64,000 bases of DNA, from assembly GCF_963921235.1 (NCBI RefSeq), contig NC_086097.1, positions 30,630,001-30,694,000 of the forward strand, read 5' to 3'. The stretch comes from Mobula hypostoma. Its lineage: Eukaryota. The notes below the pieces were generated by a model. The model was not told where the DNA came from, did not search any database, and saw only the letters and a list, made by a program, of their open reading frames with translations. Positions 1 through 64,000 of this stretch are shown here, piece after piece. Every line of letters begins with the position of its first letter. The first letter of the stretch is position 1. Both the position numbers and the translations under genes were made by a program.

Positions 1-139
1 GACTTACCCATTCTGTAGGTTTATTTGCGTCCGCCTGTAACATTCTGCAGTTCTGCTGTGTTTACAATCAACACCCCTACTCCATGGAATAAAAGAAAAC
101 AATTTCTAAATCTGCAGATGACATCAAGAGATTAAAATC

Positions 140-1650
140 GGAAATGTGAACTGCAGTGATCCTAGGATTGAACGTTGTGGAACAGCATCATCCACTAACT
201 TCCACTATCAACAGTTACCTTTTAAACCCATGCTTTGTCCTGAATCAATTCTATGTGTCCCTTGATGTTACATTCTGAGTTTATATACTGGTTATTATGG
301 GCGCTTTTGTGAAAGCCCTTAAAAATTTAGATCAATTACATTTACTGTTGTAGCTACTCTTTCTGTTAGCTCCTCAAAAAGTTCAGTAAGATTGATCGAG
401 GCTTTTAAAATCCACGCTCTCCATTATAGTGCTTCCATCATTAAGGATTCTTACCATCTGGGACATGCCCTCTTCTCATTACTACCATCAGGGAGGAATT
501 ACAGGAGCCTGAATACAGAGTCAACATTTTGGGAACAGCTTCATCCCCTCCACCAGACTTCCGAATGGTCCACGAATCCATGAACACGACATTGCTATCC
601 TGCTCTTTTTGAACTTCCTTTTTATATTTCTTATTGCAGCTTACAGTAACTATATTACACTGTACTGTGCCACAAAGCAACACATTTCACAATAAATGTC
701 AGTGATAATGAATCTGATTCTGAAAATGATTCGTCTTTTAAAAGAGATCAAAGAAATTAGCTTTATTTGTCACATGTATGTCGACGAACACCACAGTCCA
801 AGGATGTACTAGGGAGACAGCTCGCAAGTGGCGCCACAATTCTGGTACCAGCGTAACATGCCCACAACTTGCTAAGGCTAACCCATACACCTTTGGAATG
901 CGGGAGAAAACCAGAACACCCAGAGGAAACCCACAGTTACAGGGAGAGCGTACATACTCCTCACAGACAGCGGCAAAAATTGAACCTCGCTGATTGTGTA
1001 AAGTGATGGAGCTAACCGCTATACTACCATGTAACCCCTTCTCACCTTTGGTAAGAATTCTATAATTTTTCCTAGCACCACTGTTAACCCGACTGTTTCA
1101 TTGCCTCCACAACATGTTCTATCCCCATTATGAAATACAGGTATTACATCAGCCTTCCACCAATCCTCTGGCACAACACTATTAATGTAGCAATGCCCCT
1201 GCTATCTACTCCTCAGATTCTCTTACAATGCTTGGATACAATCCATCTGGACCAAGGTCCTTCTACTCCAAGTTGGATTCACTAATTTAAACTATCTCCT
1301 TTCTCTATTTTAAACACTAGTTATCTCATCATTCACTGACATGACAGCTCGTTCCATCTCCTTGCTAAATACGGAAGTGAAATAATGATTCAATACTTGT
1401 GCCAACTCCCTGTAATTACCATCTAACCCTTAATGACCCTATTCTCATCCCAACCCACACTTCTATGGTCTGTAAAATATTTTACTATTTTAAGTTCCTT
1501 GATAATTTAATTTCCCTTTCCACTTTGGCTTTCTAATTTGGTTTTTGACTCCTTTCCTGTTGCTTTCTCTCATGCCTCTGCTGTCCACACACTTAATGTT
1601 TGCCTCTTTGCTTAGTCTCAACTGCTCCCATATTTATCATTCATAGTACC
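140..1650 (-). mobile_element. Highly decayed CR1/L2-type RT remnant interrupted by younger repeats
   Basis: Reverse strand gives PGPDGLYP- and LTVVLGK-like remnants around 1060-1260. Confidence 0.45.
425..725 (+). mobile_element. Rex1/Babar-type LINE 3' end (similar copies at ~2440-2765, 7195-7640, 8410-8620, 9785-10180, 22035-22540, 40800-41274)
   Basis: SIIKDSYHLGHALFSLLPSGRNYRSL C-terminal motif and ATGTCAGTGATAAT..(CTGATT)n tail recur across the window. Confidence 0.75.
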
Positions 1651-3343
1651 TCGTGCTTAGCGAGCTCTTTTCAACAGAAAATATTTGTCCTGCATTGCTG
1701 AACACAGTACAACTTTTCCTGTTACCATCCACATGCTACTGCTCAACTTATCCTCCCAAGTTTTATCCTCAGAAAGTTTTTCACTCATTCATCAGAAGAA
1801 CCTTATCTTTGTCACGTCTACATCAAAACATATAGAGAAATGCTTCATGTGTGTCAACAACCAAGAAAGTCCAAGGATGTGCTGGACAGCCGTAAACGCC
1901 ACCATGCTTCCGACACCAACAGAGCATGCTCACAATCTACTAACCCATGTGTCTTTTGAATAAGAGATGAAACCAGAGCACCTGGAGGAAACCCATGCAG
2001 TCATAGGGAAAACAAACAAACTCCTTACAGGCAATGATAGGAACTGAACCTTGATCTTACAGCAGGCACTGTAGATCACTGCGCAAACTGCTACACTTCT
2101 AACCTTGTTTTTAGCTTACTCTTTTATCCCTTCTGCCTCGTTATGGCATTGCAGCTTATCATCTACCTGCACTTTCTCGGCACCTTGAACACTTTATTCC
2201 TCATTCTTTATTGGCTTCCCTGGTACTACATCAATGGACTGTTGTCATGAAATGATCTGCATCGACAGTGACAAAACAAGTTTTTCACTATACCCCAGCA
2301 CATTTACAAAATTCAACCAATTACACTTCTGTCAATTTCTTGAAAATGCTTGGATGCATTTTCTTTACATCATTTACTGGCACCCACACTTCACGGAGTC
2401 CTACAGCCAGCCAGAAACCGGCCCTCTGGCCGATCACATCCATGTCACCCACCTCTGAGGACACCTTCAAAAGACAGTGCCTCAAGGTGACAGCATCCAT
2501 TGTTAAGGCCCCTCACCACCCAGGATATGCCCTCATTACTATCATCAGTGAGCAGGTTCAGAGCATGAAGACTCATGGTTCAATGTTTTAGGAACAGCTT
2601 CTTCCCCTCCCACCTTCAGATTTCTAAATGGTCCAAGAATCTATGAACACTACACTATTTTGCTGTGTCTCCGCATTTGTTTTAATACATTTCTCATTGT
2701 ATTTTATGTATTGCATTGTACTTATGCTACAAAACATTTTATGGTATACTGTATGTCAGTGATAATATATAATTAAGATATTTTTAAGGCAGATGTTTAT
2801 GGACTTTTGATTGGTCAGGACATGAAGGGATATGGGGAGAAGGCAGGAGACTGGGGCTGAGAGGAAAACAATCAGCCAAGATGAAATGGAGGAGCAGACT
2901 CAATGAGCCAAAGGCCTAATTCTACTCCTATGTCTTATGTTCTTATATTAAACCCAATTCAAATTCCATGTCTACATGTGCTGCACTTCCTGTAACTGTA
3001 CCACTATATTCTGCATTGTGTTATCCTGATTACTACCACATTGTACTTATGTATGGAATGACCTGCGTGGATGGGAATCAGAAGTGCCAAAGCTTTCACT
3101 GAATCTTGGTACATGGGACAATAATAAATAACACAACCAAGCAGCTAACCAGACCAAGTCCAGAATCTAGCCCTCACAATACATCCTATTCTACCTCACT
3201 GAAATGCTCACCTACACAGAGAGGGTTCCTGACTCCAACTACCCCTTCAGGCAGTTTGTTCCAGATTTAAACCATCCGCCGGTGAAAGTAAGTTGCTGCA
3301 ATCCATTCTAAGCCTACTGTCTTTTCCTTAAACCTATACCTTT

Positions 3344-3610
3344 GGGGCAGCACAGTAGTTAGTGTACCATTTTACAGCTCCAGTCATTGGGGTTCAATTC
3401 CACTGCCGTAAGGATTTTGTTCGTTCTCCCCGTGATCCTGTGGGTTTCCTCCACGTTCCAAAGTTGCACAGTTAGTGTTGGTAAGTTGTGGGTATGCTAT
3501 GTTGGCGCTGGAAGCATGGCAACACTTACAGGCTGCCCCCAGTACATCCTCGCTGATTTGATTTGATGCAAAAAAACAGCACATGATAAATAAAGCTCAT
3601 CTTTATCTTT
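3344..3610 (+). mobile_element. tRNA-headed V-domain SINE, tail type A (copies ~745-1030-, 1815-2095-, 9170-9440-, 10285-10620+, 13533-13825-, 18408-18728+, 19585-19770-, 21643-21850-, 48978-49290-, 58700-58995+)
   Basis: B-box GGTTCAATTCC (3391-3401), central GTTCTCCCCGTGA..TGGGTTTCCTCC V-like domain, tail ATGCTATGTTGGCGCTGGAAGC...AAATAAAGCT(AATCTTT). Confidence 0.78.
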
Positions 3611-3864
3611 ACCCTCTGGTTATGGACATCTATCGAGTATGCCTATGTCCGAGATAAATTTGTCCACCATATTTGGCACCTCTCTCAGGCTTCTCTGACA
3701 AAGGCGTTCGATCTCAAGTAAGGTACTGCTGAATTCCCCTCTACCCTTTCCACTGTAAACAAATCTTCCTTACAGGAAGGACAGAGGAATCCTGGGGCTC
3801 ACATCCATAGATCAAAGTTCAGTTCTTGTCACCTCATTATATAAAGGATGTTGATTAGAGCATA

Positions 3865-5000
3865 TTAGAGACACTACCTATGCAACTTATCTTATACACC
3901 TCTAACAAATCACCTTGCTCGCACCAAAGAGAAAAGCCCTGGATTGCTCAACCTATTTTCATAAAACATACTCTAATCCAGACAGTATCCTACAAATCTC
4001 CTCTGCACCCTCCCTAAAGCTTCTCCACCTCCTTATGAGGTGACCAAAAATTAGATTATGAGGACACGCAGTCCTCTTTTATTGTCATTTAGTAATGCAT
4101 GCATTAAGAAATGATACAATTTGTTCCTCCAAAATGATATCACAGAAACACAAGACAAACCAAGACTAAAAAAACTGACAAAAACCACATAATTATAACA
4201 TATAATTACAACAGTGTAAGCAATACCGTAATTTGATAGAAGAACAGAACATGGGCACGGTAAAAAGTCTCAAAGTCTCTCGAAAGTCCAATCATCTCAC
4301 ACAGACGGTTGAAGGGAGAAACTCCCTGCCATGAACCTCCAGCGCCGCAAACTTGCCAATGCAGCACCCTGGAAGCACCCGACCACAGTCCGACTCCAAG
4401 TCCGCCCAAAAACTTTGAGCCTCCGACCAGCTCTCCAAAACCGGCACCATCTCTGCCGAGCACTTCAACCCCGGCCCCGGCAACAGGCAATAGGCAAAGC
4501 CGAGGATTTGGGGCCTTCCCCTCCGGAGATTCTCGATCGCACAGTAGCAGCGGCAGCAAAGCAGGCATTTCAGAAGTTTCTCCAGATGTTCCTCCGTGCT
4601 GCTCACGTCTGTCTCCATCAAATCAGGATTGTGCACGGCATCCTAGTTCACAAATACGATATCATTTTGGAGCAGCCGCGCGCACTGCGTCGCACCGCCA
4701 TCTTCTCCTCCCGCCTCCTGATTAAGTGATTGATTTAAGTGAAATCAATATTCCATGTGTGGTCTAAACTAAAATTTTAGAGTTGCAACATTAGTGTGGC
4801 TAATGGCAGCCAAAACACCATACACCTTAACAACTCTATCAACTAGCATGGCAACTTTTGAGGGATCTATGGACATAGACCCCAAGATCTCCCTATTCCT
4901 CCTCGCTGCTGAGAATCCTGCCATTAACCCTGCATTCTGGCTTCAAATTCAAACCTTCAAAGTGAATCACTTCACACTTTTCTGGGTTAAACTCCAAAGT
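3865..5000 (-). mobile_element. CR1 fragment split by the 4051-4718 insertion
   Basis: CR1 ORF2 3' motifs on both sides (CTCTGCACCCT..GGTGACCA / AATATTCCA..GGTCTAA..GCAACAT). Confidence 0.7.
4051..4718 (-). mobile_element. Young non-coding retro-element with AAGATGGCGG head and hairpin + TCTAA tail
   Basis: CpG-rich insert inside a CR1 fragment. CCGCCATCTT at 4695-4704. Reverse-strand 3' end ATGACAATAAAA-GAGGAC-TGCGT-GTCCTC-ATAATCTAA. Confidence 0.7.
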
Positions 5001-8000
5001 GTGGAGTTCTTCCAGCAGATTGTTTATTACTCCTGATTCTACTACCTGCAGTCCCTTGTGTCCAAGGATTAGAGAGAGACCTCAGGCTCTATTATTGAGA
5101 TTCAAGTCCAGGCTGGTGTCTTTTCCTGGAATGTCAATTGACATCAGCTCTGCTCTCAAGTGGATGCAAGAGTTCAGTGCTGCTTGAAAACAACCAAGGA
5201 AGTTCTGTGATCTAGCCAGATATTTATCCCTTAAAATAGTTAAAACAGATGTGATGTCAACTCAATTACATTGTCATTTGTGCAAGATCACTGTAAAGAG
5301 GCTGGCTGCCCCTTTCTGGCATGACAAAAATGGCGTTTCAGAAGGTACTAAGTTGCTTTGGGAAATGTCAAGAACATAGAAGGTTTTTACAGAAATGCAG
5401 GTCTTCATCATCTGAAATTGGCTGTAATTTGAACAACCATGGCAGAAGCTACACATTCACACCAAACATTTCATTGGCTATGTCTCAAGTAAAAACAGAG
5501 TTAAGTGGGTCTCCGTCCAATTCACCACTTACTAAGGTTTTCTGCTACAAATTACTCAGATAGAAAGAGAGCACTTAATGCAGCTTTAAACTGAATCTGA
5601 TTACCATGGGTCATGTTGAATCACATCCTAAATCTCTAATCATGCAACTTCCGCAATTACACCTCAACATGTTCACAAGCCACACAAAAGTAAATTCAAA
5701 CCCAAACCTAACATTCAATACTTACATCCCAACCACTGCAATATTTGGCATTTACACCCAGAAAACAAGCTGTGCATCAGTTATATACCACAACTTCACA
5801 CACAAGATATATACAGTATAATATATATTTTACTGAACACTGCAATATTTTGGACCACCCACTATTAAGTGCAAAGAATAGTTAGTAAATTGTAGGCATG
5901 CTATGTTGGCACTGGAGCATGGCCACCCTTACAGGGTGCCCCCAGCACATTCACAGACTGTGTTGGTCATTTGATGTTTCAATGAACATGATAAATAAAT
6001 TTATTTTCTTTATTTAGAGATTGGGCTGGAAAGGCTTTTCCACACTTCCGAGCTGCACCACCCAGCAACCTACCTTTTTACACGAGCCTAATCACAGGAC
6101 AATTTACAATGACCAATTAACCTACCAATCAGCAATTCTTTGGGCTGTGGGAGGAAACCAGAGCACCTAGAGGAAACACTTGCACTCATGGGGAAATCAT
6201 ACAAACTCCTGACACACAGTGTTGGAATTGAAATCTGAACCCTGAGCTGTAATAGTGTTATGCTTACCACTACGCTACCACAGCCCCCAAAATAAAGCTA
6301 ATCTTTATAAAACAAGGACTTGAGTGGCAAAAGCTTCACATACTATGAAATTTGAATTCAGAGTTCTGAAAAAACACAGCAAAAGTAGTCACGTGTAATC
6401 CAAATAGATATTGGGCCTTTTACATCATGAAACAGAACCACAGGTCACAGAGGGCTAGTTCTGTATAACAGCCAAGCTAATCACACTTTCCATTCCTTCC
6501 CCATAGCCCTGCAAATTCCTTTCAGATACTTATCCAGTTCCCTCCATATCCTTGCAAGTGAACCTGGTTGCATTGGTCCCCTGGTACAGCATTCCAATAA
6601 TCCCATTTTGTTATAAAGTGGTCCTCATGTTACTTTTGTTCTTTGCCAACAATCTTCTGATTCTCGAATCCTACGTCCAAGAGAAAAAAAGTTCTCTTCT
6701 CCTACATGATTTTCAACACCTCTGTCAGACTACCTCGCAATTATAAAAGCAAGGGCAAAGTGATTGAGGGAAACGCTGAACCTGAATCAACTGCGGAAAC
6801 AACCACTAATAATGGAGAAATTAATGGGGAATGTGCAATTATGAAGATGCAAAGACCAAGTATTGTAAGGCTGAAGAACTATTTTGCAATTTTCTGTAAC
6901 AAGGAGCCACATCATCTACTCATGCACCAACAAATGAGAGTTTAAGAACAAAAACTGAGCTAAATGGCTTGAGGGCAAATCTCATTCCCTGACAGAAAGA
7001 ATAACCAGATGATTTACAATATCTGAATATCTGCAAGGGCAGATTTTCATTACCAAAATCATCTATACTCAAAAAGTTCACCAATAGCAATAACATCTGA
7101 AAAAAATCCAACTGTTTCACTAATCCCTCTGGTCTTGAAGCTATGTAGTGACTACAGTTCATGAGTTTGAGGTGATTCGGTAGATTAAAGACACTTGCAA
7201 ATTTCTATAGATGCCTGGTGGAAAGCATTCTGACCGCTTGCCTGGTATGGAGGCTCCAATGCTCAGGATCAAAAGAGGTGACAGGGAGTTGCAAACTCAG
7301 CCAGCTCAATCACAGGTACCATCATTGAGGACATTTTCAAGAAGTGATGCCCCAAGGAGGCAGCATCTATCATTAATTACTCTGACCATTCACAACATGC
7401 CTTCTTCTCATGCCTACCATCAAGGAGCTACAGGAGCCTGAAAACCCACACTCAATGATTCAGGAATATTTTCTTCCCCTCCACCAGATTTCTGATTGTC
7501 CATGAACACTGCCTCACCATTCATTTTGAGCCTTATGTCATTTATTTTGTAATTTATAGTATTTTTATATATTTGTACTGTATTGCCACTGCAAAATAAA
7601 TTTCACAAAACTAAGTCAGAGATAATAAACCTGTTCTGAGTTTCACAATAACAGTTCATTCTTTAACATTTTTTAAAGTGGCCCAGCAAGGCACATACAC
7701 ATTCGCAATTTGTGGAGGATGAGCAGGAGGCTATAAACCCAGACTTACCAGCAAGATTTAATTTCAAAAAAGGCACTGCTCAGATTTATTTTATATACGT
7801 GTACGTAACACAGATTGTTCTGCAAGTGCGAAGTGTTGAGCAAAGTGAGTAACAAAAGAACAATGGCAGGTCGTGGTCATTTAGTCACTCCACTATTGTC
7901 ACATATACTGAGGTGATAAAGCTTAGCATGCCCTCCACACTGATCATTTCATATCAGTACAGTGAGGTGCAACATAAGAACAGTACAGCACAGTACAGAC

Positions 8001-11000
8001 CCTTCAGCCCATGATGTTATGCCAACCCTTTAACCTACTCCGAGATGTAACCCTTCCCTCCCCCATAACCTTCCATTCTTCTTTCATCCATGTGTCTATA
8101 CATAAGGAGTCTCTTAAATTTTCCCTAATGTATCCATCTGCCTCTAGATTGTTATTGTTATTGAATGTTTAGTGTCATAGTTCTGTAACTTGGGGGGGGG
8201 GCACTTAAACTTGTTAACTTAGATGCTTGGTTGAATGTTTGTAAATAAATAGCTAACGTGCTTACTCACAACCAGCATCTTCTGTCTTACTTACTGAATC
8301 TGCTTCCACTGAACAGACCCCGCATCAGGACCCCGAAACAAGAGGAAATCTTCAAAAGTGAACATACTTTGAGAAGGCTTTGCAATAGAGTCATTCAACA
8401 GAGACACAGACATTGCAGGTGCACAGAGCTGGCTCCATCGTGACCAAACTCCCCATCACCAATAACACTTCTAAGAGAAGGTGCTTCAAAAAGGTGGCAT
8501 CCAGCATGAAGGACACTCCCCATCCAGGACATGCCCCTCTCTCATTACTACCAATACAGAAGTGGAACAGGAGCCTGAAGACACACATTTAGGAACAGCT
8601 TCTTCCACTCCCGCAGATTTCCTCCCACAAAAATGTACAGGTTAGTAGAGTAATTGGTCACATGGGTGTAAATGGTCAGCAGGGACTTGTTGGATTGCAG
8701 GGTCCTGTTACCGTGCTGTATCTCCAAAATAAAATTAAAATGCTGGGTTTTTAAACTCAATGAATGGTAAAGCAAACAGCTTTCTCCCACTTCTATGCTC
8801 CTATGACATCTAAAAAGTGATAGAATTGCTCTTCTTGATAACTAAATCCGCCCTTCCAACCATGCTCAAACAGAGGTGAATAACCAGAACCTTGCAAACC
8901 AAATCCAAACAGAAAACAGGGCAAGAGCTATGGAAGCAAATAAAAACAATTAAGAGCACTGCAAAAAATATACATCAAAACATTTTATGTGGCGTAACTG
9001 AGGTGTTTGGGGGAAAGTATAAGGGAGATGTCAGAGGTAACATTTTTATTACAAAGTCATGGGTGTGGGGAACATGCTGCCACAGAAGGTGGTAAAGGCA
9101 GATACATTAGGGACATTAAGGGGCCCTTAAGCACATGGATGAAAGAAAAATCGAGGGCAATGTGAGATAAAGATTAGCTTTACTTGACACGCACGTCAAA
9201 ATGAAATGAGTCAATTTTGCATCAAGTCAAATGAGCAGGAATTTTGCTGGGGCAGCGCACAAGAGTCACCATGCTTCCAGCAACAACATAGCAAGCTATA
9301 ACTCAATAACACTAACCCTACATCTTTGGAATGTGGGAGGAAACTGAAGTACCGGGAGGAAACCCACACGATCAGAGAGAATGTACAAACTCTTTACAGT
9401 GGCAGAACTGAACAAGGGTCACCGGCACTGAAATAACATAACCACACAAACTCAGCAATTTTATTCTGTGGCTCCAATGTTTGGGTAGCGATTTGTGAAT
9501 TCTGTAAGGATGAATTTTCTTAACTTGAACAGTAGCAAGAGGAGGTCACAGGTAGTGGGACCAAGTGGATGACAGGCCAATATAGAAGGTCTGGATGTGA
9601 CAAGTGTTTCTGGAAATAGTACAGAGAAACTACAAAGAACAAAATTATGCCTACATAATTGGAAATTGGAATAAAATTGGAATACACCATTCAGCAGCAC
9701 TAAAACACCTTACCAAGGGGTCAGCCATGGCTCAGTGGCAGGATATTCACTACAGACTCAAGGTTATGGGTTCTAGATTCAGAGATTTAAGTGTACGAGC
9801 CAAGCCAAAAGAGGCTCCAACAAATTTCTACAGATGTATCATGGACAGCATATCACCATGGTTATATCACCAACTGGTATGGAGGTGCCAATCCAAAGGA
9901 TCAGAAAAAGCTGCACTGAGTCGTAAACTCAGTCAGCTCCATCCTTGGCACTGGCCTCCCCACCATCCATGCCATCTTCAAAGGCGGATATCTCAAGGAG
10001 ACAGCATCCATTATTAAGGACTCTCACCATCCAGGACATACCCTCTTCTCATTACTACCTTTGGAGGAAGGTGGTGCCTGAAGACCCACACTTAATGTTT
10101 CAGGAAGAGGCTCCTTCACCACTGCCAGATTTCTAAACAGTGAATGTACCCATGAAAACTTCTTCACTATTTTGCTTTTCTTGTTAAAATTAGCTACTGC
10201 ATCTTTCTACACTACAATAGCAACTACACTAGAGACTGGCTGTCAAGAATAAAGACAGGCTGTGAAAGGCCATGAAATGCAAGGAGGCAGCACAGAAACG
10301 TAAGAGTTAGCACATTTTACAGTGCCAGCGATCACCAAATGCGGTTCACCCCCACCACATTCTGTAAGCAGTTTGTATATTCTCCCATGACAACAAGGGT
10401 TTCCTCTGGGTGCTCTGGTGTCCTCCCGCTTTCGTAAGACATACAGGTTAACGTTAGTAAGTTATGACATACTATGCTGGCACCAGAAGCATCGGCCCTG
10501 AGCAGAGCTCTCCGACTGTGCTGGTCACTTGCGCAAAAAGATCAAGCCGTACATTGACACCTTTTACTCTACTCTTCTGTTCTGATGTACATGTGACACA
10601 AAGCCAATCTTAAAATCTTAAGCACAAAATTCAATGACTGCTTTCATTCAATAATATATGCGACTAATACATCCAGTACTATGTCAGCATGATGGCTTTG
10701 TCACATAACACGTACTGAGAAGAGTGAAGTCTTCTCCTTCCCCGCAATGCCCCAACCCCCTTCACCCCATGCCACATCAGGCACCATTGATGCAGCCACT
10801 TCCTTTAGACATGTGGACTTTAAGTAATTACCATTTCAAACAGGTTCTAGAGTCGTGGGGGGAGGGTGGGATTTAAAACCAGCCCTGCTGATAATAATGT
10901 GCTTTAATTACTAGACAGAGGAGCACCGCACCTGGGAATCCTTCACAGGCTTGCGCAGTAGAGGAAAGTTCAGATCAATGCTGCCAATCAATGCATCTTC

Positions 11001-13899
11001 TATTGGTGACACTAAAGACTGAAGTCAAACCGCAGAGCCTTTCAGCATATTTAAAGGCATATCCTGTTGCTAATGTAATAATGCATACAATTTTCTTTAG
11101 TATCAAATTTTCTATAAGAAAATGCAGAAATTACAAATTGACAGATCAACTAACTGAAATCCTGGTATGACACGAAAGTCAGCGGCCGAACTGAACCCAG
11201 GTCACTGGTGGTATAAGAGTGAGTGAGTGAGTGTATACACACACACACAACTGTTCCATCGTGGCTGATTTATTACCCCACTCCACCCCTTCTTTTCCTG
11301 TCTTTCTCCATAACCTTCAATGCCCTGAATAATGAAGAACCCATGAACTTCTGCTTTAAATATACCCAATGACTTGGCCTACATAGCCACTTATCCAGCC
11401 CTACAATCCCACACTGCCCAATTACACCCATGTGATCAATTAACCTACTAACCCATACATTTTTGCAATGAAGGAGGAAACAGAAGCTCACACAGATCTA
11501 TGAATATAGAAACCCCTTAAAGACAGCTGTAGGAATTGAACCTAGTCACCAATATCAAAGTTCAAGAAAATTTATCAAAAGTACAATCACCATACATTAC
11601 GCTGAGATTCACCTTCGCGTAGGCACTCAAAGAAATACAACAGAATCAATGAAAAACCACAAAGACAAACAATGAATGCGCAAAGACAAAATACTAATAA
11701 ATAAACAATACTGATAGCATGAGCTGTTAAATCCTTGAAAGTGAGTCCATAGGTTGTGTAATCAGTTCTGAGCTGTAGGTCAGCTTTCTTGTGGAAGCAC
11801 TCCTTGTAATGGTGGGGAGGGATTTTCTTACCTGTTCTGCTAGGAAAAGAATATTCAATCATTTGGACATCTACAAGCCCACTGGACAAGTCAGAGGTTC
11901 GATGTCTGAATTCACAAGTCTACTGGAAGCTGGAGGCTCAGACCACTGGTCCTGGGTTGGAGGCTCGTCTGCATGCGAGTTGGCACGTGGGTGGAAGCAA
12001 AGGAGCTTGTTTGGCTGCTGTTGTTTATGTTGTCCTGCTGAACATTATGGACATGTTACATTGGCACCAGAATGTGTGGCAACACTTGCAGGCCTCCACC
12101 AGAACACCCTTAGGTTGTATTGTTTGTTAACACAAACGATACACTTCACTGCATGTCAAGGTACATCTAATAAATATGAATCTGAATCAAATCAGTTGAC
12201 GTAAGATTCATACCTCAACTCCATCTGGCTCTCTTCAATTTATATTCCTCAATTCTTTGTACGGTCCTCAGTACGATAAGATAAACTCATGACCTGACAA
12301 TCTATCTGGACATTGACCTGCACTTTATTGTCTGCCTGCACTGCACTCTCTCCACAATTGTATCACCTTATTTAGCATTGTTATTGTTTCCCTTTGTAAT
12401 ACGTCAATGCACAGGTGTAATGAAATGATCTATATGTATGGTATTTTTCTCTGTTCCCAGTACATGCAACAATAATAAACCAATTTACCAATATCTAAGG
12501 AGATACTGAAGCAGATGAACAGAAGATTAGTTGAAGAGTTTAATTGTAAGGAGCATATTAAATAACAGTGCAGTGCACAACAAATGCATTAGGGCCTTGG
12601 CAGCTGAAGACAACTAGCAATGGTGGAGCAACAGGGCTAAAAGATGGAATAATGGTAAAGCAGGCTCAAGGGTCTGCTCTGATTTTAATAAACTCTTGTT
12701 GTACAGTAGATCCAGGAAAGTCTGGAATTGGGAAGCAATAACACGGTCAAGAAGAGGAAGTGATCTCATTATCTAGCCACGAAATACACATCTTTACCAT
12801 AATACATGCATCTTCACTCTTTACAGTGAGTTGTTTCAGGAGGGAGAGCACAGGAGAAGTGGCTCATACACATAGGCAATAGAGCACCGTCAACAAACTC
12901 AGATTATGTAACGCACAACAGCAATGCCTCGCAAGATACAGCAGATTCATCAGAACCACCGCAGTGCATTACGTCCTTCAGAGGTACTCCAGCCAGATCT
13001 ATTCTGTGTGATGATGCCATCCAAGCAGAAGTGTGTGGGGGCAGTTCCGTTCCATTTACAGAATCAGTGATCGAATTACACGAGTTGAAGTGCTTTTGTA
13101 GCAAGCAATTTACACTACAGCGAGTTTCATTTTCACTGCACACTGGAGTATGAAATAACCTCTGCATCAGGCAATGAAACCAAATCGTTACAACAGCTCA
13201 AATCACAACACAACTCGCAGTGCATTCAACATCACCTTCCTCTTGTACTTGACACATTAACACAGCAACCAGGTCAGGGAATGAGCATTAAACCTCAGAG
13301 ACAAACCTCACATGACACTTCTCAGAAATACCCCAAGATCAATTTTGCATTCAGAAGCCATAGTACATCCTTTGGGGTTTCTATATATTAAAAACTCAGT
13401 TTAGAATGTCAGCTTAAGAGAACAGAATATGTACTTTTCAGGAAACCGGATTTAGTATCAAGCACTTGTCTGGGTACAGCGTCAGAGTGATGATGAAAAA
13501 CTCTTCTCTAATCCTGCCCCGAGTACCAGTGAATTAAAGATTAGCTTTACTTGTTATGTGTATCCAAACATAGAAGCATAATAAATGAAATGTGTCATTT
13601 GTGTCAACATTCAACATGGTCTGAAGACGTGCAGATTGCAACCTGCCGAGTGTCACCATGCTTCCATTACTAACATAGCATGCCCACAACTTACTAACCC
13701 CCCCCCCAATGCCTTTGGAACATGAGAGGAAACAAAGCACTCAGAGGGAACCCATGTGGTCACAGGGAGAACATACAAACTCCTTACAGACAGGAACCCC
13801 AAATGTTGGTGCTGTAAAGTGTCAGACTAAAACAACATCCTCCCATCAAGCACACCCCATAATAGTTGTGGCACAGACAGATGTAAAGATTCCATGGCA

Positions 13900-14415
13900 A
13901 ACACAAGGGACCGCAGATGCTGGAACTGGAGTAACAAACAATCTGCTGGAAGAACTCACTAGTGAATTATCGTTCCCGGTGCCACAGTAGCATAGCGGTT
14001 AGTGCGACACTACTATAGCTCTGGGCATTCCAAGGTTCCGACTTCAATTCTGGCATCACTTGGAAGGAGGTTGTACGTTCTTCCAATGAACCAAGTGGGT
14101 TTTCCCCAGGTGCTCCAGTTTCTGGACGTACTGGTTAGTACACTAACTGGTCATTGTAAATTGTCCTGTGATTAGGGTCATGTTAAATAGATGGTTTGCT
14201 GGGCAGTGCAGCTCACTGGGCTTGAAGGGCCTGTTCTGCTAAATAAAATGAACTCATCATATTGAGTAGCGTCTATTGGAATGAAGGAATTGTTGAAGTT
14301 TCGGTTCCAAACATTGCATCAGGACTAATTCAGCGGCTTGACCCGAAACGTCAACAACTTTTCTCCCACAGATGCTGCCTGACCCACTGAGTTCTTCCAC
14401 CAGATTGGTTGTTGC
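13900..14415. mobile_element. Old inverted pair of Penelope 3' ends, left arm interrupted by a V-SINE
   Basis: Minus pieces 13900-13960 and 14250-14326 (GTTTCGG..CATCAGGACT); plus piece 14330-14415 (CCCGAAACGTCAAC..AGATGCTGCCTGACC). Confidence 0.65.
13978..14247 (+). mobile_element. tRNA-headed V-domain SINE, tail type B, CR1-like (copies ~6000-6288-, 20600-20805-, 49865-50105-, 59660-59945-)
   Basis: Same head and V-like core, but tail TTGTAAATTGTCCTGTGATTA..GAAGGGCCTGTT..AAATAAA. GAAGGGCCTGT is shared with the CR1 3' ends in this window (HE1/HER1-like pairing). Confidence 0.75.
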
Positions 14416-14886
14416 TCAAAATCTCATGTTACGTGCATCAAACCCCATACATGCACTCTCTTCAACAGTACACCTTTCCATATCTGTACCACCTTTACCA
14501 GATCCACAAAACACTTTAATATCTTTTGCAGATTAATTAGTCTAAAATGCTCTTATGCTAATCTAGGCCAGGAGGGCCTCAGAATTCCTAGATATCCCTT
14601 TAGAACAGAGATGAAGAATTTCTTTAGCCAGTGAACCTGTGGAATTCATTGCCACATACAGCTGTGGCAGCCAAGTCATTGAGCATATTTAAAGTGGAAG
14701 TTGACAGGCTCCTGATAGGTAAGGGCTTCAATGGTTATGAGGAAAAGGCAGAAGAGTGGGGTTGAGAGGGATAATAAATCAGAAATAATAGAATGGTGGA
14801 CCAGGCTCAATGAGCTGAATGGCTTAATTCTGCTTCTGTCTCATGGTCTTATAGACTTGAAATGAAGTACAATTTACTCTTTCACT

Positions 14887-15632
14887 AAGATGGCAGCACA
14901 CTTGGATGCAACAGCCTCTCAGGGGCCAAAGATATTACCATCTTTTTAAAACTTTTTTTTACAATCACAACGCTGCTGGACATTAAGCACTTCAAGTACT
15001 GCAAGCCTATTCCATTAGCGAGTTGCTCATTGGCAGAGGAGCTGCATTTGGTGCAGACTGTGCTGCTGCCTGGTACAGAGGGGCATCGGAGTTGGTGCAT
15101 GAAAGCAGTGTGCAGACTAACAGCAAGTGATTGTCTTAGTTGTTTTTCTCATGATCAAAAGACCCCATTGGATGTTGGTAACCTGGATTACTACAAGTCC
15201 AGTTCACTGGTTTATTGGCAGGACCAACAGCAGGAGAGCTGCATGGTCGAGTCCATGTAGCTCAAACTAGGCCTCAAGCCATGGTGTCACCTGCTGCAGT
15301 CACCAGGAGAGGTGACACTGGAGGTGATGTAACGTGGCGTCCACGTTTGTGTTAGTGCTGCCCTCCAGTGTTGCTCAGTGAAAAACTAACTAGATTGCTT
15401 TTGTCTACAAACTACTATGGTCTTGTTCTTGCCAACAACATCCTTGAACTCAGGGATCTCAAGCTACATTATACATTTCTTGAGTGTTACAAGTTTACTG
15501 CTATCTTATAATGTATGTGCTATACGTGCCTTGGGCATGACTGTTAGTACTATGCTTTGCACCTCTACTCCGGAGGAATGTTACTTCATTTGACTGTATT
15601 CATGGTTAAGAGACAATTAAACAAACTTGAAC
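14887..15632 (+). mobile_element. Non-coding retro-element with AAGATGGC head and GACAATTAAA..CTTGAAC tail
   Basis: Head and tail architecture shared with 4051-4718, 20985-21642 and 55094-55943. Confidence 0.55.
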
Positions 15633-15849
15633 CCGATGAGCCCAAGGTGAGCAAGAACTCAAATGAGTTCACAGAAAACAATTTTGCTAAACTCTTCATA
15701 ACGTATTTAGTTTACAATTACTGTGTCTGCACTAATTCGGATTTTTAAGAACGTTAAAGGCACTATTTCAAAGTGATTTGTTGTTGTTTACTTGGGTGTA
15801 ATGGTTAAATTTCTAAATTAGTAACAGGAAAGATGGGACTAAACAGCCA

Positions 15850-17740
15850 TTGGGACAAGTACAGAGCAGCTGGAAATATAAAATTCAATCAAGCTTGTTC
15901 AAGCTCACCTAACTGTACACACATATGTACATATACACACACACAACCAAGTGAAACAACGTTCCTCATGGAGCACACACAAAACATCACACACAGCACA
16001 TAAAACAAAATATTACCACAGAATTATAATTCATTAACTTATTTAAGAGCAAAGCAACACACATACACAAAACGATGGAGAAACTCAACAGGCCAGGCAG
16101 CATCTACGGAAAAGAGTAAGCAGTCGATGTTCGGGCCAAGACCTTTCACCAGAACTGGAAAGGAAGGAGAGAAGTCAGAATAAGGTGGGAGGAGGGGAGG
16201 AAGAAGTACATGGCCGCAGGTGATAGGTGAAACCAGGAGATGGGAGGGAGTACAAAAGACCATGGAAGAAAGGGAAGGGATCTTCTGTTCTCTCCTGTCA
16301 GATTCCACCTCCTCCAGCCCTTTATCTCTTTCACCAATCAACTTCCCAGCTCTTTACTCCCCCCCTCCACATCTGCCAGTTTCACTCATCACCTGCCACC
16401 TTGTACTTCCTTCCCTCCTCCCAGCTTCTTATTCTGACTTTTCCCCTTGCTTTACAGTCCTGATGAAGGGTCTCGGCCCGAAACATGAACTGCCTAATCT
16501 TTTCCATAGATGCTGCATGGCCTGCTGAGTTCCTCCAGCATTTTGTGTTGCATTGGATTTCCAGCATCTGCAGATTTTCTCTTTTTTGTAATTCAAAGTG
16601 CATGTAGTGAGCAGCACGGGTAAGCAGCTCACTGACTTAGTGTTAAGACCTCAGTGGTAGCAAGGTATTCAACAGTCTCCGCCTAAGGGAAGAAACTGTT
16701 AGTCAGTCTGACAGTCCTGGACCTGACGCTCCTGTACCTCCTTCCTGATGGTGGTGGGTCAAACAGATTGTGGGATGGATGGCAGGGATCCTCAGCAATG
16801 CGCCGGGTCTTCATCTACATAGTCATACTTTATTGATCCCGGGGGAAACTGGTACAAAGCTCCTAGTAAATGTTACAAATAGAGGGGACTGAGACCCGTG
16901 ATACTTGGTGTTTTTTTTTTAAAAACTGTCCTCTGTAGTGTTGCAGTCCAATGCCTTGCAGCTTCTATACCACACAATGATGCAGCCAGACAGAATATTC
17001 ACAATGTTACTCCTGCAGAAAGTTGATAGAATGGAGGTGGGGAGCCTTGCACATCTCAATATCTTCAGAAAATATAGAAAATCGCAGTTAGATCACGCGT
17101 TATGTGCATACTAAGGAACTTTGTGCTCTTCATTCTGTCCACGGCAGAGCCATTGATACAGGATGTAATAGAGTGTGGAGGGTGGTTGACCTGCGTCTTC
17201 CTAAAGTCCACAATCATCCCTTTTGTCTTGTCCACATTGCAACTCAGACTGCTGTTCTCACACCATGTAACAAGCCTCTTTACCTCCTCTATATGCCAAG
17301 TTATTGTTGTTCATGAGACCAACCAGCGAACTTGATGAAGTGCTGTCATGCCAGCAGCACGAACAGCCCTGCGGGGCACCAGTGACAGCATAATAGAGCT
17401 TGAGATGGTGCTGCCAACACAGACTGACTGGGGTCTTTCCTTCAAGTCCAAAATGGAGTTACAGAGAAGGATGTTAAGTCCCAAGGAGTTTATCCACCAG
17501 CCTCCGAGGAAGACCATGTTAAACGCTCAGCTGAAGTCACTGAATACCGTGGCGTACAAGGCATCATTTTCGAAGTGGAATAGGATAGACTGTTGTGCTA
17601 AGGCTATGGTATCACCAGTGTACCAGTCTGAACGGTAGGCAAACGGGAAAGGATTCAATGTAGCTGGAAGGAGGATTTTATACAATCCATTATCAGCTGC
17701 TCAAAGCACTTCATGGTTGTAGACGCCAGTGTCACTGGGC
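15850..17740 (-). mobile_element. Decayed Rex1/Babar-type LINE (RT region to 3' end), interrupted by the Penelope pair
   Basis: ORF 17311-17517 LGLNILLCNSILDLKERPQSVCVGSTISSSIMLS resembles the Rex1-type RT segment preceding the PQG motif. Reverse-strand CCATCAGGAAGGAGGTACAGGAGC at ~16725-16750. Confidence 0.7.
16060..16580. mobile_element. Older inverted pair of Penelope 3' UTRs (minus arm ~16060-16280, plus arm ~16285-16580)
   Basis: Both arms match the PLE 3' UTR, with decayed hammerheads at 16121-16157 (-) and 16455-16492 (+). Inserted into a Rex1-type LINE. Confidence 0.8.
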
Positions 17741-17868
17741 AGTAACTGAGCAGTTACCATCACTCTCTTGGTTAGAGTAAAACAAACATCACAACTGCAG
17801 GAACATAGAGCTGTTGCGTTCCTCAGCAACTTGTGTATTGGATTTCCAGCACCTGCAGAATCACTTGC

Positions 17869-18140
17869 CAAGTCAAGTCACTTCTTATTGTCATTTCGAC
17901 CATAACTGCTGGTACAATACACAGTAAAAACGAGACGATGTTTTTCAGGACCATGGTGCTACATGAAACAATACAAAAACTACACTGAACTACGTAAAAC
18001 AACACAAAAACTACACTAGACTACAGACCTACCTAGGACTGCATAAAGTGCACAAAACAGTGCAGGCATTACAATAAATAATAAACAAGACAATAGACAC
18101 AGTAGGTTGGTGTCAGTCCAGGATCTGGGTATTGAAGAGT
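17869..18140 (-). mobile_element. LINE 3' end with (GACTT)n tail, probably Rex1-type
   Basis: Reverse strand ends AAATGACAATAAGAAGTGACTTGACTTG. It sits next to a Penelope 3' remnant. Confidence 0.55.
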
Positions 18141-20984
18141 TTTGCGTTTTTAACATCAGTAATGATAAATGCAAAACTGAGCTGCCATAAAACTTTGCCT
18201 TTCTTCTTTAACGATCTTCAGGGATAAAAATAATCAATATGATCTCTGTGACTCTGGGTCCACAGCAATATGGTTAACTTTTAACTCAATTTTGAAGTGG
18301 CCCAGCATTTACTCATTCTCTGCATGTGGATACTGTGGACACCCTCAACAGTGCTCCTGCAGAAAGTTGAGAGAGTGGAGGTGGGGAGCCTTGAACACCT
18401 ACAGTATGTGCCATGGTAGCACAGCACTTAACAGCACCAGAGATCAGTAATTAGGGCTCAGTTCCTGCCAGTGTCATTAAGAAATGTATGCATTCTCCCT
18501 GTAACCACAAGCTTCCCCTGGTGCTCCAGTTTCTTCCCACATTCCAAAGACATACAGTTAGGGTTATTAAAGTTGTGGGCATGCTATGTTGGTGCTGGAA
18601 GTGTGGCAACACTTGCAGGCTTCCCACTCAGCACATCCTCAGACTGTTTTGGTTGTTGACACAAATGATGCATTTGACTGTATATTTCAATGTACATGTG
18701 ACAAATAAAGCTAATCTTTATCTTTATTCCTAATTGCCCTTAAATGGATATATTCATAGAGAGTCAACCACACCATTAGGTCTGGGATCATGTCGAGTCA
18801 AACAGGATAAAGGTGATGGATTTCCTTTCTTGAAAGATATCTTTAAACTAACTGAACTTTTATGACAATCTGGTGGTTTTACAATTATGAGGAAGTTCAA
18901 GTTCACGCATTAGCTTCTTGTTCCTGATTTAATTTCCCAGTTGAGTGGTAGGTGTCAACTCCTGGATGAGGGGCCGTGGTCTCTGGATGCCAGTCCAGTA
19001 ACCTCACTGCTGTGCTACACCTTGAGTCAGATGCCAAGGCAGGCCATCACTATAAGAAATACTAAATGACTGGATTTATTGATCATAAATATGTACAATG
19101 GCATTTTTCAATGGATTTTTTAAAACCATGAAATACAATGCTTTACGTCCGAATAAAGCTTTGCTTTTTATTACTCAGGCACATTCCAAAAGTACAGGTG
19201 CAGGAAGATCCATTCACTCAAATGTAAAGCCTATAGCTGAAGGCTAACAAGTCCTTTGCACATAGTTAACCAAAGAATAGCATCTACTTTGAAGCAAATG
19301 AGATTAGTTCTATTGCAAACTGAACAACATATAAATGAAAATAATCAATTGTTAATACAGTTGTACAAGTTTTTCTTCATAGGAATTTTTCCTCAAATTC
19401 TTCAAAAACTTTTCCTTTTACAAGGCCAAAGTAACACACACAAATGCTAGAGGAACAGGCAGAACCTACGAAGGGGAGTAAATGGTTCAATGTCTCAGGC
19501 CAAAACCTTTCATGAAGACAATACAAGGTCAATAGTATTGGCTTTTTCAATGTTCATTCCCCAAGGATAACATCCAAAAAAAAACTCAGCTTCCTTTGTC
19601 ACATGTACATTGAAACATACAGTGAAATGCACTGTTGGAATATAGGAGGAAACCCAAACACAGGAAGCACGTGGTCACAGAGAGAACTTACAACTCCATA
19701 CAGACAGTAGCAGTAATTGAACCCCGATCACTGGCGCTGTAAACCATTACACTAACCACTATGCTACCATTCTGTTGCAGCACTGTTAGCAAAACTGGTG
19801 TCTACATCAGATACAGCTGATGCATGCAATCTATCAAGATAAGGAACACTAGTTAAAATATGAATCCTAAAGAAAAACAGTAACTTAATGCTACACAAAG
19901 CAGTAAGAGTGATAGTGCTATACTAAGCAGTTACACCTCAATGTTTTATACATTATATTGCACCACTCTTCAGCGATACCCGACTCCATGAAGTTATAAG
20001 AATTATGCACTAATCATCCGCAAAAAGCCACAGGGAAACATTAAGATAGCCCTGAGTAACTAACATTCTTCACCCAATCACGCTGAATCATTACAGAGAA
20101 CTGAGCCTGGGGGGGGGGGGAGAGACAGAGACAGAGACCTAATTGCACAATGTAGCTTTGATTGGAAGACAGATGGAGAGCAATGCCCACAACTACAAAA
20201 AATACTTCCTTCCAGTAACTAAAGCACACGCTCCTTGGTTATTTACGTTTCATTAGAAGATGGGGTTGTTGAGGGAGGATGAGGTTGGTGGTCGAGGATG
20301 AAAAGAGTTTTTAATTCAAATTTATAGCAGAAAATACTTGTTTCCTCGTCATTAAAACTTGCCAAAAACTGGGATCTGTTTAAAATTCAAGTAGACCCAC
20401 ATTCACATGAAACCAGTTGTTAGGAGGGGATTAGGAGCAAACAGCACATGTATTTCATGGCCCATTTACATTATCAAACAGTCCCCTCACTCAGTGTTCA
20501 GTCCTGCTGGACAGAGGCCAGATTGGCTGAAGACATACAGGAGCAATTACTGTATTGAGAAATCTGGGAGTGTTTTTAAGTGATATTTATTTTAGAGTTT
20601 CAGAATGGCAACAACCAGCTCATGCCACCCAATTACACCCACGGGCCCAATTAACCTACTAATCCGTACATCTTTGGAACAATTAGGAAACCGGAGCACT
20701 TAGAAGTAACCCCATGGTCACAGGGAGGACATACAAACACCTTACAGACCTTGGCAGGAAATGTACCCAGGTCACTGGTGCTGTAACAGCATTACACTAA
20801 ATGCTGTGTGTGCACATGCGTGTACCCAAATCTCAGGTACAATACTAAGAATACTCAGCAGTCAGGTACAGTATTGAACACAAATTATGCATTTCACTGC
20901 ATGTTTCAACGTACATGTGATAAATAAATCTGAATCTCATCAAGATTAAAGATTACCTTTATTTATTACATGTATAACTTTTGG

Positions 20985-21642
20985 CAAGACGACGTCAGTG
21001 GCCAACGATGACATCTTGCAATCAGCTATTGGATACTTTTCTAAACATTCTACAACTACTTTCGAATTGTGATCAACTGCAGCCTGTAAATTCCCTTTTT
21101 TGAGAATACATTTTTGGGCACACCTAATGATCTTGCACTTTTGCATTCTCCTGGGGTACTCAACTTGGAGAGAAGCTATGGCCATCACTGGGGGTGTACA
21201 TTATGTCAATTCCTAATGGCGGAATATGAATCTGTGTTCAGCTCCATTATTCTACACCGAGCGATGAGCAAGATTAAAATCAATGAGAACGAGAGAGGAA
21301 AACAAACAGGTGTTCAGTGCCATCCTCCTGCTTTTGACCAGCGTCCATCTCACTGCTGCCAGTAGGTGTAGCAGTCTTAGGGCCTACACTATTAAGATTC
21401 AATCGCCTCAACGATTTGTGGCTATGGACTCTCTTTAGGGATCTATGTGGTTGATGTTTAACATTCTGTGGTATTTGTATTTTGTTGTTTGATTTTTTTT
21501 TGCACGTATGATAGTCTTGTGTGGGGTTTTTCATTAGAATGGTTCTACGATGCTTCTTTGTTTTGTGGTAGCCTGCAAGAAGACAAATCTCAAGGTTGTA
21601 CACTGTACATATACTTTGATAATAAATATACTCTGAACTTTG
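20985..21642 (+). mobile_element. Non-coding retro-element (decayed CAAGATGGCG-like head) inserted in a V-SINE
   Basis: Splits a minus-strand SINE (tail 20942-20975, body 21643-21850). Ends GATAATAAA..TGAACTTTG. Confidence 0.6.
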
Positions 21643-22543
21643 TATCAACAACCAATACAGTCTGATATGTGTGAGGCCTGCTTGCAAGTGTCACCATGCT
21701 TCTGGTACCAATTTAGCATGCACACAACTTACTAACCCAGACCATACAGTAAGTCTTTGGAATACGGGAGGAAACCAGAACATCCACAGGAAACTCACGC
21801 AGATGTGAGGAGTACACACCAACTCCTTACAGGCATTGGCAGAAACAGAATACAGATAATATGCTGCCAACCAACACATGCCATCCTTGGACGCCCAATG
21901 CTCTAGAATGGATTTAAAATACACACATACTTCAGAGATGCACCTTAAAGCTTCTTTTGGCTCTAAACTAAAATTCATGCAAGGTATGCAAAGTTACCAC
22001 TCCGACACACTTGGCAATTTCTCTCACCAACTTCACCAATCCACATAGATGCCACAGCCAAGAAAGCTCACCAAATAACGTCTATTTCCTCAGAAAGCTT
22101 AAGAAATTTGGCATGTCCCCCTTAACCTTTACCGATTTCTACTGAAAGCATTCTGACTAGATGCATAATGGCTTGGGTTGCCAAATGCTCTGCACTGGAC
22201 CACAGGAAACTGCAGAGAATTAATGGACACAACCCAGCACATTATGCAAACCAGCTTCTCCTCCACAAACTCTGTACACTTCTCACTGCCTCAGTAAAGG
22301 AGCCAGCATAAATCAAAGACCCCATTCACTTCAGCCATTCTCTCTTCTCCCCTCTCCCATCAAGCAGAAGATACAACAGCTCAAAAGCACATACAGACAG
22401 TGTCAAGAACAGCTTCTATTCTGCTGTTTTAAGACTACGGAATGGTTGCTAGTACAACAAAATGAAATCTTGATGTCACAATCTACCTCGTTATGATCTT
22501 GCACCTTATCGTCTACCTGCACTACACTATTTTGTAACTGAAT

Positions 22544-24720
22544 TGTTCTGACCGCTAGAGGAACCGTTCATTTTGTATGCAGTTCGTTTTGTATGAACAT
22601 CACTTCCTGCCCAGGATAATTCGCATTTTGACTTAGAAGCACACACAGTAGAAAGACATCCATCGCCATCCACTCTATTTGCCCTTGAAACAGCAATATC
22701 TGTGAGTCTTAAGCTTTCTTAATATTGGTAAATATTTAGATGTACCTTGAAGGAAGTATTACGCTCATTTGTTTATTACTACTAAGTTATCATTGTGCCT
22801 TGAGTTCACTCTGGTCAACAGGGCATAGTTATGGAATGTTGCACGTGTGTATTACCTTGGTTAACACTGAGAAAAATTGGTAGTATATTCAGGCATGCGA
22901 TGATACTGTATTGAATTTAATATGTACTTCACTTAACTTACTGCAGTTTCACAAGGTTTTCCTCATTTAAAAACCCTGAAGAAAGTTTCCGGCTCAGGTG
23001 ATTTTTAAGAAGGTGTTTAACTCCCTATCTAGCCTTGTACATATGCACTGCAAGAGCAGTAGAGAGAAAAGATAACTTGTCTTCAAAGGCATTGCCCACG
23101 GACTGGAGACATCTAAATGTCGTATGGCACAAAGTCAGCTTCTGACCCAAGCAACATTGATCGCCAAGCCCAGGAAATCAGGTCAGAATATGGTGCAATT
23201 ACACCTTCGCGATGCTCAAGCAAAATCCCATTTAGCAATGCTGCAGCAGGGACCTGTGCCAAAACTGAAACGGCAAGCATGAGAGCAGCATATGTTAAGC
23301 GCAAAGTTGAAATGCTAATGGAGAAAGCTCATGTAGACATTGAGATAGCACGTACAGACGTGGAGAAAGCTCGTGTACAGGCTACAATGAATGCGCTGGA
23401 AGAGGAGCGTGAAGCTGAGGCTGCCTCAACAAAGGCAAAGGTGTATGACACAGCAGCTGACAGACAGTAGTTGTTGCCTCTCTGGGAAAGTGAATGAAGA
23501 GCCAACCACTGGTGCAAGTCCTCTAACATAACATGGCTGCTGGGGATCAATTCAAAGCAGTAAAGATAGGAACCAACTTCTTGCCATGCTTCACAAAGTT
23601 TTCACCCAGTCCCCCTCCTGAACTTTCATCGTCTGTTTCAGATTCAAACCCAAAGAAAGATGAACCCTCTTCGGGAGAAAATGAGAGGTGCCCAAGGTCA
23701 TCCAACTTGGGTATTCATCACTTAACAGCACACAAGGGCTGAACAGGACACCGAGTGCATCAGCTACTCACCTTTCAACAGAAGCTACCGCAGAACCAAC
23801 TGCTCACACTGCACCAGGCTGTAGTGACAAATAACCTCTAGTCAATAATTTGAGTAAGATGCTGAGACTATTCAGAAAAGCCCTGAAGCAGAGTCAGTCC
23901 AAATGTGGACAAGACAGTCATCTGGAGAATGGTGGACAATCTGAGGAGGGCAGCAAGGAGAACTGGAGAAACAGTAACAATATAATCACAGAACATAGAT
24001 GGGAACTCTGTGCAGTAAGCGCCAGTGATCACCAGGAAACGGAACAACCTACTGACACTTCAGAAGAATTAAACCCAGATGCAGCCGTAAATTCAAGGCA
24101 AGCAGCTTAGGCTACTACCAGTTCCAGCACATCCGCAGCAGAGCATCGCGGGGAGTCAGCTGAGTATCCATCAGATGTAGCTACTTCCCTGTACACTCTA
24201 AAGATATGTTCTGGAACATCAGAAGTTGTCGGAAACAGAGCCAGTGGATTTGTCGCGGAGTCAATGGGAAAGGTCTGCTTACCTCTGCCAACTCTCATTG
24301 TTTGTGACCATATTCCCAACACCAGGCATAAAATCCCAACTCATGAAGCTGAACATGGTCATTCACCTTTTAAGGACATAGCTAGCAAGAACCACTCTCT
24401 TCCTCCCCCAACCTGACTTCTTCTATTGCTTGGCAGAGGTACCATCTGTGCACACAAGATATATGAACAGCGCAATGGTCGGTATGATGCACATAAGCTG
24501 AGTGAATGGACCTTGGTTGGGTCATAGTGAGTGAAGTCTGCCTCAATGGTGCTCATCAGCTCACTGTCAGCACAGTTAACACTAATGTCCTGGAGGATGG
24601 GCATCCGAATCATTTCAGACCCTGTGAGAGGACCATCTATATGAAAAAGAATGCAGGAGTAGCCAAAGACAGCCTTTGCAGTGATTTGCACATTTGTAAG
24701 CAACCTCTCAGCGCAGAGCA
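22544..24720 (+). mobile_element. BEL/Pao LTR retrotransposon relic (putative 5' LTR 22544-23058, gag N-terminus, protease region)
   Basis: ORF 23117-23470 is Ala/Glu/Lys-rich coiled coil like the gag start of fish BEL/Pao elements. 24190-24630 reads YTLKICSG..RASGFVAES..LPLPTLIVCDHIPNTRHKIPT..LLLGR..DLGWVIVSEVCL..TNVLEDG, the BEL/Pao protease region. Putative LTR runs TG...CA. No RT/integrase or second LTR seen. Confidence 0.78.
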
Positions 24721-26099
24721 ACTGAATCGAGCAAAGGTTAAATCTTTCATGTTGGTCAAAGACAGGTGTATGCAGAGGATGTGTAGTGCATCACAAAGCA
24801 GGAACCTCTCCCAACCCAGCCACTTTAGTGCACTTTGCACCTTTCCTGACTGAGGGGCTACAGTGAGTTGGAGAACATAGTAAGAGGACACAACTCTCTT
24901 CAGAGAGACAAAGACATGTTGTCACCTCATAGAACCACACTGTCCAAAGCACACTTCAAGGCATAGCTACAAAATACAAATATACCTCAACATTTTAACC
25001 TCATTTTCCACCGAAGTTTCAGATCAAACAAAATTATGCAAACAGTTCTTCTAAGAGAGTTCTTTCCCCAAATTAAGATTACACAGCTGCACAAACTCAT
25101 GGAGTATCTACCCAGGGGCATAATCAAAGAGACTATTAGCACTGCATCCTAGCAACGTAGACCCAAACTGACAATCTCGCCTCAGAGAGGCTGTCATTTG
25201 GCCTCAAAGTACTGTACTCTTACAGTCTCACCGTAATAGAAAGGTTCAACCTGCCATTACTTACAATGATCAGTAATTTTCACTACAGATTGCATGCATT
25301 GATTGCACAGAGATCATATTCTGAATCTGGAATATTACGGACAGGCACAATACACGAACATGAAGACAGCTGTGCACAAATCTTTGAAAGTTCCACATGC
25401 CCCACATCAACTGCAGCCAAATATATACAAATAATTGCCTACATATTCTGCCGACTCTGGGTCAGTAGGTAGCAACATTGTAGATTCAGAGACTCAAATC
25501 AGAGTTTAGGCTAACAGTAAAGCACTGCTGGAAGACACTAAAACGAACACTACAGCACAGCAAAGGCCCTTTGGCCCACAATGTTGTGTCGACTTTTCAA
25601 CCTACTCCAAGATTAATCTAACTCCTTCCTCCATTTTTCTATCATCCATATGCCTATCTACAGTCTCTTAAATGTCTAATGTGTCTGTCTCTACCACCAC
25701 CTCTGGCAGGGCATTACACACTGTGTAAACACGATCCTCTGACATGCCCTTTCATTGTAGCCATTTATGCCCTGGGGAGAGGGCACTGGCAGTCCATAAT
25801 GCTGAGGATTAACAGACTTTCAGAGCTGGAGTCACCTAGGTTATATTCTGATCCCTCTGGTAAGCACAAGCAACTCAGAGTTAACCCAATCATTATCACT
25901 GTTGTTGTTCTCCATTAACACTTACAAGGAGCTAACAGCCAGTAAAAGTCCTGCCCAGGTTACAAACATCCAGTGCTGTGACAGAAGCTGTGCAGGCCAC
26001 GTCAGGGATGATAGGTTCTAGAATAACAAGGGAGTTAAGGGTTACAGGTGGAAGAATAGGGTTGACAGGATGGTGAGAAAAATCAGCCATAATTGAATG

Positions 26100-26480
26100 T
26101 CAAACACAAAATGCAAATGAACTCAGTAGATCAGGCAGCATCTCTGGCAGGGGTTCCCAACCTGGGATGGTCAGACCCCACGGTTAACAGTAGGGGTCCA
26201 TGGTATATAAAAAAAGTTGGGAACCACTGATCTATGGAGAGCAATTGATATTTCAGGCCAAAACTCTTCATCAAGTCTGGAAAGGAAGAGGGAAAGGAAG
26301 AATAAGGTGGGAGAAGGGGAAGGAGCACAAGCTGATAAGTGAGACTAGATGGGTGGAAGAGTTAAAAGGCTGGATGGAGAATCTGACAGGAGAGAATAGT
26401 AGACCATCAAAGGGAAGGAGGAGGGGAACCAGAGGGAGGAGATGGGGCATGTGAGAAGAGAAAGGGTAAGAAAGGAGAAG
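26100..26480 (-). mobile_element. Penelope 3' UTR fragment interrupted by a hAT MITE
   Basis: Matches the PLE 3' UTR (GGCAGCATCT..TTTCAGGCC..TTCATCA plus purine-rich tract). Confidence 0.75.
26148..26229. mobile_element. 82-bp hAT-type MITE
   Basis: TIRs CAGGGGTTCCCAAC / GTTGGGAACCACTG. 8-bp duplication ATCTCTGG (26140-26147) / ATCTATGG (26230-26237), the TSD length typical of hAT. Confidence 0.85.
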
Positions 26481-26622
26481 GGGGCTTAATTGAATGGTGC
26501 AGCAGACTTGATACAATCATGGACACTATGTACATATCAAGGAGCCACTGGGAGACCAGCAGGACAGATGGGGATGGGTTTGCTAGCTGCCAAGTGGCAC
26601 TGGGGCACTTCTATTATACTTA

Positions 26623-28747
26623 TAGACAATAGGTGCAGGAGTAGGCCATTCGGCCCTTCGAGCCAGCACCGCCATTCACTGTGATCATGGCTGATCATCC
26701 ACAATCAGTATCCAGATCCTGCCTTATCCCCATAACCTTTGATTCCACTATCTTTAAGAGCTCTATCCATCTCTTTCTTGAAAGCATCTAGAGACTTGGC
26801 CTCCACTGCCTTCTGGGGCACAGCATTCCATATATCCACATATCCACCACTCTCTGGGTGAAAAAATTTTTCCTCAACTCCATTCTAAATGGCCTACCCC
26901 TTATTCCTAAACTGTGGCCTCTGGTTCTGGACTCACCCATCAGCGGGAACATGCTTCCTGCCTCCAGCATGTCCAATCCCTTAATAATCTTATACGTTTC
27001 AATAAGATCCCCTCTCAGCCTTCTAAATTCCAGAGTATACAAGCCCAGTCGCTCCAACCTTTCGACATACGACAGTCCCGCCATCCCGGGAATTAACCTT
27101 GTGAACCTACGCTGCACTCCCTCAATAGCAAGAATGTCCTTCCTCAAATTTGGAGACCAAAACTGCACACAGTACTCCAGGTGTGGTCCCACCAGGGCCC
27201 TGTACAGCTGCAGAAGGACCTCTTTGCTCTTATACTCAATTCCCCTTATTATGAAGGCCAGCATGCCATTAGCTTTCTTCACTGCCTGCTGTACTTGCAT
27301 GTTTGCTTTCAGTGACTGATGGACAAGAACACCTAGATCTCGTTGTACTTCCCCTTTTCCTAACTTGACTCCACTTAGATAATAATCTGCCTGCCTGTTC
27401 TTACCAAAGTGGATAACCTCACATTTATCCACATTAAACTGCATCTGCCCACTCACCCAGCCTGTCCAAGTCACCCTGCATTCTCATAACATCCTCCTCA
27501 CATTTCACACTGCCACCCAGCTTTGTGTCATCGGCAAATTTGCTAATGTTACTTTTAATTCCCTCATCTAAATCATTAATATATATTGTAAACAGCTGTG
27601 GTCCCAGCACCGAACCCTGCGGTACCCCACTGGTCACCGCCTGCCATTCCGAAAGGGACCCGTTAATCGCTACTCTTTGTTTTCTGTCAGCCAGCCAATT
27701 TTCAATCCATGTCAGTACTCTGCCCCCAATACCATGTGCCTGAATTTTGCCCACTAATCTCCTTTGTGGGACTTTATCAAAGGTTTTCTGAAAGTCCAGG
27801 TACACTACATCCACTGGCTTTCCCTTGTCCATTTTCATAGTTACATCCTCAAAAAATTCCAGAAGATTAGTCAAGAACGATTTCCCCTTCGTAAATCCAT
27901 GCTGACTCGGACCGATCCTGTTACTGCTATCCAGATGTGTCCTAATTTCATCTTTTATAATTGACTCCAGCATCTTTCCCACCACCGACGTCAGGCTAAC
28001 CGGTCTATAATTCCCTGTTTTCTCTCTTCCTCCCTTCTTGAAGACAGGGACAACATTAGCCACCCTCCAATCCACAGGAACTGATCCTGAATCTATAGAA
28101 CATTGCAAAATGATTACCAATGCATCCATGATTTCTAAAGCCACCTCCTTAAGTACCCTGGGATGCAGATCATCAGGTCCTGGGGACTTATCAGCCTTCA
28201 GACCCAACAGCCTATCCAACACCATTTCCTGCCTAATATAAATTTCCTTCAGTTCATCCATTATCTTAGGTCCTTTGGCCACTATTATATCTGGGAGATT
28301 GCTTGTGTCTTCCCTAGTGAAGACAGATCCAAAGTACCTGTCCAACTCGTCTGCCATTTCCTTGTTCCCCATAATAAATTCACCCGCTTCTGTCTTCAAG
28401 GGCCCAATTTTGGTCTTAACTATTTTTTTTCCTTTTCGCATACCTAAAGAAGCTTTTACTATCCTCCTTTATATTCTTGGCTAGTTTACCTTTGTACCTC
28501 ATCTTTTCTCCACGTATTGCCTTTTTAGTTACCTTCTGTTGCTCTTTAAAAGTTTCTTAATCCTCCGGCTTCCCACTCGTCTTTGCTATGTTATACTTCT
28601 TCTCCTTTATTTTTATACTGTCCATTACTTCCCTTGTCAACCACGGCCTCCCCTTACTATCTTCCTTCCTCTTTGGAACGAACTGATCCTGCACCTTCCA
28701 TTGCTGTTCCACTGTCATCCCTGCTAGGGTATTGTTCCATTGTTCCA
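26623..28747 (-). mobile_element. Young 5'-truncated CR1-clade LINE (HER1-like), RT domain and 3' end
   Basis: ORF 27434-28441 (KSPGPD, NYRPVSLTSV, LDFQKTFDKV, GVPQGSVLGP, KFADD) continues after a frameshift in ORF 26788-27474 (LEYCVQFWSP, RGDLIETYKI). 7-bp duplication ATACTTA at 26616-26622 and 28748-28754. Confidence 0.93.
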
Positions 28748-29035
28748 ATACTTACACTCAACCCCACCATCACATCCAAACTCCTAACAACGAGGGGCTG
28801 GGTGGAGCCAAGCAGAGCTGGGAGCACTGAGACTCACTCCGAGTGAGTGAAGCAGCCGCTCTTCCCACACCTGTTCACGTTCCTGTCAACACTGTTTCTA
28901 GGATTCTCTCCCACAGATCATTCATTCATTTCTGACTTATGAGTAGCTTGGGTCACAGTTTACAGGAATGGAAACCTGTCATAATCTGCTTTCACACTGT
29001 AGTACTAAGTTAATCATAAACTGGCCAAAACACCA

Positions 29036-30885
29036 GCAACACTCACAACAAGCTGGAGGAACTCAGCAGGTCGGGCAGCATCCGTGGAAACGATCAGTCA
29101 ATGTTTCAGGCCCGAACCCTTCGTCAGGACTGTAGAGGGAAGGGGCAATAAAGAAGGTGGGGGGAGGGTGGGAAGGAGAAGGCTGGTAGGTGCCAGGCGA
29201 AAAACCAGTGAGGGGAAAGATCAAGGGGTGGGGGAGGGGATAGACAGGAAAGGTGAAGAAGGAATAGGGGAAAGCATAATGAGTAGTAGAAGGAGGCGGA
29301 ACCATGAGGGAGGTGATAGGCAGCTGGGGGAGGGCAGAGTGAAACTGGGATGGGGAAGAGAGGGGGAGTGGATTACCAGAAGTTGGAGAATTCGATGTTC
29401 ATACCAAGGGACTGGAGACATCCCAGACGGTATATGAGGTGTTGCTCCTCCAACTTGAGTTTAGCCTCATCATGGCAGTAGAGGAGGCCATATACGGACA
29501 TATCCAAATGGGAATGTGAAGCAGAGTTGAAGTGGGTGACAACCAGGAGATCCTGTCTGTTGCAGCAGACGAAGCAGAGGTGCTCGACGAAGCAGTCCCC
29601 CAATCTGCGTCGGTTTTCACCGATGTACAGGAGGCTGCACCGGGAGAACCAGATACAATAGAAGACCCCCAACAGACTCACAAGTGAAGTGTTGCCTCAC
29701 CCGGAAGGACTGTTTGGGGCCCTGAATGGTGGCAAGAGAGGAGGTGTAGGGACAGGTGTAGCACTTACGCTTACAGGGATAAGTGTCGGGTGGGAGATCC
29801 GTGAGGAGGGATGTGTGGACCAGAGAGTCACGAAGGGAACGATCCCTGCTGAAAGCGGAGAGGGGTGGAGAGGGAAAGATGTGCTTAGTGGCGGGGTCCT
29901 GTTGAAGGTGGCAGAAGTTGTGGAGGATAATGTGCTGGATCTGGAGGCTGGTGGGGTGGTAGGTGAGGACAAGGGGAACTCTGTTCCTGTTGTGGTGACG
30001 GGAGGATGGGGTGAGGGCCGAAGTGTAGGAAATGAAGGAGATGCAGGTGAGGGCATCATTGACGATAGCAGAAGGGAAACCACGATCCTTAAAGAAAGAG
30101 GACATTTGATATGTCCTGAAACGGAAAGCCTCATCCTCGGAGCAGATGCAACAAAGACAGAGGAACTGGGAGTAAGGAATGGCATTTTTGCATGTGGCGG
30201 GGTGGGAAGAGGTATAGTCGAGGTAGTTATGAGAGTCAGTGGGCTTATAGAAGATGTCAGTAGACAGTCTGTCTCCAGAGATGGAGACTGAGAGATCGAG
30301 AAAGGGGAGAGAAGTGTCTAAGATGGACCAAGTGAATTTGAGGGCTGAGTGGAAGTTTGAAGTAAAGTCGATGAAATTGACGAGCTCAGCATGGGTGCAG
30401 GAAGCAGCACCAATGTAGTCGTCAATGTAGCGAAGGAAAAGTTGGGGAGCAGTACCAGTATAGGTTTGGAGCACAGACTTCCACATAACTAACGAAGAGG
30501 CAGGCACAGCTGGGGCCCACGCGAGTGCCCATAGCTACACCCTTGGTCTGAAGAAAGTGGGAAGAACCAAAAGAGAAGTTGTTAAGTGTGAGTACCAGTT
30601 CCACCAACCAGAGGAGGGTAGTGGTGGTGAGGAACTGGTGAGGTCTATTGTCCAGAAAGTAGTGGAGGGCTTTGAGGACTTCTTGATGGGGAATGGAAGT
30701 GTACAAGGATTGGACATCCATAGTGAAAATGAAGCGGTTGGGACTGGGAAACCGGAAGTTATTGAAGAGGTGGAGGGCATGGGATGTATCCCAGATGCAG
30801 GTGGGGAGGGACTGAACTATGGGTGACAAAATGCAGTCCAAGTAGGCAGATACAAGTTTGATGGGGCAGGAGCAGGCAGAAACCA
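29036..30885 (-). mobile_element. Older 5'-truncated Penelope-like element (RT C-half, GIY-YIG, 3' UTR with hammerhead motif at 29095-29132)
   Basis: Frameshifted ORFs 30422-30919, 29617-30507 (FLRYIDD) and 29373-29681 (LLYIGE..RLGD.F.EH) are colinear with the 38-40 kb element. Confidence 0.9.
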
Positions 30886-30939
30886 GCAACTTGTGCAGGT
30901 AAAAGAGATCAAGTGTCAACAGCTTAATTACTTTGGTAC

Positions 30940-31400
30940 AACATGGTGTTCAGTTCTGGTCACCTTATTATAGGAAGGATGTGGAGGCTTTTGGGAGGGT
31001 ACAGAGGATGCTGCCTAGATTAGAGAGCACGCTTTATGAGGGCAAGTTGAGTGAGCTAGAGCTTTTCTTTGGAGTGAATGACACTAAGAGGTGACTTGAT
31101 ACAGGTACAAGATGTTAAGAGACTGGACAGCCAGAGACTTTTTCCCCAGGATGGAAATAGCTAAAGCAAAAGAGCATAATTTTAAGATGGTTGGAGCCAA
31201 GTATAAACACAATAACAGGTGCATGGAATATCCTACCAGGGGTGGTGGGAGAGGCAAATACATTAGGGACACATAAACTCTTAGATAGGCACATGGATAA
31301 CAGAAAAACGAAGGACAAGGTAGGAGGGAAGGGTTAGATTGATCTTAGATAGCTTTAAAAAGTCGGCACATCATGGTCTGAAGGGTCTGCATGCCCTATG
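30940..31400 (+). mobile_element. CR1 3' fragment
   Basis: GTGTTCAGTTCTGGTCACC..AGGAAGGATGTGGAGGC, as in the other CR1 copies. Confidence 0.75.
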
Positions 31401-31649
31401 TCCCAACCAGCTTAATCTTGTAAATCCAAAAAGTGTTCACTCCAGACAGTCCAATTCATGAATAATTAATTTTACACAACTTCCCCCCCCACTCATCTAA
31501 TGGATACAATGATGAAATTAAAAGAAAAATCTTAAAAGCTCCAAAATTTCAAGTGATACTTAACAATTAAAGTATATCAAATTTAATCATCTTGAAATCA
31601 GCCAGTCAAACCAAGCTCACTTAAGCTGTGGGATATATACCCATGCAAA

Positions 31650-32035
31650 GTTAGTGAGTAGTAATTCTCATGAGTCAGAAGGTTATGGGCTCTCAAGAGA
31701 CTCAAACACATTATACTGTACGTCACTCAAGGACAGTCTTGAGGAAGTGCTGCACTGTCAGAGATGCCAAGCTTTGGGTAAGGCATTAATCACACTGCGT
31801 CTCATTTCCTAGGGTGTGAGCAAAATATTTTATAGCCCTATATTAAAGGGGAGCCCATTCTCCAGTGGCTTTGCCGATACATCCTCCTCAACATCACAAA
31901 CAGTTGATTGTGGAAGTTTGCCATTTCAAAATCCTCTGCCACATTTCCGAAAACACTTTAAAAACATTTTAGAGACTGCAGAATTTTGCTGAGATTTCCT
32001 AAGGTTACAAAAGGCACACTGCAAATGCAAATATG
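31650..32035 (+). mobile_element. Ancient Deu-domain SINE relic (SacSINE1-like); other relics ~5070-5405+, 36680-36920+, 37240-37330-/37790-37870-
   Basis: TGAGTCAGAAGGTTATGGG..GAGGAAGTGCTGCACTGTCAGAGATGCC..AAAGGCAC..AAATGCAA matches my recollection of shark DeuSINE consensus; relics share GCCA..ATATTTATCCC. Not confirmed by a search. Confidence 0.55.
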
Positions 32036-33064
32036 TTCCTCCCTTTTTGCCACAGACTATTTCCTGACAAAAGGATCATTTCCTCTAACCTCAAATCCGT
32101 CCCTGTTCATCATTTTATCCTTGCTGATACCATGATCTTCTCCTCCTCCCCGCCATACAATCCTCAGACAGCTGACAGGGTAACAAACTACAATAGATCC
32201 AAGGAGGCAAGGGAGTGTGGTCCCTATCTCCTCTTGGTCAGCTTCTGTCTCTCTCGTCATATTAATAAGGTTGAGTCTGCCATCTGTGTAGCTCAAGCAT
32301 TCACCAGTTTTAAAAACAAAATAATGTGCTTATTCAAATTGAATTGACTTTTAGAAAATGAATCTCAAAGTAGCACATGATATACATACTTTGATAATAA
32401 ATTTGACTTTGAATTGGTTTCATATTCACAGCTATTTTCAAGAGTAAAAGATTCAAACTGTACAAGACAAGGCAAGGTAGGGTGAAATACAAAGTGAAAT
32501 GATACTGGAGACGCAGTGTTTTACTTTAAAAAACAACTGCTAAAGTTTATTTTGTGCCAGAATGGAATTTTTTTTTGAAAGAACACGCAACAACAGCTGT
32601 CACCTCCACACCTAATACAAGCACTACACTTCACTTCTGTTTAAGACAGTAAGTTCATTCAACCATAATCGGGGGGGGGGGGAGGAAAATTTCCAGAGTC
32701 CAAAGTTAAGAGAAACGCATATTAAAGTTTCAAATAACAAACCTAATTCTTTGAAGCAAGCAATGGAAGCAGTTCTGGGGGCAGCAGTAGATAGAAAGGT
32801 TAAGAAAATGTTGAAAAGACAACAGGTGGCAGGCCCCTAATCTCTCTGCATGTAAGGGATCCTTTTACAATAAACTCCAGAGTCAATTACAGTCCACACG
32901 CTTCACAAGTTTATTGTCCTGACTAGCTACATTCAAGTATGATATCAAAGACAAGACTATTCGATTACCTTTGACACAATTAGGCTGGTCGCAGATTCAC
33001 CAATTTATAAAAAATACATACCGTTATTTTAAAATTAAACACAATATTTTGTAGAATCACAGTT

Positions 33065-33935
33065 GTACAGCAAACAGGCCATTCAACCCAAATAGTCCAT
33101 GCCAACCAAGATGCCCATCCAAGTTAGCCTCATTTGCCAGCACTTGATTCTATCCCTCGAAACCTTGCTTATCCTTGTACGTTTTATTGAAGCTGCCTTG
33201 ACCACTTCCTCTGGCAGCACCCCCTGTGAAAAATCCTCTCGCCCTAAACCCATGTCCCCTAGTTTTAGTCTCCCCACCCTGGGGGAAAAAACTTATCATC
33301 CACCTTATCTATGCCTCATAATTTAAAGCACCCAAAAATTCTTTGGTTATTTCAACCAATCTTCAAATGAATTAGCCACACAGACTGTATGGCTAAGGTA
33401 CTCACTGGATAGTAGCCGTCCTGAAATCCAGGAATCAAAATATCTTGTTGTCACAAACAAGTCCACAATGGATTTCAGGGTCACTTTCACTTTTTCATAG
33501 ACAGAACAGTACAGGCTCTTTAGCCCACAATGTGCCTACTTTTTAACCTATTCAAAGATTAATCCAACCTTTCGCTCCTACATAGCCTTCCACTTTTCTA
33601 TTATCCATGTGTCCATCTAAGAGTTTCGGAATGTCCCTACCACTACCCCTGGCAGTGCATTCCATGCACCCACCTTTGTGAAAAAAAAACTTTCCTCTTC
33701 CATCCCCCTATACTTTCCTCCAATCACCATAAAATTAATGCCTCTTCATATTAGCTATTTCTGCCGTTGGAAAAAAGACTCTGGCCGTCCACTCTATCTG
33801 TGCCTCTTATCATCTTGTACACCTCTATCAAGTCACCTCTCAGCCTCCTTCACTCCAAAGAGAAAAGCCCTAGCTCACTCAACTAATCCTCAAGACATGC
33901 TCTCTAACCCAGGCAGAATCCTAGTAAATCTCTGC
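33065..33935 (-). mobile_element. Two CR1 3'-end fragments (~33065-33325, ~33495-33935)
   Basis: ACAGGCC..CCCA 3' ends and CTTGTACACCTCTATCAAGTCACCTC motif. Confidence 0.7.
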
Positions 33936-34621
33936 ACCAGTTCTCTTCCTCAATGTAAAAAGTACCAAGATGCAAAGTGTAAACAGAATGACAAGCAGAA
34001 CAGTCAGGAATTTCTAAAGACATTAAAATAAAGAAGAGTCCCAAGGATATCTGTCAATACCCCAGCAGCTGTCCTTACATGAATAGTGTTTTATATGGAA
34101 ATACAAGAGGATACAACAAGGTGGCATAGTGCGTTCACTGCACACACTGAAGCTATGTTGGGCTGTATATACAATAAGTATAGGATAACAAGCACCCTGA
34201 ACTTTTAGATAAAGTACCCGTAGCGTACAACCAGTCAGGTTTAAGTAATGCAAGGTTGTAATGTTAAATTGATATCCTGAAGTTTCACTAAATTACTTCA
34301 GGTGGTCAAAGAGAAATGTGACAGGAGGAACATGTCTAATAAGCCAAACTTCCACTTTCAAACCACCTCCACACCGAGTTCTCTCATGTTCTCACCATGC
34401 AGGTTGAAGCATGTCACAAAGCAGCTAACATCTCAAAATTACATCTTGTCCAATTTTTTCCCCCCCCCCAATGTTTATGCTGTGGCCACACGTCAATCTC
34501 AATGCAATCTGCAGCAGTTGCAAAAGACAAGTGAACCAAGACTCGTCTCTGTACAAGCCAACACACACACACACACACTGCGCATAATGTACTTTTTTCC
34601 CCCCCTTTTTTCTGAAGTATA

Positions 34622-34753
34622 AGCACAAGAGATTCCTCAGATGCTGGAAATCTCAAGTAGCACACAAAACGTTAATGGAACTCAGTGGGTCAGGCAGCAT
34701 CCATGGAAAGGAATAAACAGTTAGCGTTTCAAGCTGAGACCCTTCATCAGGAC
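34622..34753 (-). mobile_element. Short Penelope 3'-end fragment with decayed hammerhead (34718-34753)
   Basis: CAGATGCTGGAAATC...GGCAGCATCCATGG...GTTTCAAGCTGAGACCCTTCATCAGGAC. Confidence 0.75.
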
Positions 34754-35771
34754 ACCATCTTTCTTCTAAAGTACCTTTGGCAACCAATCAAGCAAGCTCA
34801 ATGTATGTTCAACTAATCATACAAGTCAAGTATTAACATGCACTGAATACATCAACCTCCAACTAATTTGATTTTTGTACTGTCAATGTTCTTGCAGAGA
34901 AGGATAGCCAGGGCTCCTTCACCAACACATCATGATCAATGAAGGCAGAAAATTCACAATTCAAACTAGCAGTGTAGAAGGCAGCCATTTGGGCACAGTA
35001 GCTGTGCTAGCTCTTTTGAAGAGTTATCTACTAGCCCCACTCTGCTACTCTCCTTCAAATAATTTACTTTCCAAAATTTGTACCCAAATCATTCTTTAAA
35101 GTTAGTTTTGAAATAGATTGCACTAACTTTTTGTGCAGTGCATTCCAAGTGATTACACGCAACAACAGGTCTTTGCTTTTCCTTTCTAGGTCCATGGCAG
35201 GGAATTTCCATGGCATTGTTTTCTGTTGGGACACAGATCTTCCTCATGCACCACATAACCATTACAGCACGGAAACAGGCCATCTCAGCCCTTCTAGTCC
35301 GTGCCGAACTCTTACTCTCACCTAGTTCCACCGACCTGCACTCAGCCCATAACCTTCCATTCCTTTCCTGTCCACATAGCTATCCAATTTTACTTTAAAT
35401 GACAACATCGAACCTGCCTCAACCACTTCTGCTGAAAGCTCGTTCCACACAGCCACCCCTCTGAGTAAAGAAGTTCCTCCTCATGTTACCCCTAAACTTT
35501 TGCCCTTTAACTCTCAACTCATGTCCTCTTGTTTGAATCTCCTCCACTCTCAATGGAAAAAGCCTATCCATGTCAACACTATCTATCCCTCACAATCTTA
35601 AATACCTCTATCAAGTCCCCCCTCAACCTTCTACACTCCAAAGAATAAAGACCCAACTTGTTCAACCTTTCTCTGTAACTTAGGTGATGAAACCTATGTA
35701 ACATTCTAGTAACACACATCAAAGTTGCTGGTGAACGCAGCAGGCCAGGCAGCATCTATAGGAAGAGGCGC

Positions 35772-35807
35772 AGTCGACGTTTCAGGCCGAGACCCTTCGT
35801 CAGGACT
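35772..35807 (-). ncRNA. Minimal hammerhead ribozyme motif, sense to the Jagged pre-mRNA
   Basis: Reverse complement is identical to the 36-nt motif at 40584-40619. Confidence 0.78.
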
Positions 35808-35853
35808 AACTGAAGGAAGAGTGAGTATGCCCTTACTCACTCTTCCTTCAGTT

Positions 35854-35889
35854 AGTCCTGACGAAGGGTCTCGGCCTGAAACGTCGACT
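35854..35889 (+). ncRNA. Minimal hammerhead ribozyme motif
   Basis: AGTCCTGACGAAGGGTCTCGGCCTGAAACGTCGACT, identical to 40584-40619. Confidence 0.78.
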
Positions 35890-37324
35890 GTGCCTCTTCC
35901 TATAGATGCTGCCTGGCCTGCTGCGTTCACCAGCAACTTTGATGTGTGTTGCTTGAATTTCCAGCATCTGCAGAATTCCTGTTGTTAACATTCTAGTAAA
36001 CCTTCTCTGTACTCTCTCTATTTTGTTGACATCTTTCCTATAATTTGGTGACCAAAACTGTACACAATACTCCAAATTTGGCCTTACCAATGCCTTGTAC
36101 AATTTCAACATTACATCCCGACTCCTATACTCAATGCTCTGATTTATGAAGGCCAGCATACCAAAAGCTTTCTTCACCACCCTATCCACATGAGATCCCA
36201 CCTTCAGGGAACTATGCATCATTATTCCTAGATCCCTCTGTTCTACTGCATTCTTCATTGCCCTACCATTTACCATGTATGTCCTATTTTGATCTACCCA
36301 CCACACCACCTACTGCATCTCCAAGAAGTGGGACTGAGAGCAGAAGTCTCCACTAGCGTGAGAGTCTAGGACCAGAGGACACCGCCTCAGAATAGAGGAA
36401 CTTTAGAACAGAGAAGAGGAAGAATTTCTTTAGCCAGAGGGTGGTGAATCTGCAGAATTCATTACCACAGATGTCTGTGGATGCCAAATCATTGGGTGTC
36501 AAAGATTACTGGGAGAAGGCAGGAGATGGGATTGAGAGATATAATAAAATCAGCTATGATGGAATGGTGGAGCAGACTCTGCTCCTTTGTCTTGCGGTCT
36601 TATCAGCCCAAAACAGACCATCTCAAGCTAACACAAAGTTTTACTGTCTTACTTTTGAAACTTTAGACCAAGGTTCTGAATCGCCTTTCAGGTATGTGGA
36701 AAACATGCCATGACAATATGAAAGAAAATAGATTTCTTCTTGGTAACCAGCCAATATGTAATCCTCAGCCAACATCACTCCAATAAATGATTAGATCATT
36801 GGTTTCTATAAATTACCTGTATCTTCTATTTTACCCTCCACAACACCTCAAAACACATCCACAATTGGTTGTAAACTATACTCAATATAGTGGCTGAAAT
36901 ATGGCCTATGTAAACATGTGAATGTGTTCCACACCTTTAAAAACAAGCTCACATCCCTGAAAACAAAATGACCCTGACCAGCAACAACCAAGGAAACGTT
37001 ACCAGCAAAACTAATTCAAAAATCACAATTTTAACATTGAGGCCATTTCAAAATGGACCAGAAAAAGTTAACAAAATAAATCGCTGGTTTGGTTACAGGA
37101 TTACACAGCACTAAGGTGAAAGAAACATTGGCAGAGATGCAGTCATAAATCAATGGATGATTCAGCATAAATTGGCATGTTGGCTCAGCCTCATTTTTGG
37201 GGGGCTAAGTAATTCAAACAAATATCACGTTAATGTAAAATAAAGACATGCATTTCTCGATGACTTCAGGATGCTCCATAGTTTACTACAGACAACGAAG
37301 TGCTTCAGAAAAGTAGCCACAATT

Positions 37325-37770
37325 ATAGAGTAATACAGCACTAAGCATAGAAACAGGTTCTTAGGCCCATCTACTCCATGCTGAACTGTTATTCAGTCTG
37401 GTCCCATCGACCTGCACCCGGACCACAGCCCTCCGTACCCCTCCCATCCATGTCCTTATCCAAACTTCTCTTCAATGTTGCACTCAAATGCACATCCAGT
37501 ACTTCCACTGACAGCTCATTCCACACTTGCACCACCCTCTGAGTGAAGTTCCCTCTCAAATATTTCACCTTTCCCCGCTAAAAACTACAACCTCTAATTC
37601 TAGTCTCACTCGACCTAAACAGAAAAGCCTACTTGCATATACCTCTATCTTTATTCCTCAATTTTGTACACCTCTATCAAATCTCTCATCATTCTCCTAA
37701 GATCCAGGGACAAAAAGTCCTAATCTATTCAACCTTTCCCTATAACTCAGGTCCACAATCCCAGCAACAT
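37325..37770 (-). mobile_element. CR1 3' fragment
   Basis: Homologous to 53710-54350 and 35255-35700. Confidence 0.75.
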
Positions 37771-38050
37771 CTTTTATTCCTTATTAAATGCTAATAGCTG
37801 AGAGATAAAAGCTGGCCAGGATATCATAGAGAATTTCCTTGATTTTTGAAAATGATAGTACTTTTTTAAAAAAAATAGATATTTCTAAAATGTTATAATT
37901 ATATCAATATCACAATAAAGGTTTTTAGTTTGTATTGGGAGTTGTAAATTTCCTCTCTATTCTATACTGTGTAGCCTCCCACTACAAATGACAATAGGTC
38001 AGGAGTCACATCACTGCCATTTAATCAAGCAGAGAAATAACTTACTGTTT

Positions 38051-40678
38051 CCCAGCCTCCCCCCTCCCCCCTCTGATCCCAGCTCTCATCCGTGCCGGGT
38101 CTTTACCATCCCTTCCGACCTTCAACTGTCGGAGGCAGAACGCTCTGTTCTCAGTAAGGGCCTCACGTTTGTCCCCCTTCGCCCACACCTCAGCGAGTTC
38201 CGTGTTCGCCATGATGCGGAACTTTTCTTCCGCCGTCTCCGTCTCCGAGCCTACTTCTTCGGCAAGGACTCTTCCACCCCCACCGATGACCCCTTCTCCC
38301 GTCTTCATCCCTCCTCTTCTTCATGGACACCCCGCTCTGGTCTTCTGCCTGCTCTGGATCTCTTTATTGCCAACTGCCGACGGGACATCAACCGTCTCGA
38401 CTTCACCGCACCTTGTCCCCATTCCAACCTCACTCCTTCGGAACGCTCTGCTCTCCACTCCCTCCGCACTAATCCTAACATTATTATTAAACCCGCTGAT
38501 AAGGGGGGTGCTGTTGTAGTCTGGCGTACTGACCTCTACCTTGCCGAGGCACAGCGACAACTCGCGGATACCTCCTCTTATTTACCCCTCGATCGTGACC
38601 CCACTAAGGAGCACCAGGCCATTGTCTCCCACACTATCAACGACTTTATCCGCTCAGGGGATCTCCCATCCACTGCTACCAACCTTATAGTTCCCACACC
38701 CCGCACTTCCCGTTTCTACCTCCTACCCAAGATCCACAAACCTGCCTGTCCTGGCCGACCTATTGTCTCAGCTTGCTCCTGCCCCACCGAACTCGTTTCT
38801 GCATACCTCGACACTGTTTTATCACCCCTTGTTCAATCCCTTCCGACCTATGTTCGTGACACTTCTCACGCTCTTAAACTTTTCGATGATTTTAAGTTCC
38901 CTGGCCCCCACCGCTTTATTTTCACCTTGGATGTCCAGTCCCTATATACTTCCATCCCCCATCAGGAAGGTCTCAAAGCTCTACGCTTCTTTTTGGATTC
39001 CAGACCTAATCAGTTCCCCTCTACCACCACTCTGCTCCGTCTAGCAGAATTAGTCCTTACTCTTAATAATTTCTCCTTTTGCTCCTCCCATTTCCTCCAA
39101 ACTAAAGGTGTAGCTATGGGCACCCGTATGGGTCCTAGCTATGCCTGCCTTTTTGTTGGGTTTGTGGAACAATCTATGTTCCGTGCCTATTCTGGTATCT
39201 GTCTCCCACTTTTCCTTCGCTACATCGACGACTGCATTGGCGCTGCTTCCTGCACGCATGCAGAACTCGTTGACTTTATTAACTTTGCCTCCAACTTTCA
39301 CCCTGCCCTCAAGTTTACCTGGTCCATTTCTGACACCTCCCTCCCCTTTCTAGATCTTTCTGTCTCTGTCTCTGGAGACAGCTTATCCACTGATGTCTAC
39401 TATAAGCCTACTGACTCTCACAATTATCTGGACTATTCCTCTTCTCACCCTGTCTCTTGCAAAAACGCCATCCCCTTCTCGCAATTCCTCCGTCTCCGCC
39501 GCATCTGCTCTCAGGATGAGGCTTTTCATTCTAGGACGAGGGAGATGTCTTCATTTTTTCAAAGAAAGGGGCTTCCCTTCCTCCACTATCAACTCTGCTC
39601 TTAAACGCATCTCCCCCATTTTACGTACATCTGCTCTCACTCCATCCTCCCACCACCCCACTAGGAATAGGGTTCCCCTGGTCCTCACCTACCACCCCAC
39701 CAGCCTCCGGGTCCAACATATTATTCTCCGTAACTTCCGCCACCTCCAACGGGATCCCACCACTAAGCATATCTTTCCCTCCCCCCCCTCTCTGCATTCC
39801 GCAGGGATCGCTCCCTACACAACTCCCTTGTCCATTCGTCCCCCCCATCCCTCCCCACTGATCTCCCTCCTGGCACTTATCCGTGTAAGCGGAACAAGGT
39901 GCTACACATGCCCTTACACTTCCTCCCTTACCACCATTCAGGGCCCCAAACAGTCCTTCCAGGTGAGGCATCACTTCACCTGTGAGTCGACTGGGGTGAT
40001 ATACTGCGTCCGGTGCTCCCGATGTGGCCTTTTATATATTGGTGAGACCCGACGCAGACTGGGAGACCGCTTTGCTGAACATCTACGCTCTGTCCGCCAG
40101 AGAAAGCAGGATCTCCCAGTGGCCACACATTTTAATTCCACATCCCATTCCCATTCTGACATGTCTATCCACGGCCTCCTCTACTGTAAAGATGAAGCCA
40201 CACTCAGGTTGGAGGAACAACACCTTATATTCCGTATGGGTAGCCTCCAACCTGATGGCATGAACATTGACTTCTCTAACTTCCGCTAGGCCCCACCTCC
40301 CCCTCGTACCCCATCTGTTACTCTTTTTAATGCACACATTCTTTCTCTCACTCTCCTTTTTCTCCCTCTGTCCCTCTGAATATACCTCTTGCCCATCCTC
40401 TGGGTCACCCCCCCCCCCGTCTTTCTTCCCGGACCTCCTGTCCCATGATCCTCTCGTATCCCCTTCTGCCTATCACCTGTCCAGCTCTCGGCTCCATCCC
40501 TCCCCCTCCTGTCTTCTCCTATCATTTTGCATCTCCCCCTCCCCCTCCAGCTTTCAAATCCCTTACTCACTCTTCCTTCAGTTAGTCCTGACGAAGGGTC
40601 TCGGCCTGAAACGTCGACTGCGCTTCTTCCTATAGATGCTGCCTGGCCTGCTGCGTTCACCAGCAACTTTGATGTATG
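38051..40678 (+). mobile_element. Young 5'-truncated Penelope-like retroelement (Neptune-like): RT + GIY-YIG endonuclease + 3' UTR with hammerhead motif
   Basis: ORF 37988-39604 has PLE RT motifs (IIKPADKGGAVVV, FYLLPKIHK, GVAMGT, FLRYIDD). ORF 39393-40289 has a Cys linker (CYTC) and VIYC..C..C..LYIGET..RLGDRFAEH. 9-bp direct repeat TTACTGTTT at 38042-38050 and 40679-40687. Three frameshifts. Confidence 0.93.
40584..40619 (+). ncRNA. Minimal type I hammerhead ribozyme motif (PLE type)
   Basis: AGTC-CTGACGA-AGG(GTCTCGG)CCT-GAA-ACGT-C-GACT: stem I AGTC/GACT, core CUGANGA and GAAA, loopless palindromic stem III ACGU, GUC cleavage triplet. Confidence 0.8.
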
Positions 40679-40799
40679 TTACTGTTTTGCTTTCAATGTA
40701 TGCGCTTCCCCTCCCTCCCTTTTCCACAGCAGAAGCACAGATGTTCAAGGAGCATTTCACATCCCATTAACTGGCAGATTTCAAGCTACCAATATGTAA

Positions 40800-41274
40800 A
40801 GTCAGTACCACAAGTCGACTATATTTCATAAAAAGTTTAAGGAGATTTGGTATGCCACCAAAGATTGGGCAAATTCCTACAGATAAACAGTGGCGAGCAT
40901 TCTGACTGATTGCATCACTGCCTGGCAGGGGACCTCCAATACACAAGATCAGAAACACTCCAGAGGTTTACAAACTCAACCAGCTCCATCATGGGTACTA
41001 GCCTCTCCACTATCACGGACATCTTCAAAAGGCTATGCCTAAGAAGATGGCATTCATCACTAAGGACCCCCACCACAGGACGTGCCCTCTTCTCATTGCT
41101 ACCAGAGAGATGGTACAGGAGTCTGAAGACACTCAATATTTTAGCAACTTCTTCCTCTCTACCATCAGATTTCTGATGGACCATCAACACCATCTCATGA
41201 TTTACTCTTTTTGCAGTACTGATTTTTATATTCTCATTGTAACTTATAATTTTATGATGTCAAATTTCATGACA
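40800..41274 (+). mobile_element. Rex1/Babar-type 3' fragment, host of nested DNA transposons
   Basis: RLYFIKSLRRFGMPP-like and ITKDPHHR..LFSLLP motifs. The tail resumes at ~43274 (TAATAAACCTGATTCTGA). Confidence 0.72.
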
Positions 41275-41276
41275 TA

Positions 41277-42841
41277 CAGTACAGGTTTTCCTCGCCATCC
41301 GAAGGTAGAGCATTCCTATGAAATGGTTCGTAAGCCGAAATGTCGTAAAGCGAAGAAGCAATTACCATTTACTTATATGGGAAAATTTTGTGAGCGTTCG
41401 CAGACCCAAAAATAACCTACCAAATCATGCCAAATAACACATAAAACCTAAAATAACAGTAACATATAGTAAAAGCCGGAATAATATGATAAATACACAG
41501 CCTATATAAAGTAGAAATACTTTTCCACAATCATTGCCGGCACTGTTCGCCAAAGCGAAAATCTCACGCAAGCGCTGTTGGCAAAAACACTCTCCAGTAA
41601 CCTTAAGTTATGAAGCTGCCAAATCATACCAAATAACACGTAAAAATACACAGCCTATATAAAGTAGAAATAATGTATGCACAGTGTAGTATCACTTACC
41701 GGAATCAGGAAGACAGCGCAGAGCACACTGATGATGGTGTGTTAGACTGAGTCGTTGCAAGTTGGGTTGGTGCAGTGGCCCCCACCCTCCAGGCTGCCGA
41801 CCGATACATTGCTGTGAAGCACGCAGGGGTCCAGCAGTAGCCAGAAGGCACACAGCATATCTTTAAGAAAAAAGCTGAAATAAACATGCTAATTAATTAG
41901 GATTAATAAAAGCTGTTTATTTCGGCTTTTTTCTTAAAGATGTGCTGTGTGCCACCCGGCTACCGCTGCATGCTTCGCAGCAATGTATCGGTCGGCAGCC
42001 TGGGTGTTGGGGTGGTGGGACACTGGGGTGTCATCTCATCATCGTCTGTTTCCATCAGAGCAGGTGGCTCATCTTCTCCTATGACTGCCCACCTCGATAT
42101 CGAAGGGCGAGGTTCGTCATCTGCTGTGGCTGATGTGGAAGTCTTGCCTGACTGCTGAGCCTCGCGCATTTTTCTATCATACAGTTCTTTGTAAGCACTC
42201 AAACTATCGTGCAAATATCCCCTAAACCTACGTACCCTTTCAAAATTAAAGTCGTACTTTATCATTGCAGCGAAAATCTCATACAGTTGCTTCACGTTCA
42301 TTTCGCTACCGCATTCGGTTTCGATTGTTATCCTTTCCTCTTCCAATTGTATCAGCTCTTCATGTATCAGCTCTTCATCTATCAGTTCTTGGTCATGGGA
42401 TGCCAAAACCTCTTCAACATCATCTTCGTCAGCTTCCACAAGCCAAACTCACTTAGTCCTTACTTCGTTCACCACGATCAAAACGCTTAATTATGTCTAG
42501 TTTTACACTAAGTGTAACACCCTTATGAGCTCTTTCAGGCATTTCCAATACCTCAGAACTCATCTTGCAAACGGCTGCTCACAGGCACGTGTTTAAGCAA
42601 TGCTGGCGAGAATGCAGTTCCGAATCCGGGGGAGAGCCGCTGCTCGGGCTTTTTATCGCGCACTGATTTTTTTTCGTAACAGTGAAAACACCTTCTGAAA
42701 GCGAAAACAGGGTACTAATGTGGGTCTTTCATAACAGTGAGGTTTCGTAAAGCGAACGTTCAAAAACCGGGGGACACCTGTACTGTGTAAAAGTCTTAGG
42801 CACATATATAGAGTTAGGGTGCCTAATATTTTTGAATACTG
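41277..42841. mobile_element. Tc1/mariner-type MITE (~65 bp) split by the Tigger insertion
   Basis: TA-CAGTA|Tigger|CTGTGTAAAAGTCTTAGGCAC...GTGCCTAATATTTTTGAATACTG-TA reconstitutes the same MITE as 43203-43269. Confidence 0.75.
41282..42780 (-). mobile_element. Tigger/pogo-like DNA transposon, internally deleted
   Basis: TA on both sides (41280-41281, 42781-42782), imperfect TIRs CAGGTTTTCCTCG / CAGGTGTCCCCCG. ORF 41960-42439 (DDVEEVLASHDQELIDEEL..FER..YKELYDRK) resembles the Tigger1/TIGD transposase C-terminus. Confidence 0.82.
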
Positions 42842-43202
42842 TAACTTTATGTATTGTACTATAATTCTGCCACAAAAAACAACAAATTTCATGACCGGAC
42901 TCTGTCAAGGACAGAGTGGGAAGGGGGACAGGGAGAGGATGGATCATGGAGGAGGGGGGAAAAAAAAACGGGAAGCACCAGGGAGACATTCTGTAATGAT
43001 CAATAAAACAATTGTTTGGAATCAAATGAACTTGCCTGATACCTCAGGGCTGAGTGTATCTGCACCCACAACACCCCCCACTCGTAGCACTTCTCTGCTA
43101 CCTGTCCCATACCCCTCCCGCAGCACTCCACCCTCGCCATTCCCAACGTCTTCTGCTCCTGCCAGATTTACAAACTTGCTCTCTGCTCCATATTGATAAA
43201 TA

Positions 43203-43269
43203 CAGTACTGTGCAAAAGTCTTGGGTACCCTAGCTACATATATGTGCCCAAGACTTTTGCACTGTGTTG
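43203..43269. mobile_element. 67-bp Tc1/mariner-type MITE
   Basis: TIRs CAGTACTGTGCAAAAGTCTTGGG / CCCAAGACTTTTGCACTGTGTTG, flanked by TA. Confidence 0.8.
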
Positions 43270-43393
43270 TACGGTAATAAACCTGATTCTGAGTTTGAGT
43301 GCCTAAAATATTCCTTTCAAGATCAATATTAAATAATTTAATACACAGTAATAAAAGCTGAAAGATATATATTAAAAATATACACATTTTATT

Positions 43394-46300
43394 TATATAC
43401 ACACACACAATATATATATATATATATACACACACACTCTATATATACACACACTATATATACACACACACACACTCTATATATACACACACTATATATA
43501 CACACACACATTATATATATACACACACTATATATATACACACGCACACACACTATACACGCGCACACACTATACACGCGCACACACTATACACGCGCAC
43601 ACACACTATATATATACACACACTATATATATATACGCACACACACTATATATATACGCACACACACTATATATACGCACGCACACACAATATATATATA
43701 CACGCACGCACACACAATATATATATATACACGCACGCACACACAATATACACACACACAATATATACACACACACTATATACACACACACTATATACAC
43801 ACACACTATATACACACACACACTATATACACACACACACTATATATACACACACAATATACATATACACACAATATATATACACACACAATATATATAT
43901 ACACACACAATATATATATACACACACAATATATATATACACACACAATGTATATATATACACACACACAATGTATATATATACACACTATATATATACA
44001 CACACTATATATATACACACACTATATATACACACTATATATACACACTATATATACACACATACACACACTATATATACACACACACACAATATATACA
44101 TACACACACACACAATATATACATACACACACACACAATATATATATATATACACACACACTATATATATATATATACACACACACTATATATATATATA
44201 TACACACACACTATATATATACACACACAATATATACACACACACACAATATATACACACACACACAATATATACACACACACAATATATACACACACAC
44301 AATATATATATATACACACACTATATATATATACACACACAATATATATACACACACACACACAATATATACACACACACACACACAATATATACACACA
44401 CACACACACAATATATACACACACACACAATATATATATACACACACACATATATATACACACACACAATATATATATATATATACACACACACTATATA
44501 TATACACACACACACAATATATATATACACACACAATATATATATACACACACACACAATATATATACACACACTATATATACACACTATATATATACAC
44601 ACACTATATATATACACACACTATATATATACACACAATATATATACACACACAATATATATACACACACACTATATATATACACACACACTATATATAT
44701 ATACACACACTATATATATATATATACACACACACTATATATATATATACACACACAATATATATATATATACACACACACAATATATATATACACACAC
44801 ACAATATATATATACACACACACACACAATATATATACACACACACACAATATATATATATACACACACACACAATATATATATACACACACACACACAA
44901 TATATATATATACACACACAATATATATATATACACACACACACACAATATATATATACACACACAATATATATATACACACACACACACAATATATATA
45001 TATACACACACTATATATATATATACACACACACACAATATATATATATACACACAATATATATATATACACACACACATATATATATATACACACACAC
45101 AATATATATATATACACACACACACACAATATATATATATACACACACACACACAATATATATACACACACACACAAATATATATACACACACACACAAA
45201 TATATATATATACACACACACACACAATATATATATATATACACACACACACATATATATATATATACACACACACACAATATATATATACACACACACA
45301 CACAATATATATATATACACACTATATATATACACACACACACTATATATATACACACACACACAATATATATATACACACACACACAATATATATATAT
45401 ACACACACACAATATATATATATACACACACACAATATATATATATATACACACACACACAATATATATATATACACACACACACAATATATATATACAC
45501 ACACACACAATATATATACACACACACAATATATGTATATACACACACAATATATATATATATATATACACACACAATATATATATACACACACACAATA
45601 TATATATATACACACACACAATATATATATACACACACACACACAATATATATATACACACACACACACAATATATATATATACACACACACAATATATA
45701 TATATACACACACACACACTATATATATATATACACACACACACTATATATATATACACACACAATATATATATATACACACACACTATATATATATATA
45801 CACACACTATATATATACACACACAATATATATACACACACACACAATATATATACACACACACAATATATATATATACACACACACAATATATATATAT
45901 ACACACACAATATATATACACACACACACTATATATATACACACACTATATATACACACTATATATACACACTATATATATATACACACACACAATATAT
46001 ATACACACACACACACACAATATATATACACACACACACTATATATATATATACACACACAATATATATATACACACACAATATATATATATATACACAC
46101 ACACTATATATATACACACACACACTATATATATATACACACACACACTATATATATATACACACACACACAATATATATATATACACACACACAATATA
46201 TATATATATACACACACACAATATATATATACACACACAATATATATACACACACACACAATATATATATACACACACACACAATATATATATACACACA

Positions 46301-47729
46301 CACTATATATATACACACACACACACTATATATATACACACACAATATATATATATACACACACAATATATATATACACACACACAATATATATATACAC
46401 ACACACTATATATATACACACACACACAATATATATATATACACACACACTATATATATATACACACACACACACTATATATATATATACACACACACTA
46501 TATATATACACACACACAATATATATATATACACACACACACAATATATATATATACACACACACAATATATATATATATACACACACACAATATATATA
46601 TACACACACACACAATATATATATACACACACATATATATATATACACACACACAATATATATATATATACACACACACACAATATATATATACACACAC
46701 ACAATATATATATATACACACACACACAATATATATATATACACACACACACACAATATATATATACACACACAATATATATATACATACACACTATATA
46801 TATATACACACACACACAATATATATACACACACACACAATATATATATACACACACACAATATATATATATACACACACACAATATATATATATATACA
46901 CACACACACAATATATATATACACACACACAATATATATATATACACACACACACAATATATATATATACACACACACAATATATATATACACACACACA
47001 ATATATATACACACACACACAATATATATACACACACACACTATATATATATATACACACACAATATATATATATATATACACACAATATATATATACAC
47101 ACACACACAATATATATATATACACACACACACAATATATATATACACACACACAATATATATATACACACACTATATATATACACACACACACTATATA
47201 TATATACACACACACACTATATATATACACACACACACTATATATATATACACACACAATATATATATATACACACACACAATATATATATACACACACA
47301 CACAATATATATATATACACACACACACAATATATATATATACACACACACAATATATATATATACACACACACTATATATATATACACACACACTATAT
47401 ATATACACACACACACAATATATATATACACACACAATATATATATATACACACACACACAATATATATATATACACACACACACAATATATATATATAC
47501 ACACACACAATATATATATATACACACACACAATATATATATATACACACACACAATATATATATATACACACACACAATATATATATACACACACAATA
47601 TATATATATATACACACTATATATATATACACACACACAATATATATACACACACTATATATATACACACACACACAATATATATATATATACACACACA
47701 CAATATATATATATATACACACACACACA

Positions 47730-47760
<31 letters not shown>

Positions 47761-48235
47761 ATATATATACACACACACACACTATATATATACACACACA
47801 CTATATATATACACACACACACAATATATGTATATACACACACAATATATATATATATATACACACACACAATATATATATATATATACACAATATATAT
47901 ATATATACACACACAATATATATATACACACACACACACACAATATATATATATACACACACACACACAATATATATATATACACACACACACACTATAT
48001 ATATATACACACACACACTATATATATATACACACACACAATATATATATATACACACACACTATATATATACACACACTATATATATACACACACAATA
48101 TATACACACACACAATATATATACACACACACACAATATATATATATACACACACACAATATATATATATACACACACAACATATATATATATATATATA
48201 CACACACACTATATATATATATACACACACACACA

Positions 48236-48266
<31 letters not shown>

Positions 48267-48295
48267 ATATATATATATATACACACACACACACA

Positions 48296-48334
<39 letters not shown>

Positions 48335-48379
48335 ATATATATATATATATATATACATACACACACACACACACACACA
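43394..48379. repeat. ~5-kb compound (TA)n(CA)m micro/minisatellite
   Basis: Units of about 15-30 bp, (TA)n(CA)m, each joined by a single A or C. CGCA variants only at ~43540-43740. Confidence 0.98.
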
Positions 48380-51089
48380 GTTCCCATCAGCACACTTCCC
48401 ACAGAGTACAAATTCTACAAATTACAGCCTGGATCCATCACTGGACAGAGAAGTGAATCACTGCAACCATGAAAAATGAGCAGATGTCCCTGGGCAAGAA
48501 TTGCAGAACATTACGTGCTAAAGGTACAGAGATAGGGAGACAAAGAGACAATGGCAGATGCAAAGCAGGCCCTCCCTGAATTTCCCTTTTATGGTCTGGA
48601 TGTCACCTTTAAATGGGACTTGAGCATACAAAATTAATGATCGAGTTTTTCCCCCTGAACATAAACATTCCAGTCCTCTGCTGGTTTAGTTAAACATTTT
48701 GCTTCTGAGCGAGGAGATCTCCAACCACCTGTTGAGAATCGCTCATTGACGTTTGTGCTATTAAGTTGCAGGGTTTTGAATTATTTCCATCTCTCCATTG
48801 CTGCATACTGCAACACGCAACAGGTGACTCGGCATTGCTTTCATTGAACGCTAGCAATCCTGAACAGCTTTTTTCCTTTACAACTGTCATGTTTCCATTC
48901 ACAGGCAACTCACACTGGGATCATGGTCATGCCTGCAGCAGTCGGCCTCCAGGACCTCAAGCTCCAGAAGGGCACAAAGATTAAAGATTATTTTTATTTG
49001 TCACATGTACATTAAAACAGTGAACTGTGTCACTTGCATCAACGACCAACACAGTAAGAGAATGTACTGCAAGAAGCCCAGCAGTGTCACCATGCTTCCA
49101 ACACCAACGTAGCATGCCCACAACTACCAACCTGTACATCTTTGAAATGTGGGAGGAAAGCAGAGCACCCAGATGAAACCCACATGGTCACAAGGAGAAC
49201 GTACAAACTCCTTACAGACAACAGTGAAAATTGAAGCCCGATCCCTGGTGCTGAGAAGTGTTATGCTAACCACTACACTACTGTGCTGCCCAGAAAGCAA
49301 GCAACTTTTAGCCATTTAACCCAGTAAGAGCCTAATACTACTTGTACCTGATCTACAAGCACCTAAGCAGATTGTGAATAGGTGCAAGTCTCCCAAACAA
49401 CACTTCTCTTCCAACCTAAAGGTGAGGCCAATTATCAAAGTTTATTTAAAAATATTCATTTCGACAACACCTTCCTCAATCAAAGGACATCGAAAAGCAT
49501 TGACAGCCAATCACCTTTACATTCTCATTCATTTCAAGTTCCTCCTTGCCCTCCCTCTTATTTTCTCATAAGCATCCAACTTCCTCTAATTTTGTCCTTC
49601 AACATTCCCAAACTTAAACTGCACTAATGGCTGCACCTTCAGCTGCCAGAAACGTTAGCTCCAGAAATTCCTCAAAACACCTCCCACTCACCCTTTCCTT
49701 TAAAATCCTGCTTAAAGTGCAACTCTCAAAAGGAACATTGCAATCCTTTTACCCTAGTATATTCATAAGTAGATCCATTTTTTTTATTTATAACACTCTT
49801 GAACAGTTTTTGCCATGTTATTATTCATGATATACAACAGTGATAATAAACCAGATTCTGATATTTTATTTATTTTAGATATACAGCACAGTGCCAGGTC
49901 CAACAAGCCCATGCCACCCAATTACACCCATGTGACAAACTAACCTACTAGCACATACATTTTTGCAAGGTGGGAGAAAACCAGAAGACCCAGGGAAAAT
50001 CCACACAGTGATGATGAGAATGTACAAATTCCTACAGACAGCACAAGAATTGAACCCAGGTCGCTGGCCCTGTGGTAGCGTTACCTAACCACTATGCTAC
50101 CGTACCACTCCAAAGCATTATGATGCCTTCAAGCCAAGATCAACTTAGTCAGCTGAGTCGTGGAGTTAGACAACAGGAAACAGGCTCCTTGGTCCAACTA
50201 GGTCCATGCCAAACAAGACACCAGTCTAAACTTGTTCCATATGCCTGTATTTGACCCTTAAGCCAGCTTTGACCCATAACCCAACCTTCCTGTTTAAAAT
50301 GACTTATCATTAACCAAGGGGTCCATGAACCCCAGGTGGGAAATCCCTGCTCAAAACCTTTCCTATGTACCTGCCCAAGTGCCTTCTAAACATTGTTAAT
50401 ACACCTGTCTCAACCATTTCCACTGGCAGCTCACTCATACAAAAAGCTGCACCTCAGGTCACTATTAAATTTCTTCACTTTGACCTTAAACCTATGCCCT
50501 CTAGTTCTTTATTTCCCAGCCCAGGAAAAAAAAAGCCTCCGTGAATTCACCTTATTTATGGCCCTCAAGATTTTATACACCATAGAGATTGGTACCGTAA
50601 TTAAACCCAGAATTTCTTCTCTGTGCATTGACTTTATATGGATTAAAAGCCTTAAATGGCCCTGCTGCTCAATACCCAAATATTTCATTCGACCATTAAA
50701 CAACTGTTGGTTGCCCATCATACTGTCTGCTAAACTTGTCACATACCAAAGCTTCCACAGGGAATTAGCTCAATCCTTGCAGAAGCAGTTATCTGCCAAT
50801 ATCCATCGACTTATGCCACCTCCCTTCCTTACTCATTTGTTTTAGCAATTTTAAAAAATTCATACAAAAGATATATCACTCAAGCATTTTGTCTGTCAAG
50901 GTCAACACCAAAAGGTCCAAATCTCCAAATATATTAAGATTAGAGGGACACATGAACAATCCACTAAAGAAATTCTGCTCAGGCCCTTCAACCCAACCTG
51001 GCCATGTGTCTGATATCCCTGTATGCCCTGCTCCTAAATGTACAATTTACCAGAGCAATAAATTACTATTTAATAGAGAAACACTGAAG

Positions 51090-53655
51090 TAGTGAGTAAG
51101 AGAGTGACATCTTGCAGGGCAGGAGGCATTTGGAAACTGCAAGTCTCAGAGTGAGTCAGTATTTGAGTCAATAAAAAGAAAGGCGGTGTAAATGAAGTGG
51201 CCATTGTATCAGTGGGGCAGTATGAGAGTGATCTGGCTTTGGCTCAACTAGCTTGGACAAGAACAGACACAGGCTGTTCCTGTAAGTTTCCAGTAAGTTT
51301 TTTCCCCTGTTAGTACATAACTAATGCACTGAGAATGGTCCAGAGTTAGTGATATGTTCCTTACAAGAGATCCAGGAGTTTTGGGAGACCTCCGGTCTCC
51401 CTAATAGCTCCATCTGCATTAAATGCAGTGAGCTGCAGCTCCTTATAGACCGTGTTAAGGAACCAGAGCTCCAGCTCGATGACTTTGACCCTTATAGGAG
51501 AATAAGGAGGTGACAGGTAGGAGCTACAGGGAGGTAGTCACCCCCAAGTTGCAAAAGGCAGGTACCTGCGTGACTGTCAGGAGAGGGAAAGGGAATAGGT
51601 AACCAGTGCACTGTACCCCTGTGGGTATTCCCCTCAACAATAAGTATACCACTGGGACTCCCATACTGTAAAAGGACTAGATGGGGTAGAGTTCACCAAA
51701 TGTGTTAAGTAAACTTTCCTTAATCAGTACATAGAAGTCCCAACAAGAGTGTCCATACCTGATTTCCTATTACGGAATGAGGCAGGGCAGGTGACAGTAG
51801 TTTATGTGGGGGAACACTTTGCATCTAGTGATCATAATGCCATTAGTTTCAAGGTAATTAGGGAAAAGAATAGGTTTGGTCCTCTATCTGAGATTCTAAA
51901 TTGGAGAAAGGCCAATTTTGATGTTATCAGAAAGGATCTGGCAAATGTGCGATCGAACAGGTTGTTTTCTGGCAAAGATGTACTTGATAAGTGGGAGGCC
52001 TTCAAAAGTAAAATTTTGAGAGTACGAAGTTTGTATGTTCCTGTCAGAATAAAAGACAAGGATAACAGATTTAAGGAACCTTGGTTTGAGAGAATTAAGG
52101 CCCTGGTTAAGAAAAAGGAGGTGCATAGCAGTTATAAACAGGCAGGAACAAATTAGGTTCTAAAGTCTCAGATATGCAAGAGGACACTGAAGCAAATCAG
52201 GAGGGCTAGAAGAAAATATGAGGTTGCTCTAACAAACTAGGTGAAGGAGAAGCCTAGAGGCTTCTACAGACATACTAAGAGCAAAAGGAGAGCAAGAGGC
52301 AAAACTGGTCCTCTGGAAGATCAGAATGGTAATCTACGCATGAAGCGAAAGCAATGGGGGAAGATCTCAAATGGATTTTTTGCATCTGTATTTACTTGGG
52401 AGATGGACTCAAGAGTCCATAAATGTGAGGCAATGCAGCAGCAAGATCACGAACCCTATACAGATTACAGAGGAGGTGGTGTTTGCTGTTGAGGCAAATC
52501 AGGGTAGATAAATCCCCAGGACCTGACAAGACATTCCCTCAAACACTGTGGGAGGCTACTGTAGAAATTGAGGAACCCTAGCAGAGATATTTAAAACATC
52601 CTTTACCATGGCTGAGGTGCTAGAGAATTGAAGGACAGCTAACGTTCCATTGTTTGAGAAAGACTAAACGTAAGTCATAAAATTTTTGGCCAGTAGTGGG
52701 AAATTTATTGGAAGGTATTCTAAAGGACAGATATACAAGTATTTGGATAATCAGGGTCTCATTAAGAATAGTTAATATGGTTTTATGCGTGGCAAGTCAT
52801 CTCTAGCCAATCTCAGAGTTCTGAGGAAGTTACTAGGAAAGTTGAAGGCAAGGCAGTGAATGTTGCCTACATGGACTTCAGCAAGGCCTTTGACAAGATC
52901 CCATATGGGCAGTTGGTCAAGAAGGTTCAGTCCCTTGGCCTTCAAGATGAGGTACAGTAGTAAACAGGATTATACAATGGCATCACAGAAGCCGCCAAAG
53001 ACTGGTAGCAAATGGTTGCCTCTCCGACTGGAGGTTTGTGGCTAGCGGTGTGCTGCAGGCATCAATGCTGGGTCCATTGGTGTTTGTCATCTACAAAGTA
53101 GATCTACAAATCTGGATGATAATGTAGAAAACTAGATTAGCAAATCTGCAAATGACACCAAGATTAGGGCTGTAGTGGATAGCGAGGAAGACCAACAAGG
53201 CTTGCAGTTGGATCAGGGTCAGCTATAAAAATGAGCTGGAAAAAAGAAAGATGAAGTTTAATGCAGTCAAGTATGAAGTGTTACACTTTGCCAGGACCAA
53301 CCACGGTAGACATTACACACTGAGGAGTGCAGTAAAACAGAGGGATCTAGAAATAGATTCAGAATTCCTTGAAAATGGCACAAGAGGTAGATAGGGTTGA
53401 AAAGAAATCTTTTGGCACTTTGGCCTTCATAAATCAATGTACTGAGTATAGGAGTTGAGATGTTATGTTGAAATTGTACAAGACGCTGGTGGGGCCTAAT
53501 TTGGAGTATTGTGTGCAGTTTTGGTCACCGACCTACAGTAAACATACAAATAAGATTGAAAGAGTACAGAGAAAATTTACAAGGACGTTGCCGGGATTGG
53601 AGGACTTGAGTTATAGTGCAAGGTTGAATAGGTTGGGGCTTTATTCTCTGGAATT
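51090..53655 (+). mobile_element. Degenerate CR1 LINE with 5' UTR, ORF1 N-terminus and internally deleted ORF2
   Basis: ORF1-like ICIKCSELQLLIDRVKE..VTVRRGKG..PVGIPLNNKYT (~51410-51650) abuts ORF2-like WDSHTVKGLDGVEF..FLNQYIEVPTR, then EHFASSDHNAISF, RT remnants and LEYCVQFWSP. Many stops. Confidence 0.82.
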
Positions 53656-53709
53656 AAAAATGGCCTTAATTGTAGGAATCTAGTGATAGTAATGAGGGTA
53701 GCCTCTTGA

Positions 53710-54350
53710 GTCATAACAGCACTACAGGACAGAAACAGGCCCTTTGGCCCATCTAGTCGGTGCCATACTGTTATTTATCCAAATACCATCGACCTGCACA
53801 TGAACCATAGCCCTCCTATCCAAGTATTTAGCCAAACTTCTCTAAACGCTGCAATCCAAACTACATCCATAACTTCCGCTGACACTCATTCCACATTCAC
53901 ACCACCTTAAGTGAAGTTCCCCCTCAGATTCCTCTTAAATATTTCACCTTTCATGCTTAACCTACTACATCTAGTTCTAGTCTCAGCCAACCTCAGTGGA
54001 AAAAGCTTGCTTTTACTCTATCTATACCCTTCCGTTTGATACAACCTATCAAAATCTCCCATTCTCTTGCACTCCAGGTTATTAAGTCCTAACCTATTCA
54101 GCCTTTCTCTATAACTCAGGTCCTCAAGTCCTGGCAACATCCTTGTAACTTTTCTTTACACTGTCTTCATACTGACATCTTTCCTGTAGATAGGTGATCA
54201 GAACTGCTTGCAATACTCGAAATTTGGCCTAACCAACATCTTGTACAACTTCAATATAACATCCCAGCTCCTGCACTCAGTGCCTTGATTTCTAAAGGTC
54301 AATGTGCTAAAGCTCTCTTTACAGCCCTCTCTACCTGTGACGCCACTGAT
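53710..54350 (-). mobile_element. CR1 3' fragment
   Basis: ORF 54198-54440 ends LKLYKMLVRPNFEYCKQF; CR1 3' UTR. Confidence 0.8.
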
Positions 54351-54749
54351 TAAGGAAAAACAATGAAGCAGGATGATGAAGCTGGAAAAGGTATTGTTGC
54401 CAAGTTTATTATTACATGCAAAAACAACTAACATGAGCATTCTTTTCCAGAAAATATCTGACAGTCAAGAGCATTTCCAGAATGCAATCTGACTGAGAGA
54501 TCAGCGACATAAAAACCACAAAGCCTGAGCACTTTCAAACTGTTATTTGAACCTCTAGGGAAGCCTTGAAAAACCACTCCAGGGCATCTTTTTTCCTTTC
54601 TTTTTGCATGCTTCTGTTTTGCTAATGGCTGCTTTCACTATCAGCCCTGTGGCTAATGTTGATGCCGTGATACCACCCAACACTTAAAAACTCTCATTAA
54701 TGAAGAAACACCAGTGAAAGCTCAGAAAGGACTGTTGTGCATTCGCCAT

Positions 54750-56000
54750 AGTCAAAGCATACAACAAAGAACAGTACATGCCCTTCAATCCAACATGTTT
54801 TGCCGACCCTTCAAGATCAATCCAACACTCCCTCCCACATAACCTTCCACTTTTCTTTCATCCATGTGCCTATCTAAGACTCTCTTAGAAGTCCCTAATG
54901 TATCTGCCCTACCACCACCCATAACAGGGCGTTCCACAAACCCACCACTGTGTAAAAAAATATTTACGGTACTTCTGACACCACTCCTACGCTTTCTTCC
55001 GAACACCCTAAAATTATGCCCTCTCATATCAGCCATTTCCACGCCAGGAGAAAGTTTCTGGCCTACATTCCTCTTATAATTTTGTACACCTGTCAAGATG
55101 GCACCAGCGAACAATGATTCCTCGGACAACAAATACCAGATAGCAAATCTCTCCAATTATTTCACTTCTTCTATGCCTTCTGCTTGTTCTTTGTCTTGTT
55201 TGTTACAGAAACTGGTGGAGCCTATGACGTAGTTTGGAACTTGATCCGGCCCTCTGCTGAATCTGGAGAGCTGCCTCATGGAGAATAGAGACAGGGGGCC
55301 GAAAAGGACCAAGAACACCAGCTGACTCATGGAAAAGACCAGGGATGAGCCACGGGGTCATAAATGACTACCTCAAAGTAGCGAGGACCACTGAAGCATC
55401 AAGGTGAATGCAGAGGGGGTCAGCGACGGTTCCCAACAGAGGCCACTGGGATGACGATGGTCAGCAGCAAGATTGGCTCGTTTGGACCCGGGTCAGCAGC
55501 CACTCTTTTCACTCCTTTTACGCAGGCAAAAAGATGTTTCTGATATTTGAGATTTAGGTGATTATTGGACTGTACTTTAAATAGGTTTCCAACATTTTTT
55601 CCTGTGTTTTCATTTGTGGTCAATCATGCGCACGTGTGCATGTTGAGGGTTTTGATGCTACTGTTGCTGTCTTTTCTGTGAGTGAGGAGGTCAGGAATTT
55701 TTATTATCACTTTTTTTGTGGGGGGGGAGATCAGGAATTGTTATTCTCGCCGTTTTTTTCTGCGGGACAGGAGGTGGGGGTTTGGGGGTCTGCGAGTTTC
55801 ATTTCTTTTCTTTTTCATGCTGGTGGGGGAGGGGGAGAGTTGATGTCAAATCCCATCGTCTTTCTATATTTCATGGCTATCTGGAAAAGACAAATATCAG
55901 ACCTGTATTGTACATATTTTTGACAATAAAATGAACTTCTGAACCTCTATCAAGTCACCTCTCATCCCCCTTCACCCCAAAGTGAAAAGCCCCATCTCCC
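54750..56000 (-). mobile_element. CR1 3' fragment split by the 55094-55943 insertion
   Basis: TTGTACACC|...|CCTCTATCAAGTCACCTCTC continuity across the insert. Confidence 0.72.
55094..55943 (+). mobile_element. Non-coding retro-element with CAAGATGGC head inserted in CR1
   Basis: Starts CAAGATGGCACCAGCG, ends TGACAATAAAATGAACTTCTGAAC. Imperfect duplication ACCT..TCAAG at the junctions. Confidence 0.68.
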
Positions 56001-56209
56001 TTTAATGATTTCATTAGAATGTGTGACGAGCAGAAAACTTAATCCAGTCTATTACTGTGTTGGAATGGCAGAGTTATGCAGGTTTGTGCTATTTCAAATG
56101 GCAACTTTCATGTCAATTGCCCACTTAGTGTAACTTCTCTTTCCCCACAACGCTGTAGTTTTTTTAAAATTTCAAGTATATACCTAATAACCTAATCTAA
56201 ATACAGCCC

Positions 56210-56580
56210 TCTCAAACTCCGGTTAGACCACAATTAGAATATTGTGTCCCAGTCTGGTCACATTATAGGATGGATGTGGAAACTTTTATAGAGTACAAAG
56301 GACATTTATCAGGATGCTGACTGGATTAGAGAACGTGTCTCACATGTGGATAGGTTGAATGAGTAAAGGAGAACGAGAGGTGCCTTGCCAGAGGTATAGA
56401 GGATAAGTAGCATAGATAGCCAGTGACAAATGTTTCAGGGCAGAAATGGCTACAAGGAGGATAGAAACCTGGATGAAAGAAAATGAACCATCTGCAAGGG
56501 AAGGGTTAAATTGATCACAGTAGGTTAAAAGGTTGGTACAACATCATGGGCTGAAGGGCCTGTATTGTGTTGTTCTATGC
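56210..56580 (+). mobile_element. CR1 3' fragment
   Basis: TTAGAATATTGTGTCCCAGTCTGGTC..GGGCTGAAGGGCCTGT tail. Confidence 0.7.
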
Positions 56581-57498
56581 TCCAATTCCCCATTGAAAGT
56601 TCCTATCAAATCCCTTCACACCACTCTTGCAGATAGTGCATTCCAGATTATAACTCACCATGTTAAAAAAAATCTGATCATCTCCTGTTTTCCCTCCCTT
56701 CAGAGCACTATTTTGAGGCTCTGCCAGCTCTCGTGTTAAGTGAGCTGTTTGCCTCTTCCTTTCAATATACACAGAGCAATGGTGTCACTACTTGCCTGCT
56801 GACGAGTTAGACGCTATTGCCAACAACTATTCTCTTCCTTGCTCATTAAAGTCCCCCAGCCCCCACACATCTCTTTAGCACAGGCGTGTAAGGCTTTACA
56901 TGAATACACAGGAACCCAAAAAGGTGTTCAGTTACCAGTAACAGAACAACGAACTCTCAAATAACACGCCTGGTTAAGTATTCTTATCATTCCGTCTTAG
57001 CTTTCATTCTAACAGCAGCAGGAATATACACAAATCAAGGATGGCCATGCAGATTATTCCGCCCTGACCTTCACAATTTGGACAGGTTTCATCCAGGTTA
57101 CACCATAGTCAAAACTCAAAACCACCTCTAAAAAAATCTTCAACCTCCAGGAAAGATATCAATAAACCTGAAACCATCAGAGGACTAAGTTATAGAGTAA
57201 AATGGGAGGCCATCTATTCCCTGGAGCATAGGAGATTGAGGGGAGATTTGACGATAAAACTATTAGTGGCACAGATAGGGCATATGCATGCAGGCTTTTT
57301 TCCCCTGAGGTTGGGTGAGACTAAAACTAGAGATCATAGGTTAAGGGTAAATGAAGAAAATTTTAAGGGAGAAACTTAGGAAGAATTTCTTCTCTCAGAG
57401 GGTGGAACAAGCTGCCAGCAGAGATGATATGAATTCGACTGTAACAATGAAGTTTGGAAAAGTTTGTGGATGAGAGGGATATAGAGGGCTACAGTCCA

Positions 57499-58100
57499 GG
57501 TGAGGAAGTACTTCACAAGCGAGTCTGCTGGGGTCATCTACTGTATCCAGTGTTCCCAGTGTGGCCATCCACTTCAATTCTACTTCCTATTCCACATGTC
57601 AGTCCACGGCCTCCTCTCTCCTGCTGCGACAAGGCCACACTCAGGTTGGAGGAGCAACACCTTATATTCCATCTGGGTAGCCTCTAACCTGATAGCATGG
57701 ACATCGATTTCTCCTACTTCCAGTAATTGCACCCCCCCTTCACCATTCCCATTTCCCTCTCTCACCTCATTTTCTTACCTGCCCATTACCTCCCCTGGTA
57801 CTCCTCCCCCTTTGTCCTCCCATGGTCTTCTACCCTTTCCTATCAGATGCCCCTTCTCCAGCCCTTTATCTTTCACCTATCAGCTTCCCAGTTCTTTACT
57901 CCCCCCTCCCAGTTTTACCTACCACCTTGTACTTCTTCCTCCCCTTCCCCCCTCCTAACTTTCTTGCTCTAACTTTTCATCTTTTTTCCAGTCCTGATGA
58001 AGGATCTTGGTCGGAAACATCAACTGTTTACTCTTTTCCATAAATGCTGCCCAGCCTCCAGCATTTTGTGTTGCTTAGATTTCCAAACTGCAGGTTTTGT
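57499..58100 (+). mobile_element. Degenerate Penelope-like 3' fragment (GIY-YIG end + 3' UTR, decayed hammerhead 57989-58026)
   Basis: FTSESAGVIYCIQCSQC and ATLRLEEQHLIFHLGSL match the endonuclease end; CAGTCCTGATGAAGG...GAAACATCAACTG. Confidence 0.85.
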
Positions 58101-61100
58101 CATCTTAGTAGAGACTAGATGGGCTGAAGGGCCTGTTTCTATGCTGTAGTAGTTTACGCCTCTTATGTCACTTTCATGCTGTACTTTGAGGAGGAGAAAA
58201 AGCCTTGGATTTATATGGAGTCCTTCACATCCCCATCTGAATGCCCGAAGTATTTTCCAACCTTGGAAGCAATGTTGGAACATAGAATATAGAATGGCAA
58301 TGGGATGATGACTAGACAGCCCATTCTCTTTTACAATGACAAGAGAGAACACTGGAACTATATAGCACATCAAGCAGCATCAAGAGATGAAGTTACACAC
58401 ACAAAATGCTGGAGGGACTCAGCATGCCAGGAAGCATCTATGGAAAAGAGTATAGTCGACGTTTTGGGCCAAGACAAAGTTAATATTTCAGGTTGATAAT
58501 TTTTTTTTAAGTTTCTAAAAATTAGTTTTATTTGTCATATGTATATCAAAACATGGTGAAGTGCATGCCAAAGACCAATAAAAGTAAATGACCAACAGTC
58601 CTGAGGATGTGCTGAGCCCTGACATTTACACATACACTTTACCTAACTGGTTTATGAGAGTAGTATAGCTTTCAGACAAAGCACATCCTGGCCTGGAAAC
58701 TATGGCATTGCAGTTAGCACATCACTTTCCAGCAGCCAGCTGTACAACTGGGGTTTGATTCCCACCTGTAAGGAGTTTGTACATTTTCCTCATGACCACA
58801 TGGGTTTCCTCCAGGTGCTCCAATCTATTCCCACATTAGAGTACAGGATAGAGCTTGAGTTGCAGGCATGCTATGTTGGCATCAGTAGCATAGCAAACTT
58901 GCGAACTGCTGAGCACAATCTTAGCTCGTTTTATTTGACACAAAACAATGCATTTCACTGTATGTTTTGGTGTGAGTAACAAATAAAGCAAATCTTTGAA
59001 AAAGAACCTTGTATGCCAAGCCAACATTAGGATAGTGAACAATTCACTAACCAGAGCACTAACACTTCCCTAGGTTTAAGATCCTTAAAGTAGTATAGAA
59101 ACAACTGAACTGGGAGAATATTTGCTGCATGGAGCAGGTTAGAACCCATATCCACTTGAATATCTTACCACAGGGAGAGAGCCTCAGCAAAACTCTTCCT
59201 CCTGAATGTCAGAATGCCTTTCATATGGCAAGTCAATACTTGGCATTTAACATCACTAGCATCAAACAACTCTCAAATTCCCCCGCATGCCAGGAAAGCT
59301 ACTGCTTTCCCAAAATCATCATGTCCCTCTTCTCCAAGAACCACACCCCAATTTGCTCTTTGGAAATTCCAGAGGAACGCCCCTCAATTCACTTAAAATC
59401 CTCACTTTCTTCCTCCGAGCTCCACCCGAAAAGGCCCATCATACAGGACCACCACCACTTAAAAATCTCACAATCAGTTCCACCACATTGTTACTTGGCT
59501 CCCCAGGTCTAAAGATGACACACTTCTCTCAAGTGACCCTTTTAAGCTCACCACTGATTTCACAAACACACCACTGCTCAGAGTGAAAACTTACCAGACC
59601 ACAAGACATAGCAGAATTAAGTCATTTGGCCCACCAACTCTGCCCTGCCCTTCCATCAAAACTGATTTTTATTTTGCGATACAGTGCGAAGTAGGCCCTT
59701 CAAGCCTCGCCGTGCAGCCCCCAACAAACCCGATGACTCTATAATCACAGGACAATTTACAATGACCAAATTAACCCACCCAGTACATCTTTGGACTGTG
59801 GGGGGGGAGAGGAGAGAGAGAAACCAAAGCACTCGGGAAAAACCCACAGGAAGGACATACAGACTCCTTACAGAACGGCGTCAGAATTGAACTCCGGAAC
59901 ACCCAACCTGTAACAGGGTTATGCTAACCACTATGCACTATGGCACCCTCATTATCCCTCTCAACCCCAACTGCTTCTCTCCATAACCTTTGACGTCCTT
60001 ACCAATCAAGAACCTGTCTCTGCTTTAAATATACTCAATGACAGTTTTCTTGTCAGTCATTTGAATCCCTGCCTCACAATTACTGACATTTATGTCAGTG
60101 GAAGGTTCTTCAAGGTTCAAGTTCAAAGTCAATTTATCAAATTACATACATGTCACCATATACTACCCTGAGATTCATTTTCTTGCAGGTATTCACAGTA
60201 GAACAATAAATAGAATAGAATGAAAACTACACAAAGACTGACAAACAACCCACGTGCGAAAACAAACTACAAAATACAAAACAAATAATATTGAGAATAT
60301 GAATTGTAGAGTCATTGAAAGTGAATCTACAGGTTGTGAAATCAGCTCAGAGTTGAGGTGAGAAGTTATCCAAACCAGTTCAAGAGCCTGATGAGAGAAA
60401 GGTAATAACTGTTCCTGAAACCTGTGGTGCAAGACCCAAGACTCCTGCTCCTCCTTCCCAATTATTCTAACAAATGGCTTCATGGTTCAGAATACTTCAC
60501 TGCCTCCATTCTAAAGAGGAGGAAAGTCCAATTTTTGAAATGTAAAAATACACTCATTTCTCGGATCATTCAAGTAAATCTCTGCACCCTCCCCCAAATC
60601 ACAATATCCTTTGTCTAGTGAGATATCCCAATGCTTTCTCAAGGTTCAGTCCAAACTTCCATATATTTTATTTGAGCCACACCTGTCTGCTTATATGCTC
60701 TAAAATTAAACACAAGTCTTCTCAATGTCTTGCCATCTGCAAAGATTTGTACACATAATCCAGGTTTCTTAAAATGGCATCATTTATCAGATACGACCTC
60801 ATCCTTCACAGCAGCATCACTCGCCTCCCCACACTCCACTCGACACATTTCATTAACCCTACACTCAACTCTTTCCCCTCAAATCCCCCCACCCATTGTT
60901 CAGAACGTCAGCGTCAAGATAAGCGCAAATAAATAAAGGAGAGGGGCAAAAAGGTGGTTGCATGAATCTCGGAGTTGGCCAAAGAAACAGTAGTGAACGA
61001 GAAGAACCCTCACCAGTTTACTCACTTCCTCAGATGATCTCCCTTTCCCGCCCCACACTCACACCTGCCTTGATCCACCCCACTGCCTCCCGTCTCTCCT

Positions 61101-62438
61101 GACGCTCCGACCCTTGCCCCTCTCCCTCCTGGCCCCTCCACCCTATCCGCCCACCCCTCGTCCTCCACCCTCCCACGCCCTCCAACACAAGCCTCCCACT
61201 CCCCTCCACCTTACTCACCGTTTCCATTCACTCTCCTGTCCACCCTTCCTCCCCACTGGGTCACTCCCTCTTGTGCCCCATCGCCTCCCTCTGCCCCCTC
61301 CGCACGCCTCTTCTCCCATTACCTTTGCCGCTCCCCACATTTCCCTCTCGAAACCCTCCATGCATCCTACCTCCCCCGGCCCCGGGCGGCCGCGCGGGAA
61401 CCTAACGGAACGAGCGCGAGGGGCGCTCGCGCTCCGGGACCGCACCTGAACCCCCGACCCCGACCCGGTCCGGAGGGGGGGGCGCACCGCCACAGCCATG
61501 CATCACTAACACAGCGGGTGCAAATGCATCCCCTCAGCCGTCTGTGCAGTGCGACGTATCGCCACAGCCGTGCATCCCCCCCACCAGTGCAACGGGGTGC
61601 ACCACTACAGCCGTACCTCTTCTTCCCCCCAACACCCAACACCAGTGCAGCGGGTGCAAATGCATTCCCTGGGCACCAAGGCAGCTGCCGTGCAATTGCA
61701 TTCTGAAGTCCAGCGCGGGTGTAGGTCACAAATAGAAAGTGACGCCACTACATATCACTTCTAAAAGTGCATTAGGATCTGGACTACTAGGTTACAAACA
61801 CCACTCGTGTGGATCAACTGGCAGCATTTATTTATAAGGCTGTTGCCAGCAACTACTCCCGGCTACAAATGATTTGTTTGCAACCAGCCTCAAATGCACA
61901 GTCATAACCCAACTCCTCGGGATGCTTTACAAATTAATCTTCCCGAAAGAAACACGGACGGGTTTGTACATCGCACCTGATTTAAGAAAAGCCAGGCAAT
62001 TTGGGCGCCTTTGCACCAAAGTCTTTTTATATCTTATATTGCAGCTGAATCCTGTGCAACTTTTACATTTTTCCACTTTTTAAGGAAAATAATCAAAGTA
62101 CGCAACCTTGCAAAACACAGCCGTTATTAATTTCAGATCATTCACAAGACAGGGAGGGGGAGGATCACGGTGCGTTTAAAATAGATTGCTACTACGTTAA
62201 AATGAAAACGGAGCCGTGAAATTTCGGGAGCAAAAATTCAAGTCATTGCGAGCTTACTGGAAAGCAAAATGACAACCGGGCTGCAATTATTCGGAAGGAG
62301 TACCATGGGGTGGCAACTGCTGGAAAGGGGCGCATGTAAGGGACAGCATTAAGGTTAGGAGGGACCTGATCTTCGAAATTCTTTGCACCAGGCTGCAGTT
62401 TGCAAATGCGCACACAATGAAATTAAAACGCCACTTAC

Positions 62439-62738
62439 CGGCCACGCAAAGTGAAAGGGGATAACTATCTTTCCAAGTGCGCTTTTATCTGGGAGAGAAA
62501 AAGTATTTTTCCCCAGTACAGGGCTGAATCCGCTCCCAAAAGTGCAGCCTCCAGAGGCGGCGACGCGTGCCTGGTATTCCTTCAAACAAATTTTGAAATA
62601 AGTGTCACATTCGTCCTTGATGCATTTTCGATCCAAAGAACCTCTGGAGCCATCGCAGCAATCCCCGTTCTCCAATTCGCCGTTAACGTTCTGCACCGAG
62701 TTAACCCGGACCTCGAAATAGCCCTTTGCAAACGAGAC
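62439..62738 (-). CDS. JAG2: Jagged (JAG2-like) exon 2, N-terminal MNNL/C2 domain, 100 codons
   Basis: Translates to [100 protein letters not shown], with the Jagged/Serrate signatures [15 protein letters not shown] and PFxFAWP. Acceptor TTATTTTTGTTCCACAG|, donor CCG|GTAAGT. Jagged family is near certain; JAG2 versus another paralog is less so. Confidence 0.93.
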
Positions 62739-62867
62739 CTGTGGAACAAAAATAAGATTATTTCAAAAAAAGCCGCTGCACTCACCGGCGGTAATTGTGC
62801 ACGGAAAGGAGGAAAAATATATTAAATCAGTGCAATGCAACCTAGTGTGGATTATTTCATTGCGTAC

Positions 62868-62924
62868 CTGAACCAAGAAAGTTGACAGCACGATAAGATG
62901 ATAGATCCCTTTAAAATCCAGCAT
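62868..62924 (-). CDS. JAG2: Jagged (JAG2-like) first coding exon, signal peptide MLDFKGIYHLIVLSTFLVQ
   Basis: ATG at 62924-62922 in context GAAGGC-ATG. 19 codons with a hydrophobic core, then donor CAG|GTACGC (phase 0) and a 129-bp intron (62739-62867) that joins in frame to the next exon. The exon ends ...VQ as human JAG2 exon 1 does. Paralog assignment is tentative. Confidence 0.8.
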
Positions 62925-64000
62925 GCCTTCGCTCTTCGCTTGCAAACGTTTATAATAAATCTTCTAAAGACCCAGGCTCGTTGACGGTCCCGGTAAGGAG
63001 TTGTATTCAACGTGACCTTTTTTTTCGCAGCAATGAAACGAATCCAAGGACTGTTTTTTTTTCGCTTCCCCCCCTCCTTTTCTCCCAAGCCCTACCTACA
63101 TATATGTGTTTGCATGTGTTAGAAAGGCAGTGTGTCTGGACCGGCTCCGCTCTAGTGCTGGCTCTGGACTGGAAGGGGTGGGATCTCGGCTCAGATCTCT
63201 AAGCTAGTGAGAGCGTGTGGGGAGGGTACAAACAGCAGCCCGCCTCAGGATAGGAGGAAGAGGGAGAAAACGGATTTAGCACGGCTCAGCACAGGGGCAG
63301 GGTCTGGCACGTTTTTAGCGCAAGACCCAAGTGTTAAACTGCCGCACCCCCGACCGGTGTTAAACTGGCAAGGTTTAAACATGGATCTGGGAAAGATAAG
63401 AGATAAGGCTAGCACGGTTCGGCACGGCACGGCACGGCACGGCACGGGTGGTGGGGGGGGGCGTGCTGAGTGAGGTAGGGGTGGGTTGACACAGCTCTGG
63501 AGCCGGGCTACACACCAGCATGGGTTGCCACACAACTCTGATCCAGGGATGAACGGGACCAACCAGGTTCTGATGGAAGGGTCAGAGGAGTTCGGCTCGG
63601 CACGGATACGCGCAGACGGCCACAGCTCAAGTCCGCGCACGGGCAATCATTGCTTAGCACGGCACGCCTTATCACGGGTCCCCGCACGGGGAGTGCACTG
63701 CGCCGCTTGGGACGTGTCGGGCTAACATAACTCAGTGGGGTTTTGGTCAAGCTAATACGGACGAGGTAAGGTGGGTACTGCTTACAGCGGGTCAGGCTAA
63801 CGTAATTTAGTGGGGTTCTAGTTAGGCTAACAAGGGCGGGCGAGCATAAGTGCGTGCACGGCGCGACTGAGGACGGGTCAGGTTAACGTAACCGTGAGGT
63901 TCTTGTCAGATTAACAAGGACGGGATGGGACGGGCGCCGGGCACGGCTCAGCACGGGTGCGCGCACTAGCGTGCACGGTTTAGCTCGGAACGGGTCAGGA
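62925..64000 (-). promoter_or_regulatory. CpG-rich 5' UTR/promoter region of the Jagged gene
   Basis: CpG is visibly retained here, unlike most of the window, and the region lies directly upstream of the ATG. Contains (GGCAC)5 at 63421-63445 and degenerate repeats. TSS not determinable. Confidence 0.55.
63713..64000. repeat. Degenerate tandem repeat (CGGGTCAGGCTAACGTAA...) upstream of Jagged
   Basis: Unit starts at 63713, 63788, 63874 and 63991. Confidence 0.75.

Follow-up and report, generated by a model that had tools for sequence, protein, structure and literature searches.

The window, which is the whole 64,000-nt stretch of Mobula hypostoma DNA that was analysed, contains at positions 35699-35999 a hairpin with a hammerhead motif on each strand. 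The question raised by this locus is whether such a fold-back moves through the genome as a unit or was formed only once, where it stands. The original prediction described a young insertion from the 3' end of a Penelope-like element (PLE), which our analysis confirmed, and suggested a non-autonomous, retrozyme-like unit moving as a whole, which it did not. The hairpin is a real and recent insertion of a very abundant PLE in head-to-head form, its junction is unique, and many sibling insertions have a like anatomy. As a single element it is an ordinary dead-end insertion, one of thousands. Very probably it arose in a one-off event: reverse transcription of one RNA was primed from either end of a staggered cut, and the two copies were joined head to head.

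The two arms (35711-35827 and 35834-35950) form a 117-bp duplex with a single mismatch (35770 G / 35891 T) and are separated by a 6-nt spacer at 35828-35833, just as had been described. An exact 14-bp direct repeat flanks both arms (35699-35712 and 35986-35999). The same 14-mer is present once, with the same left flank attached, in 1,069 other copies of the host repeat, and therefore the flanking repeat, which had also been noticed before, is a true target-site duplication. This one duplication surrounds the whole two-armed unit. The host repeat that was split by the insertion lies on the minus strand at 36000-36309; it holds a LINE-like ORF fragment without a Pfam match, and we take it to be CR1-like. 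With the left-arm bases 35711-35712 counted as part of the duplication, the insert proper is 35713-35985 (273 bp). In it, an inverted and 5'-truncated copy of the PLE 3' end (pLTR; 35711-35827, minus strand) adjoins at the 5' end a sense copy of the same region, also 5'-truncated (35830-35950, plus strand). The hairpin loop at the turning point is made of 2 filler bases (35828-35829) and the first 4 bases of the sense arm. A 35-nt tail (35951-35985, plus strand) follows the sense arm only, and is absent from the other arm and from the longer Penelope copy at 38051-40678. Both copies are reduced to about 120 bp, and the insert has no ORF and no coding capacity.

The arms had been called almost identical to the 3' end of this longer copy. 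The plus arm is indeed 96.8% identical over 124 nt to positions 40560-40683, and what has to be corrected is the relationship. The copy at 38051-40678 (plus strand) is a long 5'-truncated element with a 9-bp duplication and no inversion, and as the template of the insertion it was rejected: the plus arm carries a tail that is missing from this neighbour, and the variants differ. It is therefore a sibling. Its reverse transcriptase (RT) and GIY-YIG regions lie in different frames with a CX4CxxC linker, and both matches (RVT_1, E = 1.2e-5; GIY-YIG, E = 2.2e-4) are weak, just below the curated cut-off. At another locus, L130, the RT and endonuclease (EN) regions are contained in one 559-aa frame, again with a CX4CxxC linker. 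The parent family is thus an EN+ PLE, with the RT followed by a C-terminal GIY-YIG endonuclease in one ORF. The accessible text of PMC8557442 gives a Zn-finger-like CX2-5CxxC linker upstream of GIY-YIG as a mark of Neptune, common to Nematis; placed by its CX4CxxC linker, the present family would be of the Neptune/Nematis type.

The origin of the tail was found at two other loci. At L111 and L177 the pLTR continues through the 35-nt extension into the same further element sequence, and therefore the extension is the PLE tail, which in tandem units comes after the pLTR. The abundance of the family can be seen from an exact 30-mer near the 3' end of the element, which has 64,181 matches in the genome.

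Further repeats were observed in the window and near a family member elsewhere. Older relatives of the PLE 3' end, 75-79% identical, are located at 16052-16168, 16456-16583, 29035-29131, 34632-34753 and 58395-58475, and the first two of them face each other head to head across ~290 bp. The minus strand at 29035-30949 holds another Penelope-like copy, which is decayed and has kept fragments of RT and EN. Immediately at its 5' end, a long copy of the family at L130 has a two-armed insertion (L130:3445-4320, G000:C1:9788194-9789069; arms ~400 bp, duplication ~16 bp), which may be a case of self-targeting. Two other features of the window are a nested inverted repeat at 41780-42012 (arms of 55 nt and 51 nt, 88-89% complementary), which lies beside a minus-strand ORF fragment at 41960-42448 and looks like a DNA-transposon or MITE remnant, and an AT/AC-rich simple repeat of ~5 kb at 43342-48479 with spurious open frames of 1,700 codons.

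The frequency of two-armed insertions was evaluated from the first 100 exact matches of the 30-mer on contig C1, which extend over 4.06 Mb and represent 90 insertions. Among these, 33 are two-armed, 54 are single-armed and 3 have an internal inversion. Short hairpins make up 28 of the 33 two-armed insertions, and 10 of the 33 carry the whole hammerhead motif on both strands. When scaled to the 64,181 matches, this corresponds to ~18,000 short hairpins genome-wide (12,500-24,300) and ~6,400 with the whole motif on both strands (3,100-11,300), which are rough values, as an exact 30-mer favours young copies and samples two-armed insertions twice, the sample comes from the start of C1 only, and very short partner arms may escape it. 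In a second sample with longer flanks the arm lengths ranged from ~90 bp to more than 2 kb, and the insertion at 35699-35999 is the short end of this continuum. A looser genome pattern, which sees only 0-13 nt between its two motifs, found 75 fold-backs with a similar turning point; the fold-back analysis below is based on the 50 listed of these 75, where the present site is L033.

The distribution of the tail follows a strict rule in these data. Exactly one tail was found in all 33 two-armed insertions of the C1 sample and in all 50 listed fold-backs (the two sets overlap by at least one locus). Since 24 of the 54 single-armed copies have a tail, an independent choice for each arm would give 33 one-tailed pairs out of 33 with a probability of about 8e-11. 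The two arms of an insertion also resemble each other in their variants. Of 47 insertions, 40 have matching arms at the four diagnostic sites and 7 show a difference at such a site; between insertions the agreement is 15%. Rare variants common to both arms occur 12 times in the listed fold-backs when 0.3 are expected. The arm reaching further in the 5' direction is the tail arm in 24 of the 50 listed fold-backs and the tail-less arm in 18, and the two are equal in 8.

The 5' ends of the arms peak at element positions 2521-2545, where 32 of 100 arms end (1.28/nt compared with 0.04/nt upstream, about 30-fold). The hammerhead of the element is at 2534-2569, with its cut after 2565, and the peak is located at its front edge. 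Junctions at the cut site itself were considered and rejected, as only 5 of the 100 arms end at 2561-2566. The arms of the present insertion end at element positions 2510 and 2514, ~20 nt upstream of the peak, in a shoulder that contains 9 of the 100 arms. Judged from these end positions, run-off at a transcript start would be the simplest reading of the peak. Several motifs at window positions 40566-40590, at the peak, are putatively initiator-like, and in such a pyrimidine-rich sequence they may have arisen by chance.

We account for the insertion by the following steps. The endonuclease would nick the two target strands 14 nt apart. Priming by one DNA end would begin where the pLTR ends, and priming by the other ~35 nt downstream of this, where the tail ends. 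The two cDNAs would run through the hammerhead and terminate 20-25 nt upstream of it, presumably close to the 5' end of the RNA, and repair would then join them head to head with 2 filler bases. The one-tail rule and the matched arm variants fit a scheme in which both cut ends copy one RNA from two neighbouring start sites. For the anole PLE named PAc, the accessible text of PMC11167929 reports that both strands are cleaved and extended in vitro from two start sites bracketing the tail, and that the insertion is independent of its hammerhead. As to whether a Penelope-specific double priming operates, in which one RNA and two fixed sites 35 nt apart force one tail on every insertion and the short insertions run off at the transcript start before the hammerhead, we hold the case to be evenly balanced.

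Another explanation keeps the one-off insertion but lets the second arm be self-primed, either by snap-back of the cDNA or on an antisense template, the latter being a published hypothesis for head-to-head PLE palindromes (PMC3846280, accessible text). Self-priming accounts for the matched arm variants, the near-equal arm lengths and the 1-2-nt microhomology loops, and still we consider it unlikely. After snap-back of a tail-primed cDNA, the tail-less arm can extend no further 5' than the tail arm; however, the tail-less arm is the longer one in 18 of the 50 listed fold-backs, as counted above, and in several kilobase-scale cases. With an antisense template, agreement with the arm-length counts is possible. 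Tail-less arms mostly terminate at the point where single-armed copies without a tail do, which marks this point as a priming site, and extension of two strands from two start sites is already known in vitro (PMC11167929, accessible text). Arm-to-arm conversion after the insertion is a possible source of the variants common to both arms. Our preferred reading is that of priming by both ends of the staggered cut.

The hammerhead motifs have to be considered before the fold-back can be judged as a mobile unit. There is one motif per strand, at 35854-35889 on the plus strand (predicted cut after 35885) and at 35807-35772 on the minus strand, which is the pre-mRNA strand (predicted cut after 35776). 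Rfam at its gathering threshold gave no match in the whole 64-kb window, a result that is uninformative for minimal hammerheads, and so the assignment rests on the sequence and on the description of minimal hammerheads (min-HHRs) in the accessible text of PMC4209133. Both motifs possess the core boxes, stem I, stem II and a palindromic 15.1-16.1 segment without loop III. The full motif that had been noted in each arm is therefore present on both strands, but the word "intact" needs a qualifier: the closing pair of stem II is G.U (or A-U in a shifted register) and not the conserved G10.1-C11.1. Both arms have U at 11.1, as do 226 of the 241 motif contexts in the fetched loci, a set partly selected for that variant. 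An exact 44-mer spanning the U-type hammerhead has 24,827 copies in the genome, and U at 11.1 is a trait of an abundant young subfamily, which is also represented at window positions 40584-40619. A C-type 34-mer has 6,478 exact genome copies, a count that is not directly comparable with the former as the lengths of the two probes differ.

The folding of the hairpin RNA was evaluated as well. Its folding energy is -254.4 kcal/mol (z = -31.7), and 0 of 100 shuffles were equally good. Relative to the ensemble, the hammerhead fold costs 74-77 kcal/mol in the complete insert, as against 4.4 in a 52-nt monomer. On either strand the antisense arm is transcribed first, and the two motifs, ~50 nt apart, are each fully base-paired to the opposite arm. 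Each strand has one sense motif, and therefore no intramolecular dimer is possible. The earlier suggestion that the ribozyme is locked by its own antisense arm thus holds as a prediction, with the active fold some 75 kcal/mol uphill: the hammerheads are predicted to be passengers of the pLTR, unable to fold in the hairpin RNA and inactive here. Published min-HHRs show no cleavage as monomers and weak cleavage as dimers (PMC4209133, accessible text).

A retrozyme-like fold-back unit would be transcribed, self-cleaved and re-inserted whole. The absence of coding capacity, a hammerhead motif on both strands and a clean duplication agree with this picture, and so does the recurrence of some junction strings at other loci; yet we find it highly improbable. 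Had the unit moved, the original prediction expected its junction at several loci with different duplications. The junction occurs once in 3.48 Gb, and this indicates that the hairpin most likely folded once on landing and is not spreading as a unit. The junctions of its siblings are varied. Among the 50 listed of the 75 fold-backs there are 30 distinct junctions; 25 of the fold-backs have 1-2 nt of microhomology, 10 are blunt and 15 contain filler. An exact flanking repeat of 11-16 bp is present in 43 of the 50, and the duplications are distinct. Four recurring junction groups of 5-6 loci were observed in this set, and every one of them is a microhomology joint. Within these groups the subfamily haplotypes are mixed, and in one group of five all five loci differ in haplotype; three groups have a junction that lacks self-symmetry, and in these the tail occurs on either side. 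The recurring junctions are therefore explained by repeated independent formation, and clonal families were rejected on the same grounds. Two small junction groups in the listed fold-backs are not microhomology joints. The loci L034 and L035 (G000:C1:100181121 and 102738636), 2.6 Mb apart, have in common their junction, a 2-nt filler and their haplotype, and differ in their duplications and tail-less ends; from these sequences they are the only candidate for re-mobilisation among the 50 listed fold-backs. In view of this pair and of the two small groups, a fold-back might on rare occasions be mobilised again. For the present locus, the head-to-head arrangement in place of a tandem one, the single sense hammerhead per strand, the energy cost of the hammerhead fold and the continuum of arm lengths among two-armed insertions all stand against movement as a whole.

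A different derivative was observed at L177 (G000:C1:1876700-1877300, minus strand). It is a 341-bp head-to-tail repeat in which ~150 nt from downstream of the tail are fused to the 3' end of the pLTR, and the hammerhead is retained in the first unit and lost from the second. Its arrangement suggests that a small circular or internally deleted RNA was copied here, and it is nearer to a retrozyme than the insertion at 35699-35999. As a spreading head-to-tail derivative it was rejected, the fusion junction being present at that locus only (2 matches).

An origin of the palindrome by misassembly, or by later recombination between two neighbouring copies, is scarcely credible: perfect palindromes are a known hazard and inverted PLE structures cause assembly problems (PMC8557442, accessible text), but one exact 14-bp duplication surrounds both arms, one mismatch and the tail distinguish the arms from each other, and identical anatomy with distinct duplications is found in 43 of the 50 listed siblings. 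The contigs of four of the 24 listed public runs gave 16,000-60,000 paralogous records each and were swamped by paralogues, with no piece across 35699-35999.

The hairpin may also be considered in its gene context. An MNNL-domain exon of a Notch-ligand gene, found via its reading frames, is located at 62436-62738 on the minus strand (Pfam PF07657, E = 2.5e-37), and a DSL exon is located at C1:30537817-30537951, also on the minus strand, 92 kb before the window. Within the 64-kb window itself, scanning for the motifs of EGF and DSL exons gave no match. The order and strand of the two exons suggest that they belong to one gene. If so, the hairpin is intronic, downstream of the MNNL exon, and transcribed from the minus strand, where its mismatch becomes A.C (35891/35770). 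This supports the prediction of an extended dsRNA within an intron of the minus-strand Notch-ligand pre-mRNA; the name Jagged, rather than Delta, is our assumption from the exon sequence.

If double priming is true, ~18,000 products of the natural reaction would be available in one genome for tests of PLE integration, together with an equal number of near-perfect dsRNA hairpins, a part of which lie in introns. Two-armed insertions as a class are a large source of near-perfect dsRNA in the introns of the mobula. The one-tail rule, the matched arm variants and the 5'-end peak at the front of the hammerhead constrain PLE integration, whose mode is called unresolved in the accessible text of PMC8557442 and PMC11167929. 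A literature search over titles and abstract openings, with partial coverage of subscription journals and without supplements, returned nothing on twin priming in PLEs or on a model of double priming from one RNA, and within the same scope nothing on such PLE hairpins in cartilaginous fish.

When compared with known systems, the proposed reaction resembles L1 twin-priming, where the second target strand primes a second cDNA and an inverted 5' piece with a microhomology joint results. Priming by the second strand, and an inverted piece joined by microhomology, are the points of likeness. In L1, however, the template of the inverted piece is another region of the RNA, further upstream, whereas here both arms copy the same 3' region, as it seems from two fixed neighbouring starts.

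Retrozymes are defined as head-to-tail tandem repeats in the accessible text of PMC7229834 and bioRxiv 10.64898/2026.07.22.740005. The non-LTR retrozymes are similar to the present insertion in being short, non-coding and related to PLE pLTRs, with a type I hammerhead. They have at least two same-strand hammerheads in head-to-tail units and release circular RNA, and the same unit is present at many loci; in contrast, at 35699-35999 there is just one insertion, head to head, in which each strand has a single sense motif and whose junction is found nowhere else in 3.48 Gb. With the min-HHRs of PLE pLTRs in the accessible text of PMC4209133, its motifs have in common the core boxes, the extra base before stem II, the short stem I, the lack of loop III and the palindromic ACGU, and they differ in that stem II of the mobula subfamily closes with G.U or A-U instead of G10.1-C11.1. 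The same source reported in 2014 dual min-HHRs on opposite strands in Schistosoma, 100-700 bp apart, whereas the motifs here are ~50 nt apart and fully paired to each other's arm.

The Poseidon element PAc of Anolis carolinensis (PMC11167929, accessible text) resembles the mobula family in its two RT start sites separated by the tail, in the cleavage and extension of both target strands, in a tail that is the sequence just downstream of the pLTR, and in a hammerhead that is not required for insertion. It belongs to a different clade from the mobula family with its Neptune/Nematis-type linker, and the accessible text of that paper contains no model of inverted insertions. Inverted 5'-truncated copies with a one-sided tail of 30-40 bp are typical of PLEs according to the accessible text of PMC8557442 and PMC3846280. 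The insertion at 35699-35999 is an inverted-pLTR PLE insertion of this kind, having the 5' truncation, the adjacent inverted 5'-truncated copy, the tail at one end, one duplication round the whole unit and a hammerhead in the pLTR. It differs from those examples in that its copies are cut to about 120 bp with no ORF left; the duplications in the mobula are mostly 13-16 bp compared with 8-10 bp in the Adineta examples, and the one-tail rule is strict in the two mobula samples counted.
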